Positions 1 to 64,000 of a stretch of 64,000 nt of DNA are shown here, one piece after another (the first letter of the stretch is position 1; every line of letters starts with the position of its first letter). This DNA comes from a virus, in IMG/VR virus record IMGVR_UViG_3300045988_126550, positions 1 through 64,000 of that record; one strand, written 5' to 3'. Under the pieces are notes generated by a model. The model was not told the origin of the DNA. It worked only from the letters and a program-made list of their open reading frames with translations, and made no database searches. A program made the translations under genes and the position numbers.

Positions 1-698
1 ATTTTTTTTGTATCTATCATGCCGGAATAACATCCAGCAAGTAGATGGTCTGCATTATTGATAATTTGTAGGCGAGCCAAATCATCAAAAAATTCCACAA
101 ATCCCTCATTTCTCACATAATCCTTCGTATATCCCATACGAACCTTTACAGAGGAAATAAGCGGCAACAGATATGATTTAAAAGGCTTTTCTTGATTTAG
201 CCTAATTTTCATTCTGTCTTCATCTATAAGGATTTGTTTAGTTGTCTTATTTGCCGCACGTTCTATTTTTGGCGTAATATTATGAACCTTTCTTAAATAA
301 TTTACAATTCTTAAATAAATTAACTTATCAATCTTTACACCAGATTCTAAATCCGCCAAAACAATATCACCATTTTCCTTATTTCTATATGGTTTTAATT
401 TAGTAAAATCTAAATCACCAAATAGCAATTCAGTGTTTTCTTTTGATAACGTTGGGGCAAGCATCATAAACAACTCAAAATCTTCAATCTCCATCCAATC
501 TAAACCCATATCCCAAAGCTTGGATTTAAGGTCGCTAGGAATGGCTGTTAAAGTATGAACAACACTAAAATATTTTGCTTCACCAAAATCTACGATATCT
601 CCAATTTTTGCCTGTTTAATTTTTATTTTATCATTGATAATATAATCGTCTCCAAAATATAATTGGAGAGGATCTACTTCAAAAATATCAGAACTCAT
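1..698 (-). CDS. hypothetical protein, partial (3' end lies beyond window start)
   Basis: Own minus-strand translation: ATG 698-696, GAGGA SD 6 nt upstream, open to nt 1 (MSSDIFEVDPLQLYFGDDYIINDK...). Absent from the track because there is no stop in the window. Confidence 0.55.
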   Translation of the reverse strand, partial: MSSDIFEVDPLQLYFGDDYIINDKIKIKQAKIGDIVDFGEAKYFSVVHTLTAIPSDLKSKLWDMGLDWMEIEDFELFMMLAPTLSKENTELLFGDLDFTKLKPYRNKENGDIVLADLESGVKIDKLIYLRIVNYLRKVHNITPKIERAANKTTKQILIDEDRMKIRLNQEKPFKSYLLPLISSVKVRMGYTKDYVRNEGFVEFFDDLARLQIINNADHLLAGCYSGMIDTKK

Positions 699-1200
699 AT
701 TTGTTCCTCGTTACAGCTTTATTTAGAGAATTAGTTCTGGTAAGCTCAAATTTTAAAGTACGAGTGGAGTACGCAGTGTCCGTTACTCCCTCTTTGTTGT
801 ATATCAATTTTGCTTGCATACCGAACATATTAGACCATCCAAAAATATCACGAATTAAATACCCAAGTAAATCATGTCGCTCAATTCCATATGGAGTTTT
901 AATATCATCCGCATGACAAAACACAACAAATTGTACATATTGAATTTTCATGACACTATTATATTGATGGTCTTCTATGTCATCCACACTAAAGCATATA
1001 AAATTTCTTGCAACATCCTGCACCTCTGGCACTCGAATATATGCAAAGATATTTGTGTTTAAATAATCATCTGGGCTTGAAGGATCTAGTTCACGATTAT
1101 TTAACGCCTCAATAATATCTGGATCTGATGTAAGTTTTTGACGAATTAAACGTTTCATACTAGACACATCATCATCAATATTTTGAATATCTCTAATCAT
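688..1200 (-). CDS. hypothetical protein (virion-module neighbourhood)
   Basis: Track ORF 170 aa; start abuts the stop of the upstream ORF; no motif recognised. Confidence 0.6.
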   Translation of the reverse strand: MIRDIQNIDDDVSSMKRLIRQKLTSDPDIIEALNNRELDPSSPDDYLNTNIFAYIRVPEVQDVARNFICFSVDDIEDHQYNSVMKIQYVQFVVFCHADDIKTPYGIERHDLLGYLIRDIFGWSNMFGMQAKLIYNKEGVTDTAYSTRTLKFELTRTNSLNKAVTRNKYEF

Positions 1201-2483
1201 TAACTAATCACCTCCATAACCGTTTCTGTTGCGTACTTACCATCTTTGTTTGCGGCCGACACAACAATTTTTTTACCAACCATGCTATACAATTGTAAAC
1301 AACGTAATTTAAGAGCATTCCAATTATCTTCTGCTGGTGCAACATTAATTTTAAATATTTCTTCTCCATTGACACTACACGTAACATCACATGCATCAAC
1401 ATCCGATGGCGTAGAAACATCGTCTCTAAAACTTAAATCAGATAGCATGACATTAGAAGGGCAATCGTCAGATGGTTCAATTTCCCAATCATCATTATGA
1501 TAATGAAGATTAATAGAGCATAATAACTGGTTATCATTCATAAATGACAATTTCCATATTGGCTTATCTGCAACATATACTAAATTAAATGCATCCCAAA
1601 ACTCTGCCGTAAATACCTTAGAACTACCGCCAACACGCAATGTGGCATCTTTGCCATTATAAGTAATTCTCCCCGTCGGGGATTCTTCCTCTGGCATTTC
1701 AAGTCCGGCATCAATATAATGAGGCTCTTTTAATCTACAATATTGGCAAATTTCGTTTTTAGTAATGTCGTGCTCTTTATTCGTACACCAATTTGCTAAG
1801 CCATATTTCCCACAGTCTTCCTGCATTGTCGCTTGGACTTGTTTAAATGTCAAACGTGTAATACCAACCGGGATTGTATCTAATACCTTAGATAATTCCC
1901 ACGCTAAAGGTACCTTCCTTCCGCTATCATAAATCAATACACGTTGATTATAACTAAGCGTTTGCGTATATGGAGTTGTTGGTAATAGCATGATGGTTTG
2001 ATCTTCTGGCGTAGTAAAAATATAATCAGTCCAAAGACCAGAGTTATAAGAACTCTGCGTTCTCTGTACACACTCACACTTATAAACTTTATCTTCATGT
2101 ACCCATTTTAATGTCCAGTTACACTTTAATACATAATACATATGAAATTGTGGTTGATGATCATCAAGAATGACGAGCCATCTTTGTAATTCACCCGCAT
2201 CATCTGGGATATCAACATATGACCCAACAGGAATCTTAACATGAGGTCTAAATTGTAGCTTATATACTTCTTCGTCACCGCTTATTGAACGGCGCGTATC
2301 AATAATAAACTTAGCGTCTAGTTTTTTTAATTCAATTCCGTTTGGCACAGAAGTGACAAAAACCTCACGATATGCAGGGTCTCGCTTGAAGGTGGCGTTG
2401 ATCGTACTATCGGCATTGCGCAAATAAGCATCGCATTGACATTTCCCTAATCTTTCCATACGAGTTTTAAATGAATCAAGCAT
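1200..2483 (-). CDS. hypothetical protein, ~427 aa (virion-module neighbourhood)
   Basis: Track ORF 1200..2495. ATG 2483 preferred (GGTGA SD; ATGCTTGA overlap with the stop of 2476..2778). Confidence 0.6.
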   Translation of the reverse strand: MLDSFKTRMERLGKCQCDAYLRNADSTINATFKRDPAYREVFVTSVPNGIELKKLDAKFIIDTRRSISGDEEVYKLQFRPHVKIPVGSYVDIPDDAGELQRWLVILDDHQPQFHMYYVLKCNWTLKWVHEDKVYKCECVQRTQSSYNSGLWTDYIFTTPEDQTIMLLPTTPYTQTLSYNQRVLIYDSGRKVPLAWELSKVLDTIPVGITRLTFKQVQATMQEDCGKYGLANWCTNKEHDITKNEICQYCRLKEPHYIDAGLEMPEEESPTGRITYNGKDATLRVGGSSKVFTAEFWDAFNLVYVADKPIWKLSFMNDNQLLCSINLHYHNDDWEIEPSDDCPSNVMLSDLSFRDDVSTPSDVDACDVTCSVNGEEIFKINVAPAEDNWNALKLRCLQLYSMVGKKIVVSAANKDGKYATETVMEVIS

Positions 2484-2778
2484 TATCATCACCATCTTTC
2501 AAGGCATTAACTAAATTAGCCGCATCAAGTATAGCCTTGCGGAACTGAGAAGGATCCCTTCGTGCTGTCTCTAAACAACTAATAATAGTCAATATTTCTG
2601 GCTGATAATTAAACATTTTATTTAATCCACTTATTTGATTAATCAATGATTGCATATGGGCATCTAAAAAAGGGTATTCATTCTCTTTTTGATAAAGACA
2701 ACTAATAATTGCTCCATATAAATAACGTTTTTGCTCTATAATCTGCATTTGAGGGATATCTCCATAAATAGTATTCAT
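2476..2778 (-). CDS. hypothetical protein, 100 aa
   Basis: Track ORF 2476..2829. ATG 2778 preferred (GAGGGAGGA SD 7 nt upstream; removes the overlap with 2792..3211). Confidence 0.6.
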   Translation of the reverse strand: MNTIYGDIPQMQIIEQKRYLYGAIISCLYQKENEYPFLDAHMQSLINQISGLNKMFNYQPEILTIISCLETARRDPSQFRKAILDAANLVNALKDGDDNA

Positions 2779-2791
2779 AGTAATTCCTCCC

Positions 2792-3211
2792 TCAAGTCCA
2801 ATACGAACCATATCCATATGTATAATCACGGCTTAGCCTTTGCGCTTCTAACTTCATTTTTTCATCCAACGCTATTAATTCCGCAAGATGCTGAGACTGA
2901 GAATAATATTTCTGCTCTTTATCAGCAAAAACTTGCTTAGTCAATAAAACAGAATTAACTTGCGGCTCAAGCCACTGCCTCACAACTAAAATTGCAAGAA
3001 TTTCCTTCTCTACATCTAATAAATCTACGTTAAATTGCTTATTCTCTTCATCTCGATTAGAAAGGTCATTTTTGCATTTTCTAAATTGTGAAATAGCGCT
3101 CATAAGCCATCCATGGAACATATCTTCCAAATCTTCCTCTGGAAGTAATGCAAGATCTGGGTCTTCAATTTTAGAAGCAGCTCTTTCATAAATTTCAGAA
3201 AAAGGAGTCAT
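2792..3211 (-). CDS. hypothetical protein, 139 aa
   Basis: Track ORF; same strand, just downstream of the capsid gene block. Confidence 0.55.
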   Translation of the reverse strand: MTPFSEIYERAASKIEDPDLALLPEEDLEDMFHGWLMSAISQFRKCKNDLSNRDEENKQFNVDLLDVEKEILAILVVRQWLEPQVNSVLLTKQVFADKEQKYYSQSQHLAELIALDEKMKLEAQRLSRDYTYGYGSYWT

Positions 3212-3225
3212 TTAAATAACCCCCT

Positions 3226-3759
3226 TTACTCAATCATTAATTTTAACTCTGTGCCAAGAATTTCATCCAGTGCGTTAATCTTTGCAATACTATCTAAAGA
3301 ACCATTACGAATTTTATCCCCAGCAATATTCTTGATAGAATCTTTAAATCCAACAGGAATCTCACGGAGTCTTTTCTTAAACTGATTAATAGGTAGATTG
3401 AATAAATTATCGACATCTAGTGCAGCAACCTTTGCGTAAAGGGCCTTAAGTTCGGGCCACTGTTCAAGTAACTCTTCGTCCTCAATTACAAAATACGGGG
3501 CATTTAGATAAGCAGACCTAGTAGACCTAAGAGCTTGGAGATCTTGAAATTCTACCTCAGTAGCATCACCATAATCTGCCCATGTGTATAGTAATTGAGA
3601 CTTCTTGCCGGGTAATAGCAGTTCTCCGAACGTCACAGACTTGCACAAAATAACATCATCTTGCGCGAATTTACGAGGAGCCTTTTTCTTGGGTTCTTCC
3701 TTGATAATTTCTTCAGTAGGAGCCTCAGGCTCTACCTTCTTGGTTCTTGTATTTGCCAT
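3226..3759 (-). CDS. hypothetical protein, 177 aa, Lys/Glu-rich N-terminus
   Basis: Track ORF; AAAGGAGAA SD; preceded by motif copy 3786..3800. Confidence 0.6.
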   Translation of the reverse strand: MANTRTKKVEPEAPTEEIIKEEPKKKAPRKFAQDDVILCKSVTFGELLLPGKKSQLLYTWADYGDATEVEFQDLQALRSTRSAYLNAPYFVIEDEELLEQWPELKALYAKVAALDVDNLFNLPINQFKKRLREIPVGFKDSIKNIAGDKIRNGSLDSIAKINALDEILGTELKLMIE

Positions 3760-3785
3760 ATTAAATTTCTCCTTTTATCCTAATA

Positions 3786-3800
3786 ATTAATTTTGTATTG
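3786..3800 (-). promoter_or_regulatory. conserved intergenic motif copy (consensus CAATACAAAATTAAT)
   Basis: Gene-strand CAATACAAAATTAAT, 6 nt after the capsid exon-2 stop, upstream of 3226..3759. Confidence 0.7.
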
Positions 3801-3806
3801 TTTAAA

Positions 3807-3893
3807 TTACTTAACAATCTTCCACATACCAAACTTCTGGTTAGTGATAACACTAAGGCCCATCTTGGTCTGTACCTCGTAATCATATGTCAT
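3807..3893 (-). CDS. major capsid protein, exon 2 (28 codons + stop)
   Basis: Own translation MTYDYEVQTKMGLSVITNQKFGMWKIVK*, in frame with exon 1 once intron 3894..5022 is removed. Below the 60-aa track cutoff. Confidence 0.7.
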   Translation of the reverse strand: MTYDYEVQTKMGLSVITNQKFGMWKIVK

Positions 3894-3902
3894 CCGTTAT
3901 GT

Positions 3903-4595
3903 TTAACAATTTTTACTTTCAACTTTTATCCATGATAATGGTTCGCCTGTAATTGGATGTTTGCCAGCGTGTTTTAAATGCCCATTTGCGCAACTAGTAA
4001 CATGACTTCTAGAAATGCCATATTTATTTTCTACATCTTTTGCACCCCAAAATGATTCATGTAATTCTGGACAATACAAAGGGACTGTTGCTCTTGGATT
4101 ATTTTTACCATTTACGTCTGCATGATTTACTGACATCTTACTTTTTGTTTCTTCTGTTATAACTCTTTCGTGGTTTGCTTTTCCTATCTTTGCTCGATGT
4201 TCCTCAGTAAAAATTCTTCCTTTAAGAGCTTCGCTAATTTTTAATCTTGTTTGTTCTGACATTGTTTTAATATCACGCGAACCTCCCGGTTCAATATTGT
4301 AACCAAAATCTTCATTGTCGGATTTGTAAAATGATATATAATAACGTTCACGCTCATCCAAATGCGCAGCATCGCACTCTTCTATGATATTAAATGTAAA
4401 ATTTTCAATACCATATTTATTGACCGCAAATTGCAAATGTCTATTTTTATGCTTATTGTGTTTAAGTTTAGTTTTATGTCCATATAGCCTATCTTTTAAA
4501 TTAACAGATTGACCAATGTATTTCTTCCCATTTATAATATTTTCGATACAATAAATACCAATTCGCTTTTCCACATTATCACCACCTTTTATCAT
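3903..4595 (-). CDS. GIY-YIG homing endonuclease (I-TevI-like: GIY-YIG + NUMOD3-type repeats + IENR1-like HTH)
   Basis: GIYCIENIINGKKYIGQSVNLKDRLYGHK... motif string. Repeated ..T.E.R.KIS/G modules. GTG 4574 with a GGTGGTGA SD is an alternative start. Lies inside the intron. Confidence 0.85.
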   Translation of the reverse strand: MIKGGDNVEKRIGIYCIENIINGKKYIGQSVNLKDRLYGHKTKLKHNKHKNRHLQFAVNKYGIENFTFNIIEECDAAHLDERERYYISFYKSDNEDFGYNIEPGGSRDIKTMSEQTRLKISEALKGRIFTEEHRAKIGKANHERVITEETKSKMSVNHADVNGKNNPRATVPLYCPELHESFWGAKDVENKYGISRSHVTSCANGHLKHAGKHPITGEPLSWIKVESKNC

Positions 4596-4769
4596 AATAT
4601 TAAAGTTGAAAGTAAATATAGGGCGCTACCCCTTGTTGACCTTTCGATCCTCTATTTTTCAATAGAGCGCAGACTATATCTTCACCCTTGCGGGTGTGTA
4701 CCACTTCCACATATCAATCGCTTATATGTGTACTTCCTTTCGGAATAGTCGTTGAACCTTTTCCAGCAT

Positions 4770-4799
4770 ATATTATATATAATAATTTTGTATTGTCAA
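4770..4799 (-). promoter_or_regulatory. sigma-A-like promoter inside intron (TTGACA-N18-TAATAT), motif in spacer
   Basis: Gene strand TTGACAATACAAAATTATTATATATAATAT; upstream of the GIY-YIG ORF. Confidence 0.5.
4781..4795 (-). promoter_or_regulatory. conserved intergenic motif copy
   Basis: Gene-strand CAATACAAAATTATT, overlapping the -35/spacer of the intron-internal promoter. Confidence 0.6.
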
Positions 4800-5022
4800 T
4801 TAGCAAAACGTACAATAATATATGCTAAAACTTGGCTGCTGATTATCCATTCTTACAGTGTTTAGGGTTTAACCTTGCACTATCTTAATACTTTTTTCCA
4901 CTTTCGCAGCATTCACGCTTAGTATTTAAACTTACGTTGTAGCGTATTAAGCTTTAGGAGTTTCCAGCAATTCGATACATTATTTCTCATACTCATTTCT
5001 GAATACGTGGACTATGTTGTTA

Positions 5023-6024
5023 ATCCATATGAGTTCCAGCATCCTGAACCTGATACATTTGAGTGTCACCTTCATAAACTAGCTTGATGAAAGGCTCGAC
5101 ACCAACAGGCATAATAAACAGAATATCATTGGCAATTAGATACTGAGTGGTATCGTTAAGCTTAAAGCCGTTCTTGAGTTCCACAAGTCTAATTCCTTCC
5201 CAATAACCAAACTTACCAGTAGTGTACTTCTCATCCTTCATGCTACCAGAAGCCCATTCAACCTTAGTAAGATCAAACACACTAGCAAGAGCAGCGCGAG
5301 TACCCATAATAACGACTTCGGAATCAGATGCCATACCAACATCCATACATAGAGTACGTAGGGTTTCCTTGGTTGCATCACTTAGAGCAGAAGACTTATA
5401 CCACTGAGCGCCTAGAGTAGTACCAACACCCATTAGGGCCTCATATAGAGCCTGATTGACATAACGATCAAACGCTTCAGTAATCTTACCAACTAGAGTT
5501 GCGAAATCTTCAACACCAGTAAGTAGTCTTTCAAATTCTGCATAAACCTTAAGGCCATACCAGCTAGTCTCGACGCTAAAGGTCTTGCCAGCCCCTAGTC
5601 TCTGTCTAATAATATCGTGATGATTGCCAGAAACCTTCATAACAGAAAGAACACTCTGATCCGGGCAATAGAACTCGTTCTTATCGCCAAGTGCTAGATT
5701 ACGAATTTCGACGAACTCCTTGAAGAAAGGATTCTCCTGCCAGCCACTAACTAGAGCATCATCAATAACGACCTCAATCAGATCAAAAAGAACTGCCTGA
5801 TTTCTACGAATACCTCTACGAATTTCTGCCTTGGTGGACTTTTCGTCACAACCAATAACATTGCGGAAAATCTCAACAATCTTCTGATTTGCTTCCTTTA
5901 CGGAAATGCCATCTAGAGCATTGTGAGCATAGTCAAGCATTAGCTTATTAAAAGCATTATAGTCATTTTCATTATTGTCAAATACATTCTTAACATTCAT
6001 ATCAAACTGCATAAACTTAGCCAT
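5023..6024 (-). CDS. major capsid protein, exon 1 (334 codons)
   Basis: Track ORF 5020..6045. ATG 6024 preferred (AAAGGAGGAAA SD). Position after the portal and scaffold genes, and size, fit a capsid protein. The in-frame TAA 5022-5020 is the first triplet of the intron. Confidence 0.7.
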
Positions 6025-6053
6025 AATTATTTCCTCCTTTCTCAATTTTCAAA

Positions 6054-6581
6054 TTACGCGCCTAGACTTACGACATTGAGTCTGTAAGAAACGCTATTAG
6101 TGTGGTTAACCTTCTCAACGATCTGAAGAACAATGCCAGTCTTAGGAGCGGCGTTAGCTTCCTTATAAAGACCATTCTCAATCTCTACATAATTACCAAC
6201 AACGGGGGCAGTATCTAGAGCAGTAATAGCATTAGCAGAAACGGTGAAAATATCATCAACATATAGTTCATAAGCTCTTGCAACTTCACCAGTAGCATTA
6301 TAGAAATATCTTTCCTCTTGGTAAGAACGTCTATCGGAATTATATCCAATAGGAGGAGTGAGTACTAGGTAGGGCTTCTTACCAGCAGCATAATCTGCGG
6401 AATCAAAAACCTGTGCCTCAACCCATGCACCTCTAGTAACAATAGAACCATTGTCTAAATCCTTGTGGCACTTCATAGATAGAATATGACCAGCGCCGGT
6501 AGCCTTCAGTAGAGAACTTTCAGCAACAACGTGCTCAGTTCCGATAATTTTATCAAAAACATTTGCCATAACTAATTTCAT
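6054..6581 (-). CDS. hypothetical protein, 175 aa (capsid-associated by position; decoration or scaffold candidate)
   Basis: Track ORF, 8 nt upstream of the capsid gene. ATG 6569 (MANVF...) is an alternative start. Confidence 0.5.
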   Translation of the reverse strand: MKLVMANVFDKIIGTEHVVAESSLLKATGAGHILSMKCHKDLDNGSIVTRGAWVEAQVFDSADYAAGKKPYLVLTPPIGYNSDRRSYQEERYFYNATGEVARAYELYVDDIFTVSANAITALDTAPVVGNYVEIENGLYKEANAAPKTGIVLQIVEKVNHTNSVSYRLNVVSLGA

Positions 6582-6643
6582 CCTTTCATAATTTAAAATT
6601 GTTTTAATATAACAAAAGTCATTATTTACAACGACCTTAGTTT

Positions 6644-6658
6644 AATAATTTTGTATTA
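6644..6658 (-). promoter_or_regulatory. conserved intergenic motif copy
   Basis: Gene-strand TAATACAAAATTATT, directly after the stop of 6660..8381 and about 60 nt upstream of 6054..6581. Confidence 0.6.
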
Positions 6659-6659
6659 T

Positions 6660-8381
6660 TTAATCTTTCTTAAATAAATTACCATAAGCAGAAGCCTTTT
6701 TATCTTCCTTCTTACTAAAATTAAATCCAAGACTATGAGACTTCTTATCCTTCGCAGCAAACTGTGCCTTCTTTACACTAGCAGCGAATAGCAAATCACA
6801 CTTATTCTGAATCTCTTCGACAGAATACTTTTCGGAATCGTTCATAAGTGCCTTAAACTCATCAGATTCACGGATACTATCATATGCTTCATCTGCAAAA
6901 ATAGCATCTTTTGCGGCTTTCTGCTCTGCAGCATCATAATTATCCTTAAATGTCTTAAGCTCATTATATTTTTCTTCAAGTTCAGCATAATCACTACGCA
7001 GTTTTTCTACCGCAATCTTTTCAGATTCAGTCAATAGCATCTGGAACACTTCTGTACGCTCACCATCAAGAGATACATTTTCTCCATCAATAGCATAACC
7101 CTGTTTATAGAATTTCCCATTGCACCATCCCTGCATTATGAAGTAATTATCATAAACAGCATAAATTCCATACCATTCATTGTCTGCCTCTTCATATTCT
7201 CCAAGAAGATTATAAAGAGCATATCTGATATCCTCATGAGAAATTTCAATCTTAAAATTCTTTACAAAATTTTCACCCTTCTTCTTAGACTCGTCATCTT
7301 CAGTAGAAGCGCCTTCACCATCTTCTGGATCTTCATCTTCACTTGGCTCTGGTTCTGTTGGTTCTGGATCTGTAGGGTTTGTGCCTTCGCCATCGCCTTC
7401 ACTAGCGCTAGGATCTGTTTCTCCGGCGTCACCAGTATCAGAACCTGCATCGCCATCATCATCTGCATACTTCTTATTCTTAAATTCCTCAAAAGCTGCA
7501 TCTAACTGTTCATCCGACATGTTTTCATAATCAAAATCTAGCTCTTCTGCAGTAAAACCATACTTCTCTAGAAGTTCCTCAAAATGATTCATTTCTCTTC
7601 TCACTCCCTTCTCTGTATTGTTTTTATTGAAATTAGACAATGTGCTATCAAGCTTGTCTAATATTTCAACCAATTTTTCTTGATAATTAAATACAGGCTC
7701 CTTTTGACAGAAATCTGCAATATCAGCTCTTGCGCCAAGCATTCCTTCGCCTATTTCATTACCATGTTCATCACAGCCTAATAAAGTGCAACCACCGAAA
7801 TAAAAATCGGTCAAATCAAGATATTTCTCTTTGGCATTATAAGAAAGCTCATTGATAACCAATTCGCAGCTTACTTTTGTTCCATTCTTTCTACGAATGA
7901 TATTCGCAGCTTCAGTATATTCTTCAGGAATAACAGCATATGCATTAACATATGTCTTATCCTTTTCTTCATCATACTCAAGATAAGGATCTTCTGCCGT
8001 AAAACAACCAACTTGCTTTTCTGTATAAACTATCTTTTCATCACCATTTTCATCTTCTTCAATTTCCATATTGTGAGCATAAAAATCATATGTCCCATCA
8101 TCAAGTTGATGAATATATGCTAAGACAGGTCTATATTTTAAAGTAGGCATAGCGGTCTCCATATTTTCTTTAGAAATATGGCTCCCATTTCTATTGGTTT
8201 CGGTGTGACAAACTTTAAATTTTAATTTAAGCATCCCAGGCATATCATTATCAGATACTTCAAAATTTGCAGGAGTAGAAACAACAATCGGGTTGCCTTT
8301 TTCTTTTGAACTAAAATTAACAGACTTATTTTGTTCTACAAAGAACTGATATAAATTATCAAGCGTTAAAATTTTATGCAT
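6660..8381 (-). CDS. prohead protease/scaffold-like fusion candidate, 573 aa
   Basis: Lies between the portal and capsid genes. N-terminal ..NRNGSHISKENMETAMPTLKYRPVLAYIH resembles the start of HK97-type prohead proteases. Has an acidic low-complexity linker (PTDPEPTEPEPSEDEDPEDGEG) and a helical C-terminal half. AAAGGAGGAAA SD. Confidence 0.4.
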   Translation of the reverse strand: MHKILTLDNLYQFFVEQNKSVNFSSKEKGNPIVVSTPANFEVSDNDMPGMLKLKFKVCHTETNRNGSHISKENMETAMPTLKYRPVLAYIHQLDDGTYDFYAHNMEIEEDENGDEKIVYTEKQVGCFTAEDPYLEYDEEKDKTYVNAYAVIPEEYTEAANIIRRKNGTKVSCELVINELSYNAKEKYLDLTDFYFGGCTLLGCDEHGNEIGEGMLGARADIADFCQKEPVFNYQEKLVEILDKLDSTLSNFNKNNTEKGVRREMNHFEELLEKYGFTAEELDFDYENMSDEQLDAAFEEFKNKKYADDDGDAGSDTGDAGETDPSASEGDGEGTNPTDPEPTEPEPSEDEDPEDGEGASTEDDESKKKGENFVKNFKIEISHEDIRYALYNLLGEYEEADNEWYGIYAVYDNYFIMQGWCNGKFYKQGYAIDGENVSLDGERTEVFQMLLTESEKIAVEKLRSDYAELEEKYNELKTFKDNYDAAEQKAAKDAIFADEAYDSIRESDEFKALMNDSEKYSVEEIQNKCDLLFAASVKKAQFAAKDKKSHSLGFNFSKKEDKKASAYGNLFKKD

Positions 8382-8417
8382 GTAATTTCCTCCTTTCTTG
8401 CAGAATAACTATAAACT

Positions 8418-8609
8418 CTAAAAAAGAGATTGCAGACATAAAATATTAGTAAATGCAATCTTATCATTGCATTCAGAAAAATTAAAAGACGTGGGGCATT
8501 CATTAAGAAATACCCACACGCCATTAGAATTATTAACTTGTTTAAATATAGTAGATAGCTTTTTAGCCACCTGCTCATCTTGAGTTATAATAAATTTTTT
8601 CTGGCTCAT
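8418..8609 (-). CDS. hypothetical protein, 63 aa
   Basis: Track ORF; AAAGGAGG SD immediately after motif copy 8627..8641. Confidence 0.55.
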   Translation of the reverse strand: MSQKKFIITQDEQVAKKLSTIFKQVNNSNGVWVFLNECPTSFNFSECNDKIAFTNILCLQSLF

Positions 8610-8626
8610 AGAGCTACCTCCTTTAA

Positions 8627-8641
8627 ATTAATTTTGTATTA
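8627..8641 (-). promoter_or_regulatory. conserved intergenic motif copy (overlaps the last codons of the HNH gene)
   Basis: Gene-strand TAATACAAAATTAAT encodes ..I-Q-N-stop of 8628..9530 and is followed by AAAGGAGG. Confidence 0.65.
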
Positions 8642-9530
8642 TATGGGATTTATCTGGTTGTTCTGGATCATCAGCATAAAACCATCGAAATCCTCCTGCT
8701 GTTTTATAATTCTTTTTATGTTTACAACAACCAATAATTTGTGTATCATCTATCCCAGTTTCTCGTTTTATTTCTTTGGCACCATACCACGTTTTAATAA
8801 AAAGATCTCCATCATATTGATTAATGACTTTAGATAATTTACTTCTTTTCCCTGTTAAATGATTTTCTGGATTTTTATAACGTTCTTTTGCCTTATCTCT
8901 TAATATTTGACGAGATTCTTGAGAAAGATGTCTGCCATACATTGGGTTATTTTCTGGATTTTGATATCTCTCTTTTGTTCTCATACTTATTTTATTTTTT
9001 GTTTCTTGAGAATGATGCGTACCATACCTAGGATTATTTTCTCCTACATAATACATAGATTTATATTCATAAGCACATTCCGCTGAACAAAAAACACGAC
9101 GATTTCCATTTCTATTATATTTTTCATAATCATATGGAGTAACATTAATTTCTTCTCCACAATTAGTACAATTTGTAGTAATTCTGTTATACCAATAATT
9201 TTTTTCTCCAGAAATTGATTCAACAAAAGCAATCCTAGCTTCTTCATATTCGTCAGGTGTTAATTCATATAATTCTTGCTTGTCGCTTCCTTTTATGTGA
9301 CTCATCATCCACCATGCCGAAACCAACTTTTTATTATCTGGATTTTCCAATGCCAATAAACGATGAGCTTCAAAATGTTCTTTAGCATATAAATCAATTA
9401 GATTATTTTCATCATTTGTCCCACCGCAAGATTTTGGTAAAATATGATGTCGCTCATGATATTCATCACCACAAGCAAATCTTCCTCTACTATCAAGTAT
9501 GTTATTAATAAACTCTTCATATGTTTTCAT
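8628..9530 (-). CDS. HNH homing endonuclease with NUMOD3-type repeats and one IENR1-like HTH
   Basis: HERHHILPKSCGGTNDENNLIDLYAKEHFEAH (HNH). GENNPRYG / ENNPMYG repeats. C-terminal ..AGGFRWFY module. ATG 9530 preferred (AAGGGAGG SD) over the track start 9596. Confidence 0.85.
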   Translation of the reverse strand: MKTYEEFINNILDSRGRFACGDEYHERHHILPKSCGGTNDENNLIDLYAKEHFEAHRLLALENPDNKKLVSAWWMMSHIKGSDKQELYELTPDEYEEARIAFVESISGEKNYWYNRITTNCTNCGEEINVTPYDYEKYNRNGNRRVFCSAECAYEYKSMYYVGENNPRYGTHHSQETKNKISMRTKERYQNPENNPMYGRHLSQESRQILRDKAKERYKNPENHLTGKRSKLSKVINQYDGDLFIKTWYGAKEIKRETGIDDTQIIGCCKHKKNYKTAGGFRWFYADDPEQPDKSHIIQN

Positions 9531-9631
9531 AATATATCTGCCTCCCTTATAAGCATAAAGATAAAAGTGGTAAGAATATGATAAGGGCATATTCAACGGT
9601 TTGCAACCCGCTGTCCCACTTTTATAGCTAT

Positions 9632-9660
9632 ATTATAACACATTAATTTCGTATTGTCAA
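9632..9660 (-). promoter_or_regulatory. sigma-A-like promoter TTGACA-N17-TATAAT, motif in spacer
   Basis: Gene strand TTGACAATACGAAATTAATGTGTTATAAT; about 95-nt leader to the HNH start. Confidence 0.6.
9642..9656 (-). promoter_or_regulatory. conserved intergenic motif copy (variant)
   Basis: Gene-strand CAATACGAAATTAAT. Confidence 0.6.
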
Positions 9661-9664
9661 GAGG

Positions 9665-11212
9665 TTATTTTTGGTTAGTATCTTTATCTCTGGACGCCTC
9701 GCCCTCATCTGTAAGCTCATTATCTGGCTTGGTCGGCGCTCCGTTCGATCCATCGCCATTTTCTACATTCCCAGACTGAACATTTGACGACACTAGAGGG
9801 GCTATCCACTTGGTTTTAGCAAGTCCAAGTTTATCCTCAAGATATTCTAAACTACGAGTTTGAGCAGGATTAACCCCAAGCAAAGACATTAATTGTAATT
9901 TAATTGGTATTCCATATTGTGATAATTTCAATAATTGATCAATCTTATCATCTTTAAAGTATTTGCTAACATCTGAAAATTCGACGATTACATCTTCAAC
10001 GTTAAAATTATTTTTAATATAAAAGTTAACCCAAACATTAAATTGTGAAACAACGGCCATTGCCGTCATACTTTCAGACATCATTGCATACCGAAAACTA
10101 GTGCTATTAGTAATTTTATTAGAATTTAAAACAATATCACCATTTGTCTCAATCAGATTGGTCAATGCTTTATTAACAACATTGGTATCATTAGCTGCAT
10201 CTGCCTCAAACGTAATATCATTAAGATCCATAGGAGACATACCAAAGGCTACACCTTCTGGCAAAACGCTCTGTAACTTCTGATAAAACTGATTCGCCAA
10301 TTCAAGGTCAATCTGAAAATCATCTACTTCCTTTGAGCCAGAAATTGTATCTATCTTTGCCCAAATAAGTTTATATGCAGATAGCTCGTCTTTAACTGCC
10401 TGAATTTGAGACAAATCAACAAGGTCGATTAAAGAATTAAACAATCCGCTCAATGGAGGAACACCATAATCTAAATTTTCCTCATTAATTTTTAAGCAAA
10501 ATGTTTGTTCTGGTGGCAATTCCTGCCAACGCAATTTACTATCAGACTTATATGAATTATACATCTTCTTGAAAACAGGGTCATATACATCAAGATAAAA
10601 ACTATTAGAACCATCAAAAAACGAAAAATTAAATGCAAAATTAATCTTGCCACTATAATAGTCAACACTAGAAATTTTACAATAATCTGGGTCTAGAATA
10701 TGTAAAAAGAATAAGTCATCTTCTGGGTTTCCATAGCAGAAACAATACACAACATCATCCAGCCACGCTTTAATTAAACATTTTCTAATCTGTGTATCAA
10801 GATGCATTCCCTGTACATAATTGCTTGTCTTAATATAATTTTGATAAGAAGAATCTTCAACTTCTCCATTATCATTTAATCTTGGATAAACAATATAGCT
10901 TTTTGCATCAAATTGATTAGCTTTATTTAACACAAGTCTTCTATACACATGACTAACTGTATATAAAAACTCAGATAATTTTCTAAGGTTCTTTTGGTTA
11001 CTTTCCGTAGAAGGATTTTGTAAATAGCTTCTAAGATTATCTTTAGAATATATAGTATAAGACTGTGATTTACTACTTGTTAAATCAATTAATGTTAAAA
11101 TATCTTTAACCGCAGCAAATCTCGCTCTAGCTTTTTCGTCTTTTTGGAGAGCCGCTATGCGCTCTTGTTCTGTTAGCTCTTTCTTTTTCTGTTCAAAACT
11201 TTCCAAAGGCAT
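9665..11212 (-). CDS. portal protein candidate, 515 aa
   Basis: Immediately downstream of the large terminase. Size and acidic C-terminal tail are typical. GAAAGGAGG SD. No motif-level proof. Confidence 0.6.
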   Translation of the reverse strand: MPLESFEQKKKELTEQERIAALQKDEKARARFAAVKDILTLIDLTSSKSQSYTIYSKDNLRSYLQNPSTESNQKNLRKLSEFLYTVSHVYRRLVLNKANQFDAKSYIVYPRLNDNGEVEDSSYQNYIKTSNYVQGMHLDTQIRKCLIKAWLDDVVYCFCYGNPEDDLFFLHILDPDYCKISSVDYYSGKINFAFNFSFFDGSNSFYLDVYDPVFKKMYNSYKSDSKLRWQELPPEQTFCLKINEENLDYGVPPLSGLFNSLIDLVDLSQIQAVKDELSAYKLIWAKIDTISGSKEVDDFQIDLELANQFYQKLQSVLPEGVAFGMSPMDLNDITFEADAANDTNVVNKALTNLIETNGDIVLNSNKITNSTSFRYAMMSESMTAMAVVSQFNVWVNFYIKNNFNVEDVIVEFSDVSKYFKDDKIDQLLKLSQYGIPIKLQLMSLLGVNPAQTRSLEYLEDKLGLAKTKWIAPLVSSNVQSGNVENGDGSNGAPTKPDNELTDEGEASRDKDTNQK

Positions 11213-11224
11213 CGGCCTCCTTTC

Positions 11225-13273
11225 TTATCCAAATATTTTTTCAACCTGTTTGCGTGGGGTAACAGGTAGCATATCTATAAGTTTATAATTTGTTGTACGT
11301 TTTTTATTACGAATACGCTCTGCTCGTTTTTCTGAAAGCGCCCACGCACATAATGCAGCGCAGTAGCTTCTATCGTCGTGCAGTTTATTGGCTTTTTCTG
11401 GTATCAAATCAAAAGAGTCTTTCCCTGAATCTCTTTTTTTACGTACCATATTAACCATTTCTTCTTTCATAGCATCGATATTTTTAAGTGCAATTTCTTG
11501 ATATGGATCAAGTTTCACAATTTTTGTTTTAATACAGGAAGATTTTTTCATTTCTTCTTCAACCTTCTGCGCAAATTCTGCTTCTGGAATATTTTGCTTT
11601 TTTAGTTCTTCAGAAATACGTTTCTTCTCTGAATTATATAATTTATCATCAACCTCAAATAAAGTTAAATAACCCTTATTATCATAATCATTTGTGAAAC
11701 TAATACAATCAAGATTCATCATTTCAATAAGTGCTTCATATATAATCGACTTATATTGAGTAGGGGAGACAAGCTTTAATTTATTAATAGCATTAGGATA
11801 TTTACTAACATAATCGGCACTATATTCTTTATCTATCAAACCCCTATGTTTATTTCCCTTATCATCTACCCAATCTTCCATCAAGTAGTCTGCAATATTT
11901 ACACCACCGCCACCAGAACCAGCATCTATTAAAACGGCTTCTATATTTTCATAATCTGGAGCGTTCCCATTATAATCCAATATAAGCTCTTTTAAATATT
12001 TAATCTGATCTGGCGTTTGCATTGGAGTTTTTCTCTTCTTTCCAACATCAAGTAAATTAACACAATTTACAATACGTCCTTTATAATCACTATGCTCATC
12101 AATATAAAGTTCCATTATAAGAATAACGCTATTATCTCTAGAACGAGCAGGGTCATATGCAAATATAAACTTTTTCTCGCCCGTATCGTTATACAACAAT
12201 GGAACACGAGTTTCACTATTACGAGCAATGGTACCGCGCTTAATAATGGCATTTAAACCAGCATCTGTCGTAAATTCACAATAATACTCACGGCGTGCTT
12301 TTTCGGGATTCGTCGCCATTTCAGTTTCAACTGTACTACGCATAAGCAAAGGGGCGATGACTTTACCATGCATGGTCGGTTTAAAAGCAACTTCACAATC
12401 TATATGGGCAACAAAATAATCTTGATCTCCCATAAGTTGTCGTTTAGCAAATTCTCTATATAGACGATAAAATTCAGTATCAGTACTCGATGCTGAACTA
12501 ATATAAAATTTTTGGTTCGGAATATTTGTAGGAAATGTACGAAGTCTAATCGGGTCAATAAGATTACCATCTCTATCCTTACCGGTTTTAAAGCTTTTAT
12601 TAACAATGGCAAATGCACCATAAACTTTCATCATTTCTGCCGACAAGAAGCCGGACTCATCAAATATTACAGTTCCACGCATACCTCTCTTGGCATCTAT
12701 ATTACTATTTAAGGTTTGAGTCATTGAACCATTATATAAAGAATACGTAAAACCATTACTTGAATGACTGAATCCATCTCCTGCAGCATTTTTAATTTCC
12801 ACTTCGTGCTTAAAAATATATCCAGTTGAACCAACCATTTCATCAATATTGTCATTAGCCAGACGTTCGAGCGTTGTAAATGTTTGTTCAGCCTGTCCGC
12901 CTGATCCTGATGCTATATAACTCCAAAAGTTATTAAATAGCATCCCTTTGGACATAAGAATTAAATCAATTACTGTAGATTTTCCCAATCCACGGGTCGC
13001 AACAACCAGTACATTTGGACAATTCCAAGACCTTTGAACTATCCATGCCTGTGCATCAATTAATTCTATACCGAAAAAATCACTTATAAATCTAACAGGA
13101 TTACATTGATAATATTTTTGTAATTCTGCAATTTTTATCAATGATTCTATTTTACGAGTTGACATTGCATATACACCGGGTTTTACATATACAACGTTAC
13201 TTTCATTCATTATATCCGAAAGATACTCATCATTCATTTCATCAATTATTTTGATCTTCATCTGACTGCTCAT
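11225..13273 (-). CDS. terminase large subunit
   Basis: 682 aa. Walker A-like VVATRGLGKST, and an acidic Walker B-like VIFDESG. C-terminal nuclease-sized half. Canonical position before the portal. Confidence 0.8.
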   Translation of the reverse strand: MSSQMKIKIIDEMNDEYLSDIMNESNVVYVKPGVYAMSTRKIESLIKIAELQKYYQCNPVRFISDFFGIELIDAQAWIVQRSWNCPNVLVVATRGLGKSTVIDLILMSKGMLFNNFWSYIASGSGGQAEQTFTTLERLANDNIDEMVGSTGYIFKHEVEIKNAAGDGFSHSSNGFTYSLYNGSMTQTLNSNIDAKRGMRGTVIFDESGFLSAEMMKVYGAFAIVNKSFKTGKDRDGNLIDPIRLRTFPTNIPNQKFYISSASSTDTEFYRLYREFAKRQLMGDQDYFVAHIDCEVAFKPTMHGKVIAPLLMRSTVETEMATNPEKARREYYCEFTTDAGLNAIIKRGTIARNSETRVPLLYNDTGEKKFIFAYDPARSRDNSVILIMELYIDEHSDYKGRIVNCVNLLDVGKKRKTPMQTPDQIKYLKELILDYNGNAPDYENIEAVLIDAGSGGGGVNIADYLMEDWVDDKGNKHRGLIDKEYSADYVSKYPNAINKLKLVSPTQYKSIIYEALIEMMNLDCISFTNDYDNKGYLTLFEVDDKLYNSEKKRISEELKKQNIPEAEFAQKVEEEMKKSSCIKTKIVKLDPYQEIALKNIDAMKEEMVNMVRKKRDSGKDSFDLIPEKANKLHDDRSYCAALCAWALSEKRAERIRNKKRTTNYKLIDMLPVTPRKQVEKIFG

Positions 13274-14513
13274 TTTCGGATACCTCCTCGTTAACAGGTT
13301 CTATTTCACTAAGAGGGGAGAAGAGTTCATTTAAATTGATAAGATTCTCTTGCGGCAATAAATCATGCTCAGACAACGTATCTTTCAAATCTAAATTTTC
13401 TCTCAATAAAATCCTACATATCTCTTTATAACTTTCCCTTTCACTAGTAAGTTGAGTTACAAGCTTTCTTTGCTCCGCAACAATATCAGAATATTCAGAC
13501 TCATCAAGAGCAAGTTGCTTTAAAATAGAAGCATTACTCAAATCCATAACCTGTTGCATACCTTTACATGTTGCAATGTCAAATCCATTAACTTCTCCCT
13601 CGCGGAGATTTAATTCTTTAATTTTTTTAATTTTACCAGTCCAAGTATTTTCACCTTTACTCTGATTTTTATTATGTTTTAAGCTTAAGCAAGATTGTTC
13701 CGCCAACAAAGAAACGGTAGAGGCTATATTTTTCTTAGAATCTAGGTAAGATTTAATTTCACCAGATTTATTAGAAACATTTGGAGAAGACATAGCCTTT
13801 GCAATCATATCATCCAGCTTTGCCTGTTGCGAAAATCCACGAACAATAGTGATCGCAGAAGAAATTCTCATCATGTCATCATTTTCTCCACTTGCATCCA
13901 AATATCCAATCAACTGAGAGTAGAGCAGTGGCTTATCTTCTTCTTGTTCATGCTCAAAAGGATCATATCCAAGTAATCTAATAACATCTATACGGTTTTT
14001 TTCATACTCTTCATTGATTTCTTGATTTTTTGGGCGTTGGTCTTCTGATAATTCCTTTCCAATATCTTGTTTAGCTTGCTTAATTGCTTCCTCTTTATAA
14101 TTTGCAAATAAATCCCCATCACGCCAACGCATCGTTTTATACTGCGGCATACTAATATTTTTAATATATGCCGCCCATATATTACTACGTTGCTTTGGAT
14201 TTTTATCATTTATATACTCAAAATAACTAGAATTCCAAATATTTTCGAGGAAGGGTTTATCAAGACGTTCAAGTGCTTCTTGGACGGACGCCTTCGTGCA
14301 ATCACCATATGTCTTAGTCCTAGCATTATAATTTCTTGCAATCTTTTCTGCACAATCCTTACACATTACCGTTTTGCCAGTCATCACAAGCGGATCAGAG
14401 CTCATATAAAAATCTCCAGCTTTTTTAATGGTGTTACAATATGGGCACAAATATTTTTCAATTTGACAAGCCTTAGAAGTTTGTCTTCTTCCAGCACTTT
14501 TACCTGCCGCCAT
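13242..14513 (-). CDS. terminase small subunit candidate (Zn-ribbon N-terminus)
   Basis: 423 aa, overlaps the TerL start by 32 nt. CPYCN..CKDC ribbon. Call is by position only. Confidence 0.35.
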   Translation of the reverse strand: MAAGKSAGRRQTSKACQIEKYLCPYCNTIKKAGDFYMSSDPLVMTGKTVMCKDCAEKIARNYNARTKTYGDCTKASVQEALERLDKPFLENIWNSSYFEYINDKNPKQRSNIWAAYIKNISMPQYKTMRWRDGDLFANYKEEAIKQAKQDIGKELSEDQRPKNQEINEEYEKNRIDVIRLLGYDPFEHEQEEDKPLLYSQLIGYLDASGENDDMMRISSAITIVRGFSQQAKLDDMIAKAMSSPNVSNKSGEIKSYLDSKKNIASTVSLLAEQSCLSLKHNKNQSKGENTWTGKIKKIKELNLREGEVNGFDIATCKGMQQVMDLSNASILKQLALDESEYSDIVAEQRKLVTQLTSERESYKEICRILLRENLDLKDTLSEHDLLPQENLINLNELFSPLSEIEPVNEEVSENEQSDEDQNN

Positions 14514-14540
14514 AACTCTTCCTCCCTCCTGATTAGCATT

Positions 14541-14572
14541 TTGTCACGAATATTATATATTATTCGTGACAA
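14541..14572. other. perfect 12-bp inverted repeat TTGTCACGAATA-N8-TATTCGTGACAA
   Basis: Read directly. Overlaps the stop of 14560..14787. No flanking T-run on either strand. Confidence 0.6.
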
Positions 14573-14787
14573 ATCTCAACGGATTCATCGTTTGCCTGTT
14601 TCTTAAGACTATCATTCAGCTCCGAAAACGCAGCCTCGAAAGCTTCGTCACGCTTAAAAACAAAAATAGTCTTATCTGGGTTTTCCTTAGACTGCTTAAT
14701 ATCTGCAATAGTACATCCAGCGCGTAATAAACGTCTGGCGCATCCGGGGTTAAAAACTAACTTAAAATTCTTTTTAATGTCTTCCAT
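14560..14787 (-). CDS. hypothetical protein, 75 aa
   Basis: Track ORF; AAAGGAGAA SD. Confidence 0.6.
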   Translation of the reverse strand: MEDIKKNFKLVFNPGCARRLLRAGCTIADIKQSKENPDKTIFVFKRDEAFEAAFSELNDSLKKQANDESVEICHE

Positions 14788-14827
14788 TTTATTATGTTCT
14801 CCTTTATTTTTTGTTATTTATATTATT

Positions 14828-14856
14828 AAAACGGCAGTAATTATTAATTACTGCCG
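14828..14856 (-). terminator. rho-independent terminator (11-bp stem, 3-nt loop, TTTT)
   Basis: Gene strand CGGCAGTAATT-AAT-AATTACTGCCG-TTTTAATAATA, downstream of 14880..16070. Confidence 0.7.
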
Positions 14857-14863
14857 AAATAAT

Positions 14864-14878
14864 ATTAATTTTGTATTG
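14864..14878 (-). promoter_or_regulatory. conserved intergenic motif copy
   Basis: Gene-strand CAATACAAAATTAAT, between the stop at 14880 and the terminator hairpin. Confidence 0.7.
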
Positions 14879-14879
14879 T

Positions 14880-16070
14880 TTATAATTTAATATTATAGGT
14901 GCACTGTCTACCATCTTCCGGCGTAAAAATTACTAATGTTTGTCCCGGAGATGAATATAATCTCTTATTATTAGAATACTCATCTGCTCCACATAAGGAA
15001 CGAACTAGAATAGATTCAATACCAAGTTGTTCAAACTCTTCAATGTGGTGCTTGTCTGCAAGGAACGAATAATCAATTGTCTTCCCATAAAGCTTTGAAA
15101 AAATAGTATTTGCAATAACGCCAAAATTCTTAATCTTATCAAGGTCTCCATGGCAACCAATTATATTATATCCACACACACTAAATGCAATAAATTCATA
15201 GTAATCACTTTCAACTATATTAACACGATTATTATTCTGTAATCTTTGCTTTAACCACCATGGAATAATACGTTCCATATTATCTGAGTGAATACTATCA
15301 TCCTTATTTTGGATTGTTCTTGCATGATTACCATATGTAGAATATACATCAACTTGTTTCACTTTAGCAGAAAGCTCATTAATGAATTGCGCCAAAATTT
15401 CAGAAACATGCATAAGCTGCTCGCATGTATTTTCTTCAGACATAACTCTGCAGCCAGAATGAATAGCGCCATGAATTTCATCGCCAAGTAACATAATATG
15501 TAATTTTTCAACATGGTTATACTTTAAATATTGAGAAACTTTTTCATAAAGCTTTTGCACTCTCTGCTTGCATATATCAGTATTATATTTATTCCAAATA
15601 TTGTCTGAGACTTCTCCATAGTGCCAATCCGCTAAAACCAAAATAGCCTCTTTGCCAGATTCAACTACTGGAATATCTGAAAAATTATTTAATTCACGAA
15701 CCGGAAGAGATTTAGCGACCTTAATTAATTCTTCTGTTAAATGGTCTGAGCGGGCATCCATAGTAAGGATTTTATTATATTCACGCCTTTGGTCTTGAAA
15801 TTGTTTTTTGGCTTTATAAAGTTCTTCCTTCTCTTCACGAATTTTCTTCAAATATTCATCCTCAGTGAAAAATGTACTTTCATTCGCTTCCATCATTTTA
15901 TTAAAACTCTGTACCTTTTTTCTATAAGCACTTTCACCATAATTATATCCAAGAGATTCATTTAATATGTCAGCAATATTTTGCCACGTTAAGCCTTGTG
16001 ACTCTTTCATAGAGCATATACGCAATATATATTGTTCTTCATTTTCATTAACTAATTTCTCATACCCCAT
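14880..16070 (-). CDS. calcineurin-like metallophosphoesterase (Mre11/SbcD-type fold) with N-terminal HTH-like region
   Basis: LADWHYGE .. LLGDEIHG .. YGNHAR .. GCHGDLD motif series. ATG 16070 preferred (GGGGTG SD, after the HU stop) over the track start 16130. Confidence 0.7.
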   Translation of the reverse strand: MGYEKLVNENEEQYILRICSMKESQGLTWQNIADILNESLGYNYGESAYRKKVQSFNKMMEANESTFFTEDEYLKKIREEKEELYKAKKQFQDQRREYNKILTMDARSDHLTEELIKVAKSLPVRELNNFSDIPVVESGKEAILVLADWHYGEVSDNIWNKYNTDICKQRVQKLYEKVSQYLKYNHVEKLHIMLLGDEIHGAIHSGCRVMSEENTCEQLMHVSEILAQFINELSAKVKQVDVYSTYGNHARTIQNKDDSIHSDNMERIIPWWLKQRLQNNNRVNIVESDYYEFIAFSVCGYNIIGCHGDLDKIKNFGVIANTIFSKLYGKTIDYSFLADKHHIEEFEQLGIESILVRSLCGADEYSNNKRLYSSPGQTLVIFTPEDGRQCTYNIKL

Positions 16071-16083
16071 AAAATCACCCCAA

Positions 16084-16389
16084 TTATTCTCCATTAATTC
16101 TATATCTAAATGGCTGACTAAATTTGGCATATGGGATAACTCTTTCTGGGGCCATCAAAGTTGTATTATCACGCGGGTTTCTAACTTCGCGTGGGGCAAC
16201 TCTACGAGCGCCAATTGTAACACCGGGGATTAATTTCATCTCAGCATTTTCATCAAAACTTGCTTCCTGCATAACATCAACAACTAGCGCTTCTAGAGCA
16301 GTTAGAAACTCTTCAATATTATACTTATAAAAACCTGTACGATCTGCGAGTTCATTAATTATATCTTGCTTTTTTAGTATTTTATTCAT
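16084..16389 (-). CDS. HU/IHF-family histone-like DNA-binding protein
   Basis: MNK..KQDIINELADRTG..K..IEEFLTAL...V...L .. GARRVAPREVRNPRDNTTLMAPERVIPYAKFS, the characteristic beta-arm R-N-P motif. Confidence 0.8.
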   Translation of the reverse strand: MNKILKKQDIINELADRTGFYKYNIEEFLTALEALVVDVMQEASFDENAEMKLIPGVTIGARRVAPREVRNPRDNTTLMAPERVIPYAKFSQPFRYRINGE

Positions 16390-16402
16390 TTTTTGCTCCT
16401 CC

Positions 16403-16415
16403 TAATTTGTATTTT
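16403..16415 (-). promoter_or_regulatory. degenerate motif copy
   Basis: Gene-strand AAAATACAAATTA followed directly by GGAGGAG, the SD of the HU-like gene. Confidence 0.4.
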
Positions 16416-16602
16416 ATTCATAATCCTCATCATACGAAATAGACATAGAAACCGGCTTATCTAAAAAATCTACAAATAATCTGGATAATTCAATAAATTC
16501 ACCAGTGTCTGGATTCTCAATTCCAATAACGTTATTCTCGTCTAGACCAAGTACTCCCTTTGCAGAGAGCTTATAATTCTTGTTAATACTTGCTTTTGCC
16601 AT
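16414..16602 (-). CDS. hypothetical protein, 62 aa
   Basis: Track ORF; TAGGAGGAG SD. Confidence 0.6.
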   Translation of the reverse strand: MAKASINKNYKLSAKGVLGLDENNVIGIENPDTGEFIELSRLFVDFLDKPVSMSISYDEDYE

Positions 16603-16620
16603 ATTTATTGCTCCTCCTAA

Positions 16621-17331
16621 TCATTCAAGTTCATCAGCTTTTGTTGAAACAATGCCTCTATGATTTGTTGTTAAATGACAAATCTGTGCATATGATTCAT
16701 CTTTGAAATGCTCAATATATTTAACAAAACCACTATTTTCTGGATGGTGATACAAATCACATTGTCCACTATGACCAATTACAATAGTTTTAGAAGTATC
16801 AGAAATTCTTGTTAAAACCTTTTTTAATTCATCTGTATACATATTTTGTGATTCTTCAATAATAACGACTTTATTTTCTAAATTGCACCCTCTTAGATAA
16901 ACATGAGAAATGCAATCAATATATCCAGTTCCATTCTTTTGATTTTCTACTCCTTCTTGAATGACAGAAGTAAACGGATTAATTCCAAGCTTTGCAAGTG
17001 CATCATATAGTGGAGTAGTGTAAATAGATACTTTTTCGTCCGCGCTACCCGGAAGAAATCCAAGTTTTTCTTCCTGAACAGGGCTAACTATATACACGAT
17101 GCCATCATATTCGCCATGTTGTACTAAAAGGTTTGCGGCAGCTACAGCCATTAATGTCTTGCCAGTACCAGCTCTTGCATTCGCAAATACAATTAATTTA
17201 TCCGGATTCAAAATGGCATTTACAAATTCCTTTTGTTCGTTATCTAATGTAAGACCATAAAAGGGGTGCCCCTCAACAGTTCTTGGAGCATCTCCATACT
17301 CGTTTGTGATAGTCTTTTTCTTTGTAGCCAT
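16621..17331 (-). CDS. phoH: PhoH-like ATPase
   Basis: Walker A ARAGTGKT, Walker B VVIIEESQN, and the C-terminal GHSGQCD / HRG pattern typical of the PhoH family. Confidence 0.8.
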   Translation of the reverse strand: MATKKKTITNEYGDAPRTVEGHPFYGLTLDNEQKEFVNAILNPDKLIVFANARAGTGKTLMAVAAANLLVQHGEYDGIVYIVSPVQEEKLGFLPGSADEKVSIYTTPLYDALAKLGINPFTSVIQEGVENQKNGTGYIDCISHVYLRGCNLENKVVIIEESQNMYTDELKKVLTRISDTSKTIVIGHSGQCDLYHHPENSGFVKYIEHFKDESYAQICHLTTNHRGIVSTKADELE

Positions 17332-17345
17332 ATAGTCCCTCCAAA

Positions 17346-17960
17346 TTATAGAATCTCATCAATATCTTTAATAATTCCATCAGCCATGCCAAGAGTAACA
17401 GCCTCTTCGCATGTGATATACCATTCTGTACTCTTTTTCTTATTAAAAGTCTTAGAGTCAATGGATGTTTTATCTAAAATATAATTTCTCATCTTGTCAA
17501 CAAGGGCTTTATATTGTTTCATTTGCTCAGTTGTTTGCTCAAATGAACCACCACAGCCACCGCTTCCACTATGAAGCAAATAATTAGTATTTGGCATAGC
17601 AAAACGCTTATGTCCAGATAATGCAATTAAACATGCTGCCGAATATGCCCATCCCATATTAACAGTTATAATTGGCGTCTTACTGATTTCTACAAGCCCA
17701 ACAAAAGACAATGTATCTTCTAATGTGCCTCCAGGAGAATTAATAAATATCTTAATTGGTTTTCTATCCTCTGGTGGAGTACCTTTGTCTTCTCTGTTCC
17801 AATTCATAATCAGCTTTGATGCTTCAAATAGGCTTTCATCAATTTCCCCCTCGATCCAAATGCTACGATTTTCTACATCCTTATAGAACTGTAGGAGCTC
17901 TGGGTTTGGTAATGAAAGATTCTCAATTGAATTTGGAATTGCGATTGCTAATTGTTCCAT
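17346..17960 (-). CDS. clpP: ClpP-family serine protease
   Basis: INSPGG .. MGWAYSAACLIALSG (Ser) .. LLHSGSGG (His), collinear with ClpP signatures. Confidence 0.75.
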   Translation of the reverse strand: MEQLAIAIPNSIENLSLPNPELLQFYKDVENRSIWIEGEIDESLFEASKLIMNWNREDKGTPPEDRKPIKIFINSPGGTLEDTLSFVGLVEISKTPIITVNMGWAYSAACLIALSGHKRFAMPNTNYLLHSGSGGCGGSFEQTTEQMKQYKALVDKMRNYILDKTSIDSKTFNKKKSTEWYITCEEAVTLGMADGIIKDIDEIL

Positions 17961-18053
17961 GTCTTGTACCTCCCTGTTGTGTGTTTTATTTAATAAAATA
18001 TAAGCATATTCTTATATCATTACTATTTTGTATCAATCCATTTTTTACAGTAG

Positions 18054-18080
18054 CAAAAAATGCAAGTAAATCACTTGCAT
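18054..18080 (-). terminator. rho-independent terminator (8-bp stem), potentially bidirectional
   Basis: Gene strand ATGCAAGT-GATTT-ACTTGCAT-TTTTTT; a T-run is also present on the plus side. Confidence 0.7.
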
Positions 18081-18087
18081 TTTCTAC

Positions 18088-18102
18088 ATTAATTTTGTAT
18101 TG
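18088..18102 (-). promoter_or_regulatory. conserved intergenic motif copy
   Basis: Gene-strand CAATACAAAATTAAT, between the stop at 18122 and the terminator hairpin. Confidence 0.7.
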
Positions 18103-18121
18103 TCTATTTTGAGGCGACCCC

Positions 18122-19006
18122 CTACATATTCTTCTTTCTCTCTCTATATCTTTGTATTTCTAGCCTCTTTAATTCTCGCAAATGATCTCTTCTACATTGT
18201 TCGCATCTACAAGTTTCCGTAGCAAGAGGGCTTACTAAAAATCTTTTTCCACATTCAATACATTCAATTTCAACGTCACTAGATAACTCATAATCTGGGC
18301 GATGAATACTACAATACTTTGCTGAATTTGACCTAGCCTTAAACCATCTGCCACAAACATCGCATCTTTTATATCCACCATTTTTATAATTCAAAAATGC
18401 ATAAGCAAGTTCCAAATAATCATATTCATCAAGCGTAAGGACGACTTCGTCCTCATCATGATCTACAAAAGCGGCAGTCAAGGCATTATAACCTATACTG
18501 AAATTCTGTTTGAGTAATCCTTCCTTATATGCAAATCCAAAATACAAATCTCTATCTTTGGCTGGTATAACAACCCTTGCAAATTTAAATATTTCAGAAG
18601 TCTTTGCGTAAAATGTATCATTATCTCTTTGACTTTCGGCATTTTGATATTTTGCTAATGCTAAAATGACAAATGCAATTTTTTCTTTCCTTATATCATT
18701 TAAAGACATGATTTTGTCCATTTCTCTTTTTGTAATATTAATAGTATTTACATCTTTAATTTTATATTTATAAGCCTTATTAATATCCTTATTAATGGTA
18801 TTTATATACCCCTGATACATAAAACCATTATAATTTTGAGCCATAAAGTCAACAATTTTCCAAAATACATCATTCTTATCTGCAGGATTTAATTGTGTAT
18901 AATAAATTGCCGCATTCCAAATTGCCTGAGTTATACTAACCCCGTCAATATTTTTATCCTCTATAATGCTATAAATCCTACTTTTTTCATTAAAATTAAA
19001 TCTCAT
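18122..19006 (-). CDS. hypothetical protein, 294 aa, C-terminal Cys4-type Zn-ribbons plus a basic tail
   Basis: CDVCG..CSIH..CIECG..CRCEQC followed by RRDHLRELKRLEIQRYRERKK. Overlaps the stop of the RNAP-like gene by 11 nt. Confidence 0.6.
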   Translation of the reverse strand: MRFNFNEKSRIYSIIEDKNIDGVSITQAIWNAAIYYTQLNPADKNDVFWKIVDFMAQNYNGFMYQGYINTINKDINKAYKYKIKDVNTINITKREMDKIMSLNDIRKEKIAFVILALAKYQNAESQRDNDTFYAKTSEIFKFARVVIPAKDRDLYFGFAYKEGLLKQNFSIGYNALTAAFVDHDEDEVVLTLDEYDYLELAYAFLNYKNGGYKRCDVCGRWFKARSNSAKYCSIHRPDYELSSDVEIECIECGKRFLVSPLATETCRCEQCRRDHLRELKRLEIQRYRERKKNM

Positions 19007-21827
19007 CTATAATTTCACCTCCAATTCTAATAGTTTTATTAGAAAATTTCGTACCACAACAACAAAAATCTGCATTTTCACTCTTTTCTGGATATATAAG
19101 AGTATTATCATGTTTTTCTAACATATTTTTAATAATTTGAGTACCACAAACATCCCAAACTATAGTTTTACTCATTTTTCCAGTATAGCAAATATCTAAT
19201 AAAATATCACAAAGAGACTCTTCATTCGGGCAAATAGACGTCATATCTTCTATGAGAGTTTCTAGAAGTCTGTCTTTATCCTCTAATAATATCTTTCTTT
19301 CTTCTTCATTATTAATTTTTCTACTATTTAAAGTCTTCAAATTCATTAAATAATGCTCGCACAAACCTTTAATTTCTGCATAAGAGCTTCTTTTTACATT
19401 ATTTTTTGATTTATAAATACTATAGTCAAATTCTAATTCTTCACAAGAAAAATTTTCATCAAATTCTTCTTCTATTTTTCTACAAATGCGATTCATAGTA
19501 GAAGGAGACATATCAATAGGGCATTTTGCAGAACAATATTTAACAAATTTCGCCGCATCTTCACTTAAATTATCCATTTTTAGCATATCTTCAAACGAAA
19601 TGCCATATAGGCCAATTGATTTTGAATTGACTTCTTCAATAAATTTTTGATAATTAATTCTTTCTGTATCATAGTTATACATAAAGAAATACGGCTTTTT
19701 ATTTGCACAAATTGTTTGATTAAATGCTTTTTTCTCTTGAATTTCCTCAGAATCATCAGATTTTATAATATTTGCACCATATTGATACCATTCTTTTGGC
19801 ATCGGAATAGGTAAAATCCCCTTTGCTTTATCAATTTCTCTTTGCTGCAGTGCTTGACCACATTGAGTTCTATATCTTAATGTTTCATATTCTTTACTAT
19901 TTGGGGTATAATTTGCCATTAAACTTGTCATTTGTGTAATTTTATTTGTTATAGAGCCAATTTTACTGCCAAATCCAGCCTTATTTGAAGCAATTATATC
20001 CTCTTCTTTAACTACTTTTTTAGGAGCCTTTGTCTGTATGCAATTCAATGCAGGAAGATTAGTTTGTCTTCTTATCAACGACGCATTATTTGTTGTAAAT
20101 AATAAATCACCATCAAAATCAAAGCCATTTAATGCAGCTGGCATTGTATCCCATCCGTTTACAACTATACAAGTATCAATATATTGAAACCAATCAAGAG
20201 CTTTTTTATCTTTACATATATTTTGAGCAACTATAGAATGAGCATTACTCATTGGTGCTCTGAAACAAAGAACTCTATCTACACCTTCATCATACCAATA
20301 TTTACTATAAATTTCACCGGCCTTTAAAATTCCATGTGGTTCTAATCCAAACATACTTTCACAAAGAGCGTATAAATCTCCAGAAAGGATTTGGAAGTTT
20401 CCATGCAGATCCAAAACACCAATTTTAGCGTCTTTTATTCGTCTATTTATCATTTTTTTGATTTTTGAACGAATATAAGGATCATTTATAGCAATTTTAT
20501 CAATCATAAGCGCTTTTGCAATATTTTCAGCAAAAATTACATTTTTCTCGTTTAATCCCTTGCCACATAAATATGCAACGCTTTTTCTTGGATCTAACTC
20601 CATAATATCTTTAATTTCATTAACTGTTGGTGCAATAAGCTCATCTATATCATCATCTGTAAGATCTAAAGACTGTATAAATTGATAATTTAATTGTCTT
20701 ATATCATCATTTTCTTCCTCAGATGTTTTTGTAACCCTTAAAGTATAATGATTCGCAATACATTTTTCATAATAATCTTCCCATGAAGAATAACTGCCGC
20801 ACAACTTAAGCTGACTTTCAGTTAATATTAAATCAGCATCGCGTATATCTCTTTCTTTCCCCCAATAATCTTTAATTAAATACTTTTCTGGATGTTCTAC
20901 AGACGCACCAATAATTTCTTCTGCGAATCTAATAAAATCAAAAGTGAGAGCCATGCCTTTTGTAAACGCACAACGCATATTACATCCGCTCATTGTATGT
21001 TCTGAGTCTCCATTTAGCTCTCCATTCCACCTTTTAGATAAGTTGGGGAGCATCATTGAGCACCCATCCGACATATTATTTTCAAAATCTTCATTATGTT
21101 TCTCTGTTACTTTTGGCTCTACCGTTGGATCACTGTCATCTATTTCAATAAAATTCGTCTTAAAATGAACAACACAGTCTTTTACAACAATAATGCCTCC
21201 GGGAATATTACTTTCACGAGATCTAGGCCAGCTAACTGGAATTGATGCACTAGCGGCAAGTGATTCATAGGCTCCATACTTAGCAGGAGAGAGCTTTACA
21301 TCTGTATTCCTGCCATTTGCTATGCGTCTCTTTAACTCATCATGAATATTTACACTTTGCCCATTGTACTCAACGCATCTATCTGCGGCATATACAACAC
21401 TAGATGTTTTTACTCCATTGGTAGTGCAAATCAATCTTTTATATGCAACTCCATTTACTTTAAATCCTTTATTTGCTCTATCATAATCAGAATTTTTATC
21501 AAAAACCACACACAAATAATCCTTTTTGAACTGTAAATCATATAATTCTGTATATTTTTCTGAAACTTTTTTCTTGTTGTCATCACTATTTGGCTGTTTT
21601 TTAATTTCTTTTATGTCTTTTTTAATTTGTTTTGCTCTTGAATCATAATCCTCAGTTCCATTTAATTCATTAATCCAAGTTAAAATTTGTGAATCAGCCA
21701 AAGAAACAACAACCCCAGGAATTTTTCTTGCGTCTGACAATGGTAACTCTAATTCCCAATTATTTTGCTTGAGCAGACTTGAATTAATTTTATATATATA
21801 CTGTTGTGTTTTTTGCTGTTTTGCCAA
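18996..21827 (-). CDS. RdRP/YonO-like single-subunit RNA polymerase candidate (two-barrel type)
   Basis: Collinear motifs NMRCAFTKGMALTFD (cf. Q-I-R..G.KG of cellular RdRPs), FRAPMSNAHS (cf. R.P.lh), then about 55 aa later NGFDFDGDLLF (DxDGD metal site, cf. beta-prime NADFDGD). Size about 940 aa. Start uncertain: TTG 21827 sits 8 nt after GGAGG; the track start is 21842. Confidence 0.65.
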   Translation of the reverse strand: MAKQQKTQQYIYKINSSLLKQNNWELELPLSDARKIPGVVVSLADSQILTWINELNGTEDYDSRAKQIKKDIKEIKKQPNSDDNKKKVSEKYTELYDLQFKKDYLCVVFDKNSDYDRANKGFKVNGVAYKRLICTTNGVKTSSVVYAADRCVEYNGQSVNIHDELKRRIANGRNTDVKLSPAKYGAYESLAASASIPVSWPRSRESNIPGGIIVVKDCVVHFKTNFIEIDDSDPTVEPKVTEKHNEDFENNMSDGCSMMLPNLSKRWNGELNGDSEHTMSGCNMRCAFTKGMALTFDFIRFAEEIIGASVEHPEKYLIKDYWGKERDIRDADLILTESQLKLCGSYSSWEDYYEKCIANHYTLRVTKTSEEENDDIRQLNYQFIQSLDLTDDDIDELIAPTVNEIKDIMELDPRKSVAYLCGKGLNEKNVIFAENIAKALMIDKIAINDPYIRSKIKKMINRRIKDAKIGVLDLHGNFQILSGDLYALCESMFGLEPHGILKAGEIYSKYWYDEGVDRVLCFRAPMSNAHSIVAQNICKDKKALDWFQYIDTCIVVNGWDTMPAALNGFDFDGDLLFTTNNASLIRRQTNLPALNCIQTKAPKKVVKEEDIIASNKAGFGSKIGSITNKITQMTSLMANYTPNSKEYETLRYRTQCGQALQQREIDKAKGILPIPMPKEWYQYGANIIKSDDSEEIQEKKAFNQTICANKKPYFFMYNYDTERINYQKFIEEVNSKSIGLYGISFEDMLKMDNLSEDAAKFVKYCSAKCPIDMSPSTMNRICRKIEEEFDENFSCEELEFDYSIYKSKNNVKRSSYAEIKGLCEHYLMNLKTLNSRKINNEEERKILLEDKDRLLETLIEDMTSICPNEESLCDILLDICYTGKMSKTIVWDVCGTQIIKNMLEKHDNTLIYPEKSENADFCCCGTKFSNKTIRIGGEIIDEI

Positions 21828-21851
21828 ACGCACCACCTCCAAACCACAAAA

Positions 21852-22091
21852 TTATTCGCCAATTTCTCTTATTTCATAACAATTTTCACAAAAATTATCG
21901 CCATTTTTTAATTTAACGTATTCGCCATTTATCCAATCTCCACAATTATCACATTTATGTGTTTCTGCATAGGTTCCACCACAAGATGGGCACCCATCCC
22001 ATTCTTCATATGGAGGGGAGTCCAAACCGTGTGTTTCTATCCAATGTTTAGGCTCGTTAAAAATACAACCACAATCCAAACAAATAAACAT
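21852..22091 (-). CDS. Zn-ribbon protein, ~79 aa
   Basis: CLDCG..CPSCGG..CDNCG..CENC. ATG 22091 preferred (GGTGGTGA SD). Confidence 0.6.
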   Translation of the reverse strand: MFICLDCGCIFNEPKHWIETHGLDSPPYEEWDGCPSCGGTYAETHKCDNCGDWINGEYVKLKNGDNFCENCYEIREIGE

Positions 22092-22112
22092 AATTATCAC
22101 CACCATTCAAAA

Positions 22113-22460
22113 TTACTCAACCGTCATTGTCATAAGATTTCCATTTTTATCTGGAATACCCATAAAACTTATATTTGTTGTTAATGATTTGTTAGATATA
22201 TAACTTGCAACCTCCCTACCAATGATGTCATAACAGTTAACCGTATCTGCCGACATTTCAATTGTGTTCAATATTGGCTTTACTAATTGAGTAATATATA
22301 CTTGTTGCCCATTCATATTTGTACGTATTTTCAAATAAAATGGTTCACCACTTTCAAAATCAATGGCACTCATATCATAATAAGAAGTCCCACAATACGG
22401 GCATTTATTCTTATTAATATCATATGGAGCTCCGCAATTAGGGCAGTTTCTTCTTCGCAT
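22113..22460 (-). CDS. hypothetical protein with N-terminal Zn-ribbon (CPNCG..CPYCG)
   Basis: Track ORF; ATG 22460 with an AAGGAG SD. Confidence 0.6.
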   Translation of the reverse strand: MRRRNCPNCGAPYDINKNKCPYCGTSYYDMSAIDFESGEPFYLKIRTNMNGQQVYITQLVKPILNTIEMSADTVNCYDIIGREVASYISNKSLTTNISFMGIPDKNGNLMTMTVE

Positions 22461-22471
22461 CAAACCACTCC

Positions 22472-22768
22472 TTAATAGGCTGCTTCTTCTTTAATAAATT
22501 TTAAAATTTCTTTTGCGCAACCATCATCATCTGCATGGCACTCAAAGCATCTAAACGTAGTCGCACAATCATGATATACGAGCTTAGAAAACCAAGATGC
22601 AAGCTCTTCATCAGACATAGAACGAAATTTATCACCATTCGTCATTGGAACTTCAATTTCACCAGTTCCATTACATTCAAGACATTTTTCACTCCAGATG
22701 GAGCAATCATTAAATTTTGAAATAAAACCATGCCCCTTACAAGCAGGGCAACTAATTTTCTTTTTCAT
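22472..22768 (-). CDS. hypothetical protein with DnaJ-type CxxCxGxG zinc-finger repeats
   Basis: CPACKGHG and CLECNGTG; GAGGTGA SD. Confidence 0.6.
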   Translation of the reverse strand: MKKKISCPACKGHGFISKFNDCSIWSEKCLECNGTGEIEVPMTNGDKFRSMSDEELASWFSKLVYHDCATTFRCFECHADDDGCAKEILKFIKEEAAY

Positions 22769-22776
22769 AATTCACC

Positions 22777-23172
22777 TCAACCAAATTGATATTCTACATG
22801 ACCGCATCTATCACAACAATATTCATATTTCGCAGGATAAGAAGTTAGTACTACCATTTCATTGCGACGCATACCGCCTTTATGACATTTAGGGCAAATA
22901 TACTTTGGTTCTGACCATTCTTGTGGATAGCACATAGAATCTTCAATAAATTTACGATATTCATCCGCAGTAGGGAGCCCTGTATTTAATTCACTCACAG
23001 ATACATCACCGGTATTTTTACCATAAGTAATTTGCAACGTCTTCATATCAGTAGTTGTAGTAGTGGTAACAGTCTTATTGATAGGAAAATCATTATTCTG
23101 ACAATTCTCACAAGGGTTAATGATACTCCAATATGGCCCGTTATATGGACAATTCTCACATAATTTATTCAT
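22777..23172 (-). CDS. Cys-rich hypothetical protein, 131 aa
   Basis: Track ORF; CGGAGG SD; several CxxC pairs. Confidence 0.6.
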   Translation of the reverse strand: MNKLCENCPYNGPYWSIINPCENCQNNDFPINKTVTTTTTTDMKTLQITYGKNTGDVSVSELNTGLPTADEYRKFIEDSMCYPQEWSEPKYICPKCHKGGMRRNEMVVLTSYPAKYEYCCDRCGHVEYQFG

Positions 23173-23177
23173 ATATT

Positions 23178-23276
23178 TTACCTCCGTATATTTTTTAAAT
23201 TATTTTTATCAAAATGGTTAATAGCGAAAAGTCCTACAATAAATGCTAGAACAATCACGCATACTTCTAAAGACAT
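23178..23276 (-). CDS. small membrane protein candidate, 32 aa
   Basis: Own translation MSLEVCVIVLAFIVGLFAINHFDKNNLKNIRR*. GGAGG SD 8 nt upstream; one hydrophobic helix. Below the track cutoff. Confidence 0.45.
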   Translation of the reverse strand: MSLEVCVIVLAFIVGLFAINHFDKNNLKNIRR

Positions 23277-23378
23277 AATAAAACCTCCAAAATTTAATCA
23301 TTATACAATTGGAATACAATACTAATTTAAATATCAATACATGCACCCATGAGTTTATACTATTAAAATTTTCATTTG

Positions 23379-23395
23379 AATTAATATTGTATTGT
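23379..23395 (-). promoter_or_regulatory. motif copy (variant ACAATACAATATTAATT)
   Basis: Read on the gene strand, just after the stop of 23406..23678. Confidence 0.5.
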
Positions 23396-23405
23396 AATAA
23401 AAATA

Positions 23406-23678
23406 TTACTTATTTCTGCTTGCCTGTAGACGAGCGGCAATTGCAGCCCTTTGCTCATCTGATAGATTTACCTGCTTAGGAGGAGAAACCTTAATCCAAG
23501 ACTTAGGCACCTCAAACTCCGACATTTCATCTGAACTACGAACAACATGGATATCCGGATTCACACCAACAAGTTTATTAAGCTTATTTCTCAAGGCCTT
23601 ATTGAAAGTATAAACAGAGGCGGTCTTTTCTTCTTCGTTAAAATTAATAATTGTTTCACGCTCATAAGATGTTAACAT
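23406..23678 (-). CDS. hypothetical protein, 90 aa
   Basis: Track ORF; TGGAGG SD. Confidence 0.6.
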   Translation of the reverse strand: MLTSYERETIINFNEEEKTASVYTFNKALRNKLNKLVGVNPDIHVVRSSDEMSEFEVPKSWIKVSPPKQVNLSDEQRAAIAARLQASRNK

Positions 23679-23719
23679 AAATATATAACCTCCATTAATA
23701 TCATATTATTCTCACTTCT

Positions 23720-24145
23720 TTAATCCCACAACGAAAAGAAGTATTCGCTAAAGAGCTTAAAAAACTCATTTTTAGCATTTATCCGTGTTTCATATTCTGT
23801 TTTCCAATCCATATTGTCATAAATTTCATTATTTTCGTCCATTTTATCAAGAAAGCCAATCATTTTATCAAGGATAGTATCATATGCCTTTTCATTTTCT
23901 TCATCCCATGTTTCGTAATCATTGAATTCAACAACACATGGACTACCGAATCTATTATGACGATAATTTATTAAAATCTCTCGCATCATATCTATAAAAT
24001 ATGCAAAGGTTTCCCATCGGGCAACAGGAGAGTAGCCATGCTTGAGCGTAAAGAAAATGCGTTTAAAAAGAATATGGATGTCTCTGAAATTTTTCCAAAA
24101 ATACTTACCACGGTACATAAAAAGACCACAAGTAATTTTATTCAT
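23720..24145 (-). CDS. hypothetical protein, ~141 aa
   Basis: Track ORF 23720..24151. ATG 24145 preferred (GGAGGAG SD; ATGA overlap with the upstream stop). Confidence 0.6.
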   Translation of the reverse strand: MNKITCGLFMYRGKYFWKNFRDIHILFKRIFFTLKHGYSPVARWETFAYFIDMMREILINYRHNRFGSPCVVEFNDYETWDEENEKAYDTILDKMIGFLDKMDENNEIYDNMDWKTEYETRINAKNEFFKLFSEYFFSLWD

Positions 24146-24471
24146 AGCCAATTCTCCTCCATTTTACGCATATCCTCATTGAACCTCTTTTCTGTAGCTT
24201 CAACATCTGCCAAAACATCTTCTTTTGTCTTACCAAGCTTTTTGAGGGTGCGTTCAATCTTATCTTTTGCCCAAACTGCTAGGTCGTTCCAACCAACGCA
24301 CCAAACAGTACCTACAATATCATTATAAGGCTCCAGACCTTCGTTTAAACATTTTTCGCAATAAGCATTGATACAAGCGCCGAGAGTAGACGCTGCGACG
24401 ACCACAGGAGCTTCCTTGCCACATACTTCACAGACGCCATGTCTAGCCATATCAGTAAAAGTCTTTTTCAT
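24142..24471 (-). CDS. hypothetical protein, ~109 aa
   Basis: Track ORF; ATG 24471 with a GGAGGA SD. Confidence 0.6.
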   Translation of the reverse strand: MKKTFTDMARHGVCEVCGKEAPVVVAASTLGACINAYCEKCLNEGLEPYNDIVGTVWCVGWNDLAVWAKDKIERTLKKLGKTKEDVLADVEATEKRFNEDMRKMEENWL

Positions 24472-24509
24472 CAATACAAATCCTCCGAATATAATTCATT
24501 TTTCATAAT

Positions 24510-24845
24510 TTAATCTTTTCTTTCATAATGTCCAGGAACCCACACTAGGTTCTCGCCGTTGATCTCCTCCCAAGCATCTGCCATTTCAGTAAGACACTCA
24601 AGACAACAAATCCAAGTACTACAACATTGATCCTTTAGAAGTTCTTCAGAAGCTTTGTCAAAAAGGGCAGTAGGGATTCTTTCTTTTACTTCTTGTATGT
24701 CCTCATTAATGCGTTTCTGTATGATAGGAGAAATATCAATAGTAGGACATTTATCAATTAAATCATATTCATCATCAAATTTGATTTCTCCACGTATATA
24801 TTTGTCTCTTAGCTTCTTTAGTTCATCAGCATCAATCGGGCGCAT
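24510..24845 (-). CDS. hypothetical protein, member of the IDADEL-N-terminus paralogue set
   Basis: Starts MRPIDADELKKL; Cys cluster CCSTWICCLEC. Confidence 0.6.
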   Translation of the reverse strand: MRPIDADELKKLRDKYIRGEIKFDDEYDLIDKCPTIDISPIIQKRINEDIQEVKERIPTALFDKASEELLKDQCCSTWICCLECLTEMADAWEEINGENLVWVPGHYERKD

Positions 24846-25102
24846 TAGTATTTTACCTTCTTTCTTTTACCGTACTTACAGAAAAATTCCGAATCATCCG
24901 GGCATTTCGTCTGAAGCGCCCAACAATAAATAAAATTTTCTCCTTCATCATGATATTCGCAATCCTTACAACGTACAATAGGAACGGCATCAATGGTATG
25001 TGCTGTATCAATGCAATAAAATGCCGTTTCCTTATCCTCATATTCACCGAAGTGTTCGTTCTCAATAGTGCCTCTCAGCTCATCGGCATCAATCAGTCGC
25101 AT
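24845..25102 (-). CDS. hypothetical protein, member of the IDADEL-N-terminus paralogue set
   Basis: Starts MRLIDADELRGT; ..DAVPIVRCKDCEYH. Confidence 0.6.
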   Translation of the reverse strand: MRLIDADELRGTIENEHFGEYEDKETAFYCIDTAHTIDAVPIVRCKDCEYHDEGENFIYCWALQTKCPDDSEFFCKYGKRKKVKY

Positions 25103-25601
25103 CTATAATATCCTCCAAACTTGCAAATAGTAGTGATAGGTCTGGCTTAACCTTTTGTTCAAACTTGCAATGTTCCATATTGTTTAGCAGATTACATCCT
25201 GAACCTTCCAAAAAAATATTATGGTGTGTACATTCAGTGCAATTTTCTTTATTAGTATATTCAGCCATTTCCATACCTCCATCCATCTTCGCTCCACAAT
25301 TTGGACAGAATTTTGATAATACAAATTCATTATTACAATCCAATGTGGCTTCTTCATTGCAGTTAGAACATTCATATCCGGCAATTGGGTCACGCCCTGC
25401 AAATTCTGGATTCCAGCCCGTTACCTCACTTTCATAAAAAGGGATCCAAATCCCATGCACAACCGGCGTAACGTCGGTAGAGGGCGCATTTTTAATTCGC
25501 CAGATTGCGTCTTCTGTTCTATCTCTTTGGTATGGGTATTCGACAGATTTCAGCCATTCAAATTCTGCAAGCAGCGCTTCCCGATCTATATATTCAGGCA
25601 T
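25089..25601 (-). CDS. hypothetical Zn-ribbon protein, paralogue set member
   Basis: ATG 25601 preferred (MPEYIDREALL..); ..VTPVVHGIW.. and FCPNCGAKMDGG. Confidence 0.6.
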   Translation of the reverse strand: MPEYIDREALLAEFEWLKSVEYPYQRDRTEDAIWRIKNAPSTDVTPVVHGIWIPFYESEVTGWNPEFAGRDPIAGYECSNCNEEATLDCNNEFVLSKFCPNCGAKMDGGMEMAEYTNKENCTECTHHNIFLEGSGCNLLNNMEHCKFEQKVKPDLSLLFASLEDIIDATD

Positions 25602-25869
25602 TATATTCATCTCCATCCATTTTTGCGCCGCAATTAGGGCAGTATGGCGACCTTACTTTATTTTTTCTATTGCACCAAGCGTAATCTTCCTTGTATACTT
25701 TTTTCTGACAAACTGAGCAATACACTCCAGCATTTGCGCAATCAGCTAACGATATCCAATGTCCATGTCGTACCGGAGCAGCATCAGTTATAAATGAATT
25801 CATACAAGAATAGCAAACCTGTATACCTTCTGGAATAATTTTTCCGCAGCATACGCAACGATTTTCCAT
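25594..25869 (-). CDS. hypothetical Zn-ribbon protein, paralogue set member
   Basis: ..DAAPVRHGHW.. and YCPNCGAKMDGD; AAAGGAGG SD directly after motif copy 25884..25898. Confidence 0.6.
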   Translation of the reverse strand: MENRCVCCGKIIPEGIQVCYSCMNSFITDAAPVRHGHWISLADCANAGVYCSVCQKKVYKEDYAWCNRKNKVRSPYCPNCGAKMDGDEYNA

Positions 25870-25883
25870 ATTTAAATACCTCC

Positions 25884-25898
25884 TTTAATTTTGTATTG
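25884..25898 (-). promoter_or_regulatory. conserved intergenic motif copy
   Basis: Gene-strand CAATACAAAATTAAA followed by GGAGG. Confidence 0.7.
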
Positions 25899-25932
25899 TT
25901 ATTATAACACATTTTTCCAGTTTGTCAATGGG

Positions 25933-26241
25933 TTATAGTTCGTTATCTTCTGGTAATTCATAAAATTCATATCCATCATTTGTTTCTACTAAATAGCCAT
26001 ATTCAATAAGATCCGCAATAGCGTCATAATAAGACGACTTCGATAGCCCAGTTTCTTTCATGACATGTGTTCTGCGCAGAATTGGATTCCAGCCGTCATC
26101 ATTTTGCATGAAATAAGTATATAGATAGAATCCAGACTTTGTTAGTACACGCATAGCTTCTTTATTTGCCGCCACATTGGCTTTATAGTAATGATGATCC
26201 TCATCCATAATTGTCTTATTGATAAGGACTTTTTTCTCCAT
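25933..26241 (-). CDS. winged-helix DNA-binding protein candidate, 102 aa
   Basis: ..ETGLSKSSYYDAIADLIEYGYLVE.. HTH-plus-wing pattern. First gene of the minus arm, next to the iterons. Confidence 0.5.
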   Translation of the reverse strand: MEKKVLINKTIMDEDHHYYKANVAANKEAMRVLTKSGFYLYTYFMQNDDGWNPILRRTHVMKETGLSKSSYYDAIADLIEYGYLVETNDGYEFYELPEDNEL

Positions 26242-26255
26242 TGCACCACCCCCAA

Positions 26256-26270
26256 GTTAATTTTGTGTTG
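26256..26270 (-). promoter_or_regulatory. motif copy (variant CAACACAAAATTAAC)
   Basis: 5 nt downstream of the TATTAT -10, followed by a GGGGGTGG SD. Confidence 0.6.
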
Positions 26271-26272
26271 TA

Positions 26273-26301
26273 ATAATAGCACAAGGTTTTAATTTTGTCA
26301 A
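26273..26301 (-). promoter_or_regulatory. sigma-A-like promoter TTGACA-N17-TATTAT for the wHTH gene
   Basis: Gene strand TTGACAAAATTAAAACCTTGTGCTATTAT; the iterons begin 8 nt upstream of the -35. Confidence 0.55.
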
Positions 26302-26305
26302 GAGG

Positions 26306-26575
26306 GTGTGTCCCAATTTTCGGAATATAGTGTCCTAATTTTCGGAAAAATTATTCCAGAAAATAGGACGCTTAATATAATATATATTAATATAATAATT
26401 TAATATAATATAAATCACAAAAAACAAGATGGTATGGGCGCGGCGAGTGGTGGTTAAAGATAGTGTCCTATTTTTCGGAAAAAGTGTGTCCCATTTTTCG
26501 GAAAAAAAATTCCGAAATTTAGGACACTTAATATAATTATATTTAATATAAAAAATATTAATATAATAGGAGGGC
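26306..26575. repeat. iteron array: six copies of a ~17-bp repeat TGTCCYAWTTTTCGGAA in two [direct, direct, inverted] clusters, each followed by a ~45-bp A+T tract
   Basis: Copies at 26309-26325, 26331-26347, 26354-26371 (inverted), 26464-26480, 26487-26503, 26510-26526 (inverted). The following tracts CTTAATATAATATATATTAATATAATAATTTAATATAAT and CTTAATATAATTATATTTAATATAAAAAATATTAATATAAT are themselves related. Confidence 0.85.
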
Positions 26576-27343
26576 AAAAGAGAAATAGTTTGAATGGTAT
26601 TTGGGTTTGGTTGGGTATAGTTTATATGGACAGGTGTGGGAGATGGTTGAAAGCGTTCTGGTATATGATAGGCTGATTTTGCAATATGTGTGGTGTATAT
26701 ATTATATCAACCCTCTAGCGAGTTTTTGCCGACTCGTTTCACTTCGTCTTCAAAAAACGTCCCAGTCATGGGACTCTCGCTTTGTCTGGCTTGCTAAAGC
26801 AAACCATCCAAAATAAGATTTGAAACGGATTTTGGCAATGATTAGTTGGTGTGTAAATGTTTGTATAGTAATTGGACAGATATTTTTGATGAATTTTATA
26901 TATTCTGGATTGAATTATAAAGAAATTGTTGGTTAAATTAGCCGTTTTACAATTTTGATGCTGTAATAATTAAGAGAAAATTTATAGCAAAAGTTTAATA
27001 TATAGGTAATTATATGTTGTTATTTTACGATTCATATTGTTAATTTAATCTGATAAATGATTTGTTTTATAATTTATATAATGGATAATTTTGTATAAAG
27101 AGACGTGTAAAATGGGTTTGATAGTGGGAAATTATTAGAAAAGAGTGCTGTTTTATGTGGCAGTGGTCAACGATATTTAGATGATATTTAGGTAATATTT
27201 GACACAATAATAGTGAAAAAGTTTAGAGAAATTTTTCTGAGTTAGTGTATATGATAACCTCGTATACCCAACATTGAAAAAACCATTGCAAACGCTAGTT
27301 TTATGTACCCCGGATGCGTGATTACACGTCGAAAAAATCAATT

Positions 27344-27374
27344 TTCTCAAAATATCAATTTTGAGAAGTTTTTT
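27344..27374 (+). terminator. rho-independent terminator (10-bp perfect stem, loop ATCA, T6), potentially bidirectional
   Basis: TTCTCAAAAT-ATCA-ATTTTGAGAA-GTTTTTT, with an A-run upstream. Confidence 0.7.
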
Positions 27375-27385
27375 GCTTTTCTGGC

Positions 27386-27415
27386 TGTCAAAACACAAAA
27401 AAATTGTGCTATGTT
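27386..27415 (+). promoter_or_regulatory. candidate early promoter (TGTCAA-N18-TGcTATGTT, extended -10)
   Basis: Read directly; about 75-nt leader to ATG 27492. Confidence 0.35.
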
Positions 27416-27491
27416 GGTGGTGGGCAACGGCTCAGCGGTTGACTGAGTTTGTTAGCCTTAGCTACTTAACTGTAGCAGATTGGAGTTAATC

Positions 27492-27857
27492 ATGTTGAAA
27501 GTTACTTTGGCAAATGGTACTGTTATCGAGGCTTCTACCGTTGAAGAATTGGCTGCTGTTCAGTCTCTTCTTTCTTCTTCTGTTCCTGGTAAGCCTACCA
27601 GGACTACCGGAATGAGTGCCGCTGAAAAGTGGGAAAAGAGCAAGGCTGACAGAGCCGCTGAACGTGAGGCATTTTACAAGACACATAAATGTGTCAAGAC
27701 AGCTGACGAAAATAGGGCTATGGTCTATGAAGCTATGGGCTATGTTCCCAAGTCTGGAATGTACTTTGACAAGGCACTTTACAAGGCTACTGCAAAGAAA
27801 CTCGGCGTTCTCGGTAAGTCCGGTAAGGTTGTCGGCACTTATGAAGAGATCAAGTAA
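27492..27857 (+). CDS. hypothetical basic Lys/Ala-rich protein, 121 aa (first gene of the plus arm)
   Basis: Track ORF 27480..27857 (TTG). ATG 27492 preferred (GGAG SD 6 nt upstream). Confidence 0.65.
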   Translation: MLKVTLANGTVIEASTVEELAAVQSLLSSSVPGKPTRTTGMSAAEKWEKSKADRAAEREAFYKTHKCVKTADENRAMVYEAMGYVPKSGMYFDKALYKATAKKLGVLGKSGKVVGTYEEIK

Positions 27858-27875
27858 CGCGACCTGATCCCTATA

Positions 27876-27911
27876 GCCTCTCACCCTTCGGGGTGAGGGG
27901 CTTATTTTTTT
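27876..27911 (+). terminator. rho-independent terminator (11-bp GC-rich stem, TTCG loop, T-run)
   Basis: GCCTCTCACCC-TTCG-GGGTGAGGGGC-TTATTTTTTT. Confidence 0.85.
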
Positions 27912-27913
27912 GT

Positions 27914-27950
27914 GTGAACGGTTTTGTATTTTTTCAAGCCGTTCACTTTT
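27914..27950 (+). terminator. second hairpin (GTGAACGG..CCGTTCAC) followed by TTTT
   Basis: 8-bp stem, 17-nt loop; weaker than the first. Confidence 0.4.
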
Positions 27951-28132
27951 CTTATGTTCTCGTGTCTATGTGTTTTTGCATAGATGCGTTTTTATATATT
28001 TCACCGGGCTATGAGGTGTGAGTCCCCATAGCTTAACAAACAAACACCCAGTGTGAAACAGACGAGCATTATATGCTAGTCAATCTCGACGAGTGTGAAA
28101 CACGAGTCAATAATATTTAGGAGGTACAAATT

Positions 28133-28336
28133 ATGAAAAAGTCCATCATCATCTTCTCTGCTATCTGTCTCATGCTCATTGCCTATATCATTGGTGTCAA
28201 GGTTGGTCGCAACGAGGCTATTCATAATGCTTACTTGGTGAGTGACGACGGCGATACCTACGTCATTGGTTACGGCTACAATAATGACGACGAGCTTGAC
28301 GATGAATATCATGAATACATCCGAGAGGAGGAATAA
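28133..28336 (+). CDS. small membrane-anchored protein, 67 aa, acidic C-terminus
   Basis: MKKSIIIFSAICLMLIAYIIGV helix; TAGGAGG SD. Confidence 0.65.
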   Translation: MKKSIIIFSAICLMLIAYIIGVKVGRNEAIHNAYLVSDDGDTYVIGYGYNNDDELDDEYHEYIREEE

Positions 28337-28339
28337 TCT

Positions 28340-28576
28340 ATGAACAAACTAACCCTTATCCAATTGCTCAACGTAGCAAACATCCCTTTCTTATCTTACA
28401 CCGACAAGGTTGTCTTTGTGGTTGACAATGAACTCCACGAATGTTTTCTCGATGAGCACGATTGTGTAGCCGCAGAAGAAACATGGTTTGACGGATGCAC
28501 ACTTGATGATTATGTCAAAGAAGCTGGGAGGAATAAATGCACTCCACCATGTGAAGATGAGGAGGTTGATGAATAA
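28340..28576 (+). CDS. hypothetical protein, 78 aa (tandem paralogue 1 of 3)
   Basis: GAGGAGGA SD; ..VVFVVDNELHECF..CTLDDYV. Confidence 0.6.
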   Translation: MNKLTLIQLLNVANIPFLSYTDKVVFVVDNELHECFLDEHDCVAAEETWFDGCTLDDYVKEAGRNKCTPPCEDEEVDE

Positions 28577-28578
28577 AC

Positions 28579-28794
28579 ATGAGCATTGAATTACTACTTA
28601 AAACTCTGGCGCTCAAGTGTACACATATCATTTGCACCGACCTTAGCATTGTGTTTGAGGTCGGCAATGTTTTGCATGAAGCAATGTATGCACATGGTCA
28701 TGTCTATCAGGAGTACATCTTGAGTGACATGACACTCAACGACTACATTGCACTTTGCAAAACTCATCATGTTCACTATCAACAAATTGCTTAG
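28579..28794 (+). CDS. hypothetical protein, 71 aa (tandem paralogue 2 of 3)
   Basis: GAGGAGG SD; ..IVFEVGNVLHEAM..MTLNDYI. Confidence 0.6.
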   Translation: MSIELLLKTLALKCTHIICTDLSIVFEVGNVLHEAMYAHGHVYQEYILSDMTLNDYIALCKTHHVHYQQIA

Positions 28795-28806
28795 GAGAAA
28801 CACAAA

Positions 28807-29082
28807 ATGACATTTACATTCACTGACCTGAAGAATCTCTACTATGGATGTCACTTCATTGGCTGGGCTGATGGCATAATGCCAACAGCTTACGACGCAG
28901 GAGTTCTATTCGTTGCAGATAGCAACCACAACATCATTGCACAGTTTGAGAGCGTCTATGATGAAGAACGTGACATTTGCATTGGCTTTAAGCCCAACGA
29001 ACTGAACATTGAAATGCTTGGGCATCACACAATTGACTTAATGGAGTGGCTTGACGGTGGATGCACAATCAGAGAGTTTTGA
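28807..29082 (+). CDS. hypothetical protein, 91 aa (tandem paralogue 3 of 3, more diverged)
   Basis: TAGGAGAA SD; ..VLFVADSNHNIIAQF..CTIREF. Confidence 0.55.
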   Translation: MTFTFTDLKNLYYGCHFIGWADGIMPTAYDAGVLFVADSNHNIIAQFESVYDEERDICIGFKPNELNIEMLGHHTIDLMEWLDGGCTIREF

Positions 29083-29124
29083 GCACAACAAATTATTTGA
29101 CGGCTAATAAACTTATAACCAGTG

Positions 29125-29156
29125 GGCGTAAGTGTTTAGCTTACGCCTATTATTAT
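29125..29156 (+). terminator. hairpin GGCGTAAG-N7-CTTACGCC followed by a T-rich tract
   Basis: Read directly, after 28807..29082. Confidence 0.5.
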
Positions 29157-29222
29157 GGGCTTATTTACTGACTACCCACTAGCAATAGGGGTTAAGGTCA
29201 AGCTCATAGGAAGGAGCAAACA

Positions 29223-29420
29223 ATGACTAAGTTTGAACAAAGAGGTATCAATTTCCAGTATGATGCAACAACTAAGGAGCAAGCACAAAAATCTTTCCAG
29301 TATTCTTGCGACTGTTGCTGCAACAAGGGTATGCGCATTGATTGCGACCACTGCGCAATCAGCTACACCCACAAAATGGTTGTGGCGTATTTTGAAACTA
29401 AGGAGGAAGAAGCCCACTAA
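29223..29420 (+). CDS. Cys-rich hypothetical protein, 65 aa
   Basis: GGAAGGAG SD. The overlapping track ORF 29233..29427 lacks an SD. Confidence 0.6.
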   Translation: MTKFEQRGINFQYDATTKEQAQKSFQYSCDCCCNKGMRIDCDHCAISYTHKMVVAYFETKEEEAH

Positions 29421-29472
29421 CAATTAAATATCACTGGTCAAATCAACAAGTATAAAACAGGAGGATTGCAAT

Positions 29473-29667
29473 ATGACTAAACAGCAGCGAGACATCATTG
29501 ACGCCAAGAAAGAAGTGTTCCGTGGTTTCTGCCTCAAGTGGGACAAGGACATTGAGCACCGTTTCCTTGATGAGTGCTCCCGGCGTCCTAATGCAGACCC
29601 TCAAATCATCATGGGCAGGCTGACTCATGACAAGATTCAGGAGCGTTTCGATGAGTTCTACGGATGA
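29473..29667 (+). CDS. hypothetical protein, 64 aa
   Basis: CAGGAGGA SD. Confidence 0.6.
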   Translation: MTKQQRDIIDAKKEVFRGFCLKWDKDIEHRFLDECSRRPNADPQIIMGRLTHDKIQERFDEFYG

Positions 29668-29772
29668 CTAGTCATAACTCATGCTGGCTAAGCAACGAGG
29701 TGTGCAACGTCAATGAGTCACAATTTTTCCGATTGGCTGCGCCAGTGCCAACTGAATAAAACCTATATGAAG

Positions 29773-29800
29773 CCCTTGACCTTGCGTCGAGGGTTTCCTT
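29773..29800 (+). terminator. weak hairpin CCCTTGAC-N5-GTCGAGGG followed by TTTCCTT
   Basis: Read directly. Confidence 0.35.
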
Positions 29801-29876
29801 ATGGGCTTTGCTCAGAGGCTTGCGTAAAACACGAGTCAAATTTAATAGCCGACGGGCTTAAAACGTGGAGGTTCTT

Positions 29877-30374
29877 ATGAATAAGCAGGAAGTTATGAAG
29901 GCGCTGGATATCTGTGGTGACACCAATCGTATGTGCTGTGAGGAGTGCCCTTACTATGGTGTGGAGAGCTGTGATACTCGTATGAACAACGATGCTATTG
30001 CTCTGCTCAAGTCTGAACCTGAGTGTGATACCAAGCCCACCTATCACACCGCTTATATCTACACCAAACATGACAACCTGAGCAAGTGGTTCGATGTGAA
30101 CCGCGCTAAGTTCATTGTTGACGGCAACATGGAGTACTCCGAACACTTCGTAAGAGCCGAAGCACATTATGCTCAGGAGCGTATCGTTAAGCTCGTTATC
30201 CTCGTTCGTCATGAGGCTGGCAAGTGCATTTGCCGCATCAAGTGCCCCATCAATCCTCTGCCCATCAAGGGTGAGTTCGTAACAACTACTGCCGCTGATG
30301 TTGGCAGACTGATTATGTCCATGGGCTGGAGCTTCAGCCACAAGATTGAACTTAACTCTCCGCTTTACAAGTAA
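29877..30374 (+). CDS. hypothetical protein, 165 aa
   Basis: Track 29865..30374; ATG 29877 preferred (TGGAGG SD). Confidence 0.6.
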   Translation: MNKQEVMKALDICGDTNRMCCEECPYYGVESCDTRMNNDAIALLKSEPECDTKPTYHTAYIYTKHDNLSKWFDVNRAKFIVDGNMEYSEHFVRAEAHYAQERIVKLVILVRHEAGKCICRIKCPINPLPIKGEFVTTTAADVGRLIMSMGWSFSHKIELNSPLYK

Positions 30375-30450
30375 GGCGGAGTGCAAGGAAGGTGGTGATG
30401 CCCAAACAATTATATCCACGCAAATCATTAAATTTTAGGAGGTAAATCAA

Positions 30451-30699
30451 ATGAAACTCAAAAGCGAAATTCCTTTCATCAAGGCAAACTTCAGTAAAAT
30501 CACAAACTTGCCCGAGTATGCCGAAAGACTCAAGGCAAATGGGAACTACAAGGACTTCGGCACTCGTCTTGCTTGGGATTGCATCCACGCAACCATCCCA
30601 AGCGAAATTGTTTGCGGCTGGTATGACAAGTACAATTGCCATGACGACCATATCACAACTGCGGCAAAAGCTGCATTAAGGGAAATGGGGGTGCTTTAA
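30451..30699 (+). CDS. hypothetical protein, 82 aa
   Basis: TAGGAGG SD. Confidence 0.6.
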   Translation: MKLKSEIPFIKANFSKITNLPEYAERLKANGNYKDFGTRLAWDCIHATIPSEIVCGWYDKYNCHDDHITTAAKAALREMGVL

Positions 30700-30872
30700 T
30701 GAAGGCAAATGAATATATGAGTCAGCTTAAAGCCGCGTTCCCAAAGGCAGATGCAATTTATGAGGACACAATCATTGACATCTGTGGCAGGGAAGGGCTT
30801 CTTTCTTTAAGGGAAAGCCGCCTGATTGAACTGTGCGGTGTCCTCGAAGGCAGACGACTTTATGCCATTTAA
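30699..30872 (+). CDS. hypothetical protein, 57 aa
   Basis: Own translation MKANEYMSQLKAAFPKADAIYEDTIIDICGREGLLSLRESRLIELCGVLEGRRLYAI*. TAATG overlap with the upstream stop. Below the track cutoff. Confidence 0.5.
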   Translation: MKANEYMSQLKAAFPKADAIYEDTIIDICGREGLLSLRESRLIELCGVLEGRRLYAI

Positions 30873-30896
30873 GGCAAATAGAAAGGAGAATGTAAA

Positions 30897-31409
30897 ATGA
30901 CTGAATATCAAGCTCAAGCGAAACAGTTTCTTGCGGACAGTAACGCCACAATGGAAATCAGCTTCATCGGAAAGGAGATCCCTTCTCACTGGTTGGGCGA
31001 AACCAAGCCGCACAACAAGTATCAGTTCACCATTACAACTCCCAAAGGCAAATACACAAGCTACTTCTGGGACAGCCTGCACAACACAGAGGTGAGTGAA
31101 GTTTCCGAGAGAACCTATGCTCAACAGAAGTATAAAGCAAGTTATGATTGTCTGAGGTCTCATGAAAAGGCAAAGGCAAGGGCAGAACTTGCAAAACTCA
31201 AGGCAAACGCAATTCCCACCGAGTATGACATCATTGCTTGCGTAGAGAAATACAGCTACGACAGCTTCAGCGACTTCTGTGCCGAGTTCGGCTACAGTAC
31301 CGACAGTATCTCTGCAAGGGAAACTTTCCTTGCTTGTGGTGAGGAATATGCAGGGCTTCGCCGTATCTTTACGGAGGAGCAAATGGAAAAGATGAGGAAA
31401 ATTTATTAA
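30897..31409 (+). CDS. hypothetical protein, 170 aa
   Basis: AAAGGAGAA SD. Confidence 0.6.
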   Translation: MTEYQAQAKQFLADSNATMEISFIGKEIPSHWLGETKPHNKYQFTITTPKGKYTSYFWDSLHNTEVSEVSERTYAQQKYKASYDCLRSHEKAKARAELAKLKANAIPTEYDIIACVEKYSYDSFSDFCAEFGYSTDSISARETFLACGEEYAGLRRIFTEEQMEKMRKIY

Positions 31410-31422
31410 GGAGGTAAGGCAA

Positions 31423-31608
31423 ATGAAACTGCGTGACTTTGTAAATCTCTATGACAATTGGAATGGCATTCTGGTTGTTAATGACGACAATCTCAACCCG
31501 ATTGTAAAAGGAAAAGTTGAGGTTGCTTTATCCTATGGAAATGTGTATGAAAAGGAAGTCGTTGCCTTCGGCTTCTACGACAACGAACTTTGTGTAAGAG
31601 TGAGGTAA
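31423..31608 (+). CDS. hypothetical protein, 61 aa
   Basis: TAAGGAGG SD. Confidence 0.6.
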   Translation: MKLRDFVNLYDNWNGILVVNDDNLNPIVKGKVEVALSYGNVYEKEVVAFGFYDNELCVRVR

Positions 31609-31613
31609 AGCAA

Positions 31614-31835
31614 ATGAGAAGATTTTATATGTCTATGGCTCCTTCTATGGACTATTGTAAGGGATGGAACGCTGCTGTTGAAGCTGTAACCATTGATGCT
31701 CAAAACAACCGCTCCAAGGCAGAACAGTGCTTGATTGACAACGGAATTGAACCCGATGAAGCGCCCATTGTTCTTCAGGCATTGGGTTACATTCTGCTCG
31801 ATGAAGAACTTTATCCAGAGGAGGAAGTGAAATGA
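31614..31835 (+). CDS. hypothetical protein, 73 aa
   Basis: Track 31590..31835; ATG 31614 preferred (GTGAGG SD). Confidence 0.55.
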   Translation: MRRFYMSMAPSMDYCKGWNAAVEAVTIDAQNNRSKAEQCLIDNGIEPDEAPIVLQALGYILLDEELYPEEEVK

Positions 31836-32038
31836 CCATTCAAGATAAAATCGGCATTATTTATGCTATTTCTGATTGTTCGTGTAGGTCATGCGATAAT
31901 TGTGCCGCAACGAACGTATGTCGTGGCGGAAAAAGAGCCTTTGTCATTGACCTGATAAACGAAGTTAAAGCTCTTATCAAAGAGCGAGATGAGGCAGTTG
32001 CTGAACTTGCCGCCCTCAAAGAAAAAACCGAAAATTAA
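31832..32038 (+). CDS. hypothetical protein, 68 aa, C-terminal coiled segment
   Basis: GAGGAGGAAG SD; ATGA overlap. Confidence 0.6.
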   Translation: MTIQDKIGIIYAISDCSCRSCDNCAATNVCRGGKRAFVIDLINEVKALIKERDEAVAELAALKEKTEN

Positions 32039-32039
32039 A

Positions 32040-32054
32040 CAATACAAAATTATT
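32040..32054 (+). promoter_or_regulatory. conserved intergenic motif copy (first on the plus arm)
   Basis: CAATACAAAATTATT, 2 nt after the stop at 32038, upstream of the lipoprotein gene. Confidence 0.65.
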
Positions 32055-32073
32055 ACTGAAAGGAAATAAAACC

Positions 32074-32502
32074 ATGAAAAAGATTCTTGCTATCGTTCTT
32101 GCCCTGCTCGTTATCCTGTCCCTGACTGCTTGTACAAATCCGATGCTGACATCAGCCGAAGTTCACGAAACGGAAACCGAGCCGAGTGGCATCACGAAGG
32201 ATGAATGCGTAAAGGAAATTGACACAGAGTTCAAATCAATCTTTGGCGATGACTTGCTTCTCACCATGTATGAGGACGGAATTTATTCTGTCGTATTCAC
32301 AGCAGAGGGAATTGACGACATCTACAATTACTATCACGCAATTCCTACTGACATTTCTAATCCTGTAAAGGAAATGAGCAAAGCAACTTACGAAGCAGGT
32401 CTTGACAATATGTTTGTGCTTGTAAGTGATGTTGACAATACAGAATTGCTCATCATCTACAACGGAATTGATGTAACGAAGGAGGTACTCAATGAAAACT
32501 GA
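32074..32502 (+). CDS. lipoprotein (signal peptide with lipobox LSLTAC)
   Basis: MKKILAIVLALLVILSLTAC|TNP. Confidence 0.7.
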   Translation: MKKILAIVLALLVILSLTACTNPMLTSAEVHETETEPSGITKDECVKEIDTEFKSIFGDDLLLTMYEDGIYSVVFTAEGIDDIYNYYHAIPTDISNPVKEMSKATYEAGLDNMFVLVSDVDNTELLIIYNGIDVTKEVLNEN

Positions 32503-32605
32503 AATCAAATGTGAATATGGACACTATGTTGTCTATGCAGACGGAAAGTTCTATTGCAGTGCTGACACATACAGCGAAGCTGAAAGAGAAATTAAGGAGG
32601 AATAA
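32492..32605 (+). CDS. hypothetical protein, 37 aa
   Basis: Own translation MKTEIKCEYGHYVVYADGKFYCSADTYSEAEREIKEE*; AAGGAGG SD. Below the track cutoff. Confidence 0.45.
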   Translation: MKTEIKCEYGHYVVYADGKFYCSADTYSEAEREIKEE

Positions 32606-32608
32606 ATT

Positions 32609-34444
32609 ATGTTTCATGTTGGCGACATGGTAAAAGCACTTGATGATGGAAGTCATTATACCATTACAACGAGAGGTTGGATTGGGTATGTGACGAGAGT
32701 AATCAACGACGACACAATCTGTGTATCTAATAGCATGCCTGGTATTTTTAAGGAATGGAGAGTGTCGGCTCGTTATTTTGAGTTAGTTAAATCAACTTGT
32801 ATTGAAGAAAAGGAGGAAAATAAAATGGATGTAAAGGAAATTATCACTGAGGACGAAAGAAAATCACTTCTTAAGGACATGGAGCATTTGCTCGATGAAT
32901 ATGACTACGACTACACCGAGGAAGCGCTCGACAGGATCATTAACACATGGGCAGAAAACAAGGCAGACCTTATCACCGCTTTCAAGAAGCATCCGAACTA
33001 TCTCAAAGGCAAATTCATGATTGTATTCAGCCACAATTTTGCACGCGAGACAAGCACCAATGCGCTTAGAGACTTTGCCAAATGGCTTCTGGATTTGGAC
33101 AATGCACTTGCAGTAAGGGAATTCATGCCTGATGACATGAAAGACTATTGCACGTCTTATGGTAAAAAACTTCCTGGAGCTATCTTCAATTTCGTTATCA
33201 ATCTGTACCAATTCTCTGACCAGTACATTGACGAGGCAACCGCAGGTAAATTTAATGAAATGTTGCCTGACATTCACGCTCACAACGGACAGAAGATGAG
33301 CCGCGTTATGAACAAGCTGCTCACATACATTGGCTACAATAAGCTGCCCGACTACAATAGGGAATTTGCAAAGTATGCTGATGCAATCAATCCGCTTCAG
33401 ATTGTAAGGCATACCGTTCTTTCTGTGAACCCGCTTGATTATCTCACCATGTCGTTTGGTAATTCGTGGGCAAGCTGCCATACCATCGACAAGAAAAACA
33501 AGCGTGGTATGCCTAACAGTTATGAAGGAATGTATTCTTCTGGTACTGTAAGCTACATGTTGGATAAGCCTTCCATGGTATTCTATACTGTGGACGCAGC
33601 CTACGGAGGGAAAGATTTCTGGCATGAGCCTAAGATTAACCGTCAGATGTTCCATTGGGCAGAAGACAAACTCGTACAGGGCAGACTGTACCCGCAAGAC
33701 AATGACGGAAACGGTGGTGCATATACTCCTTACAGAGAAATTGTCCAAAAGATTATGTCCGAAATCTTTGAATTTCCGAATCTGTGGACTGTCTCAAAGG
33801 GAACTGATGCGGCAAGCAAATATGTGGTATCCGAAGGCACTCACTATAGAGACTATGAGAGCTACAGTAATTGCACACTTTCTCGTCTGAAGGGAAGCGA
33901 GAATGAAGAATACTTCACAGTTGGTCATGCACCGATTTGTATCAAGTGCGGCTATGAACATGACAAACAGGGAAATATTTCTTGCTGCGCTAGTAAAGTA
34001 ACTTGCGCAAATTGCGGTTGCCTCATTGAAAGTGATAGTGACGAAGTCGTTTGGATTAACGGAGAACCATATTGCAGCGATTGTGTAAGCTGGTGCGACT
34101 GCTGCGAAAGCTACGTTGTTAGCGGTGTAACAGAAGTAGATGGTGGCTATTTTGTGTGTGATGATTGTTTGGATAATTATTACAGACAGTGTTCCGATTG
34201 TAGAGAGTACCATAGGGAAAGCCGCATGACATATGTAGACTCCATTGAAGATTATGTTTGCCGCAATTGTCTTGAAGAGAATTATTCTTTCTGCGATGAC
34301 TGCAGAGAATTCTTCAGAAGCGAAGACTTGACAGAACATAATGGACGTTGGTTGTGTGATAGTTGTCTTGAAGAAGCGGAAGCACAGGAAGAAGACGATG
34401 AAGAAGAAAGCTCCGAGGCAAACGCCGAAGAACAGGCTATTTAA
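32609..34444 (+). CDS. large hypothetical protein, 611 aa, C-terminal array of CxxC Zn-ribbon repeats and an acidic tail
   Basis: TAAGGAGGA SD. At least 6 CxxC..CxxC units between aa ~445 and 590. Confidence 0.65.
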   Translation: MFHVGDMVKALDDGSHYTITTRGWIGYVTRVINDDTICVSNSMPGIFKEWRVSARYFELVKSTCIEEKEENKMDVKEIITEDERKSLLKDMEHLLDEYDYDYTEEALDRIINTWAENKADLITAFKKHPNYLKGKFMIVFSHNFARETSTNALRDFAKWLLDLDNALAVREFMPDDMKDYCTSYGKKLPGAIFNFVINLYQFSDQYIDEATAGKFNEMLPDIHAHNGQKMSRVMNKLLTYIGYNKLPDYNREFAKYADAINPLQIVRHTVLSVNPLDYLTMSFGNSWASCHTIDKKNKRGMPNSYEGMYSSGTVSYMLDKPSMVFYTVDAAYGGKDFWHEPKINRQMFHWAEDKLVQGRLYPQDNDGNGGAYTPYREIVQKIMSEIFEFPNLWTVSKGTDAASKYVVSEGTHYRDYESYSNCTLSRLKGSENEEYFTVGHAPICIKCGYEHDKQGNISCCASKVTCANCGCLIESDSDEVVWINGEPYCSDCVSWCDCCESYVVSGVTEVDGGYFVCDDCLDNYYRQCSDCREYHRESRMTYVDSIEDYVCRNCLEENYSFCDDCREFFRSEDLTEHNGRWLCDSCLEEAEAQEEDDEEESSEANAEEQAI

Positions 34445-34459
34445 GGGAGGTAAATGAAT

Positions 34460-35371
34460 ATGAATAAAGAGTTTGAAAAAATTTGCCGCATGTCTCAGAA
34501 ATCACTGAAGAATCATGTGAAACAGAAACTGGTAAAAACACACGGTGAAATTGTCAGCGGGGATGGTTTTGTGTTTGCACAAGGTAAATTCCCCGTGCTC
34601 TTGATGGCACATCTTGACACAGTGCACAAAATCTTGCCGACCATGGTTGAATATGATACAGAACAGAACATTATTTCTTCTCCTAATGGAATTGGAGGAG
34701 ATGATCGATGCGGTGTATACATGATTTTTAAGATTCTCAAAAAATATAATTGCTCAGTTCTTTTCTGTGAGGATGAGGAGATTGGATGTGTTGGCGCAGG
34801 GAAATTCATTAAAACAGAACTTGCAAAGGAACTCGATTTTAATTACATCATTGAGTTCGACCGTGCCAATGCAAACGACGCAGTATTTTATCAGTGTGCA
34901 AATGATGAGTTCGAAAAATTCATCACAAAGGAATTCTATGAAACAGCATTTGGTTCGTTCTCTGATATTTGCGAGGTTGCGCCATTCATTGGGTGTGCGG
35001 CAGTGAATCTCAGCTGTGGATATTACAGAGCACATACCACAAGCGAATATGTGGTGCTTTCTGAAATGGAAAAGAGTATTCAGGAAGCATGCAAGATTCT
35101 TGAAAGGACAACGGAAAACGACAAATTCAATTATGTGGAAAGCTATCGCAGTGCCGCAGCAGATTGGATTGATGAGATGTATGATGACTATTATGGCAGC
35201 AAGTATTATGTTGTCGAATATGTAGACAAAAATAATATTATGTGCTGGTATGATACGATCGCACATTCCAAGGCAGAGGCAGTCGGCAAATTCGTTATGG
35301 AATGCCCCGACATTCCTTTTGAAAATGTAATTGACGTCATGGTTGACAGCAACGTGTACAACTATATCTAA
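34460..35371 (+). CDS. clan-MH (M20/M28/M42-like) metallopeptidase candidate
   Basis: Collinear AHLDTVH .. GGDDRCG .. CEDEEIG .. EFDR .. RAHT ligand-like pattern. ATG 34460 preferred over 34454 (SD spacing). Confidence 0.5.
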   Translation: MNKEFEKICRMSQKSLKNHVKQKLVKTHGEIVSGDGFVFAQGKFPVLLMAHLDTVHKILPTMVEYDTEQNIISSPNGIGGDDRCGVYMIFKILKKYNCSVLFCEDEEIGCVGAGKFIKTELAKELDFNYIIEFDRANANDAVFYQCANDEFEKFITKEFYETAFGSFSDICEVAPFIGCAAVNLSCGYYRAHTTSEYVVLSEMEKSIQEACKILERTTENDKFNYVESYRSAAADWIDEMYDDYYGSKYYVVEYVDKNNIMCWYDTIAHSKAEAVGKFVMECPDIPFENVIDVMVDSNVYNYI

Positions 35372-35374
35372 TAA

Positions 35375-35390
35375 CAAAACAAAATTATTG
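35375..35390 (+). promoter_or_regulatory. degenerate motif copy
   Basis: CAAAACAAAATTATTG. Confidence 0.4.
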
Positions 35391-35417
35391 CCAACTGGCA
35401 GAAAGGAAATTGACATC

Positions 35418-35798
35418 ATGAAAAACATCACCATCATCAAAGCTAAGTATATTGTGGAGAGCGACCGTCGTAAGGGTAAGGCAGTCTTTGATTTGGACAC
35501 TGGGGAAGCGTTTACGAGCGCAAAGGAATGTTCTGATATCAGAGGATTCTGCTATGTATACTTCACGCAGATTCTCAACAAGGGAAAGGTTGCGAAAGAT
35601 GGACACTTGTATTGCTATGTAGAGGATATGGCTTATTACGCGAATGCGATTCAGTCGCGGCTTTGTGCAAGGCTGCAAAAAGAATATGATACTGCGGTTC
35701 TACAGGTGGCGAATTATCAACAGAAAGCAAAAGAATTTTCTCGAAAGCAAGCAATTGCAGAAGCCAAGGTTGAGAAATTGAAAATGATGCTTAAGTAA
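35418..35798 (+). CDS. hypothetical protein with an IENR1-like HTH module and a C-terminal coiled coil
   Basis: Track 35331..35798; ATG 35418 preferred (AAAGGAAA SD). ..DTGEAFTSAKECSDIRGF.. Confidence 0.55.
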   Translation: MKNITIIKAKYIVESDRRKGKAVFDLDTGEAFTSAKECSDIRGFCYVYFTQILNKGKVAKDGHLYCYVEDMAYYANAIQSRLCARLQKEYDTAVLQVANYQQKAKEFSRKQAIAEAKVEKLKMMLK

Positions 35799-35812
35799 GG
35801 AGGTAGAGTAAT

Positions 35813-35947
35813 ATGTTTGTTTGGAGAAGTTGGATCAAAACAACCGTAACGCAAGGGATTCTTGTAACAACTACAACTCACAAAGTGTACAAAATGCTTT
35901 TGCTGTTTGGGTTTATCCCGTTGTTTATTAGTATTGATGGTAAATGA
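35813..35947 (+). CDS. small hydrophobic protein, 44 aa
   Basis: Own translation MFVWRSWIKTTVTQGILVTTTTHKVYKMLLLFGFIPLFISIDGK*; AAGGAGG SD. Confidence 0.45.
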   Translation: MFVWRSWIKTTVTQGILVTTTTHKVYKMLLLFGFIPLFISIDGK

Positions 35948-35968
35948 TTCAAATGGAGGTAAGGTAAA

Positions 35969-36133
35969 ATGAAAAACATCAAGTCATTCTACATTGGTCA
36001 GGCAAATGCTTCTGGCATTATTTGTGAAAGCAAAGAAGAATTTCTCCAGTCTCTCAGTGAGGAAATTGACCGTATTGATGAAGAAGGAGAATTTGAGCAC
36101 TTCGACATTATGATTGAACCGAACAATAATTAA
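35969..36133 (+). CDS. small acidic protein, 54 aa
   Basis: Own translation MKNIKSFYIGQANASGIICESKEEFLQSLSEEIDRIDEEGEFEHFDIMIEPNNN*; TGGAGG SD. Confidence 0.5.
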   Translation: MKNIKSFYIGQANASGIICESKEEFLQSLSEEIDRIDEEGEFEHFDIMIEPNNN

Positions 36134-36221
36134 AAGGTAAAGCAAGTTGACACAGCAGTATAATAAGGGTAAAATAATTACGAATAATGTATAGGTCTTG
36201 TTAATAAAGGGAGGTAAACAA

Positions 36222-36368
36222 ATGGTTGTTATTTTACTTATTATCATTGCTTGTGTACTACTATTCGGAAAGGACGAAACAAAAGACGGGATTATTGCTC
36301 TCATTGGAACCATCGTAGTCTTTGCAATTATTGCAATGATTGCAAATGCATGTGGATTTTTAGACTAA
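36222..36368 (+). CDS. small two-helix membrane protein, 48 aa
   Basis: Own translation MVVILLIIIACVLLFGKDETKDGIIALIGTIVVFAIIAMIANACGFLD*; AGGGAGG SD. Confidence 0.5.
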   Translation: MVVILLIIIACVLLFGKDETKDGIIALIGTIVVFAIIAMIANACGFLD

Positions 36369-36417
36369 ACAAAATAGTTTGTCCTATAATGGGGCAAACT
36401 AATACAAAACGAAATAC

Positions 36418-36430
36418 AGTACAAAATTAA
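36418..36430 (+). promoter_or_regulatory. conserved intergenic motif copy
   Basis: AGTACAAAATTAA followed directly by AGGAGG. A partial second copy AATACAAAACGAAAT lies at 36401-36415. Confidence 0.65.
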
Positions 36431-36443
36431 AGGAGGAACCATT

Positions 36444-36866
36444 ATGAACATATCAAGAGAAATCAAAAAGGCAGAGGCAATTAACCGCATGAAAGAGCTT
36501 GGGCTGTTTGCTCCGTGTATCAAGGCATTCAAGAGAGGCGAGGTGCAGCTTTCTGAACCGACTGGAGGTTTGTATGAGTTCAGCAGCGATAAGGAACTTA
36601 CTGCAAAGGTGCAGGAGTTTGAAAAGGAAAACAATGCACTTGTGTATCATGTAATTCATACTCCTGCAATGATTGACGGCGAAGCAATGGATATGTACAA
36701 TTTCTTGTATGTATCGGATTATCAGGAGGAGTGGGAAATGGACAATGCCGACATCAAGGAAGGTTATGCCCTTGTTTATGTATGGAACAAAACCATTGAC
36801 TACTTCAGTGAGTTTGGCAGCATTGCAGTCAAAGAAAGGTTCGGTGGACTTGTGCGAATCGGCTAA
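36444..36866 (+). CDS. hypothetical protein, 140 aa
   Basis: Track ORF; AAAGGAGGAA SD. Confidence 0.65.
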   Translation: MNISREIKKAEAINRMKELGLFAPCIKAFKRGEVQLSEPTGGLYEFSSDKELTAKVQEFEKENNALVYHVIHTPAMIDGEAMDMYNFLYVSDYQEEWEMDNADIKEGYALVYVWNKTIDYFSEFGSIAVKERFGGLVRIG

Positions 36867-36940
36867 GAAAATTTGTAGAATATGACATATTGAATTTTGA
36901 GAAAGAGGTGATATAATAAAGGCAAAAGGGGCTGATACAA

Positions 36941-37072
36941 ATGGAAAACAAGGAACTACAAGAAGTGGTTGATGTAATACTTCAGGCACTGCTTGAAATG
37001 GAAGAAAGGTTCAACAAAAAGTTCGATGAAATAGACAAGTGGTTCGACAAGTTTGAAGAAAAGTCAAAGTAA
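36941..37072 (+). CDS. small helical protein, 43 aa
   Basis: Own translation MENKELQEVVDVILQALLEMEERFNKKFDEIDKWFDKFEEKSK*; followed by a terminator. Confidence 0.4.
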   Translation: MENKELQEVVDVILQALLEMEERFNKKFDEIDKWFDKFEEKSK

Positions 37073-37074
37073 GC

Positions 37075-37097
37075 GAGGGGCATTTGCCCCTTGTTTT
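37075..37097 (+). terminator. short GC hairpin (AGGGG..CCCCT) followed by TGTTTT
   Basis: Read directly. Confidence 0.5.
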
Positions 37098-37100
37098 ACG

Positions 37101-37115
37101 CAATACAAAATTAAC
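37101..37115 (+). promoter_or_regulatory. conserved intergenic motif copy
   Basis: CAATACAAAATTAAC followed directly by GGAGG. Confidence 0.7.
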
Positions 37116-37126
37116 GGAGGCATCTT

Positions 37127-38332
37127 ATGAAACTTTTGCTTAGACAGTTTGGTGACGAATGCTACGTATGGAAAAATGCGGAAATGAATGATGAAAAAAC
37201 ATTTATTGTGGATGGGAGAACTGTAAATCAGGGAAACGTCGTGTCTATTTATAGAGACAATAGAAATAAATTCGTCAAATGTTCGCATTGTGGCACTATT
37301 CTCAAGAATACGGACACAGAGATCAAAGAGCATAGGCTCATGAGCACAACTTCTACAACATGTTTTGGATGCCCAAACTTAAGAACATGTGAAGAAATTA
37401 CAAAGTCGATTAAATATGTGTTACAAGATGATGGTAAGTATATTGCAACGGTCAAAAAGGAAATGCAACTCAAGTGCCGTCAGGGTTGGGGTAGATTGTA
37501 CGACATCAATTCCGAAGATGCAAGAACTGGTTGTAAATATAGAGGATGTATTGATGCAACGATGAAAAGCATTCAGGATATTTTCACAGAGTGCCCCGGT
37601 ATTTTTGATGACATTATTACCATTGACTGTATTCTGGATACAAATTTCGAAGACAGAACTTCACATAGAAACGGCACGACATATAAGCTCAAGGGAAGAG
37701 ACAACATTGTGGCGGTTGGAACAGAATTAAAAAGAGGGCATACAACTTCATGTGGATGTTTGCGCAATGAAAAAATATCAAAAGCAAACAAAAAAGAAAA
37801 TGTGTTTGATTTAGATAGTGCGGAATATGCTATCGGATATACAGCGAAGGGAGAGGAATTTTGGTTTGATAAAGAAGATTATGATTTAGTAAAAAAATAT
37901 TGTTGGCATTATTATCAAGGATATGTAATAACAAACGGAGAAGACCATCATAAAATTTATTTGCATAGATTAGTTATGGGTGTAACGGATTGTAATGTAT
38001 GTGTTGATCATATTATTCACCCACCATATCCACAGCATAAAATAGACAACAGAAAGTCAAATTTAAGAATAACCACAAATCAACAAAATACAATGAATCG
38101 GTCTTTGAACAGAAATAATTCAAGTGGAGTAACTGGTGTTACATGGGACAAAAAGAACAACAATTGGAGAGCGTACATTAGATTTAATTGGAAGCTAATC
38201 CATCTTGGCAGTTTCATCAACAAAGAAGATGCTATAGCTGCTCGAAAAGCAGCAGAAGAAAAATATTTTGGCGAATACGCATACAAAGAAGAATTGAAAG
38301 GAGATAACAATGAGAGATTCAAAGAGAATTGA
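37127..38332 (+). CDS. HNH-AP2 homing endonuclease fused to an unrelated ~190-aa Cys-containing N-terminal region
   Basis: C-terminal YLHRLVMG..VDHI..DNRKSNLR (HNH) followed by SGVTGVTWDKKNNNWRAYIRF..HLGSF...EDAIAARKAAEEKYFGEY (AP2). Confidence 0.8.
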   Translation: MKLLLRQFGDECYVWKNAEMNDEKTFIVDGRTVNQGNVVSIYRDNRNKFVKCSHCGTILKNTDTEIKEHRLMSTTSTTCFGCPNLRTCEEITKSIKYVLQDDGKYIATVKKEMQLKCRQGWGRLYDINSEDARTGCKYRGCIDATMKSIQDIFTECPGIFDDIITIDCILDTNFEDRTSHRNGTTYKLKGRDNIVAVGTELKRGHTTSCGCLRNEKISKANKKENVFDLDSAEYAIGYTAKGEEFWFDKEDYDLVKKYCWHYYQGYVITNGEDHHKIYLHRLVMGVTDCNVCVDHIIHPPYPQHKIDNRKSNLRITTNQQNTMNRSLNRNNSSGVTGVTWDKKNNNWRAYIRFNWKLIHLGSFINKEDAIAARKAAEEKYFGEYAYKEELKGDNNERFKEN

Positions 38333-38492
38333 CAAGTTCTGTGAGATGCTTAAGAAATACTGGCACATGGTTCCTGACTTGAGATTTATGCAGTTAGTGT
38401 GTAATCTTCAGGCACAGATTGAAAGTGATGGATTTTATCTGGAAGACGATAAGGCAATGGAACTGATTGGGCAGATGTTAAAAGGAGAATAA
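38310..38492 (+). CDS. hypothetical protein, 60 aa
   Basis: AAAGGAGA SD. Confidence 0.6.
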   Translation: MRDSKRIDKFCEMLKKYWHMVPDLRFMQLVCNLQAQIESDGFYLEDDKAMELIGQMLKGE

Positions 38493-38493
38493 A

Positions 38494-38826
38494 ATGCTGA
38501 TTAATTATAACAATAATGAAACTAATCATGTAAAGTTTGTTTCTTATACTGGGAAATATCCAAATCTTTGCACTGGAGATTTAACACTTGAAATTGATGG
38601 AGAGATTGCAACGTTTGGCTATGGTTTTGAGTCTAAAGAGAAACCGAAATACCATCGGTTTTGGAGTAGCGGCGGTGGTCTAAATCCCAATTATGAGGGA
38701 GCGTGGCAAGGTGAATGGCAAATTGATATTAATATGATTCCTGAACAGTTCCGTAAATATGCAACAGAAATTAATGAAGTGTTCAATGATAACGTTGAGT
38801 GGGGATGTTGTGGAGGATGTATTTAA
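38494..38826 (+). CDS. hypothetical protein, 110 aa
   Basis: AAAGGAGAA SD. Confidence 0.6.
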   Translation: MLINYNNNETNHVKFVSYTGKYPNLCTGDLTLEIDGEIATFGYGFESKEKPKYHRFWSSGGGLNPNYEGAWQGEWQIDINMIPEQFRKYATEINEVFNDNVEWGCCGGCI

Positions 38827-38828
38827 GA

Positions 38829-38843
38829 CGATACAAAATTAAG
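38829..38843 (+). promoter_or_regulatory. conserved intergenic motif copy
   Basis: CGATACAAAATTAAG followed by GGAGG. Confidence 0.65.
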
Positions 38844-38855
38844 GGAGGATTTGAA

Positions 38856-39212
38856 ATGAAACAAAGCGAGTATATGTCTATTATCAACAAACTTTTTAAT
38901 AAACACATTGGGGTAAACAAACACATTCTTGATAGTTATTGCTATAACGATCACAGAGCATGTGATTTAATTGTTGGCTTCAAAAAAGACGTTGAGAAAC
39001 TTGGGTTAAAGTTCTCGAATTGTCATCATGCAAACGGAATTGGAAATAACAATGATTATACAATTTATCTCGAAACACACGATGACGATGGTTTTGTAAT
39101 CAAGAAGGAAATTGCAAATTTCTATTATTGCTACGGAATTTATGGTGGATGTTATGTGCTTATAAAAGATTTAACAACAGGAAATACAATTAAAGTAAGT
39201 CGTGCAAGATAA
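38856..39212 (+). CDS. hypothetical protein, 118 aa
   Basis: Track 38799..39212; ATG 38856 preferred (AGGGAGGA SD). Confidence 0.6.
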   Translation: MKQSEYMSIINKLFNKHIGVNKHILDSYCYNDHRACDLIVGFKKDVEKLGLKFSNCHHANGIGNNNDYTIYLETHDDDGFVIKKEIANFYYCYGIYGGCYVLIKDLTTGNTIKVSRAR

Positions 39213-39228
39213 AAAGAGGAAAAATTAA

Positions 39229-39573
39229 ATGACTCGTAAAAAGTATTACAAACTCGTTAATGAATTTTTTCGCATTAAAAATTGGGAGGAAACTTTGGAC
39301 AAGTATCCAAAAATGTTTAATGTAATTTGCATTTATTGCTTTAAGCTTCCAAAGAGAGTTCGCAAAGACCTGTTCACAAATCTTGTACAGGGAAATTGGA
39401 TTCATCTTTGGGAGACGGATGAAGAAAAAGAAATGAACATTGTAGAATTGTGTAATGACCTTAGAACAGAAGTATTTTATTGCAGCGACAGAATGTCTTG
39501 GGACAGACTTTGCCGGATTCATTGGTATTGGCAGAGAATCCAAGATAGATTGCGAATGCAGAACAAGGCGTAG
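39229..39573 (+). CDS. hypothetical protein, 114 aa
   Basis: Track ORF; AGAGGAAA SD. Confidence 0.6.
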   Translation: MTRKKYYKLVNEFFRIKNWEETLDKYPKMFNVICIYCFKLPKRVRKDLFTNLVQGNWIHLWETDEEKEMNIVELCNDLRTEVFYCSDRMSWDRLCRIHWYWQRIQDRLRMQNKA

Positions 39574-39591
39574 AGAAATCTACGCCTTTTT
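39567..39591 (+). terminator. rho-independent terminator GGCGTAG-N6-CTACGCC-TTTTT
   Basis: Overlaps the stop of 39229..39573. Confidence 0.7.
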
Positions 39592-39600
39592 ATTGACAAT

Positions 39601-39614
39601 AATACAAAATTAAT
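39601..39614 (+). promoter_or_regulatory. conserved intergenic motif copy (between TTGACA 39593 and TATAAT 39616)
   Basis: TTGACAATAATACAAAATTAATGTATAATGGAGG. Confidence 0.65.
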
Positions 39615-39633
39615 GTATAATGGAGGTACAATT

Positions 39634-40329
39634 ATGAAAAAGACAAACGAAAATAAAGTATGGATGGACAGAGAAGACTATATTAATTATCTTTCAGTAA
39701 AGACAAATGAGGTACATATAAGCGACCACAACAGTAAGACAGGCCCTTTGTGCAATGACTTAGCATTTCCCGTTTGTACTTGTCGCGAAGATGCCCCATG
39801 TAGAAACGGCGGCTGCTATTGTATGAAAGGCAGACAGCAAATAGCAGTTGTACAGGCCGCATATACAAGAAACTTGAGACTATACAATACAGATCCGGTA
39901 GACTTTTGGGAGCAAGTAAAATTTAAGATTAAGCACCGTCCGTATCCGTTGTTTAGGTGGACAGATTGCGGTGATATTCCTGATGCGGACTTCTTTGTTG
40001 GGATGGTTGACTTGGCAAAGACGTTTACCGATATTAAGTTCCTTGCATATACAAAGAAATATTGGATTGTAAATGAATGGATTGATAAGAACGGAGACTT
40101 GCCAGATAACCTTACAATCAGATTTTCTGCATGGCATATTGGTTGGAAGGTAGAAAATCCTCATAATTTACCGGTTGCTTATGTGGATTTCAAGGATAAA
40201 ACTTTGAATCCTGAGTTTCCAAATGGGACAACTGGTTGTCCTAATCAAAAGGATAAAACAATCACTTGTAGTATTTGTAGAAAGTGTTTCAATAAGAAAA
40301 TTCAATCTGTTAAGTTTGACCAACATTAA
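39634..40329 (+). CDS. Cys-rich hypothetical protein, 231 aa
   Basis: Track 39613..40329; ATG 39634 preferred (GGAGG SD). CTCREDAPCRNGGCYC cluster and a C-terminal CPN..CSICRKC. Confidence 0.6.
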   Translation: MKKTNENKVWMDREDYINYLSVKTNEVHISDHNSKTGPLCNDLAFPVCTCREDAPCRNGGCYCMKGRQQIAVVQAAYTRNLRLYNTDPVDFWEQVKFKIKHRPYPLFRWTDCGDIPDADFFVGMVDLAKTFTDIKFLAYTKKYWIVNEWIDKNGDLPDNLTIRFSAWHIGWKVENPHNLPVAYVDFKDKTLNPEFPNGTTGCPNQKDKTITCSICRKCFNKKIQSVKFDQH

Positions 40330-40344
40330 CAATACAAAATTAAT
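40330..40344 (+). promoter_or_regulatory. conserved intergenic motif copy
   Basis: CAATACAAAATTAAT, starting 1 nt after the stop. Confidence 0.7.
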
Positions 40345-40361
40345 ATAAGGATGTGATATTT

Positions 40362-40535
40362 ATGATTATTTGCAAACAATGTTTTAAAGGAGATGAACCA
40401 TGCAAGGAGGCAGAATTTGATTACTGGCAATGGTTTGATTCAACAGAAGATTTTTATGACCCACATGGACACTGTTGTGATATATGTGGAAAAGAGTTTG
40501 AAGACGGAGAAACAGTAATTTTAGTTGACGAATAA
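40362..40535 (+). CDS. small Zn-finger protein, 57 aa
   Basis: Track 40353 (GTG); ATG 40362 preferred. CKQC..CDIC. Confidence 0.55.
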   Translation: MIICKQCFKGDEPCKEAEFDYWQWFDSTEDFYDPHGHCCDICGKEFEDGETVILVDE

Positions 40536-40557
40536 CAGAAAGGAAATGACATAATTT

Positions 40558-41172
40558 ATGGCAGCTAAGGATTGGACAGGAAATAGCAAGGCAATTTATT
40601 CTTGCCATGGTGCGAGCAACCATAGTGAAACTGAACGAGAAGTAAATGATTATTATGCTACCCCTCCAAGTGCAGTAGAAATGCTACTTGAACTTGAGGA
40701 GTTTAGTAAGGTAATTATGGAGCCCGCTTGCGGACAAGGCCATATTGCGGAAGTTCTTAAAAGTCATGGGCATACAGTATGTGCAACAGACCTTATTGAC
40801 AGAGGATATGGTATTGGAAATGTAGATTTTTTTAGTATTAATGATCCGAGAAATATGGACATAATCACAAACCCACCTTATAGTCTTGCAAAAGAATTTG
40901 TCGAACACGCAATGGATATTGTGACAGACGGACATAAAGTCGCTATGTTCCTTAAGCTAACGTTCCTTGAGGGGCAAGGCAGAAAAGAATTGTTTAAGAA
41001 ATATCCGCCGAAGATTGTTTACGTTTCTATTTCTCGTATTGGGTGCGCCAAGAATGGAGAGTTTAAAAAGGATAAGAATGGAAATCTAAAAGCGGATTCG
41101 GCGGTAGCGTATTGTTGGTATGTCTGGCAAAAGGGGTTTAGTGGAAGTCCGACTATTAAATGGTTTAATTAA
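40558..41172 (+). CDS. DNA N6-adenine (or N4-cytosine) methyltransferase
   Basis: Motif I-like EPACGQG and motif IV ITNPPY. Confidence 0.8.
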   Translation: MAAKDWTGNSKAIYSCHGASNHSETEREVNDYYATPPSAVEMLLELEEFSKVIMEPACGQGHIAEVLKSHGHTVCATDLIDRGYGIGNVDFFSINDPRNMDIITNPPYSLAKEFVEHAMDIVTDGHKVAMFLKLTFLEGQGRKELFKKYPPKIVYVSISRIGCAKNGEFKKDKNGNLKADSAVAYCWYVWQKGFSGSPTIKWFN

Positions 41173-41184
41173 GGAGGAAGATGA

Positions 41185-41466
41185 ATGAAAATTGTTAGAA
41201 ATGGAAACGAATTTGAACTTACAAAAGACGAACTTTATACGGCATATCTAGAACGAGAGCACGAATTTGACAGAGATACTTGTTTATGTTACATTGATGA
41301 ACATTTTAGCGACGATGAATGGTATGGCGAAAAGAGCTATGACGACATTATGCAGTTGACTGATAAAATGGCATATGAGTATCGAAGGTATGTGAATAAG
41401 TATTTAGATGAGGATTTCGCGCTATCCAATGCATGGGATTGTATTAAGGGAACAATACAAAATTAA
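41185..41466 (+). CDS. hypothetical protein, 93 aa
   Basis: TAAGGAGGAA SD. The last codons I-Q-N-stop are encoded by the motif copy. Confidence 0.6.
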   Translation: MKIVRNGNEFELTKDELYTAYLEREHEFDRDTCLCYIDEHFSDDEWYGEKSYDDIMQLTDKMAYEYRRYVNKYLDEDFALSNAWDCIKGTIQN

Positions 41467-41467
41467 G
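41453..41467 (+). promoter_or_regulatory. conserved motif copy overlapping the 3' end of 41185..41466
   Basis: CAATACAAAATTAAG followed by GAGGAA. Confidence 0.7.
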
Positions 41468-41478
41468 GAGGAACGGAA

Positions 41479-42228
41479 ATGAAAATATTTGCAGTATCAG
41501 ATATTCATTCATTTTATACGCCCATGAAAGAAGCGCTTGATAAAGCTGAATTTGAGTCTGGGAATGAGCAACAGTTGCTAGTGATTTGTGGAGATTGCTT
41601 TGATAGGGGCGATGAAAGTCAACAGGTCTTAGATTATTTAATGAATGTGCCAAATAAGGTACTTGTCAAAGGCAATCACGAGAGCCTTTTCGAAGAGTTT
41701 TGTCAGCGCCGCTATCCTATGTCTCATGACTGGTCAAATGGTACGGCAAAAACTATTATGGATTTGGCTCCAGAAGCAAAAAACTGGGATGTCGCTTGCA
41801 TGGTTGCAATTGAAAAGATGAAACCGCTGCTAGATCAAATGGTTGATTACTATGAAACAGAAAACTATATATTCGTGCATAGCTTCGTTGCCCTAAAGTG
41901 CAATGATAATTATCCCGTATATTATATAAGAAATAGAAAGTTTGAGTATAATCCAGATTGGAGAACTGCTCATGCTTCTGCTTGGGAAACTGCAAGATGG
42001 GGAAATCCTTTCAAACTTGCAGATGATGGTCTAAATAAAACAGGCAAAACAATCGTGCATGGGCATTTTCACAACAGCTATGGTTGGGCGGCAAAAGGAA
42101 TTGGAAGTGAATTTGGAGAAGATGCCTGCTTTGATATTTGTAAACATGATGGATGTATCGGACTAGATTCATGTTGCGCTTACACGCACAAAGTAAATAT
42201 ACTTGTGATTGAAGATAATTTAATTTGA
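41479..42228 (+). CDS. Ser/Thr-type metallophosphatase (calcineurin-like)
   Basis: SDIH .. GDCFDRGD .. GNHE .. VHGH motif series. Confidence 0.8.
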   Translation: MKIFAVSDIHSFYTPMKEALDKAEFESGNEQQLLVICGDCFDRGDESQQVLDYLMNVPNKVLVKGNHESLFEEFCQRRYPMSHDWSNGTAKTIMDLAPEAKNWDVACMVAIEKMKPLLDQMVDYYETENYIFVHSFVALKCNDNYPVYYIRNRKFEYNPDWRTAHASAWETARWGNPFKLADDGLNKTGKTIVHGHFHNSYGWAAKGIGSEFGEDACFDICKHDGCIGLDSCCAYTHKVNILVIEDNLI

Positions 42229-42241
42229 AAGGAAATTAATT

Positions 42242-42616
42242 ATGAAAAACTGGTGGAAGAATCCTGTACTACAGGGAGAAGACAATGACTATGGTCAGTA
42301 TGATTATCTTATTGAAGAGCTTCCACATGACGAAGCCAATTGGGAGTGGTATTACAGGAAGTGTGATACTTGCGGGAAATATCATAGGTTGAATTTTTAT
42401 TCCAACCATTACTTTTACACATATGATGGCTGGGATTCGTTGGATTATGCTGATTGTTGGAAGTGCAGATTTGAGGATAAGGTTTGGAGCATCAAGAATA
42501 AAATTAAAAAGGAAATTAAAGCTCATAAGCTGGCGTTTTCTCTGCTGAATAGAAAGCATTCTGTTAAGAGAAATCTTGAGTATTATAAACTTGGGCTTAA
42601 GGTTGCAAAGGGTTAA
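42242..42616 (+). CDS. hypothetical protein, 124 aa
   Basis: Track ORF. Confidence 0.6.
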   Translation: MKNWWKNPVLQGEDNDYGQYDYLIEELPHDEANWEWYYRKCDTCGKYHRLNFYSNHYFYTYDGWDSLDYADCWKCRFEDKVWSIKNKIKKEIKAHKLAFSLLNRKHSVKRNLEYYKLGLKVAKG

Positions 42617-42653
42617 TGAAATAATATATAATAAATATAATTTGAGGTGTAAA

Positions 42654-42839
42654 ATGGAAAAGATTATTGAGATTACGGAACTGCACGAAGGAAGTAGTTG
42701 TTTGGTGTGTGGGGAAAAGGCAGAAAAGAAAATTAAGTTCAATCGCATCGGACTTGGATATTATGATGTAATTATAAGCTTTAATATTTGTTCTAAATGT
42801 TTAGAGCAAATGAAAAATGAAATTGAGACTCGTGAATAA
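42654..42839 (+). CDS. small Zn-ribbon protein, 61 aa
   Basis: Track 42576..42839; ATG 42654 preferred (GAGGTG SD). CLVCG..CSKC. Confidence 0.55.
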   Translation: MEKIIEITELHEGSSCLVCGEKAEKKIKFNRIGLGYYDVIISFNICSKCLEQMKNEIETRE

Positions 42840-42852
42840 CGGGTCTCTTTTT
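42825..42852 (+). terminator. rho-independent terminator GAGACTCG-N7-CGGGTCTC-TTTTT
   Basis: Overlaps the stop of 42654..42839. Confidence 0.65.
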
Positions 42853-42871
42853 AATTGAAAGGAGATTAATT

Positions 42872-43393
42872 ATGAAACATATTATCAAAAAAGGATATAA
42901 GTTATTTGAAATGAGGGATGACAATAAATTATTTCCTCTTTTTATTTCTAAGACTACAGAAACACCAATGCATGAATGGGTTATGGCGGAAATAGTTGAA
43001 TATCACCCTCAGTTTGCACATCGTCCGGGGTGGCATTTGGGTGCGGTAAGCCCTTCTGCTCCATGGCTTATGTCTGCAAATGGAACTTATAAAAGCCAAA
43101 GAGGAAAGCGCTTCAAAAGGGTTTGGTGTGAAGTAGAATATGTGGCAGATGTTGATTATACTTCTGTCGTAGAAAAACTTCCTAAAAAATGTTTTACAGA
43201 TAGACTACCAGATGGAGGATTCTATAATTTTAGAGAATCTGGAAATAGGCTTTGGGTAATTGCAGACAGGATTAGAGTTACAAAAATTCTTACGGAAAGT
43301 GAGAGAGTTAAAATTCTTAATGATATGAAGTATAACGAAGCAGAAGCATTTGAACCTTATCGTAAGGCAATGGAAAAGAGGATGGCGAGTTGA
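42872..43393 (+). CDS. hypothetical protein, 173 aa
   Basis: AAAGGAGA SD. Confidence 0.6.
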   Translation: MKHIIKKGYKLFEMRDDNKLFPLFISKTTETPMHEWVMAEIVEYHPQFAHRPGWHLGAVSPSAPWLMSANGTYKSQRGKRFKRVWCEVEYVADVDYTSVVEKLPKKCFTDRLPDGGFYNFRESGNRLWVIADRIRVTKILTESERVKILNDMKYNEAEAFEPYRKAMEKRMAS

Positions 43394-43412
43394 CGAAATA
43401 TTCTCAAAATTC

Positions 43413-43441
43413 TTGACAAAACAAAATTAATGTGGTAAGAT
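43413..43441 (+). promoter_or_regulatory. sigma-A-like promoter TTGACA-N17-TAAGAT with a motif variant (AAACAAAATTAAT, 43419-43431) in the spacer
   Basis: Read directly. Confidence 0.55.
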
Positions 43442-43459
43442 TATCATAGAAAGGAAAGG

Positions 43460-43693
43460 ATGATTTGGGTGAAAACGTTATACGGATGTGAATCTGAAAA
43501 CTGTGCAGCTTATTGTAAATTGCATGGATGTTGTATGACGGTAAGGCAAATTAGAAAGAAGAATTGCCTACAAAAGCAATGTCATTATTTAGAAAAGATT
43601 GAAACACATGATTGGTGGAGACAGAGAGCGGTTACAAAGCAAAGACGAATTGACAGGAAAGAAAGATTATATGGAGGTATCAAAAATGTATAA
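43460..43693 (+). CDS. Cys-rich basic hypothetical protein, 77 aa
   Basis: Track ORF; AAAGGAAAGG SD. Confidence 0.55.
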   Translation: MIWVKTLYGCESENCAAYCKLHGCCMTVRQIRKKNCLQKQCHYLEKIETHDWWRQRAVTKQRRIDRKERLYGGIKNV

Positions 43694-44108
43694 AAAGGTA
43701 AAGTATAATGGAGAACCTGCATTTGTATACTATAACGCAAATCCAAAAGGAAAAAATACTGATGATTGTGTAATTAGAGCAATCGCAGCAGCAGAGGGAA
43801 GAGAATGGGTGGACGTGTTAAAGCAACTGACTGATTATGCAATTAAAACTGGGTATATGACAACAGCTGTAGAAAATTATACCATATATTTTAAGGAAAA
43901 CGGCTGGACAGAAAAATCACAGCCAAAGAAAGCGAATGGTAAAAAATATAAGGCATATGAATTTGCAAAAATTTATAACGGGAGATGTCTTGCTCATGTT
44001 GGAGTGCACCACATGAGCTATTTGTGTGATCATAGCTGGTACGATTCTTGGAACTGTACGGAAGGAGTCGTAGGGAAATATTGGGTTTATGAAGGAGAGA
44101 TTAAATGA
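43686..44108 (+). CDS. hypothetical protein, 140 aa (possible papain-like Cys/His peptidase; weak)
   Basis: Track 43599..44108; ATG 43686 preferred (TGGAGG SD). ..DDCVIRAIA.. and ..AHVGVHHMS.. Confidence 0.5.
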   Translation: MYKKVKYNGEPAFVYYNANPKGKNTDDCVIRAIAAAEGREWVDVLKQLTDYAIKTGYMTTAVENYTIYFKENGWTEKSQPKKANGKKYKAYEFAKIYNGRCLAHVGVHHMSYLCDHSWYDSWNCTEGVVGKYWVYEGEIK

Positions 44109-44536
44109 GCTATGCTAATCAGAATTTTAATGAATGGCTTGCAGATAAGCAATTGAGCGGAAGATACAAGACAAAATTATATCTTGATGGTGATATAGAA
44201 TGTCAAGCAGATCATAAAATCTATCATCTGAAAGGAATATATTATGTTGATTCAATGTATAATAATGGCGTTTACAGTTGCGTTAATGAAGATGGGATTG
44301 GAATAAGTGCAAAGCATAAAGATTTGGTTAGAATTGTTAAGCAAGTATATAACCAAAAGGATGTAGACAATTGGGTTAAATCTTCACGAGATAAAAATCA
44401 GTATGTAGATACTTTCAACGGAACGCTTTGGTATATCGTATTGATGATTTTAGTAAGCTTATTTAATGGAAGGATTGTAGGCTGGATATTCATTACGATT
44501 GTATATTTTATATGGAAATATCAAAAACATAATTAA
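44105..44536 (+). CDS. hypothetical protein, 143 aa, C-terminal transmembrane helices
   Basis: ..LWYIVLMILVSLFNGRIVGWIFITIVYFIW. Confidence 0.6.
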   Translation: MSYANQNFNEWLADKQLSGRYKTKLYLDGDIECQADHKIYHLKGIYYVDSMYNNGVYSCVNEDGIGISAKHKDLVRIVKQVYNQKDVDNWVKSSRDKNQYVDTFNGTLWYIVLMILVSLFNGRIVGWIFITIVYFIWKYQKHN

Positions 44537-44553
44537 TATTAAGGAGGTAAATT

Positions 44554-45534
44554 ATGAACGGAAGACTTGAAGCTGAATTAAATAAACAAAAGTTAATTAA
44601 AGACAAACTTAAATATTTGCCTAAAGTTTTCGAAGAATTTTATTATTACATGGAGGAAGATGATAGATCATATAATACTATTGAGCATTATATTGATTAT
44701 AATGTAGAATTTATGAACTATATTACAAACGGGAATAAAGATGAATATTATTATAAAAATGTAAATTCAACGCACATCAAACAATTTATTAGTTCACAAC
44801 GTACTAAAGAAATTAATGGAGAGCTGGTTAGAATCGGTGATAGCATTTTGGCTACAAAATTTTCAGCTATTAAAAAATTCTTTTCATTTTTAAGTGATTC
44901 TAATTATATTGATGAAAATCCGGTAGAAGGAGTTCGAAGACCAAAAGTTAAAACAGATCATACGGTTACATTTCTTGAAGAAAACGAAATCAATAAGTTG
45001 TTTTCAAACATTAAAACAATGGCAAATGAAAGATTATTAAATAGAGATTTATGTATGTTTTCTTTGTTTATTTCTACTGGTCTTAGAAAATCTGCATTAG
45101 TGCAGATCAATGTAGAAGATATCAATTTTAAGACAAATACAATTAAGGTAATTGAAAAAGGGAGAAAGGAAAGGTTAATTAGTTTTGGCGGAAATATGAG
45201 ACAGCTTTTATTAAACTGGATTCAAGATAGAAGAGATTATTTTAAAGTAGAAGAAAGTGGGCCATTATTTGTTTCTCAATGGAACAATAGAATGTCTACA
45301 AAAAATGTAGAAATGTTGTTGGCGAAGTATCTAGATGGCGTGAGCGATAAACATATCACAGTTCATAAACTTAGAGCAACTGCTGCAACTCAAATGGCAG
45401 CACATGATGTTCCAGTTCAGGTTATAAAGGAAATGTTGAATCATGAAAATGTTTCCACAACAATGAGATATGTTGCTGCAATTGACAGCCAGAAGCAAGA
45501 GGCAGTTAATATTCTTGATAGCATCGTGAAATAA
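44554..45534 (+). CDS. tyrosine recombinase/integrase (XerC/D-like)
   Basis: ..TGLRKSAL.. (Arg I) and ..HKLRATAATQMA..V..LNHENVSTTMRYV (H-x-x-R ... Y). Confidence 0.8.
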   Translation: MNGRLEAELNKQKLIKDKLKYLPKVFEEFYYYMEEDDRSYNTIEHYIDYNVEFMNYITNGNKDEYYYKNVNSTHIKQFISSQRTKEINGELVRIGDSILATKFSAIKKFFSFLSDSNYIDENPVEGVRRPKVKTDHTVTFLEENEINKLFSNIKTMANERLLNRDLCMFSLFISTGLRKSALVQINVEDINFKTNTIKVIEKGRKERLISFGGNMRQLLLNWIQDRRDYFKVEESGPLFVSQWNNRMSTKNVEMLLAKYLDGVSDKHITVHKLRATAATQMAAHDVPVQVIKEMLNHENVSTTMRYVAAIDSQKQEAVNILDSIVK

Positions 45535-45536
45535 TC

Positions 45537-45565
45537 TTGACTAAATTAATATTGTATTGTATAAT
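45537..45565 (+). promoter_or_regulatory. sigma-A-like promoter TTGACT-N17-TATAAT with an inverted motif copy (45544-45559) in the spacer
   Basis: TTGACTAAATTAATATTGTATTGTATAAT. Confidence 0.6.
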
Positions 45566-45591
45566 GTAAACCATAAGGGAGTGAAAAGGAG

Positions 45592-46479
45592 ATGTTTGAC
45601 AAAGAACAAAAAGAGGCATTTATAAAAGAATACTTGAAGAGTAAGGTAGTCGCAAAAACTAGCCTTTATGCGGTTTTCAGAAAGACAGAACCATTTGAAG
45701 AGAAGCTAAATAAGGATGCATCACAATTTACAAGGGAAGAAATATTGGATATGTTTGCGCAATTCAGAGCGAAATCTGTTAATTCGTTGCTAAATTACGC
45801 TATCATATTGAAGCATTATTCACGTTTAATGCGTGGAGAAAATGAATACGAGTCAATTGCAAAAGCAGATGTTGTAGATCTTATTGATAAAAGTGGAAGC
45901 ATATTATTAAGTAGAGAGGAACTTGATGATATTGAAGCACAACTTTTAAATTGGAGTGATAAAGCAATTGTTGAACTTCTTTGGGATGGTGTTTCAAGGC
46001 AAAGCATGAAAGACATATATGCCGTTTCTGAAGAATGTGTACATGGCGATATTCTTCGTATAAATGGAAAAGAATTTCAAATTAGCAAACGTTTAAAAGA
46101 ATTGTTGCCGAAGGCATTTGCTGAGACGGAAATCATGAGCTATGGAAATACAATGCGTATAATTGAGGTAGAAGGTAAAGGAAGGCTTTATAAAGCAAGA
46201 GCAAATACTAGGAATGTCGATTCTAATGACCAAAAATTCCGTTACTTTTATCGCCGTATTCAAATATTTAGAGAGTATTTGGACATTCCGGGTTTAACTA
46301 TGAAGAATCTGAGTGCATCAGGAATGTTCCATTATCTTCAACTTGGCATAAAGGAAACAGGTTTGACACTTAGAGAGTTTTTAAAAACAGCAAAAGGAAA
46401 AGAGTTAGCGATGCAATACGATTTTGCTGAAGACTATTATGTTGATACGATAGCACAGAAATACGAGCAATATATTTAA
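45592..46479 (+). CDS. hypothetical protein, 295 aa
   Basis: Track ORF; GGGAGTG SD. Only vague resemblance to recombinase core-binding domains. Confidence 0.6.
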   Translation: MFDKEQKEAFIKEYLKSKVVAKTSLYAVFRKTEPFEEKLNKDASQFTREEILDMFAQFRAKSVNSLLNYAIILKHYSRLMRGENEYESIAKADVVDLIDKSGSILLSREELDDIEAQLLNWSDKAIVELLWDGVSRQSMKDIYAVSEECVHGDILRINGKEFQISKRLKELLPKAFAETEIMSYGNTMRIIEVEGKGRLYKARANTRNVDSNDQKFRYFYRRIQIFREYLDIPGLTMKNLSASGMFHYLQLGIKETGLTLREFLKTAKGKELAMQYDFAEDYYVDTIAQKYEQYI

Positions 46480-46507
46480 TTATGTTGCTCATTATTCAAA
46501 TACTTAC

Positions 46508-46522
46508 AGTACAAAATTAATT
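46508..46522 (+). promoter_or_regulatory. conserved intergenic motif copy
   Basis: AGTACAAAATTAATT. Here it is not SD-proximal; it is followed by promoter 46552..46580. Confidence 0.6.
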
Positions 46523-46551
46523 AGAAATATATAGCAGGGGAACATTAGTTC

Positions 46552-46580
46552 TTGCATATTGTGGGTAAATATGTTAGAAT
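46552..46580 (+). promoter_or_regulatory. sigma-A-like promoter TTGCAT-N17-TAGAAT
   Basis: Read directly, upstream of 46618..46869. Confidence 0.5.
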
Positions 46581-46617
46581 ATTTGTATAATTTTAGTAGC
46601 AAAAAGGGGAGTAAATC

Positions 46618-46869
46618 ATGGGACAAATACTTGAGGCATTAAGAGAAACAAAAGATAAAAATGTAGACATCTATACAGAGCATAAACTCTTCGGCAAGCA
46701 ACATATTCAAATGAAGTTTATACCAGAAACAGAAGCGGGATGGGGGTTCCGTGCACGTGGACAAGCAATCTATATTAATAAAGATGATGTTGTTTCATAT
46801 GATATTAACAACAGAAAGGTGGAAATTAAGGGAAAAATGATGAGTATAAAAATCATTTTAAGGTCTTGA
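46618..46869 (+). CDS. hypothetical protein, 83 aa
   Basis: AAGGGGAG SD. Confidence 0.6.
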   Translation: MGQILEALRETKDKNVDIYTEHKLFGKQHIQMKFIPETEAGWGFRARGQAIYINKDDVVSYDINNRKVEIKGKMMSIKIILRS

Positions 46870-46893
46870 CAAATTGGAAATATGTGGTATAAT
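46866..46893 (+). promoter_or_regulatory. sigma-A-like promoter TTGACA-N16-TGgTATAAT (extended -10)
   Basis: Read directly. The -35 overlaps the stop of 46618..46869. Confidence 0.65.
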
Positions 46894-46972
46894 AAGGGCA
46901 CGAGATAGGGGGTCTGGTGCCCTTGTAACTAACATATTTGCAGAAAGGGGGAAGCTGGATGTCGGTTTGGGC

Positions 46973-47185
46973 ATGAGCGTAAGTATGAGTGAGAAATATT
47001 ATTATCAGTGCCAACAATGCGGAGAAATACATGAAACACGTTTTGAATATAAAACAGAAGATGCGTTTGTTGATTTGTGGTGTGACGAATGTGAAACAGA
47101 AACTTCACAATTATATGTTGGAATGGATTTATTGGAAAAATATTTGTATATGAATCCAAATTTCGATGAGCGATTTTATTTATGA
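46973..47185 (+). CDS. Zn-ribbon hypothetical protein, ~70 aa
   Basis: Track 46874..47185 would start inside the promoter. ATG 46973 is preferred, coupled by ATGA to a 5-codon uORF (46959-46976) that has the GGGGG SD. CQQCG..CDEC. Confidence 0.5.
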   Translation: MSVSMSEKYYYQCQQCGEIHETRFEYKTEDAFVDLWCDECETETSQLYVGMDLLEKYLYMNPNFDERFYL

Positions 47186-47191
47186 TTAACA

Positions 47192-47206
47192 CAATACAAA
47201 ATTAAT
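47192..47206 (+). promoter_or_regulatory. conserved intergenic motif copy
   Basis: CAATACAAAATTAAT, then TTAAAAGGAG. Confidence 0.7.
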
Positions 47207-47224
47207 TTAAAAGGAGATATAATT

Positions 47225-48412
47225 ATGCCAGATACGTTTGAATTTTATGGAGAAATTAAGCCAATTAAGAAAACAGAAAAATTTGATCCAGTTACGAAGA
47301 CCGAGTATAAATCTGGGTGGTGCAACGTAACTACTAATTTTAATGTAGTAAGTGGATTTAACAGAGTAATGGTACAGGCAAAGGGTGGTATGTGGACTGA
47401 TCCGAAGAAGAATTCAGTAAAGACGTTCAGTAAAAGTACTACTGATGCAAATGGCAAGGTAACTAAGGGCCAGCCAATTACTATTGAATGGGACAAGAGA
47501 AGTTCTCAAGAGGAAATCGATAAGGTCGCTGGATTTAAGAAGTTTGTCGTAGATCTTGGTAATAAGAAGATGCGCTATGCACTACAGCATATTGTAGAGA
47601 GTGGAACTATTACTGATGAGCAGCAAATGGAAACAGGATGTGATACTGTAGAAGCTGCTAAGGAAGCTCTTGATAAGAGCAATAAGCGTAGACATGTATT
47701 TCTAGCAGAGTCAGATTTCGCAGAGTACTGTGCAAAAGTTGTTCAGTCTGATAAGATTGTTGGCAACAAATTCAAGATCACAGGTGATTACGAAGTTCAG
47801 TACAGTGCAGACAAGCAGAAGTTCTATACTAATTATCATGTTCGTAAAATCGAACTGATGGGCGCAGACGTAGAACAAAAGCTGCTTCTTAAGACTGAAT
47901 TTTATTTTGGTGCAGATTGTTGGGACGATAGCAGCTACGCTGAAAGCGAAAAGGTATTTGTAAACGGGTTTGTTAAGTATTACGACAGCAGCGTAAAGGA
48001 CTTTGGATTCAAACCTATGACAATTGTTGTAACTGGTACTGAGAAGAAGGTAAATGCACTCAAGAAGAAGTTTACGTGCGAAGATGGTGCAATTAAGTGC
48101 ATCGATCTAAATTTGGATGTCGTAGATGGGGCTGAGAGAAAGGAAATTCGTCTTGAAGATCTCGATGAAGAAGTAAGAGACGATATAGAAATGGGCTTAC
48201 TCAATTTTGAAACTGTTAAGAGAGAAATGGGCGGCGGTATTGCTGGGTCTAGAGTGAGCGAACTAAGATTTGCAGATCTTGGTAGTACTAAGGGAGCGCA
48301 GGAAACTGATTATACCGAGTACAATATGCATCCGGCTGTTGTGAAGGTTAAGGACGAAGACGAAGACGAAGACGAAGACGTTGATCTGTTCAGTGACGAT
48401 GACGAATTATAA
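47225..48412 (+). CDS. ssDNA-binding-protein-like candidate, 395 aa, acidic C-terminal tail
   Basis: Ends KDEDEDEDEDVDLFSDDDEL. Sits in the replication module. Call rests on the tail and context only. Confidence 0.35.
   Translation: MPDTFEFYGEIKPIKKTEKFDPVTKTEYKSGWCNVTTNFNVVSGFNRVMVQAKGGMWTDPKKNSVKTFSKSTTDANGKVTKGQPITIEWDKRSSQEEIDKVAGFKKFVVDLGNKKMRYALQHIVESGTITDEQQMETGCDTVEAAKEALDKSNKRRHVFLAESDFAEYCAKVVQSDKIVGNKFKITGDYEVQYSADKQKFYTNYHVRKIELMGADVEQKLLLKTEFYFGADCWDDSSYAESEKVFVNGFVKYYDSSVKDFGFKPMTIVVTGTEKKVNALKKKFTCEDGAIKCIDLNLDVVDGAERKEIRLEDLDEEVRDDIEMGLLNFETVKREMGGGIAGSRVSELRFADLGSTKGAQETDYTEYNMHPAVVKVKDEDEDEDEDVDLFSDDDEL
48353..48380 (+). repeat. hexanucleotide repeat (GACGAA) x4.7 encoding (DE)n
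   Basis: Read directly, inside 47225..48412. Confidence 0.8.
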
Positions 48413-48432
48413 TGGAGATTAATTTCTCCCTT

Positions 48433-48448
48433 AAAATACAAAATTAAT
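48433..48448 (+). promoter_or_regulatory. conserved intergenic motif copy
   Basis: AAAATACAAAATTAAT. Confidence 0.65.
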
Positions 48449-48490
48449 TTAAAAGATACAAAAAGAAAGGAAATAGCATTATGAGAGTTT

Positions 48491-50104
48491 ATGACATCAG
48501 GGGGAGTACATTTGGAAGAGGAAAAGACATATAAAGAATTTATACAGAATATTTTAGATACTCGTGGAAGATTTAATTGCGGAGATGGGTATCATGAGCG
48601 GCATCATATCTTACCTAAGTGTCTTGGTGGCGGAAATGAGGAAGAGAATCTAATTGATCTTTATGCTAAAGAACACTTTATAGCGCATAAGTTATTGGCA
48701 TTAGAAAATCCTGATAATAATGGGTTACAATATGCTTGGTGGGCTATGTCAAATATGAAGACTGAATTTACAAAAGAGAGATATCACGCATCCCCAGAGG
48801 AATATGAAGAAGCCAAAACAGCATTTAGCATAATGATGAGGGAAAAATCATGTATGCCTGTTGTTCAATTAGATTTACTTGGAAATTATATTTCAAAATA
48901 TAAAAGTTGTGCAGAAGCAGAGTTTATTCTTGGTATAGATAGCAGATATATTGTTGATTGTAAAAATCACAAAAGAGGACATGCTTGTGGTTTTATATTT
49001 ATTTCAGAAGATGAGTATGATTCAAACAAAAATTATAGATATAAATTTCCAGGAAGAGAAGTTGTTCAATTCGCCATTGATGGAAGTTATATTGCAACAT
49101 TTATTAATCCTCCTACTGCAGCAAGAGAAATTGGAGTTAATGTTGTGTCTATTAGGAGTTGTTGCTGTGAACAAGGTAATACTGCTGGTGGATTTAGATG
49201 GATGTATTTAGATGAATGGGATGGTAAAAAACTAAGTCCAATTGAATATGACTATAAAAATCAAAGGGCCATAGTCGATATAAAAAGAGAAACAATTCAA
49301 GTAAATAGATATGATAATAGAGGTAGATATATTTGCACATATGATAGTGTAAACGATGCAGCATTTGATGCAGGATGTGCATCTACAAATATTAGTCGCT
49401 GTTGTAGAGAAATTCATAAAATGATAGATAATTGCTATTGGAGATATACAAACGAATGTGACGGAGCAAATGATATTATTATAGAAACATATAAATATAA
49501 TCAACATAAGCCAGTGATTCAATTATCATTAGATGGAGAGTTTATTGCGGTATATAATTCTATGGTAGAGGCGGAACGGATCGCAGGAGTACCGGCAGGA
49601 TGTATTTCTGGATGCTGTTGTGGTACGCAATTTACAGCAGGTAATTATTTATGGGTATTAGCATCAGAATACGATAAAGGAAATATCCCAGTATATCATC
49701 CACGACAAACAGTTGCCGTTATTCAACTTGATAAAAACGGAACATTTGTTAGAAAATATAATTCAATAAAAGAAGCACAAGACGCAACCGGTGTCAATAG
49801 TTGCAATATTATTATATGCTGTCAAAAATCAAATTTATCGGCAGGTGGTTTTCAATGGATATATGAAAAAGATTACGATCCTAATAAAATATATCCGCCA
49901 GTTAAAGTTCACGAAAGAAGAGTTGTTAAACTAACAATTGATATGAAGTATATAGAAACATTTGATAGTGTTAGTTTGGCTGCTGCTTCTGTTGGGAAAA
50001 AATCTCCGGCAATTATCAGAAATTGCAAGCATCCACATCTTACGGCGTATGGCTTTAAATGGATGTACGAAGAAGATTATATAAAATTACTTACAGACAC
50101 TTGA
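48491..50104 (+). CDS. HNH homing endonuclease with six tandem IENR1/NUMOD1-like HTH repeats
   Basis: N-terminal ~85 aa are a close paralogue of 8628..9530 (HERHHILPKCLGGGNEEENLIDLYAKEHFIAH). Six ~50-aa repeats end in ..AGGF(R/Q)W(M/I)Y. Start uncertain (TTG 48512 possible). Confidence 0.85.
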   Translation: MTSGGVHLEEEKTYKEFIQNILDTRGRFNCGDGYHERHHILPKCLGGGNEEENLIDLYAKEHFIAHKLLALENPDNNGLQYAWWAMSNMKTEFTKERYHASPEEYEEAKTAFSIMMREKSCMPVVQLDLLGNYISKYKSCAEAEFILGIDSRYIVDCKNHKRGHACGFIFISEDEYDSNKNYRYKFPGREVVQFAIDGSYIATFINPPTAAREIGVNVVSIRSCCCEQGNTAGGFRWMYLDEWDGKKLSPIEYDYKNQRAIVDIKRETIQVNRYDNRGRYICTYDSVNDAAFDAGCASTNISRCCREIHKMIDNCYWRYTNECDGANDIIIETYKYNQHKPVIQLSLDGEFIAVYNSMVEAERIAGVPAGCISGCCCGTQFTAGNYLWVLASEYDKGNIPVYHPRQTVAVIQLDKNGTFVRKYNSIKEAQDATGVNSCNIIICCQKSNLSAGGFQWIYEKDYDPNKIYPPVKVHERRVVKLTIDMKYIETFDSVSLAAASVGKKSPAIIRNCKHPHLTAYGFKWMYEEDYIKLLTDT

Positions 50105-50128
50105 TAAATTCACAAAATATGATATTAT
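50101..50128 (+). promoter_or_regulatory. sigma-A-like promoter TTGATA-N16-TATTAT
   Basis: Followed after 5 nt by TACAAAATTA. Confidence 0.5.
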
Positions 50129-50130
50129 AA

Positions 50131-50145
50131 CAATACAAAATTAAT
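50131..50145 (+). promoter_or_regulatory. conserved intergenic motif copy
   Basis: CAATACAAAATTAAT, then AGGAAGAAGGAAA. Confidence 0.7.
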
Positions 50146-50163
50146 AGGAAGAAGGAAATTAAT

Positions 50164-51345
50164 ATGGCATTTGTAAAACCTCAAATTAATAAAATTAACG
50201 CAGATATTGCAAATCTTTCAATTTATCTTAGAAGCACTAAGAAATTCGGTAAGACAACTTTATTTAGAGATCTTATTTTAGCCAAATACGGCGATCCAAG
50301 TTACGGACTGCTTGTTGGTTGTGGCGCAGAAATTGGTTATAAGATGCTCGATAATTTAAATTACACACAGGTGTCAAGCTGGAGAGATTTGGTAGAGCTT
50401 AAAAAGTGGCTTATTGAAGGGAAAAATACTGAGCATAATGTAAAAATTATTGCATTTGACACCGGAGATGAAATGGTACTATTGGCAGATAAGGAAACAA
50501 TCCGTCAGAGCAATATTGAAAACCCAAATAAAACCACAAAATCAATTAAGGGAGCGTTTTCTGGGTTTACAGCCGGAGAAAAATATTCTGCCAATAACCT
50601 AATTAAGCCTTATATCACAGATCTTCAACTGAATGGTTTTGGCACATGGGTCATAGCACATTCAAAATTTAAGACAATCAAAGATAAGGGGTCTCTTGAT
50701 GAGGATGGATATCAACAGCTAACATCGAACCTTGGTGCAGACTATGAAGCAGCATTTGGAGACTGTATGGATGTCTGTCTTACTGGTGTAATTGATAGAG
50801 ATTTTGATGAAAAGGTTGACGGAGATAAGAAGAAGAGATACGCAACAGATGTTGTTAGAAAGCTATATTTTAGAGGGACACCAATGATCGATGCGGGGGG
50901 ACGTTTTGCAGACGGCGCAGTGCCAGAGTATATGGTATTTGATAAGCCAAATATGGGTGCAGATTTCTTAAAAGTAATCGAAGATGGTATGGAAAAAAGC
51001 AAGACCGTGTCTACGACCTCAGCTTTCGCGTCTAAGAAGCTAAACGCAAATGAAGAATCGCTTGAAGACCACGTAACCGTTACAAAGGAAGAAGCAGAGG
51101 AGCTTCACGATATGGGAGCAGTTCTTCTAAACGATGAAGATGAGGATCTAGACTCTCCGCCTTTTGATGCAGATGATGATGAAGAGCCATTTGATGTAGA
51201 ATCTGCCAAGGCAAATTTACGCAGTCTATACAAAAGTGGCACAGTAGAGCAAAAGAATGCAGTAAAGAAAATTCGTGGAGACAAGAATCTAGCTCAGATC
51301 AACGATCAAGCGACCATTGAGAAGATGTTGGCAGTATTTGAATAA
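50164..51345 (+). CDS. AAA_24/Sak4-like RecA-fold ATPase candidate
   Basis: Walker A-like STKKFGKTT, Walker B-like IIAFDTGDE, acidic C-terminal third. Confidence 0.5.
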   Translation: MAFVKPQINKINADIANLSIYLRSTKKFGKTTLFRDLILAKYGDPSYGLLVGCGAEIGYKMLDNLNYTQVSSWRDLVELKKWLIEGKNTEHNVKIIAFDTGDEMVLLADKETIRQSNIENPNKTTKSIKGAFSGFTAGEKYSANNLIKPYITDLQLNGFGTWVIAHSKFKTIKDKGSLDEDGYQQLTSNLGADYEAAFGDCMDVCLTGVIDRDFDEKVDGDKKKRYATDVVRKLYFRGTPMIDAGGRFADGAVPEYMVFDKPNMGADFLKVIEDGMEKSKTVSTTSAFASKKLNANEESLEDHVTVTKEEAEELHDMGAVLLNDEDEDLDSPPFDADDDEEPFDVESAKANLRSLYKSGTVEQKNAVKKIRGDKNLAQINDQATIEKMLAVFE

Positions 51346-51354
51346 ACAATTTAT

Positions 51355-51381
51355 GGAGGAGGCGGCGGTTCTGCCTCCTCC
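51355..51381 (+). other. 9-bp GC-rich hairpin GGAGGAGGC-N9-GCCTCCTCC (no T-run)
   Basis: Read directly, after the stop of 50164..51345. Confidence 0.5.
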
Positions 51382-51415
51382 AATGTTTAAAAATATGAGT
51401 GAAAGGAGAATGGGA

Positions 51416-51922
51416 ATGAGGCAGGTTAAATGTCGTAACTGTGGCACATTTATTAATAGAGACTCTGCTATTAGCGTCCAAAATGGAAAGGCAAAACTAT
51501 GGTATTGCGATTCTTCGTGTTTAGAGCAAGCAACAAAAAATGCGTTAGAAGCTGCAAAGAAAAAAGAAGAATATGACTCTATTTTTGAAGAGACGAAAGT
51601 TATATTTGGATATGATTTTCAGGGATATAGTCTTCTAAAAAAAGAAGTTCAAAACTGGGAAAAACTCGCGAATAGAAATAAGATATTAAATTATCTTAAA
51701 GAAAACGAAAATTATTTATCTTCTATCTTGGCAAAAAAAGAATTTGCAAATGACTATAATAGAATAAGATATTATAGCGTTATTGTATCTTCAAAATTGC
51801 ACGATTATCAAGGTAAAACAGAAGAGAAAGTTGTCCCGAAGGTTGATATGATTTTTTACGAACCAAGCCAAACGAGCAACAACAAACGTAGATCATTGGA
51901 GGACTTGGAGGATGAATTTTAA
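51416..51922 (+). CDS. hypothetical protein with N-terminal Zn-ribbon, 168 aa (helicase-associated by position)
   Basis: Track 51317..51922; ATG 51416 preferred (AAGGAG SD). CRNCG..CDSSC. Confidence 0.55.
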   Translation: MRQVKCRNCGTFINRDSAISVQNGKAKLWYCDSSCLEQATKNALEAAKKKEEYDSIFEETKVIFGYDFQGYSLLKKEVQNWEKLANRNKILNYLKENENYLSSILAKKEFANDYNRIRYYSVIVSSKLHDYQGKTEEKVVPKVDMIFYEPSQTSNNKRRSLEDLEDEF

Positions 51923-53502
51923 TGAACAAAACAGATTTTATTAATGGAGTTTTTGAATTGTATGACGAAAGACTTTTAGAATCTAGATTAACAGAAGAGG
52001 GTAATGTTTGTGGATGTCTACTCAAATCATTACCTTTGTATGATGATTGTGGATTATCCTCTAAAGATTTCGTCACAAAATCAGGTCGGCTTTTATTTAT
52101 AATTGGCAAACAAATTCGAGATAAAAAATATAGTGAGTTTGATGAAATAAGTTTTATTTCTAATACTAGTGAAGATGTTCGTAATAAAATTAATGATGAG
52201 TTTGGTGGGTTTAAGGCAATTCAAAATGTTATGGATGTTGTATCTATTAAAAACTATGATTCTTTTCTAGATGATTTGAATAAAAGTAATATTATTCTGT
52301 CGCTGTATAGGAAAAATTTTAATGTTTTAGAAGAAATGACTTTAGATAACGGTAAAAAGGTAGTTCCATTTAATGTGTTTAAAAAACTAACTGCATCTGA
52401 GGTTATTGATTTTTACGAAGGCACTTTAGCAACGCTTGATACAAAAATTAATTCTTCGAAAATTGTTGAAGAAGGTTATATTAGTTTCGGAGAAGATTTT
52501 GTAAACAGGCTAGTGAATAAAGAGGAAATGGGTGTTAGTTTCGGATCTGCTGGGTTAGATATTTCTGGAAATGAAATTAGAACGTTCCCATTTATGTCAA
52601 ACGATATTCTAGGATTAAAACATGGTACTTTATCATGCTGGTCGGCGCATTCCGGTGCAGGAAAATCAACCTATATGGTAACGGTGTGTATGTCATTAAT
52701 TTCTCAGGGAGAACGTGTTACTGTAATTACTAATGAAAGCTCAAAGTCGGATGTAGAGGTACAGTTTTTAATTTGGCTTCTAACAAGATGTCTTGGCTAT
52801 TGGAAAATTAATAAAAAGAAACTTGTATCTGGGAATTTAACAGACGAAGACCGTATTAAAATAAAAGAGGCACAGCAATGGTGGAATGAACATTATGCAA
52901 AATCTATTAAAGTGACAAGTCTAAGTGATGCAGATGCAAGACTTACATGTCAAATTATTAAAAAGGATATTACTCGTGGCGGCTTTTCAACGTTTCTGGT
53001 AGATACTTTTAAGCTTACTATTGATAATGGAAGCAACGATGCGGCGTGGATGAGTTTGATTAAAGATACAAGAAGTTTAACGGAGATTGCAATGAAATAT
53101 AATGTTATTGGTCTTATGACAGTCCAGCTTGCACTTAGTTCTTTAAATAGATGTTGGATTTCTTCAGACTGTCTCGCGGGGAGTAAAGCTATTAAGGAAA
53201 CCCTGTCAAACTTGGTAATGTTCAAAAAAGTAACAGACATGGAACTTGACCCATCTTCTCCAGTTTTTATCCATCCATTTAGACATAAGCAAAAAGAAGA
53301 TGGAACGTGGTATGAAGAAGAATTTTTCCCAGATAGGAGTAAAGTATGGAGATTATTTTTTATAGATAAATGTAGACGAGGCGCAGATTCTGGTGATACT
53401 GGAATTGCTTATTTGGTTAGATATGATGGGGACTTTTGTTGTTTTTATGAAACCGCGAAAGCAAGACCTACACATAAACTGATTAATACAGATGGTAGGT
53501 AA
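51922..53502 (+). CDS. DnaB-like replicative helicase
   Basis: RecA-type C-terminal domain with Walker A HSGAGKST and Walker B FLVDTF. Size and N-terminal domain are consistent. Confidence 0.65.
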   Translation: MNKTDFINGVFELYDERLLESRLTEEGNVCGCLLKSLPLYDDCGLSSKDFVTKSGRLLFIIGKQIRDKKYSEFDEISFISNTSEDVRNKINDEFGGFKAIQNVMDVVSIKNYDSFLDDLNKSNIILSLYRKNFNVLEEMTLDNGKKVVPFNVFKKLTASEVIDFYEGTLATLDTKINSSKIVEEGYISFGEDFVNRLVNKEEMGVSFGSAGLDISGNEIRTFPFMSNDILGLKHGTLSCWSAHSGAGKSTYMVTVCMSLISQGERVTVITNESSKSDVEVQFLIWLLTRCLGYWKINKKKLVSGNLTDEDRIKIKEAQQWWNEHYAKSIKVTSLSDADARLTCQIIKKDITRGGFSTFLVDTFKLTIDNGSNDAAWMSLIKDTRSLTEIAMKYNVIGLMTVQLALSSLNRCWISSDCLAGSKAIKETLSNLVMFKKVTDMELDPSSPVFIHPFRHKQKEDGTWYEEEFFPDRSKVWRLFFIDKCRRGADSGDTGIAYLVRYDGDFCCFYETAKARPTHKLINTDGR

Positions 53503-53577
53503 AATAAATAAGAAAGGAGTATATTGTGATTATTAAAAAGAAACAATAAGAAAATAATTTATATATGGTAAAACATT

Positions 53578-55017
53578 ATGTCTAAGAAGAAAACACATGA
53601 AGAATATATATCAGAGGTACAAAAGAAAAATCCTAATGTAGAAGTAGTAGAGGAGTATCGAGGGAAAAAGGAAAAAATTTTACACAGATGTAAAGTTTGT
53701 GGACATCAATGGCCAGTATATCCAGGAAGTATTCTACAAGGATATGGATGCCCAAAATGTGGCAGAATTAAACAGGCAAACTCTAAGAAAATGTCACACG
53801 AAAAATACCTATCTAAACTATCTAAACTAAATTCAAACATAGAAGTATTAGAAAAATATAATGGCATGTCTGTGCCTATACGGCATAGATGTAAAGTTTG
53901 CGGATATGGTAAGAATGGGGAATGGAATCCTAAACCTTGTAATATTTTGCACGGAGATGGCTGCCCAGTGTGCTGTTTTCCCCCTAAAAAAATCGGCCAA
54001 CCTCCAGAGTATAAAAATAGTATATGGGCGAGTGAATATAAAAAATTAGCGGAGTATTATGGTATGGCAGAGGAGCAAATGAAAGAAATTATGCCAATGA
54101 GTCATAAAAATATAGATATAAAATGCCCAAATTGTGGTAATATTAAATCAATAACTCCAATGCAGTTATTTAAAACAGGACTTAGTTGCTCAAAATGTTC
54201 AGACGGAATTAGTTATCCTGAAAAATTTATGATATCATTATTAGATCAACTTCATTTTAAATATCAATTACAATATTCTCCTAATTGGGCAGATGATAAA
54301 AAATATGATTTTTATATTCCAAATTATAATTGTATTGTCGAAATACATGGAGGGCAACATTATAAAGACCAAAAAAGAGGAAGGTCTCTAAAAGAAGAGC
54401 AAGAAAATGATCTATTAAAGGAGAATGTTGCGAGATTAAATGGCATTATAAAATATATTGTTCTTGATTGTAGAGAGTCAGTAGAAGAATGGATTAAAAA
54501 TAGCATTATGAATAGCGATATACCAAATTTATTACATTTTACAGACAATGATATTAATTGGAGTAAATGTAATATAGACGCTTTAAGTAGTAAAGTTAAA
54601 TATGCGGCAGTTTTATGGAGCAATGGATTATCAATTGGTAAAATTGCAAAGAATATAAATGTAAATGCATGTACGGTAACAAGGTGGCTTAAAAAAGCGG
54701 CCAATTGTGGGATGTGTGATTATACGCCAGAAAAAAGTAAAAAAAGGCAAGGAGAATTAATGAGAGGAAGGACTGTCTCAGAAGAATCTAAGAGAAAAAA
54801 TAGTGAATCACATAAAGGAGTTCAAACTGGTGAAAACGGGACAAAGGCACGCAAGGTAATTCGTTTAGTTGATTTTAAAATTTACGGCTGTCTTAATTAT
54901 GCAGCACAAAATAACAACATAAGCAATGTCACAATGCGAAATCGTTGTAAAAAGCATAAAGATTTTATGTACTACGATGACTGGCTGGCAGAACAAGAGA
55001 ATTTGAAAGGAGAATGA
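53578..55017 (+). CDS. homing-endonuclease-like protein: Zn-ribbons + PD-(D/E)XK/Vsr-like core + HTH + NUMOD3/IENR1-like modules
   Basis: CKVCGH..CPKCG (x2-3). YDFYIP..CIVEIHGGQHY core. ..LSIGKIAKNINVNACTVTRWLKK HTH. ..SEESKRKNSESHKG.. Confidence 0.55.
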   Translation: MSKKKTHEEYISEVQKKNPNVEVVEEYRGKKEKILHRCKVCGHQWPVYPGSILQGYGCPKCGRIKQANSKKMSHEKYLSKLSKLNSNIEVLEKYNGMSVPIRHRCKVCGYGKNGEWNPKPCNILHGDGCPVCCFPPKKIGQPPEYKNSIWASEYKKLAEYYGMAEEQMKEIMPMSHKNIDIKCPNCGNIKSITPMQLFKTGLSCSKCSDGISYPEKFMISLLDQLHFKYQLQYSPNWADDKKYDFYIPNYNCIVEIHGGQHYKDQKRGRSLKEEQENDLLKENVARLNGIIKYIVLDCRESVEEWIKNSIMNSDIPNLLHFTDNDINWSKCNIDALSSKVKYAAVLWSNGLSIGKIAKNINVNACTVTRWLKKAANCGMCDYTPEKSKKRQGELMRGRTVSEESKRKNSESHKGVQTGENGTKARKVIRLVDFKIYGCLNYAAQNNNISNVTMRNRCKKHKDFMYYDDWLAEQENLKGE

Positions 55018-55019
55018 TT

Positions 55020-55268
55020 ATGTATAGTGCAAAAGAAATTGAGAAAATGAAAAAGCTCATTAATCCAAATAGTGATAAATATTCAGATATACTTGTACAA
55101 ATGTACGAACAGACGAAAAATAAATATGAATTTGCATTTGCTAATTTGCCAAATTATATGGACGAAGATGATAGAATTAAATTGCTTAAATGGTATAAAT
55201 GTTTTGGAGATAAAGGATATGAATATTCTCTTTCTGAACATAGCATTATAGGGAAAATTATCAAGTAA
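55020..55268 (+). CDS. hypothetical protein, 82 aa
   Basis: Track 55014; ATG 55020 preferred (SD spacing). Confidence 0.55.
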   Translation: MYSAKEIEKMKKLINPNSDKYSDILVQMYEQTKNKYEFAFANLPNYMDEDDRIKLLKWYKCFGDKGYEYSLSEHSIIGKIIK

Positions 55269-55282
55269 TAGACCTCCCCCTC

Positions 55283-55310
55283 TTGACAAACCGAAAATCT
55301 ATGATATAAT
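55283..55310 (+). promoter_or_regulatory. sigma-A-like promoter TTGACA-N16-TATAAT
   Basis: Followed after 5 nt by TACAAAATTA. Confidence 0.65.
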
Positions 55311-55313
55311 CAT

Positions 55314-55328
55314 AGTACAAAATTAATT
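55314..55328 (+). promoter_or_regulatory. conserved intergenic motif copy
   Basis: AGTACAAAATTAATT, then GGAAGGTGA. Confidence 0.7.
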
Positions 55329-55343
55329 GGAAGGTGATAATAA

Positions 55344-55769
55344 ATGAGTAACTACACCGCTTACAACGCCGACATTAACATCATCAACTCAGAACTCACA
55401 GTAGATAAAAACAGAAACCTGACTAGCTTCGATGCACTATGTGAATGCAACGGCAATCAGCTTGTGCTTACATATGTTGCTGATTCTGGCAATACTCCAG
55501 AAGATTGGTGCTTTGCAGTTTTGGACAATATGTACAACAAAGCACTAGAATACCTATCTGACGCCCTAACAAATGAGGAAGATGTATTTGTTAATGCGTT
55601 TAGATATAAGGATTCGCCAACCGCATATGATATCTATTATGGTTGCGAAGACCAGTTTGAAACTCCAGCAGATGCAGCAAGATGGGTTCTTGCGCATGGA
55701 GGTATCGAAAATATCGGGCATTATTATACTGAAACTAGAGACGGAGAGAAGACAGCAATTGAATTTTAA
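55344..55769 (+). CDS. hypothetical protein, 141 aa
   Basis: Track ORF. Confidence 0.6.
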   Translation: MSNYTAYNADINIINSELTVDKNRNLTSFDALCECNGNQLVLTYVADSGNTPEDWCFAVLDNMYNKALEYLSDALTNEEDVFVNAFRYKDSPTAYDIYYGCEDQFETPADAARWVLAHGGIENIGHYYTETRDGEKTAIEF

Positions 55770-55804
55770 TAAAAATAATTAACAGAAAGGAGGGTGCGCA
55801 ATGA

Positions 55805-56821
55805 ATGATTAATAAACTTAAGCAGATGCTATTAGAGAATCCAGAGAACATTGCCGCCCTCCTTTCCGCATATGATTTTGAGAAGATATCTATACGTAAT
55901 AATGAACTACGCTTTGCACATGATTCAGATGGTGGCGCAAATAATGTATCTATTCGTACAGACCAAGATAGAAATTCTTACTTAAATGTGGCAGATTATA
56001 GCCATGGTATTTATACGGATATATTTAGCTATATCATTCAAGAGCGTGGAGTGACGTTTAAGGATGTTCTGACAACAACTAAGAATATTTTAGGACTTGA
56101 TGAACATTGGACTGCGCCAAGTAAATGTAGACCTCTGTTCGGAGGAATTTACCAACGAATCATTAATAAAACTTCTCCAGAACCAAAGGTATATCCAGAA
56201 GAAATCTTGAAGCAGTATGTTCAAATTGGAAATGAACTTTGGCTTAAAGACGGAATAAGTCTTGAAGTGCAGAGAGAATTTGATGTGTGTTTTTCTCCAG
56301 AAGATAATGCAATAATTTTTCCATGGAGAGATGCAAAAGACGATATTATCGCAATTAAATCAAGATATAATGGTACGCCACCAGAAGGTATGAGCAAATA
56401 TTTTTATCCTGTAGGCGGCAATATATCAAGCAGCCTATATGGATATAGTCACAATTATCAATACTTATATGGTAATGATGTTGTAATTACAGAAGCGGAA
56501 AAGAGTTGCCTTCAAGGTTGTACATTTAAATACAGAAATATTGTTGCGATTGGTTCTAATAATCTGAGTGAAGCACAGGCGAAGTTAATATTGCAATTAC
56601 AACCAAAAAGAATTATTATGGCACTCGACGAAGGTTTGGAGTTTGAGCAAGTAAAAAAGAATTTAGACTTATTAAAATCACTTGCTACAATGAGGCAAGT
56701 GGAACTTTACTATTGGGATAGCACATTAGATTTGGACATTCCATCTAAAGCATCTCCTACGGATATGGGAGTAGAAAAATTCAATGAAATAATGCAGGAA
56801 CAGCTTGTAGAATATACTTGA
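55805..56821 (+). CDS. TOPRIM-domain primase-like protein
   Basis: VVITEAEKSCLQG (TOPRIM Glu) and IIMALDEGLE (acidic DxD-like); sits next to the helicase module. Confidence 0.5.
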   Translation: MINKLKQMLLENPENIAALLSAYDFEKISIRNNELRFAHDSDGGANNVSIRTDQDRNSYLNVADYSHGIYTDIFSYIIQERGVTFKDVLTTTKNILGLDEHWTAPSKCRPLFGGIYQRIINKTSPEPKVYPEEILKQYVQIGNELWLKDGISLEVQREFDVCFSPEDNAIIFPWRDAKDDIIAIKSRYNGTPPEGMSKYFYPVGGNISSSLYGYSHNYQYLYGNDVVITEAEKSCLQGCTFKYRNIVAIGSNNLSEAQAKLILQLQPKRIIMALDEGLEFEQVKKNLDLLKSLATMRQVELYYWDSTLDLDIPSKASPTDMGVEKFNEIMQEQLVEYT

Positions 56822-56845
56822 CAAACTAGTATTTTATGTTATAAT
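56818..56845 (+). promoter_or_regulatory. sigma-A-like promoter TTGACA-N16-TATAAT
   Basis: The -35 overlaps the stop of 55805..56821. Followed after 5 nt by TACAAAATTA. Confidence 0.65.
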
Positions 56846-56847
56846 GA

Positions 56848-56862
56848 CAATACAAAATTAAA
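56848..56862 (+). promoter_or_regulatory. conserved intergenic motif copy
   Basis: CAATACAAAATTAAA followed by GGAG. Confidence 0.7.
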
Positions 56863-56874
56863 GGAGAAATAATT

Positions 56875-57051
56875 ATGACACCTGAAGAATTCGCTAAAAA
56901 GGCGCAGGAAATTTATGACAAGCATGAAGGTTACGCAGGAGAAGATGGTCATATTGATATAGATCGTCTTATGATTAAATGTCTTGAAAACTTAGGTTAT
57001 AAAGATGGATGTGATATTTTGTGGAGTATGTCTAGTATTTGGTATTCATAA
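56875..57051 (+). CDS. hypothetical protein, 58 aa
   Basis: Own translation MTPEEFAKKAQEIYDKHEGYAGEDGHIDIDRLMIKCLENLGYKDGCDILWSMSSIWYS*; AAAGGAGAA SD. Below the track cutoff. Confidence 0.55.
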   Translation: MTPEEFAKKAQEIYDKHEGYAGEDGHIDIDRLMIKCLENLGYKDGCDILWSMSSIWYS

Positions 57052-57070
57052 AAATAAGGGAGAATTAATT

Positions 57071-57328
57071 ATGAAATTATTTAAACAAGAAAAGTGTCCA
57101 ATTTGCGATTATAAAATCTCTAGTTGCCAGTGTCTATATGGTGGCAGTGCCCATCCAGATAGATCGAAACGTATTGATGTAGTTTTTGATCATCTGTATC
57201 TATTTAGCAAAAAGCAAATTAAGCATCTGATTGAACTGCAAAAATATTGGCAAATCAGTTATGGAGATAGTGATAAAGAAAATATTAAAAATGATATGGT
57301 TCAAGAATATGAATATAGAGAGGGCTAA
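57071..57328 (+). CDS. hypothetical protein, 85 aa
   Basis: Track 57005..57328; ATG 57071 preferred (AAGGGAGAA SD). Confidence 0.55.
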   Translation: MKLFKQEKCPICDYKISSCQCLYGGSAHPDRSKRIDVVFDHLYLFSKKQIKHLIELQKYWQISYGDSDKENIKNDMVQEYEYREG

Positions 57329-57330
57329 TT

Positions 57331-57660
57331 ATGCTGACACAAGAACAATACCAAGCATACGTAGATGCTGTTGATAAGTTTGATAAATATATCCGAGAAC
57401 ATCCAGAAGTCATAGAAGAGGCTGCGCGTAAGTATGCAGAGCAGCTTGTTGACGTTAGGGATGTCTCACTTGGAGATAAAGTTCCGTTTGTAGGATATGT
57501 TCAAGACAGCCCAGTGGTCGTAGGGAACGCTCTTCACGAGCTGGCAGGGCAGTTTACAAGAGATTGTCATAAGTGCGTCTACGAAGTTGGATGTCATGGC
57601 AATCCAGTAGGTTGCAAGGACTATAAGAGAGATGCTCCCGATGGAGGTTATTATGGATAA
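57331..57660 (+). CDS. hypothetical protein, 109 aa
   Basis: Track ORF. Confidence 0.6.
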   Translation: MLTQEQYQAYVDAVDKFDKYIREHPEVIEEAARKYAEQLVDVRDVSLGDKVPFVGYVQDSPVVVGNALHELAGQFTRDCHKCVYEVGCHGNPVGCKDYKRDAPDGGYYG

Positions 57661-57681
57661 TATCACCAAGGAGAATGAATT

Positions 57682-57954
57682 ATGTTGATGAAAATTGCAC
57701 ACCACAATGATGGTAAAGAAAAATGGCAATCACATACCTGTTATTTGTTTAATGATGCTGACGAACATCATAATTTTGATATAACAAACGTTTACGGACA
57801 TGGTGAAACAAAAGAAGAAGCAATAGAAAATCTCAAGAAAGAACTTGAATATTATTTTAATGAACTTAATGCATTGGAAAAGATGCTTTACGAAACAGAT
57901 GCACTTGATAATGATATTGTTGAAGTTGATTGTCTAGGGAGGAAAATTGAATGA
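57682..57954 (+). CDS. hypothetical protein, 90 aa
   Basis: CAAGGAGAA SD. Confidence 0.6.
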   Translation: MLMKIAHHNDGKEKWQSHTCYLFNDADEHHNFDITNVYGHGETKEEAIENLKKELEYYFNELNALEKMLYETDALDNDIVEVDCLGRKIE

Positions 57955-58145
57955 GCGATATTAAAAATTTAAAGTGCTATTGTTGCAAATGCTATGATAG
58001 TTTTGATGGGTGTACAGCATGGTCATGCAAAGATGACTTTGAGATTAGTATTGATAAAATCAAGCAGGTGTCGAAGATTATGGACTTAAGTATTGCAGAC
58101 ATTACTGCGTTGATTGACTTTGAACGAAGAGGTGGTAGCAGATGA
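57951..58145 (+). CDS. hypothetical protein, 64 aa
   Basis: GGAGGAAA SD; ATGA overlap. Confidence 0.55.
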   Translation: MSDIKNLKCYCCKCYDSFDGCTAWSCKDDFEISIDKIKQVSKIMDLSIADITALIDFERRGGSR

Positions 58146-58555
58146 ATTATATTATTGCCGCACTTATTGGTATTGTGGCATGGCAAATTATTTCTTTTAT
58201 TGCTTATGAAATCAGCAAAGAGAATGAAGATGTGTTGGAGGTGTTGACACTTGGGTTAGTTGCATTTCCTGTAGGATTTGTTAACTGGATTTACAGAGTA
58301 ATCCGTTTCAAGTGGTGTAAAATGTATCTTAATGGTTATAGATTTTTCATTAATGACACGGGTTCTTGTGTATATTACATGACTGACAAACAAGCAAAGA
58401 AACTTTACAGTAAGGGTGAAAATGATCATTATATTGTAAAATGTTCAGAGGGGCGTAATTGGAAATCTCCTCCTCACAAAAGTGAAATTTACAAGGGGCA
58501 AGAAGTATTCCATGGCATTTATGTGAAAAAGTATTGGAAGGAGCAATCGGTATGA
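58142..58555 (+). CDS. membrane protein, 137 aa (two N-terminal helices)
   Basis: MNYIIAALIGIVAWQIISFIAY .. LTLGLVAFPVGFVNWIY. Confidence 0.6.
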   Translation: MNYIIAALIGIVAWQIISFIAYEISKENEDVLEVLTLGLVAFPVGFVNWIYRVIRFKWCKMYLNGYRFFINDTGSCVYYMTDKQAKKLYSKGENDHYIVKCSEGRNWKSPPHKSEIYKGQEVFHGIYVKKYWKEQSV

Positions 58556-58875
58556 CAAATGAAGAAATCCTTGCAAAGATTGCTGAGCTAGGAGACCTAA
58601 AAGACAAGCCGGTAACATGGGGAGATTTACTTGAAACCTTGTGTGCTATGAGTACTGAAATTATGGAAACAATCAAAATTGCAGATGAGTGTCAAGACAA
58701 GGTTGTTGATAGCTTAGGTGAACATGTATTGAAACTATATAACGAAGCTGAATATCGACGCATGCGTAGTATGGCATTTGTTCTCGCTATTACTGGGCAT
58801 ACAGATTCAACTAAATGGTATCCTATTTATGAGGAGTTTTGCAAGGAGTATGATAAGTTAAATAGAAAGGAATGA
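58552..58875 (+). CDS. hypothetical protein, 107 aa
   Basis: Track 58534; ATG 58552 preferred (GGAAGGAG SD). Confidence 0.55.
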   Translation: MTNEEILAKIAELGDLKDKPVTWGDLLETLCAMSTEIMETIKIADECQDKVVDSLGEHVLKLYNEAEYRRMRSMAFVLAITGHTDSTKWYPIYEEFCKEYDKLNRKE

Positions 58876-58881
58876 CATGTG

Positions 58882-59283
58882 ATGGGATTGGACAATGGCA
58901 TTCTGTTAAAAGTCAAAAATGAAAAGGATTATGAAAAGGCGCACCGCCTATTTAATCATGAATCTTGGTATGACGCAGATGAATGTTCTGTTTGTTACTG
59001 GAGAAAATGCTATGGCATCAGAAATGCAATTCTACGAGTGGTAGATCCGACCATTACAAATGAGTATGAGTATCCTGTGACACTTGATAATATTGATGAT
59101 ATCATCAAGACATTTAAGTACTTTCTACATAAGAAAGAATGGGAAGAGGAAGCGGATACAATCTGGGAGTGGGACGAAAATACGAGACGTAATCAAGCAA
59201 GGAATTTAAGAGGATTGCGATGTTTGCGGCGTTGGCTCAGGAGACACCCAGATGATACTGCGTATTTTTATGACAGTTATTAA
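58882..59283 (+). CDS. hypothetical protein, 133 aa
   Basis: Track 58879 (GTG); ATG 58882. Confidence 0.6.
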   Translation: MGLDNGILLKVKNEKDYEKAHRLFNHESWYDADECSVCYWRKCYGIRNAILRVVDPTITNEYEYPVTLDNIDDIIKTFKYFLHKKEWEEEADTIWEWDENTRRNQARNLRGLRCLRRWLRRHPDDTAYFYDSY

Positions 59284-59293
59284 GGAGGGCAAT

Positions 59294-59542
59294 ATGGCAG
59301 AAAAAGATCAATTGTTGCAGAATATTTTATCACGTGTGGGACAATTTGAATATAATTTCGGATATGATTCTGTTAAGGCAATTTTTGTAAATGATTATGC
59401 ATGGAAGCTGATTACAACGTACCGCATATATGAAATGCAATATTTCAATGGTGGTTATGGATGTGTCGGTAGGCTTTATGGATATTTAACGTACAGATAT
59501 CATGACGATAAGAATGCGCCAGATTTTTATATTGGCGTATAA
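59294..59542 (+). CDS. hypothetical protein, 82 aa (paralogue of 60251..60502)
   Basis: Track 59252; ATG 59294 preferred (TAAGGAGGG SD). Ends ..YHDDKNAPDFYIGV versus ..YSDKKDTPEYYFGIR. Confidence 0.55.
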   Translation: MAEKDQLLQNILSRVGQFEYNFGYDSVKAIFVNDYAWKLITTYRIYEMQYFNGGYGCVGRLYGYLTYRYHDDKNAPDFYIGV

Positions 59543-59543
59543 C

Positions 59544-59557
59544 AGCACGAAATTAAT
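59544..59557 (+). promoter_or_regulatory. motif copy (variant AGCACGAAATTAAT)
   Basis: Followed directly by GAGGTGA. Confidence 0.5.
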
Positions 59558-59568
59558 GAGGTGATATT

Positions 59569-59799
59569 ATGAAAAATGAAAAGCCTACGCGTTGTATTGA
59601 TCCTGTCATAAAGTATTGTCAGAGCTGCGAATATGGCTGGATGTCGTATCCAGATTGGGTTGAAACGGTAGGAGACCTTGATGGATGTTGCTTCGATTCT
59701 GGTTGCATATATGGGCTAGAAAATACTCAACCCACGGAGGAAGAGCTTGCAGAGTTTTATAGATGGGTTGATAAGTGGAATAAGGAAGTAGTTTTATGA
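59569..59799 (+). CDS. hypothetical protein, 76 aa
   Basis: Track ORF. Confidence 0.6.
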   Translation: MKNEKPTRCIDPVIKYCQSCEYGWMSYPDWVETVGDLDGCCFDSGCIYGLENTQPTEEELAEFYRWVDKWNKEVVL

Positions 59800-60236
59800 A
59801 TACTCTAAACATTGAAGCCAAGCTTGCGCAAAAATATGGGTATAAACCATTGCCAAAAGACTTGTCGAAAAAATATAGACAGTTTTATATTGATAATCTT
59901 CCTGAAAGATTTATCATAGGTGGTTCAGATGATACCTTATGTACTAAGAATGGCACAGTTGTATGTAATGGTTATACTCGTATTGTCGTTGGTGACTATG
60001 GGGCGTTTATAGAATTTGATAAAGAACAAGCAAACTTTGATAAATATATTATTGCTCCAGGACAGGAATATAGGGTCAATGATCCAAAGTATTCAAAGAA
60101 TGTAAAATACATTTGGATGACTATTACCGATGGAAGCAATATTAAAATATATAAACAGAAGAAAAAAGTGGCTTATGCAGATTACAGAAGCGGAATGTTT
60201 TATATTAGCCCACATGAGTGTGTAATACAAAATTAA
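59796..60236 (+). CDS. hypothetical protein, 146 aa
   Basis: Track ORF. The last codons V-I-Q-N-stop are encoded by the motif copy. Confidence 0.6.
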   Translation: MNTLNIEAKLAQKYGYKPLPKDLSKKYRQFYIDNLPERFIIGGSDDTLCTKNGTVVCNGYTRIVVGDYGAFIEFDKEQANFDKYIIAPGQEYRVNDPKYSKNVKYIWMTITDGSNIKIYKQKKKVAYADYRSGMFYISPHECVIQN

Positions 60237-60237
60237 T
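60222..60237 (+). promoter_or_regulatory. conserved motif copy overlapping the 3' end of 59796..60236
   Basis: GTAATACAAAATTAAT, then GGATGTGA. Confidence 0.65.
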
Positions 60238-60250
60238 GGATGTGATATGA

Positions 60251-60502
60251 ATGAAGAAAATGAATGAGAATAGTTTTGTGTTGGAGCTTTATTATAAGAT
60301 TTTGTTTTATGAGAGCAAGTATGGTGAAGGATTTATCGAAAAGATATTTATGAATGGGAAAGCTCTTTCGATGTGTCAGGCTTCTCCACGGTTTATGTTT
60401 TGTAATACAGGAGAAGGAATAACCTATATGTTTGTTGGAATTTCAGTAGAGGTATATTCAGATAAGAAAGATACTCCTGAGTATTATTTTGGGATTAGGT
60501 GA
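60251..60502 (+). CDS. hypothetical protein, 83 aa (paralogue of 59294..59542)
   Basis: Track ORF. Confidence 0.55.
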   Translation: MKKMNENSFVLELYYKILFYESKYGEGFIEKIFMNGKALSMCQASPRFMFCNTGEGITYMFVGISVEVYSDKKDTPEYYFGIR

Positions 60503-60507
60503 TATAG

Positions 60508-62230
60508 ATGAAGTATAAATTAATTGGTAAAAATGATAAAGAAAATTTAATTGAGCAAGTTCTACTTAATAGAGGCATCGAGAATCCAGAGGAATACCTT
60601 TCTCTGGATTCAAGTTGCATAAATGACTATGATAATCTTGATAATATGGAAGAAGCCGTTGACTGCTTTGCGAAGCATTTTGAAAGGGGTGATTTGGTCG
60701 CTATCCTCGTTGATAGCGATCCCTGATGGATTTTCAAGTGCAGCAATGTTATATAATTATATCAAGATGTTAGATAAAGATTACCCCGTTAGGTATATTT
60801 TACATAAAAATAATAAAGCACATGGCCTTGCAAAGATGGATAATGGAGATTTTAATATTCCAGATGGTACAAAGTTATTTATAGTACCAGATGCAGGAAC
60901 AAATGATTCTGAGCAATTTAATAAACTTATTGATAATGGTGTTGATTGTATTTGCCTAGATCATCATGAGGCTGAAGATATAGCAAAATCAAATAAGACT
61001 ATTATTGTTAACAATCAAATGAGCAAAAATTACACAGATAAAGATTTTTCAGGTGCAGGAATTGTGATGGAATTTTTAAGGGCATTGGACGATTATTATA
61101 TCTGTGATTATGCAGATAAATTTTTAGACTTGTGTGCTTTTGCAAATATCAGTGATGTTATGGATATACGTAATTCTCAAACAAGATACTATATTGAAGA
61201 GGGTATTAAAAATGTACGAAATAAATTCTTACTAGCACTTGCAAAAGCACAAGAATTTAGCACAAAAGGTGTTACGAATATTCATACTATTTCGTGGTAT
61301 TGGACACCTATCCTAAACAGCATGATACGTATTGGTGAAATTGAGGATAGAGATCTCGTGTTTAGGGCTTTTATTGAAACAGATGAAGTATTTCCATATA
61401 AAAAACGTGGAAGTTACGTTGAAGTCGATGAAGATATTTATACAAGAGCAGCGAGACTTTGTAAAAATATTAAAGCCAAACAAGATAAGATGAGAGATGC
61501 CTTGTATGATGATCTCAAAGACGAGATTAATCCAGATGATAAAGTTGTTATACTTGTTGCAAATGGTGCAGACAGTGGCATTGTAGGTTTGTCAGCAATG
61601 AAGTTATGTGATTATGCACAGAAGCCGACCATACTTCTTCAAGAGTACAAGGATGGTGTTCTTGGTGGTTCTGCGAGAAATTATGATGGATCTCCAGTGA
61701 AAGATTTTAAAGAGTTGGTAAATTCTGTTGGATTGTTTAACTTTGCTCAAGGACATTCAGGTGCATTTGGCGTAGATATTGATGAAAATAAACTTGAAGA
61801 TGCGAGAGTGGCACTTAATGAAGCTCTTAATCATATTGAATATGACGATACTATTTATGTTGATTTTATTTTTGAGCCTTATGATTTAGATGCAGACTTC
61901 TTTCAGATACTTGATAAGAACCAATGGGTTTGGGGGCACGGGATTTCTGAGCCTTTGGTCGCAGTAGAAGGTGCTACAGTTTCTACAGATGAAATTGCTA
62001 TTATGGGCAAGGATAAAAATTCTATCTCATTTTTTGCAGACGGTGTAAAGTATTGCAAGTTTAAACTTTCGCAAGATGATGAACTGCTGCAGTTGGCAAA
62101 TGAAGCATCAGGAGAAGAAATTAAGCTTAATGTTGTTGGAGAATGCAGTATTAATGATTATGGTGGAAAAAGAGTGGCGCAAATGATTATTAATAATTAT
62201 GAAGTGCTTGACAAATCGGAAAAATCGTGA
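60508..62230 (+). CDS. RecJ-like DHH-family ssDNA exonuclease, interrupted by a +1 frame change at 60721-60726 (CCC TGA)
   Basis: Track ORFs 60508..60726 and 60623..62230 join as ..VAILVDSDP|DGFSSAAML.., restoring DHH motif I (D-x-D-x-D-G). Downstream: DAGTND, CLDHHEAE (DHH), and a GGSARN/GHSGAFG DHHA1-like region. Confidence 0.8.
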
Positions 62231-62236
62231 TATAAA
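62208..62236 (+). promoter_or_regulatory. sigma-A-like promoter TTGACA-N17-TATAAA, inside the 3' end of the RecJ-like ORF
   Basis: Followed after 5 nt by TACAAAATTA. Confidence 0.6.
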
Positions 62237-62238
62237 TA

Positions 62239-62253
62239 CAATACAAAATTAAT
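62239..62253 (+). promoter_or_regulatory. conserved intergenic motif copy
   Basis: CAATACAAAATTAAT, then TGAGGAGGAG. Confidence 0.7.
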
Positions 62254-62267
62254 TGAGGAGGAGCGCT

Positions 62268-62654
62268 ATGACCTGTATTGAAAAGTATAACGAACAAAAA
62301 AATATAACAAATAAGATTATCGTCAATCTTAATAAGGCCAAAGGCCTTACTGCTATTGGGAAAGAAGATTCTCGCAACGACAAGTATCAAATTATGTTTT
62401 ACGATCATAAAATCTGGGATGGTGATATTCAAGTATACTTTCATGCGTCATATGGGTATTATGGGGATTCTAGTGGCTATAGTGCTTGTTGCCCAGAGAT
62501 GCAGGATTATCTTTTAAAGGCACTTAATCATTATAAGGGTGAGATTGTAGATTATATTATGGAGCAAGCAGAAAAGGATAAAAATGATGCTTTGTTGGCT
62601 TGCAAGCAAGAAGCCGAGAGTATTTTAAAGCAAATTGAAGAGAAGATGCTGTGA
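62268..62654 (+). CDS. hypothetical protein, 128 aa
   Basis: Track 62253; ATG 62268 preferred (GAGGAGGAG SD). Confidence 0.6.
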   Translation: MTCIEKYNEQKNITNKIIVNLNKAKGLTAIGKEDSRNDKYQIMFYDHKIWDGDIQVYFHASYGYYGDSSGYSACCPEMQDYLLKALNHYKGEIVDYIMEQAEKDKNDALLACKQEAESILKQIEEKML

Positions 62655-62655
62655 G

Positions 62656-62669
62656 AGTACAAAATTAAT
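62656..62669 (+). promoter_or_regulatory. conserved intergenic motif copy
   Basis: AGTACAAAATTAAT followed directly by GGAGGAGG. Confidence 0.7.
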
Positions 62670-62685
62670 GGAGGAGGTGTAGGAA

Positions 62686-63438
62686 ATGAAAGGAAAGACT
62701 GGAACAAATTATCCAAAAGGATATTGGGAACAGTTTAAGGAAGATATTGTTTATTTATATAAAAATAAAATAATGTCTACATATCAATTAGCAGATAAAT
62801 ATAATACTACTCCTGTTACAATTGTTAGAAATTTAAAACGATGGGGAGTTTATGATAAATCAACTGCGTTTTGCAAAAAAAATAAATTTGAAGATTGTGG
62901 AGATTTTTATATCGGATATACACGTAATAATAATTATGAATTTTATATTGATAAAAAATATTATGATTTGATTTGGCAATATTGTTGGTATAGGCATAAA
63001 GATGGATATCTTAGAACATGCATTGGGAAAAAAGAAAATGGCGGGAATATCTATAAACTTATGCACGTAATGATTATGGAGGCAGAAGGTTATACTTGTG
63101 CAAAAGACGAAGAAGTGGATCATATTAACGGAAAGCCAAATGATAATCGAATTGAAAATCTTCGTATAGTAAGCCACAAAAATAATATGAAAAACGAAAA
63201 ATTGTATAACAATAATACAAGTGGTCACAAAGGCGTGTATTATTCAAAGAGAGAGAAAAAATGGAAGGCTGCTATTACAAGTGACAATGTAGTCTATCAT
63301 CTTGGCACGTTTAATACAAAAGACGAAGCAATTTGCGCTAGAGAAGATGCGGAACAGAAACTACATAAAGAATATAACCGCGCAAAAGAAGATCTATATA
63401 ATGGCACAAGACAAAGTGATTATGAGGTGGCTATATGA
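62686..63438 (+). CDS. HNH-AP2 homing endonuclease
   Basis: ..VDHINGKPNDNRIENLR.. (HNH) followed by SGHKGVYYSKREKKWKAAIT..HLGTFNTKDEAICAREDAE (AP2). ATGA overlap with the polymerase gene. Confidence 0.85.
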   Translation: MKGKTGTNYPKGYWEQFKEDIVYLYKNKIMSTYQLADKYNTTPVTIVRNLKRWGVYDKSTAFCKKNKFEDCGDFYIGYTRNNNYEFYIDKKYYDLIWQYCWYRHKDGYLRTCIGKKENGGNIYKLMHVMIMEAEGYTCAKDEEVDHINGKPNDNRIENLRIVSHKNNMKNEKLYNNNTSGHKGVYYSKREKKWKAAITSDNVVYHLGTFNTKDEAICAREDAEQKLHKEYNRAKEDLYNGTRQSDYEVAI

Positions 63439-64000
63439 GATATAATAATTATCATAAACATACAATGTATAGTAATTTACGCACTTTAGATTGTGTTGTA
63501 AAACCAATTGATTACATTAATCGTGCTAAGGAGCTTGGTCATACCACATATTTTACGACCGAACATGGATTTCAGGGTAATATCTATGAGGCATTCACTC
63601 TTTGTCAGCAAAATGATTTAAAGTGTATTTATGCAGTAGAGGCGTATTATGTTGATGATATAAAGGATAAAACAAGTCGTGAAATGTATCATATAATGCT
63701 TATTGCAATGACTGAAAACGCAAGGCGTGAGATCAACAAAATAATGTCTATTGCAAATACAGATGGATATTACTATCGTCCTCGTATAGATTTAAAGTTA
63801 TTATTAAGCCTTACGCCATCAGAAACAATTATTACTACTGCATGTATAGCTGGGCGTATGTTTAAGCCGAGAAGAACTGAAAAGACAAAGAATATTATTG
63901 GTTATAAAGAAACAGTTGTATATGATAGCGGCCCTGGATATATTGATGAAGCTGGCCATATTGAAAAAATTCCAATTTATGAAACAATTTCAATAGATGA
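63435..64000 (+). CDS. DNA polymerase III alpha-type (PHP domain N-terminus), partial; runs off the window end
   Basis: Own translation MRYNNYHKHTMYSNLRTLDCVVKPIDYINRAKELGHTTYFTTEHGFQGNIYEAF..AVEAYYV..YHIMLIA: the classic PHP H-x-H..S..D / T-E/D-H-G / E / H pattern. No stop before nt 64000. Confidence 0.75.
   Translation, partial: MRYNNYHKHTMYSNLRTLDCVVKPIDYINRAKELGHTTYFTTEHGFQGNIYEAFTLCQQNDLKCIYAVEAYYVDDIKDKTSREMYHIMLIAMTENARREINKIMSIANTDGYYYRPRIDLKLLLSLTPSETIITTACIAGRMFKPRRTEKTKNIIGYKETVVYDSGPGYIDEAGHIEKIPIYETISID

Follow-up and report, generated by a model that had tools for sequence, protein, structure and literature searches.

The locus described here raises the question of whether a phage encodes its own single-chain, two-barrel RNA polymerase and, if so, with what partner and on which genes such an enzyme would act. 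The window, a stretch of 64,000 nucleotides (positions 1 to 64,000 of IMG/VR record IMGVR_UViG_3300045988_126550), comes from an uncultured clade of gut phages of about 145-170 kb, and has no near-DNA match among sequenced phages. An earlier note had reported, with no strand given, an ORF at 18996..21842. The ORF is real and was found on the minus strand, as are all window features cited below by a coordinate range, and encodes 948 aa from a TTG codon. The non-ATG start suspected in that note was borne out, but at a likelier position 15 nt further on: the Shine-Dalgarno sequence GGAGGTG (21834..21840) overlaps the TTG at 21842 and lies 8 nt upstream of an in-frame TTG at 21827, from which the 943-aa product is the public gene call P0001 (100% identity and coverage). 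Owing to the placement of the Shine-Dalgarno sequence and the identical public gene call, the start is most likely the TTG at 21827, and the gene of the YonO-type single-chain two-barrel RNA polymerase is given here as 18996..21827.

The assignment to the phage single-chain YonO / cellular-RdRP polymerases, which had been proposed from the order of motifs, was borne out by the Pfam profile, by homology to YonO and by a structure model. The profile PF05183 (RdRP) matched aa 120-635 at 53.4 bits (cutoff 23.8, E 2.5e-14), and YonO of phage SPbeta was matched by tblastn (E 4e-19) and by BLASTP (E 4e-31), the latter at 27% identity across 528 aa in an alignment that takes in all three motifs; judged by these sequence comparisons, the motif match is far beyond chance. 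The AlphaFold model (pLDDT 94.0, pTM 0.90) had RDR2 and QDE-1 as its only significant matches in the PDB. The best 21 Foldseek matches all belonged to these two proteins (E 1e-16 to 6e-11, probability 1.00, TM 0.39-0.51 over about 770-985, mostly 910-985, aligned columns), and every other match had E > 0.1. Membership in the multisubunit beta / beta-prime enzymes was rejected, as homology to them has no Pfam or fold support beyond the barrels: no Pfam RNA_pol_Rpb1 or Rpb2 domain was found in the polymerase, and the best Rpb1 match in Foldseek had E 0.12 and TM 0.08. A T7-like single-subunit or a viral palm-type RdRP was likewise rejected, with neither a Pfam match nor a structure of this type in the Foldseek results. 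The 943-aa protein belongs, at full length, to the YonO / cellular-RdRP branch and has intact active-site residues, and according to the model both double-psi beta-barrels are in one chain.

Three collinear motifs had been reported in the ORF. Their presence and order were confirmed, whereas the spacings, claimed as about 270 and 55 aa, are 237 and 46 aa. The first is the beta-like barrel motif R285-x4-K290-G291 in CNMRCAFTKGMALTFDF (20934..20984, aa 287-303 of the 948-aa ORF), a segment that aligned to VRLPWVKG of YonO and IRYGGYKG of RDR2. It is followed by the beta-prime-like barrel motif R523-A-P525 in VLCFRAPMSNAHSIV (20229..20273, aa 524-538 of the 948-aa ORF), where R523 and P525 aligned to LRSP of YonO and are equivalent to R962 and P964 of QDE-1, and by the catalytic metal-binding triad D570-F-D572-G-D574 in ALNGFDFDGDLLFTT (20091..20135, aa 570-584 of the 948-aa ORF), aligned to DNDGD of YonO and GGDLDGDLFF of RDR2. 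The earlier note did not include NMSDGCSMM (21051..21077), whose invariant D254-G255 aligned to 'SDGIG' of RDR2; D254 is the fourth catalytic Asp of two-barrel polymerases, equivalent to D709 of QDE-1. The family profile likewise aligns the SDG...R....KG and GxDxDGD segments with RDR2. Eight residues are common to all two-barrel RNA polymerases, which in QDE-1 are D709, R738, K743, R962, P964, D1007, D1009 and D1011 (PMC2919709). All eight were found here (D254, R285, K290, R523, P525, D570, D572 and D574); their order is identical and their spacing nearly so. In an alignment of 79 family members with 26-56% identity, R285 was conserved in at least 90%, and D254, K290/G291, R523/P525 and D570/572/574 were invariant.

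The relation to known polymerases is graded. SPbeta YonO (Forrest et al. 2017, PMC5467207) is a direct homologue, with both barrels in one chain and with R-x4-KG, R-x-P and DxDGD aligned, but the 27% identity is limited to aa 116-633, the lengths differ (943 aa in the window, 839 aa in YonO), and the C-terminal region of the window polymerase is different, ending in a small beta domain. The eukaryotic QDE-1 and RDR2 (PF05183) share the full-length fold and the same eight active-site residues at only 11-14% identity, and act on RNA in silencing, whereas the window protein belongs to a dsDNA phage. The multisubunit enzymes (beta / beta-prime; Rpb2 / Rpb1) share the barrel active-site residues, with an NADFDGD-type triad, R-x-P and K...K, while the window polymerase is about one quarter of their size and has both barrels in one chain. 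The closest cultured relatives are c-st (CST179/CST178 plus CST177), Enterocloster phages PMBT24 and CB473P1-3 and Bacillus phage BUCT082, with 29-37% identity over 84-96% of the length and the same split into polymerase and partner. The family counts at least 1,677 representatives at 50% identity, and a 99%-identical cluster in nr already carries the label "RNA-dependent RNA polymerase". As a near-identical protein has thus been labelled, the polymerase by itself is no discovery but one more divergent member of a large known family.

The partner is a 294-aa protein (18122..19006), which the earlier note had described as an overlapping Zn-ribbon/basic protein and a possible accessory factor. 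Its co-orientation with the polymerase gene was confirmed, as was the overlap (11 nt, at the polymerase stop codon). The protein consists of an N-terminal helical bundle, a winged-helix-like middle part, two Zn-ribbons and a basic C-terminal helix, with two invariant Cys clusters and 10 K/R among the final 24 residues. Zn-ribbon 1 (C215-x2-C218 ... C232-x2-H235; 18302..18364) is a module that SPbeta YonO (aa 796-816) and the Perkons polymerase also carry, fused to their C-termini; Zn-ribbon 2 (C249-x2-C252 ... C266-x-C268-x2-C271; 18194..18262) has weak similarity to S27e / C2H2 Zn-ribbons. In all 79 of the 79 loci with a called ORF, among them c-st, Enterocloster CB473P3 and Spbetavirus BUCT082, the next ORF after the polymerase is a homologue of the partner (E <= 2e-58), mostly overlapping the polymerase or starting within about 30 nt of it. 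Homology was also found with CST177 of c-st (E 1e-20), already annotated as 'YonO-homolog (C-ter only)', and with the ORF after the polymerase in BUCT082 (E 2.4e-38) and TR-TP1 (E 5e-9). The partner profile matched YonO at aa 736-830 (E 1.2e-8) and Perkons at aa 797-848 (E 7.8e-7), with modest scores (20.7 and 13.5 bits) that cover a Zn-ribbon segment of roughly 45-95 residues. SPbeta YonO bears on its own C-terminus the Zn-ribbon and basic tail which in the window are on a separate protein, and the window partner has about 200 additional N-terminal residues.

This linkage and the fusion in YonO and Perkons strengthen the case for an accessory factor. It is likely, from the Zn-ribbon fused to the C-terminus of these two polymerases, that the partner is a polymerase subunit or an initiation factor. 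The term 'initiation factor' is drawn from linkage, fusion and domain type, since the structure model is of moderate confidence (pLDDT 70) and its Foldseek search gave nothing significant, the best matches being weak winged-helix proteins with E 0.1. No Pfam or NCBIfam family matched the partner, and a PDB profile search returned just generic Zn-finger / S27e ribbons (E >= 0.009). As a member of the sigma-70 or TFIIB-type families the partner was rejected, for neither its sequence nor its fold matched sigma regions 2/4 or the Zn-ribbon and cyclin folds of TFIIB; it may act like an initiation factor while standing outside these families. The adjacency of the two genes could instead reflect a chaperone or a regulator.

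Two sigma-A-type promoters matching the consensus (TTGACA-N16/17-TGnTATAAT/TATTAT; 25901..26301), at 25928 and 26301 with scores of 12/12 and 11/12, open the leftward arm, on which the polymerase gene lies. The polymerase-partner unit is closed by a terminator-like hairpin with a U-run (18053..18087; -18.3 kcal/mol, z = -4.9), equivalents of which lie 3' of the partner gene in other clades. Downstream is a co-oriented block from a ClpP-like protease to the portal (9665..17960), which includes the ClpP-like protease (17346..17960), PhoH (16621..17331), HU (16084..16389), a metallophosphoesterase-type exonuclease (14880..16130), the large terminase (11225..13273) and the portal (9665..11212). 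The order polymerase, partner, HU, exonuclease, terminase and portal, with other genes between, parallels SPbeta yonN(HU)-yonK-yonJ and the late genes; the window polymerase, like YonO, heads an HU - exonuclease - terminase - portal module. In the Spbetavirus BUCT082, the split polymerase and partner are located exactly at the yonO position and are followed by HU, YonK and a metallophosphoesterase. In SPbeta, YonO begins transcription of the late operon at a site downstream of yonO-yonN (PMC5467207), which the primers bracket to L001:8946-9139.

Taken together, the genomic evidence makes it quite probable that a YonO-type polymerase and a coupled partner are produced early by the host enzyme and then transcribe phage genes. 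The host RNA polymerase would make the polymerase early from the sigma-A-type promoters at about 26.3 and 25.9 kb, the partner would be co-produced by translational coupling, and the transcription unit would stop at the hairpin. The polymerase would next transcribe phage genes beyond the reach of the host enzyme, the likeliest targets being the morphogenesis and packaging block just downstream, at the syntenic position of the mapped SPbeta YonO late promoter. The partner, as a subunit or initiation factor, would bind DNA or the promoter by means of its basic helix, the winged-helix-like domain and both Zn-ribbons. Downstream of the partner gene, AATAGTAATGATATAAGA (18010..18027) is the window's version of a 'TAnAATGAWAG' box. 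Of 48 non-redundant relatives, about 20 have this box at 41-106 nt (mostly 64-106) past the partner gene; a seeded weight matrix did not generalise, and the box is only a candidate for a late-promoter or leader element. Sigma-A-type consensus promoters were also seen within the presumed late region, at about 9.65 kb (upstream of the portal), 14.58 kb and 4.79 kb, so the host polymerase could transcribe many structural genes, and the regulon of the phage polymerase may be smaller than, or unlike, that of SPbeta.

It is conceivable, though rather doubtful, that the polymerase and its partner form a general phage transcriptase using the recurrent 16-nt motif ACAATACAAAATTAAT as a promoter for most genes of both arms, beyond a late operon, at about 20-36 sites. 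The motif (TACAAAATTAA/ACAATACAAAATTAAT) is clearly enriched, with 36 matches against 8.2 +/- 3.0 expected and none of 100 shuffles as high; on either arm, copies nearly always point the same way as the genes, and about 15 of the 20 exact ones precede a start codon by 12-33 nt. Its clade-restricted distribution also suits this reading: it was seen only in relatives with a polymerase at least about 56% identical, while the ~42% clade, c-st and CB473P3 lack it, and SPbeta has one stray antisense copy and no enrichment. This restriction indicates that the motif tracks the phage lineage and is no universal host signal. The copy TACAAAATTAA right after the partner stop codon (18089..18099) is conserved in relatives with polymerases about 59-98% identical, with the variant TACAAAATTAT at this position in the ~56% loci; further support comes from a single copy that precedes the polymerase start by about 30 nt in loci L012, L018 and L021, and from an exact copy ahead of a homing-endonuclease ORF in an insertion within the polymerase gene in L019 and L021. 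On the other hand, many of the copies lie inside consensus sigma-A-type promoters or stand in phase with them. The -10 box stands exactly 5 nt upstream of five exact copies and one variant, which would place the start of the motif at about +1 of a host-polymerase transcript, and three or four further copies lie within the -35/-10 spacer. Besides, the copies at 18099 and 14875 directly precede terminator-like hairpins, and SPbeta YonO has a single late start site, not dozens. An RNA-level 5'-leader element, such as a translational operator or a processing site, would account for the pattern just as well, and so would a binding site for some other phage regulator.

As for the template, homology to YonO and synteny suggest that the polymerase is most likely DNA-dependent. 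A true RNA-dependent enzyme, copying phage or host RNA, for example into antisense or double-stranded RNA or to amplify a regulatory RNA, is very unlikely. The nearest solved structures are eukaryotic RNA-dependent enzymes, and the name of the Pfam family and the nr / GenBank labels read 'RNA-dependent RNA polymerase', but the labels are a name transfer from Pfam, and in this dsDNA phage the gene lies where yonO does, within an SPbeta-like module. Moreover, YonO, a DNA-dependent RNA polymerase and the sole characterised bacterial or phage member, strongly prefers DNA templates, and its Asp-triad mutant 3D>3N is inactive (PMC5467207). The public label on such phage proteins is probably misleading. 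A replication-associated polymerase making primers or R-loops at the phage origin, and no mRNA, is barely credible: QDE-1 structures with DNA templates exist (entries 7y7r-7y7t) and HU and exonuclease genes are nearby, but the genes for replication (DnaB-like helicase, RecJ) belong to the opposite arm, the neighbours of the polymerase gene are packaging and head genes, and loss of YonO silences 37 late genes of SPbeta (PMC5467207).

Whether YonO recognises its promoter alone or with a factor was left open by Forrest et al. (PMC5467207), and the partner is a concrete candidate for that factor, its YonO counterpart being aa ~796-839. A tentative and rather speculative extension is that YonO-type polymerases are two-component enzymes. 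The partner, a separate protein in most phages and in part fused to YonO, would then be a minimal promoter-specificity and initiation factor that in this clade targets ACAATACAAAATTAAT or the downstream box. If true, the most ancient-looking two-barrel polymerases would have in the partner a functional counterpart of sigma or TFIIB, and the 2017 question of how YonO locates its promoter would be answered. The non-virion enzymes of AR9 and phiKZ are sigma-less phage two-barrel polymerases that need a dedicated fifth subunit for promoter recognition, a subunit that resembles the window partner in concept. Two B. subtilis phages, SPbeta (fused) and BUCT082 (split), offer a genetically tractable pair. 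What is new in the window is a clean, uninterrupted split architecture, with a partner that is constantly linked to the polymerase and is fused in YonO; the polymerase genes of c-st and CB473P3 are interrupted at DFD|GD (that of CB473P3 also at D666), whereas the window gene is uninterrupted.

The polymerase gene proposed in the earlier note exists as an open reading frame on the minus strand (18996..21842, 948 aa counted from a TTG codon), and the three peptide motifs reported for it were found in collinear order: CNMRCAFTKGMALTFDF (residues 287-303 in the 948-aa numbering, 20934..20984), VLCFRAPMSNAHSIV (residues 524-538, 20229..20273) and ALNGFDFDGDLLFTT (residues 570-584, 20091..20135). 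They are separated by 237 and 46 residues, rather than by about 270 and 55 as had been claimed. The start codon chosen previously is overlapped by a strong Shine-Dalgarno sequence, GGAGGTG (21834..21840), and another in-frame TTG is located at 21827, 8 nt past the GGAGG. The 943-aa product starting there coincides exactly with public gene calls (P0001, 100% identity and coverage), and its residue numbering is used below.

The Pfam RdRP family (PF05183) matches residues 120-635 of the polymerase with 53.4 bits (E 2.5e-14; gathering cutoff 23.8 bits), and in PHROGs it hit a full-length, an N-terminal and a C-terminal family, all three without a known function. Among cultured phages, the tblastn search revealed 36-37% identity with Clostridium phage c-st and Enterocloster phages, 29% with Bacillus phage BUCT082 and 26% with SPbeta yonO (E 4e-19). 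Pairwise BLASTP comparison with YonO (E 4e-31, 528 residues) pairs MRCAFTKG with VRLPWVKG, FRAP....H with LRSPH and GFDFDGD with QFDNDGD. Ruprich-Robert and Thuriaux listed eight residues invariant across every two-barrel RNA polymerase, which in QDE-1 are D709, R738, K743, R962, P964 and D1007/1009/1011 (PMC2919709). All eight are matched in the phage protein in the same order and with matching spacing (D-to-R 31 residues versus 29 in QDE-1, R-x4-K in both, R-to-D 47 versus 45). The motifs of the earlier note cover seven of them, while the eighth, D254 in NMSDGCSMM, had been overlooked. In the alignment of the polymerase with 78 full-length relatives (26-56% identity), the invariant columns include D254, G255, K290, G291, R523, P525, D570, D572 and D574, and R285 is conserved in at least 90% of sequences.

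A search of PDB chains with the polymerase sequence alone gave no match; the family profile produced weak matches to RDR2 and QDE-1, aligning the SDG...R....KG and GxDxDGD segments with those of maize and Arabidopsis RDR2 (E 2e-4). AlphaFold2 modelling with the 79-sequence alignment gave a confident structure (mean pLDDT 94.0, pTM 0.90), and the Foldseek comparison with the PDB yielded 21 matches with E values from 1e-16 to 6e-11, all to plant RDR2 or fungal QDE-1, over approximately 770-985 (mostly 910-985) columns and with TM scores of 0.39-0.51. The next match was Rpb1 of RNA polymerase II (E 0.12); neither sequence nor Foldseek searches of the PDB found a structure of a YonO-type enzyme. 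In a library of predicted viral structures, the best matches were proteins of uncultured phages labelled "RNA-dependent RNA polymerase". Assignment to another fold was not obtained, and the PF05183 match, the alignment with YonO and the RDR2/QDE-1 fold matches support the original reading of the protein as a two-barrel enzyme related to YonO and cellular RdRPs. The two-barrel active site is intact and is contained in a single chain.

The family is large, with 1,677 cluster representatives retrieved at E <= 1e-3 (422 of them at E <= 1e-30), and searching IMG/VR with a 12-sequence alignment confirmed no fewer than 523 relatives. The 2017 characterisation of YonO established it as a strictly DNA-dependent RNA polymerase whose Asp triad is essential (PMC5467207), and the c-st homolog had already been mentioned in the literature and in the 2005 genome annotation. 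A cluster at 99% identity is present in nr under the name "MAG TPA: RNA-dependent RNA polymerase [Caudoviricetes sp.]". The family size, these near-identical entries and the characterisation of YonO make the polymerase a divergent newcomer to a known family. The label "RNA-dependent" is a transferred name and probably incorrect for an enzyme of a dsDNA phage. NCBIfam contains no model of the polymerase or of its partner. The search for near-identical DNA among sequenced phages found no match to the window, and near-identical polymerases are encoded on metagenomic contigs of ~145-166 kb. The sole match in a bacterial genome (L086, USJD01000001.1; 87% identity) is to an entire contig of 147 kb that was placed in an uncultured Prevotella MAG by binning. 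This is probably a phage contig, and Prevotella is a doubtful host, since the cultured relatives all infect Firmicutes.

The evidence on the partner, a 294-aa Zn-ribbon protein, is the main addition to what the earlier note had found. As stated there, its ORF (18122..19006, minus strand) is co-oriented with the polymerase gene; the two overlap by 11 nt, the partner ATG lying ahead of the polymerase stop codon. The 328 detectable homologs of the partner are all unnamed, and none contains a Pfam domain; the protein is homologous to c-st CST177 (E 1e-20), described by the c-st annotators as "YonO-homolog (C-ter only)". Linkage was assessed in 82 loci, namely 79 from IMG/VR (41-98% polymerase identity), c-st, CB473P3 and SPbeta. 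Single-sequence tblastn placed the partner directly 3' of the polymerase in 61 of the 82 loci, and a jackhmmer profile identified all 79 ORFs called immediately downstream of the polymerase as partner homologs (E <= 2e-58). The three loci lacking such a called ORF are SPbeta, L021, where the contig ends, and L032, which has a tblastn match to the partner in the same place. Most polymerase-partner pairs overlap or are no more than about 30 nt apart. In phage BUCT082 (genus Spbetavirus), the exact position of yonO is taken by the gene of a 924-aa polymerase and, next to it and overlapping, that of a 278-aa partner (E 2.4e-38; record 6034..6870), and in TR-TP1 the ORF after the polymerase matches the N-terminal two-thirds of the partner (E 5e-9).

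Fused forms were detected as well: the partner profile matches residues 736-830 of YonO (20.7 bits, E 1.2e-8) and residues 797-848 of the Perkons polymerase (E 7.8e-7). The core of the fused segment is a ribbon, CxxCG..F....N..KYCxxC, with a basic tail, and YKRCDVCGRWFKARSNSAKYC of the partner corresponds to a 21-residue stretch of YonO. Fused and split polymerases share a C-terminal W-x3-G-x5-N helix, directly after which comes either the ribbon or the gene boundary. The C-terminus of the window polymerase (aa ~890-943) corresponds to the place where YonO has its ribbon fused. The genomic pairing of the polymerase with the Zn-ribbon partner is obligatory, with the partner partly fused in YonO. 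As the linkage is universal, translation apparently coupled and the domain fused in some polymerases, we infer, as the best reading, that the partner is a polymerase subunit or an initiation factor; this strengthens the accessory role suggested previously. Judging by conserved residues, one metal site of the partner comprises C215/C218/C232 (invariant) and H235 (at least 90%), and the other C249/C252/(C266)/C268/C271. In the structural model (pLDDT 70), the helical bundle at the N-terminus is confident, and two ribbons, a long basic helix and a helix-strand-helix-helix-strand-strand segment with winged-helix topology are also seen. Fold and profile searches with the partner found no significant relatives, just a weak likeness to winged-helix and generic Zn-ribbon proteins. 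The evidence for a partner subunit allows the question of the YonO promoter and cofactor to be approached in two B. subtilis phages, SPbeta with the fused form and BUCT082 with the split form.

The window consists of two divergent arms, and GC skew also switches at ~26 kb. The minus arm is headed by two sigma-A-type consensus promoters, at 26301 (11/12) and 25928 (12/12, with TG), followed by small ORFs, four of them Cys-rich, the polymerase, the partner and a strong terminator-like hairpin with a U-run (18053..18087, minus strand, z = -4.9). Past the hairpin, the genes for a ClpP-like protease, PhoH, an HU-family protein (PF00216, 36.5 bits), a metallophosphoesterase-type exonuclease, a 423-aa ORF, the large terminase and the portal follow in this order. 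The plus arm encodes a DnaB-like helicase, RecJ, an integrase-family protein and several homing endonucleases. The succession polymerase - HU - exonuclease - terminase - portal has a parallel in yonO - yonN - yonK - yonJ and the late genes of SPbeta and is also present in BUCT082 and TR-TP1. The SPbeta late operon is transcribed by YonO from a single start site (PMC5467207). Using the published positions of the primer-extension primers, this site was bracketed to L001:8946-9139 of the SPbeta locus, 285-480 nt past yonN and at least 1.2 kb before yonK, which places it just downstream of the polymerase gene cluster.

In the proposed mechanism, the host polymerase would transcribe the leftward early unit, including the polymerase and partner genes, from the sigma-A-type promoters, and transcription would stop at the 18053..18087 hairpin. 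The phage polymerase may then transcribe phage genes, most likely the downstream morphogenesis and packaging block, as YonO does in SPbeta, with the partner presumably helping it to find or open DNA. A strict early/late division is weakened by sigma-A-type consensus promoters within the presumed late block, at ~14.58, 9.65 and 4.79 kb.

About 20 of the 48 non-redundant loci, belonging to both clades, have a TAnAATGAWAG-like box beyond the hairpin, ~41-106 nt (mostly 64-106) from the partner stop codon; in the window this box occupies 18010..18027. An unbiased 7-mer test supported enrichment of AATGATA / ATGATAG after the partner gene, with AATGATA present in 13 of the 48 segments versus 1.6 predicted from the remaining intergenic DNA of these loci. 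A Gibbs sampler run on the post-partner segments found only the GC-rich hairpin, and a weight matrix seeded from the clade with ~42% polymerase identity gave its top scores off the expected site in the window and in unrelated loci. Since the box is present in just ~40% of loci, it is kept only as a candidate promoter or leader element.

The earlier proposal that the polymerase uses the recurrent motif TACAAAATTAA (extended ACAATACAAAATTAAT) as its promoter seems unlikely. The motif has 36 matches at no more than one mismatch against 8.2 +/- 3.0 expected and is almost always on the coding strand of its arm. Among the related loci compared, it occurs only in those with a polymerase at least about 56% identical; the ~42% clade, c-st and CB473P3 lack it, and SPbeta shows no enrichment. 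A copy directly 3' of the partner stop codon is kept across the clade to ~59% polymerase identity, with a TACAAAATTAT variant at this spot in the ~56% loci, and an exact copy precedes the GIY-YIG endonuclease ORF within the polymerase-gene insertion of L019 and L021. However, five exact copies and one variant have a consensus -35/-10 pair with the -10 box exactly 5 nt upstream, three or four further copies sit inside the spacer of consensus -35/-10 promoters, and the copies at 18099 and 14875 are followed at once by a terminator-like hairpin. Motif-only copies lie, for example, at 36400..36450 and 47180..47230, and one combined with a sigma-A-type promoter at 55280..55350. Besides, SPbeta has one late start site, not dozens (PMC5467207). 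The motif could be a promoter of the phage polymerase, an RNA-level 5'-leader element or the site of another phage regulator. At the two copies with a hairpin (14832..14875 and 18053..18099, minus strand), TACAAAATTAA has within 5-10 nt after it the strong hairpin and not a ribosome-binding site, which is odd for a promoter. The ~42% clade was examined for a dispersed motif of its own, and none was found. One of its loci (L039:1257-1816) carries a tandem array of about eight GC-rich 70-nt repeats upstream of the polymerase gene, and related words recur in several sister loci.

Several features of the window accompany this layout. Directly upstream of the polymerase gene and in the same transcription unit, four consecutive Cys-rich ORFs (21852..23172, minus strand; 84, 116, 98 and 131 aa) contain several CxxC pairs and have weak Zn-ribbon Pfam matches. 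The divergent control region (26317..26554) contains two direct repeats of 82 nt, 74% identical, with repeated GTGTCC(T/C)A-TTTTCGGAAAA units; they look like operator arrays beside the leftward sigma-A-type promoters. The start of the rightward arm (28000..34000) is a GC-rich island (0.42-0.45 versus ~0.33 elsewhere) with weaker GC skew. An Rfam group I catalytic intron (4650..5032, minus strand, 68.9 bits, gathering score 50) sits between the ORFs 5020..6045 (phrog_4088) and 3903..4595 and probably interrupts a structural-region gene. Four ORFs of the HNH or homing-endonuclease type are distributed over both arms (8628..9596, minus; 37127..38332, 48491..50104 and 53578..55017, plus), one directly 3' of the portal gene and one directly 3' of the DnaB-like helicase gene.

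The polymerase gene is uninterrupted in the window and is interrupted in relatives at two hot spots, both on invariant residues. The first is within the catalytic DFD|GD (aa 572/573), with insertions of 317 nt (c-st, L002:6630-6946) and 427 nt (Enterocloster CB473P3, L003:2345-2771); the second is after D666, with insertions of ~430 nt (L003:~3084-3515) and 1,028 nt (L019 and L021:7969-8996), the latter carrying a 223-aa GIY-YIG-type endonuclease ORF. These interruptions explain why the N- and C-terminal PHROGs are separate and why many representatives are truncated. Rfam searches at gathering thresholds and at E <= 0.1 detected no group I or II intron in the c-st, CB473P3 or L019 insertions, and the predicted folding of the c-st insertion does not surpass that of shuffled sequences (z = -1.5), so that reading the interruptions as introns is unproven. 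Orphan Rfam motifs were found near YonO-type polymerase genes: DUF3800-VIII RNA in the long leader that separates yonK of SPbeta from the YonO start-site region (L001:10021-10086), DUF3800-XI 1.9 kb downstream of a partner gene (L012:11578-11628), RAGATH-18 just upstream of the c-st HU gene (L002:10923-10983), and RAGATH-4 and RAGATH-16 (L037:1178-1555). They could be elements of YonO-dependent transcripts.

What the first reader, a model, noticed from the sequence alone, without database searches (positions are those of the whole stretch)
25933..26575. Iteron array with A+T-rich tracts at the divergence point, next to a winged-helix gene: candidate origin or master operator region
SEEN: Six copies of TGTCCYAWTTTTCGGAA lie at 26309, 26331, 26354 (inverted), 26464, 26487 and 26510 (inverted). 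They form two [direct, direct, inverted] clusters. Each cluster is followed by a related ~45-bp tract that is almost pure A+T. The array begins 8 nt upstream of the -35 of the TTGACA-N17-TATTAT promoter that drives 25933..26241. That product has an HTH-plus-wing pattern (ETGLSKSSYYDAIADLIEYGYLVE). The track ORF across the array is low-complexity and looks spurious. KNOWN: Iterons next to an A+T-rich unwinding element and an adjacent initiator gene are the standard layout of theta-type plasmid and phage origins. Multiple operators upstream of a divergent junction are the layout of lysis/lysogeny or early/late switches. INFERENCE: The wHTH protein binds these repeats, and the site is either the replication origin or the main regulatory switch between the two arms.
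Basis: partly seen in the sequence, partly recalled or inferred. Interest (0 to 1): 0.65.

Follow-up and report, generated by a model that had tools for sequence, protein, structure and literature searches.

The report
Phage iteron array: probable replication origin
A cluster of repeated protein-binding sites beside two stretches of easily melted DNA, next to a small DNA-binding protein related to the origin-binding part of phage and plasmid replication initiators, is most likely the replication origin of a large uncultured gut-type phage, which is a familiar design seen here in a phage group whose origin is not known.

Summary
Six copies of TGTCCYAWTTTTCGGAA lie at the stated coordinates (7 matches in the window against 0.88 expected). 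They form two [direct, direct, inverted] modules. Each module abuts a pure A+T run of 44 or 41 nt. These are the two longest A+T runs and the two least stable 40-mers in the 64 kb.

Each repeat is a quasi-palindrome (KTCC-N8-GGAM), which suits a dimer site. The cassette [AT tract]-[inverted copy]-[T-rich spacer]-[2-3 direct copies]-[7-9 nt]-[-35 TTGACA]-[wHTH gene] recurs in at least five diverged lineages of related metagenomic phages. The repeat's inner bases change together with the protein's recognition helix.

The 102-aa product is a confident winged helix (pLDDT 90). Its closest relatives are the N-terminal domains of 200-400-aa HTH_36 proteins, which match PHROG replication-initiator families. 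TubR is the best solved-structure match, and that match is weak.

Best reading, with confidence about 0.45: a lambda-ori/O-like or plasmid oriV-Rep-like cassette that also autoregulates its own promoter. Against it, the protein is a bare DNA-binding domain and no helicase-recruiting part was found.

The "master switch between arms" reading is poorly supported. A second consensus promoter directly downstream has no sites. No TubZ gene accompanies the protein. I rate it a new member of a known kind, of moderate interest.

The parts
26309..26325 (-). Repeat 1 (promoter-proximal). Reads TTCCGAAAATTGGGACA on the minus strand and ends 7 nt upstream of the -35.
26331..26347 (-). Repeat 2, TTCCGAAAATTAGGACA. 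It lies 22 nt from repeat 1.
26354..26370 (+). Repeat 3, the inverted and degenerate copy (TTCCAGAAAATAGGACG on the plus strand). It abuts AT tract 1.
26372..26415 (.). AT tract 1: 44 nt of pure A+T with 3 copies of TTAATATAAT. It is the least stable 40-mer of the window and a candidate DNA-unwinding element.
26464..26480 (-). Repeat 4, TTCCGAAAAATAGGACA.
26487..26503 (-). Repeat 5, TTCCGAAAAATGGGACA. With repeat 6 it forms a 40-bp palindrome around an A/T spacer.
   Evidence: (I7)
26510..26526 (+). Repeat 6, the inverted copy (TTCCGAAATTTAGGACA). It abuts AT tract 2. This AT-tract-adjacent copy is the best conserved one across lineages (GTGTCCTAATTyynGGAM).
26528..26568 (.). AT tract 2: 41 nt of pure A+T with 2 exact TTAATATAAT and 1 variant. 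It is the second least stable 40-mer of the window.
26273..26301 (-). Sigma-A-type promoter of the wHTH gene, TTGACA-N17-TATTAT with an extended -10 TG.
   Evidence: conserved in relatives, (columns 1880-1915)
26258..26271 (-). Leader element ACAACACAAAATTA, a copy of the dispersed ACAATACAAAATTA element. It starts 1 nt after the -10.
25933..26241 (-). Gene for a 102-aa winged-helix protein, a stand-alone HTH_36-type domain like an initiator N-terminal domain. It is the presumed binder of the repeats.
25901..25928 (-). Second promoter, TTGACA-N16-TATAAT with TG (12/12 consensus), 5 nt after the wHTH stop codon. No repeat lies nearby.
26759..26774 (.). Perfect palindrome GTCCCAGTCATGGGAC. It could be a seventh site of the generalised motif. 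On the minus strand it is followed by T6, so it could instead be an intrinsic terminator. Conserved in close and more distant relatives.
26580..26700 (.). Strongly strand-skewed noncoding stretch: 41 G against 5 C on the plus strand, so CA-rich in the wHTH direction. A comparably CA-rich stretch lies upstream of the array in relatives and upstream of yonP-yonO in SPbeta.
27230..27311 (-). Block conserved in all relatives compared (GGGGTACAnAAAAC...TATACACTrACTnAnAAA). Function unknown.

Best explanation
The array is the cis-acting binding field of the adjacent 102-aa winged-helix protein. The cassette is most likely the phage's replication origin, built like lambda ori/O or a plasmid oriV-rep unit.

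Proposed mechanism:
1. A dimer of the protein binds each 16-17-bp quasi-palindrome. The half-sites TCC and GGA are 11 bp apart centre to centre, which is one helical turn.
2. Sites 22-23 bp apart lie on roughly the same face of the helix. Three dimers per module can therefore assemble side by side, and the two modules (156 nt apart) can pair.
3. The resulting nucleoprotein complex strains the pure A+T tract that directly abuts the inverted copy of each module, so it opens.
4. The phage DnaB-like helicase (51922-53502) and primase (55805-56821) are then loaded. How they are recruited is unknown, because the protein has no C-terminal domain.
5. The promoter-proximal site, centred near -52 of a near-consensus sigma-A promoter, makes the protein's synthesis self-limiting.

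Shown here: the repeats, their dyad form, spacing and enrichment; the AT tracts and their extreme instability; conservation of the cassette; co-variation of repeat and recognition helix; the fold of the protein and its family affinities; the GC-skew minimum.

Inferred, not shown: binding, dimer stoichiometry, unwinding, helicase loading and autoregulation.
For: DNA features.
- The repeats are far above chance and confined to this locus.
- The AT tracts are the two longest A+T runs and the two least stable 40-mers of 64 kb.
- The cumulative GC-skew minimum falls at ~26300, with the sign change at the array.

Conservation.
- The architecture AT tract / inverted copy / T-rich spacer / 2-3 direct copies / 7-9 nt / -35 / wHTH gene recurs in relatives whose proteins are 52-70% identical. 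Their repeat variants are lineage-specific.
- Recognition-helix variants track repeat classes.
- Copy number varies between near-identical genomes: 2 direct copies here and 4 in IMGVR 106160. This is typical of iteron arrays.

Protein.
- A profile of the family finds 1480 relatives. Many are 200-400 aa with this domain at the N-terminus. Several pass the Pfam HTH_36 cutoff and hit PHROG families labelled replication initiation, O-like or DnaD-like loader, with E-values down to 8.5e-12.
- The close family members hit the same families directly and consistently: phrog_186 in 11/12 and phrog_270 in 10/12. The window protein itself scores E = 0.003-0.005.
- Foldseek against viral models gives TM 0.6-0.72 to N-terminal domains of such proteins. 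These include ones annotated as RepA-like initiator, replisome organizer and lambda GpO N-terminal.
- HTH_36 Rep proteins are described in plasmids (PMC3832669), and HTH_36 proteins occur in the replication regions of Stx phages (PMC8951638).

Other.
- In a related phage (L052) the same position holds a different array: an AT-rich 20-mer repeated 2.5 times plus 3 dyad repeats. It lies in front of 237- and 241-aa HTH_36 proteins.
- No other initiator-like protein was detected in the window.
Against: - The protein is only a DNA-binding domain. No ORF in the window matches the C-terminal parts of the long homologues, so no helicase-recruiting part is in view.
- The direct match of the window protein to initiator families is below significance (E ~3e-3). 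PHROG names are transferred annotations.
- The long homologues P0034 and P0191 sit among small early genes, not in replication modules, and have no upstream array.
- The replication genes lie 21-36 kb away.
- There are two AT tracts rather than one, and no DnaA boxes.
- The GC-skew switch coincides with the change of gene orientation. The flanking noncoding DNA has a skew (+0.4 to +0.67) too strong to be a simple replication signature.
- The fixed position next to the -35 would be explained equally well by pure transcriptional control.
Confidence: 0.45

Rival explanations
1. Purely transcriptional operator array. The wHTH protein is an early regulator that binds the sites to repress or activate its own promoter, and perhaps transcription crossing the region. 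The site has no role in replication. The AT tracts serve as bendable or UP-like DNA that helps the complex form.
For: - The proximal site keeps a 7-9-nt offset from the -35 in all lineages.
- The inverted and direct pair forms a classic palindromic operator (I7).
- The protein is the size of a regulator.
- The general fold matches include MarR, GntR and CodY-type regulators.
- The long homologues are not found in replication modules.
Against: - The promoter is near-consensus with an extended -10, and no site overlaps its core elements.
- A second consensus promoter 5 nt after the gene, feeding the same arm, has no site. The array therefore controls little beyond the wHTH gene itself.
- Copy number varies between near-identical genomes, which is unusual for a tuned switch.
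- The extreme, conserved AT tracts fused to the inverted copy are not explained.
- The best family matches are to initiators, not regulators.
Confidence: 0.25
2. Centromere-like segrosome. The protein is a TubR-type centromere-binding protein and the split array is a tubC-like centromere that also represses the promoter. This would be a remnant or variant of the type III partition system of plasmid prophages such as Clostridium phage c-st.
For: - The top six Foldseek PDB hits are all TubR: pBtoxis and pBM400, E 0.016-0.09, 24-25% identity for pBtoxis.
- Sequence profiles give TubR as the best or second-best PDB match.
- The family HMM picks out c-st TubR as the only extra hit among six-frame ORFs of the c-st, SPbeta and PMBT24 regions (E 0.0034).
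- In c-st, tubC-tubR lies at the head of the same arm that carries the YonO-like RNA polymerase.
- Known tubC sites lie upstream of tubR, are split into blocks, and repress the promoter (PMC6009700).
Against: - No tubZ follows the gene in the window or in any of the lineages examined.
- There is no BLAST hit to c-st TubZ, and no tubulin or ParA signature in any window ORF.
- All TubR similarities are statistically weak (TM about 0.5). Matches to initiator-type viral proteins are better (TM 0.6-0.72).
- c-st tubC repeats have an 11-bp period and are not dyads.
- No relative was found in representative bacterial genomes, so a plasmid-prophage lifestyle is unproven.
Confidence: 0.12
3. Packaging (pac) recognition site. 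The repeats are bound by a small terminase-like DNA-recognition protein and mark where headful packaging starts.
For: - In SPbeta-like phages the genome opening point lies in the ~1-kb noncoding region between yonR and yonP, directly upstream of yonO. This is the positionally equivalent region (bioRxiv 10.1101/2021.11.22.469490).
- Several assemblies end in or beside the array: IMGVR 112501 and 141329, and L026, L035, L038.
Against: - Other contigs read straight through the array, for example IMGVR 107099 and the 160-kb ENA contig. Contig ends at repeated, extremely AT-rich DNA are expected from assembly alone.
- The SPbeta region has no comparable repeat array.
- The terminase gene is 13 kb away.
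- The protein's affinities are with initiators and TubR, not with small terminase subunits.
Confidence: 0.06
4. Sites for a tyrosine-recombinase-fold protein. They would be either operators of the MrpR-like protein (45592-46479), making the repeats an SPBRE analogue, or a recombination site for the integrase (44554-45534). The [direct, direct, inverted] layout resembles FRT.
For: - The window encodes an MrpR_N_CB-positive protein and a true Phage_integrase-family protein.
- Copies 2+3 and 5+6 are inverted arms around a 6-8-nt spacer.
- MrpR binds a repeated element in SPbeta, including at the yonP promoter (PMC10516654).
Against: - SPBRE is dispersed over about ten promoter regions (PMC10516654). 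This motif occurs at one locus only in 64 kb, and exact-pattern scans of the ~160-kb relatives found it only at the array.
- Each arm is itself a dyad, and copy number varies.
- The repeats co-vary with the adjacent wHTH helix.
- The recombinase genes are 18 kb away.
Confidence: 0.05

Closest known systems
Bacteriophage lambda ori with O protein (lambdoid iteron origin)
   Same: - Several binding sites that each have internal dyad symmetry and are each presumed to take a dimer.
- Sites spaced about two helical turns apart, directly beside an A+T-rich unwinding stretch.
- The binding protein's winged-helix domain belongs to the same broad group as the O-like or replisome-organizer N-terminal domains.
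   Different: - Lambda ori lies inside the O gene. Here the array is upstream of the gene and adjoins its promoter.
- O has a C-terminal domain that recruits P-DnaB. This protein is 102 aa with no such domain.
- Here there are two modules, each with an inverted copy and its own AT tract.
Iteron-controlled theta plasmid replicons (pPS10, P1 oriR/repA, RK2 oriV/TrfA, and HTH_36-type Rep modules of Paracoccus plasmids)
   Same: - The cassette order is AT-rich region, iterons, rep promoter, rep gene.
- The iterons are 17 bp at 22-23-bp spacing, as in RK2 (my recollection).
- An inverted copy near the promoter suggests autorepression.
- Iteron copy number is variable.
- HTH_36 domains occur in Rep proteins (PMC3832669).
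   Different: - Plasmid Rep proteins have two winged-helix domains or further domains and are 250-350 aa.
- No DnaA boxes are present here.
- The element sits in a ~160-kb tailed-phage genome with its own helicase and primase.
TubR-tubC of type III (TubZRC) partition systems: pBtoxis, pBM400, Clostridium phage c-st
   Same: - A small winged-helix protein encoded just downstream of a split array of repeats that adjoins its promoter.
- TubR is the best solved-structure match.
- The position relative to the YonO-like polymerase arm is the same as in c-st.
   Different: - No TubZ GTPase and no TubY.
- The repeats are 16-17-bp dyads at 22-23 bp, not short direct repeats with an 11-12-bp period (PMC6009700).
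- The similarity is weak (E >= 0.016).
SPbeta yonR-yonP intergenic region (pac / genome opening point, with an MrpR-bound SPBRE at PyonP)
   Same: - A noncoding region of about 1 kb at the head of the arm that carries the YonO-type RNA polymerase.
- Strongly strand-skewed composition, CA-rich in the direction of that arm.
   Different: SPbeta has no comparable dyad-repeat array, no pure-AT tracts of this kind and no wHTH homologue there.

Membership tests
Iteron-type replication origin with adjacent initiator (lambda ori/O; plasmid oriV-Rep) | Three or more repeated initiator-binding sites in helical register | tested here: met
   Six 17-mers plus a seventh palindrome, with spacings of 22, 23, 23 and 23 nt. 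The window holds 7 matches against 0.88 expected.
Iteron-type replication origin with adjacent initiator (lambda ori/O; plasmid oriV-Rep) | A+T-rich, easily unwound element directly beside the iterons | tested here: met
   The 44- and 41-nt pure A+T runs are the two least stable 40-mers and the two longest A+T runs of the window. The junction GGACAC-TTAA is conserved in relatives.
Iteron-type replication origin with adjacent initiator (lambda ori/O; plasmid oriV-Rep) | The adjacent gene encodes a protein homologous to known initiators' origin-binding domain | tested here: inconclusive
   Direct hits to PHROG initiator families are consistent but weak (E 1e-4 to 5e-3). The transitive link through 200-400-aa HTH_36 proteins is strong. 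Viral fold matches reach TM 0.6-0.72. The family labels are transferred annotations.
Iteron-type replication origin with adjacent initiator (lambda ori/O; plasmid oriV-Rep) | The initiator carries, or is partnered with, a helicase- or loader-recruiting part | tested here: not met
   The protein is 102 aa and a single domain. No window ORF matches the C-terminal parts of the long homologues. The neighbouring ORFs are zinc-ribbon proteins or have no family match.
Iteron-type replication origin with adjacent initiator (lambda ori/O; plasmid oriV-Rep) | Replication starts there, or the fragment supports replication | not testable with these tools
   Only the GC-skew minimum at ~26300 is available, and it is confounded by gene orientation.
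Type III partition system (TubZRC) | TubR-type winged-helix centromere-binding protein | tested here: inconclusive
   The top six PDB fold hits are TubR, with E 0.016-0.09 and TM about 0.5. The profile E-value is 0.25-0.35. c-st TubR scores E 0.0034 in a small database.
Type III partition system (TubZRC) | Centromere of repeats in two or more blocks upstream of tubR, adjoining its promoter | tested here: met
   Two modules lie upstream of the gene, and the proximal site is 7 nt from the -35. The layout matches the description in PMC6009700. The repeat type differs.
Type III partition system (TubZRC) | tubZ (tubulin-like GTPase) in an operon with tubR | tested here: not met
   None lies downstream in the window or in any related locus. 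There is no BLAST hit to c-st TubZ and no GGGTGxG signature. The ~100 kb of genome outside the window could not be searched.
SPbeta MrpR-SPBRE master-repressor system | MrpR-like protein (tyrosine-recombinase fold) encoded by the phage | tested here: met
   The product of 45592-46479 matches MrpR_N_CB with 48.8 bits against a cutoff of 27.
SPbeta MrpR-SPBRE master-repressor system | Recognition element dispersed over many promoter regions of the phage | tested here: not met
   The 17-mer and its generalised form are confined to this one region. SPBRE is found at about ten promoters (PMC10516654).
Tyrosine-recombinase core site (FRT/loxP/dif-like) | Two inverted arms around a 6-8-bp crossover spacer, functionally linked to a recombinase | tested here: inconclusive
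   The geometry is present (I7: 18-nt arms with a 6-nt gap). However, each arm is itself a dyad, the recombinase genes are 18 kb away, and copy number varies.

The most novel reading that the evidence does not exclude
A minimal, single-domain origin-binding protein. A 102-aa winged helix with no helicase-recruiting domain nucleates origin opening on its own array, and recruitment of the phage helicase is handled by an unrecognised partner or by transcription or R-loop formation across the strongly G-skewed flanking DNA. A further possibility is that the same TubR-like complex acts both as origin and as a positioning or centromere element without a TubZ motor. Either version would define the so far unidentified origin and initiator of the SPbeta / c-st-related phages that carry YonO-type RNA polymerases.
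Probability: 0.15. Interest if true: 0.6.

Novelty: new member of a known kind. Interest (0 to 1): 0.4.

Why it matters
To my knowledge the replication origin and initiator of the large Firmicute phages related to SPbeta and c-st, which carry a YonO-type single-chain RNA polymerase, have not been identified. The papers read here map only packaging, lysogeny control and partition. This cassette is a concrete candidate that can be cloned and is conserved across at least five lineages of uncultured relatives. Its natural repeat and recognition-helix variants amount to a ready-made specificity series.

If it is the origin, it would also show that a bare 100-aa winged helix of the initiator type can serve as the origin-recognition subunit. 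If it is not, it is an ordinary autoregulated DNA-binding protein with an unusually elaborate operator.

Tried and rejected
- DNA similarity to deposited phages: none for 25800-27600. tblastn of the wHTH protein and of the long homologues P0034 and P0048 against deposited phages found nothing. P0024 against plasmids gave one unannotated hit.
- Rfam on 25500-28000: only a chance miRNA-like match.
- DnaA boxes: not enriched, and none in the region.
- Pfam and NCBIfam on the protein family: only sub-threshold HTH matches.
- CodY-box resemblance of the window's repeat (AATTTTCGGAAAAAT against the CodY consensus AATTTTCWGAAAATT as I recall it): rejected. Relatives keep only TTCC..GGAC, and their inner bases are not CodY-like.
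- TubZ hunt. BLAST of c-st TubZ, TubR and TubY against the window found nothing. Signature motifs were absent. A scan of viral contigs with c-st TubZ found only c-st relatives.
- SPbeta YonP against the wHTH family: no homology. The SPbeta intergenic region has no comparable array.
- Search for a competing origin beside the replication genes (46480-47224). That stretch turned out to hold small ORFs and a promoter. Its single motif match (46747) lies in coding sequence and looks like chance.
- Source names for the long homologues: none on record.
- PDB sequence searches with P0034 and P0224: nothing.
- Relatives in GTDB representative genomes: none, so the host and lifestyle remain unknown.
- A guess at an SPBRE-like sequence in SPbeta (ACAAATACAAATAAT): not enriched.
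Full report
**What the window is.** The 64 kb is part of a tailed-phage genome of about 160 kb.
- The minus-strand arm (688-26241) holds the portal, the large terminase, an exonuclease, ClpP, PhoH and a 948-aa ORF (18996-21842). That ORF matches Pfam RdRP and, by tblastn, the YonO-type single-chain RNA polymerases of Clostridium phage c-st (36% identity), Enterocloster phages and SPbeta.
- The plus-strand arm (from 27480) holds small early genes, a tyrosine integrase, an MrpR-like protein and an SPbeta-like replication set: AAA_24, a DnaB-like helicase, a primase and a RecJ-like nuclease.
- Near-identical genomes are IMG/VR contigs of 156-166 kb from one sample.
- No DNA-level relative exists among deposited phages, and none in GTDB representative genomes. 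The host is unknown.

**The observation.** It is confirmed in every particular.
- The six 17-mers are at the stated positions. The window holds 7 matches against 0.88 expected, and no shuffle reached 7.
- They form two modules 156 nt apart.
- Each module abuts a pure A+T run, 26372-26415 (44 nt) and 26528-26568 (41 nt). These are the two longest A+T runs in the window (the next is 25 nt) and its two least stable 40-bp duplexes, more than 4 sd from the mean.
- The decamer TTAATATAAT occurs five times in these tracts and once elsewhere.
- The promoter TTGACA-N17-TATTAT, with an extended -10 TG, is at 26301-26273 on the minus strand. The first repeat starts 7 nt beyond it.

- Read in the direction of the gene, each repeat is TTCC-N8-GGACA. 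This is a quasi-palindrome whose TCC and GGA half-sites are 11 bp apart centre to centre. The generalised form KTCC-N8-GGAM occurs 7 times in the 1.2-kb noncoding region and twice in the other 62.8 kb.
- The seventh copy is a perfect palindrome at 26759-26774. On the minus strand it is followed by T6, so it may instead be a terminator.
- Direct copies are 22-23 nt apart. The inverted copy and its neighbour form a 40-bp palindrome around an A/T spacer.
- A second 12/12 consensus promoter (25928-25901, minus strand) starts 5 nt after the wHTH stop codon and has no repeat near it.
- The rightward arm has its own weaker promoter at about 27386-27415, read from the sequence. An A/T-rich hairpin followed by a T-run precedes it.
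- The noncoding DNA to the right of the array is very G-rich on the plus strand, with skew +0.25 to +0.67. The cumulative skew minimum is at about 26300.

**Comparative evidence.** The 102-aa protein has 18 homologues of 52-99% identity, all metagenomic.
- I fetched their contigs. In every case with enough upstream sequence there is a noncoding region of about 1-1.2 kb with the same cassette: AT tract, inverted copy, T-rich 6-8-nt spacer, two or three direct copies, 7-9 nt, TTGACA-N17-TATnnT, the leader ACAATACAAAATTA, an RBS and the gene.
- TCC and GGAC never change. The inner bases are lineage-specific:

| Lineage | Repeat | Recognition helix |
|---|---|---|
| Window | TTCCGAAAAWTRGGACA | SKSSYY-D-AIADL |
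| P0008 | TTCCGTAAAATRGGACA | SKTSYY-A-AIADL |
| P0006 | TTCCCA-N4/5-GGGAC (6-10 copies) | SKSAYY-R-ALDEL |
| P0012, P0015, P0017 | TTCCAA...GGGACA | SKSSYY-L-ALQEL |

- P0012 and P0015/17 share both the helix and the repeat class, although they have diverged elsewhere. This is the pattern expected if the adjacent protein reads the repeats. It is correlation across few lineages, not proof.
- Among near-identical genomes the array and about 330 nt to its right are conserved, while the rest of the noncoding region and the first rightward gene are replaced. One genome has four direct copies where the window has two.
- Several assemblies break in or beside the array and others read through it. Repeats and extreme A+T content explain this without invoking physical genome ends.

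**The protein.**
- With 12 close sequences the AlphaFold2 model was mediocre (pLDDT 69). With 59 sequences, including remote family members, it is confident (pLDDT 90). It has four helices and a beta-hairpin wing.
- Pfam and NCBIfam give only sub-threshold HTH matches.
- A profile search of 1.84 billion representative proteins found 1480 relatives, 302 of them at E <= 1e-10. Many are 200-400 aa with this domain at the N-terminus, and a few have two tandem copies.
- Ten of the long ones were scanned. Several pass the Pfam HTH_36 cutoff. Most hit PHROG families named replication initiation protein, replication initiation O-like or DnaD-like helicase loader, over the region that includes the winged helix (E down to 8.5e-12).
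- The twelve close family members hit the same PHROG families directly and consistently: phrog_186 in 11/12, phrog_270 in 10/12, phrog_19658 in 8/12. For the window protein the four best hits are all such families, but at E 0.003-0.1.
- Foldseek against viral models gives its best matches (E from 2.6e-4, TM 0.6-0.72, full-length coverage) to N-terminal domains of 215-340-aa phage HTH proteins. Some of these are annotated as RepA-like initiator, replisome organizer, lambda GpO N-terminal or RepL.
- Against solved structures the top six hits are all TubR, the centromere-binding protein of type III partition systems, but weakly (E 0.016-0.09, TM about 0.5). Sequence profiles agree at E 0.25-0.35.
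- HTH_36 domains are reported in plasmid Rep proteins (PMC3832669) and in proteins of Stx-phage replication regions (PMC8951638).

**A related cassette with a long protein.** In L052 the head of the equivalent arm follows a 1.8-kb noncoding gap. This contig shares the arm's Thg1-like gene with the P0015 and P0017 lineages. Its layout is a CA-rich stretch, then 2.5 copies of an AT-rich 20-mer, then three 42-nt repeats each holding the dyad TACCGT-N10-ACGGTA, then TTGACA-N17-TATTAT. Two HTH_36-type genes of 237 and 241 aa follow. The architecture is therefore older than the particular repeat sequence, and in some relatives it goes with a full-length protein.

**Weighing the readings.**
- *Origin.* This reading accounts for the most features at once: dyad iterons in phase, an extreme AT tract fused to the array, copy-number variation, initiator-type family affinities, the skew minimum, and the absence of any other recognisable initiator in the window. 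Its weak points:
  - The protein is only a DNA-binding domain, and no partner was found.
  - The direct family match is sub-significant.
  - The long homologues P0034 and P0191 sit among early genes rather than replication genes.
  - The replication genes are 21-36 kb away.
  - The skew signal is confounded by gene orientation.
- *Autoregulation.* This is likely under any reading, because the proximal site keeps its distance from the -35 in all lineages.
- *Master switch between the arms.* This is unlikely. The same arm has a second site-free consensus promoter just downstream. The rightward promoter is far away and has no site. In some relatives the far-side gene is co-oriented.
- *TubR-like centromere.* The layout, the c-st synteny and the PDB hits suggest it. 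However, a defining feature, tubZ next to tubR, was tested and not met in the window and in all relatives.
- *pac site.* The SPbeta analogy suggests it, since the genome opening point lies between yonR and yonP (bioRxiv 10.1101/2021.11.22.469490). Nothing tested here supports it.
- *MrpR-like or recombinase site.* This is disfavoured, because the motif is confined to one locus whereas SPBRE is dispersed (PMC10516654).

**Verdict.** The feature is real, conserved and functional. It is most probably an origin-type iteron and AT cassette bound and autoregulated by the adjacent stand-alone winged helix. My confidence is 0.45 for the origin claim and about 0.75 for the narrower claim that the adjacent protein binds the repeats and regulates its own promoter. 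It is a new member of a known kind. The unusual points are the bare-domain protein and the duplicated module. Interest is moderate, at 0.4.

Noticed in passing
window, 30 sites, e.g. 25886-25899(-), 26258-26271(-), 47191-47204(+), 56847-56860(+): The dispersed element ACAATACAAAATTA(A) occurs 30 times (up to 1 mismatch) against 0.56 expected. Every copy but one (45547-45560, minus strand) is co-oriented with the genes of its arm, and most lie just 5' of a ribosome-binding site. Eight copies start 1 nt after a sigma-A-like -10. In four or five copies TTGACA overlaps or directly precedes the element and a -10 follows. About 18 have no sigma-A-like promoter. The element is conserved in the relatives' leaders but was not found in the c-st or PMBT24 regions fetched. 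It could be the promoter or start site of the YonO-like polymerase, whose promoter is still undefined (PMC5467207), an operator of the MrpR-like repressor, or an RNA-processing or translation signal.
   Followed up: partly
window 18996-21842 (-): A 948-aa ORF matches Pfam RdRP (PF05183, 2.5e-14). It is homologous to the YonO-type single-chain, two-barrel RNA polymerases of c-st (36% identity), Enterocloster phages and SPbeta. This places the phage in that little-studied group.
   Followed up: partly
window 45592-46479 (+) and 44554-45534 (+): An MrpR-like protein (MrpR_N_CB 1e-12; the catalytic domain scores only weakly) lies next to a true Phage_integrase-family recombinase. This suggests SPbeta-style lysogeny control. 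Its DNA target in this phage is unknown.
   Followed up: partly
window 27230-27311 (-): A block conserved in all relatives compared, GGGGTACAnAAAAC...TATACACTrACTnAnAAA. It is kept even where the neighbouring gene differs. No convincing sigma-A promoter or ORF explains it.
   Followed up: no
window 26740-26870 (-): A conserved hairpin cluster: GGTTTGC..GCAAGCC, then GTCCCATGACTGGGAC followed by T6, then CGAGT..ACTCG. The RNA fold z-score is -3.6, and the changes in close relatives fall only in the loops. An extended -10, TGATATAAT, follows at 26709-26701(-). It may be the 3' end of a leftward noncoding RNA followed by a promoter that reads into the array.
   Followed up: partly
window 26400-27300: The noncoding DNA has a very strong GC skew, up to +0.67 on the plus strand, with 41 G against 5 C in 26580-26700. 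A similarly CA-rich stretch, read in the direction of the polymerase arm, lies upstream of yonP-yonO in SPbeta and in L037 and L052. The skew is too strong to be a plain replication signature. A rightward transcript across it would be G-rich and prone to R-loop formation.
   Followed up: no
L026-L031, L036 (upstream of the wHTH gene); window 37127-38332, 48491-50104, 53578-55017, 62686-63438: Homing endonucleases are frequent. In the P0012, P0015 and P0017 lineages an HNH/NUMOD4 gene is inserted between the promoter and leader and the wHTH gene. P0007, P0010 and P0011 carry a NUMOD-like N-terminal extension, probably a fusion or a start-site artefact. The window itself has at least four HNH or NUMOD-type genes.
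   Followed up: no
L041 4539-4581 and 4629-4671: Two 43-nt direct repeats lie inside the gene of the 262-aa HTH_36 homologue P0034, just after its winged-helix domain. This recalls origins located inside lambda-O-type genes. There are only two copies, so it could equally be a repeat in the protein.
   Followed up: no
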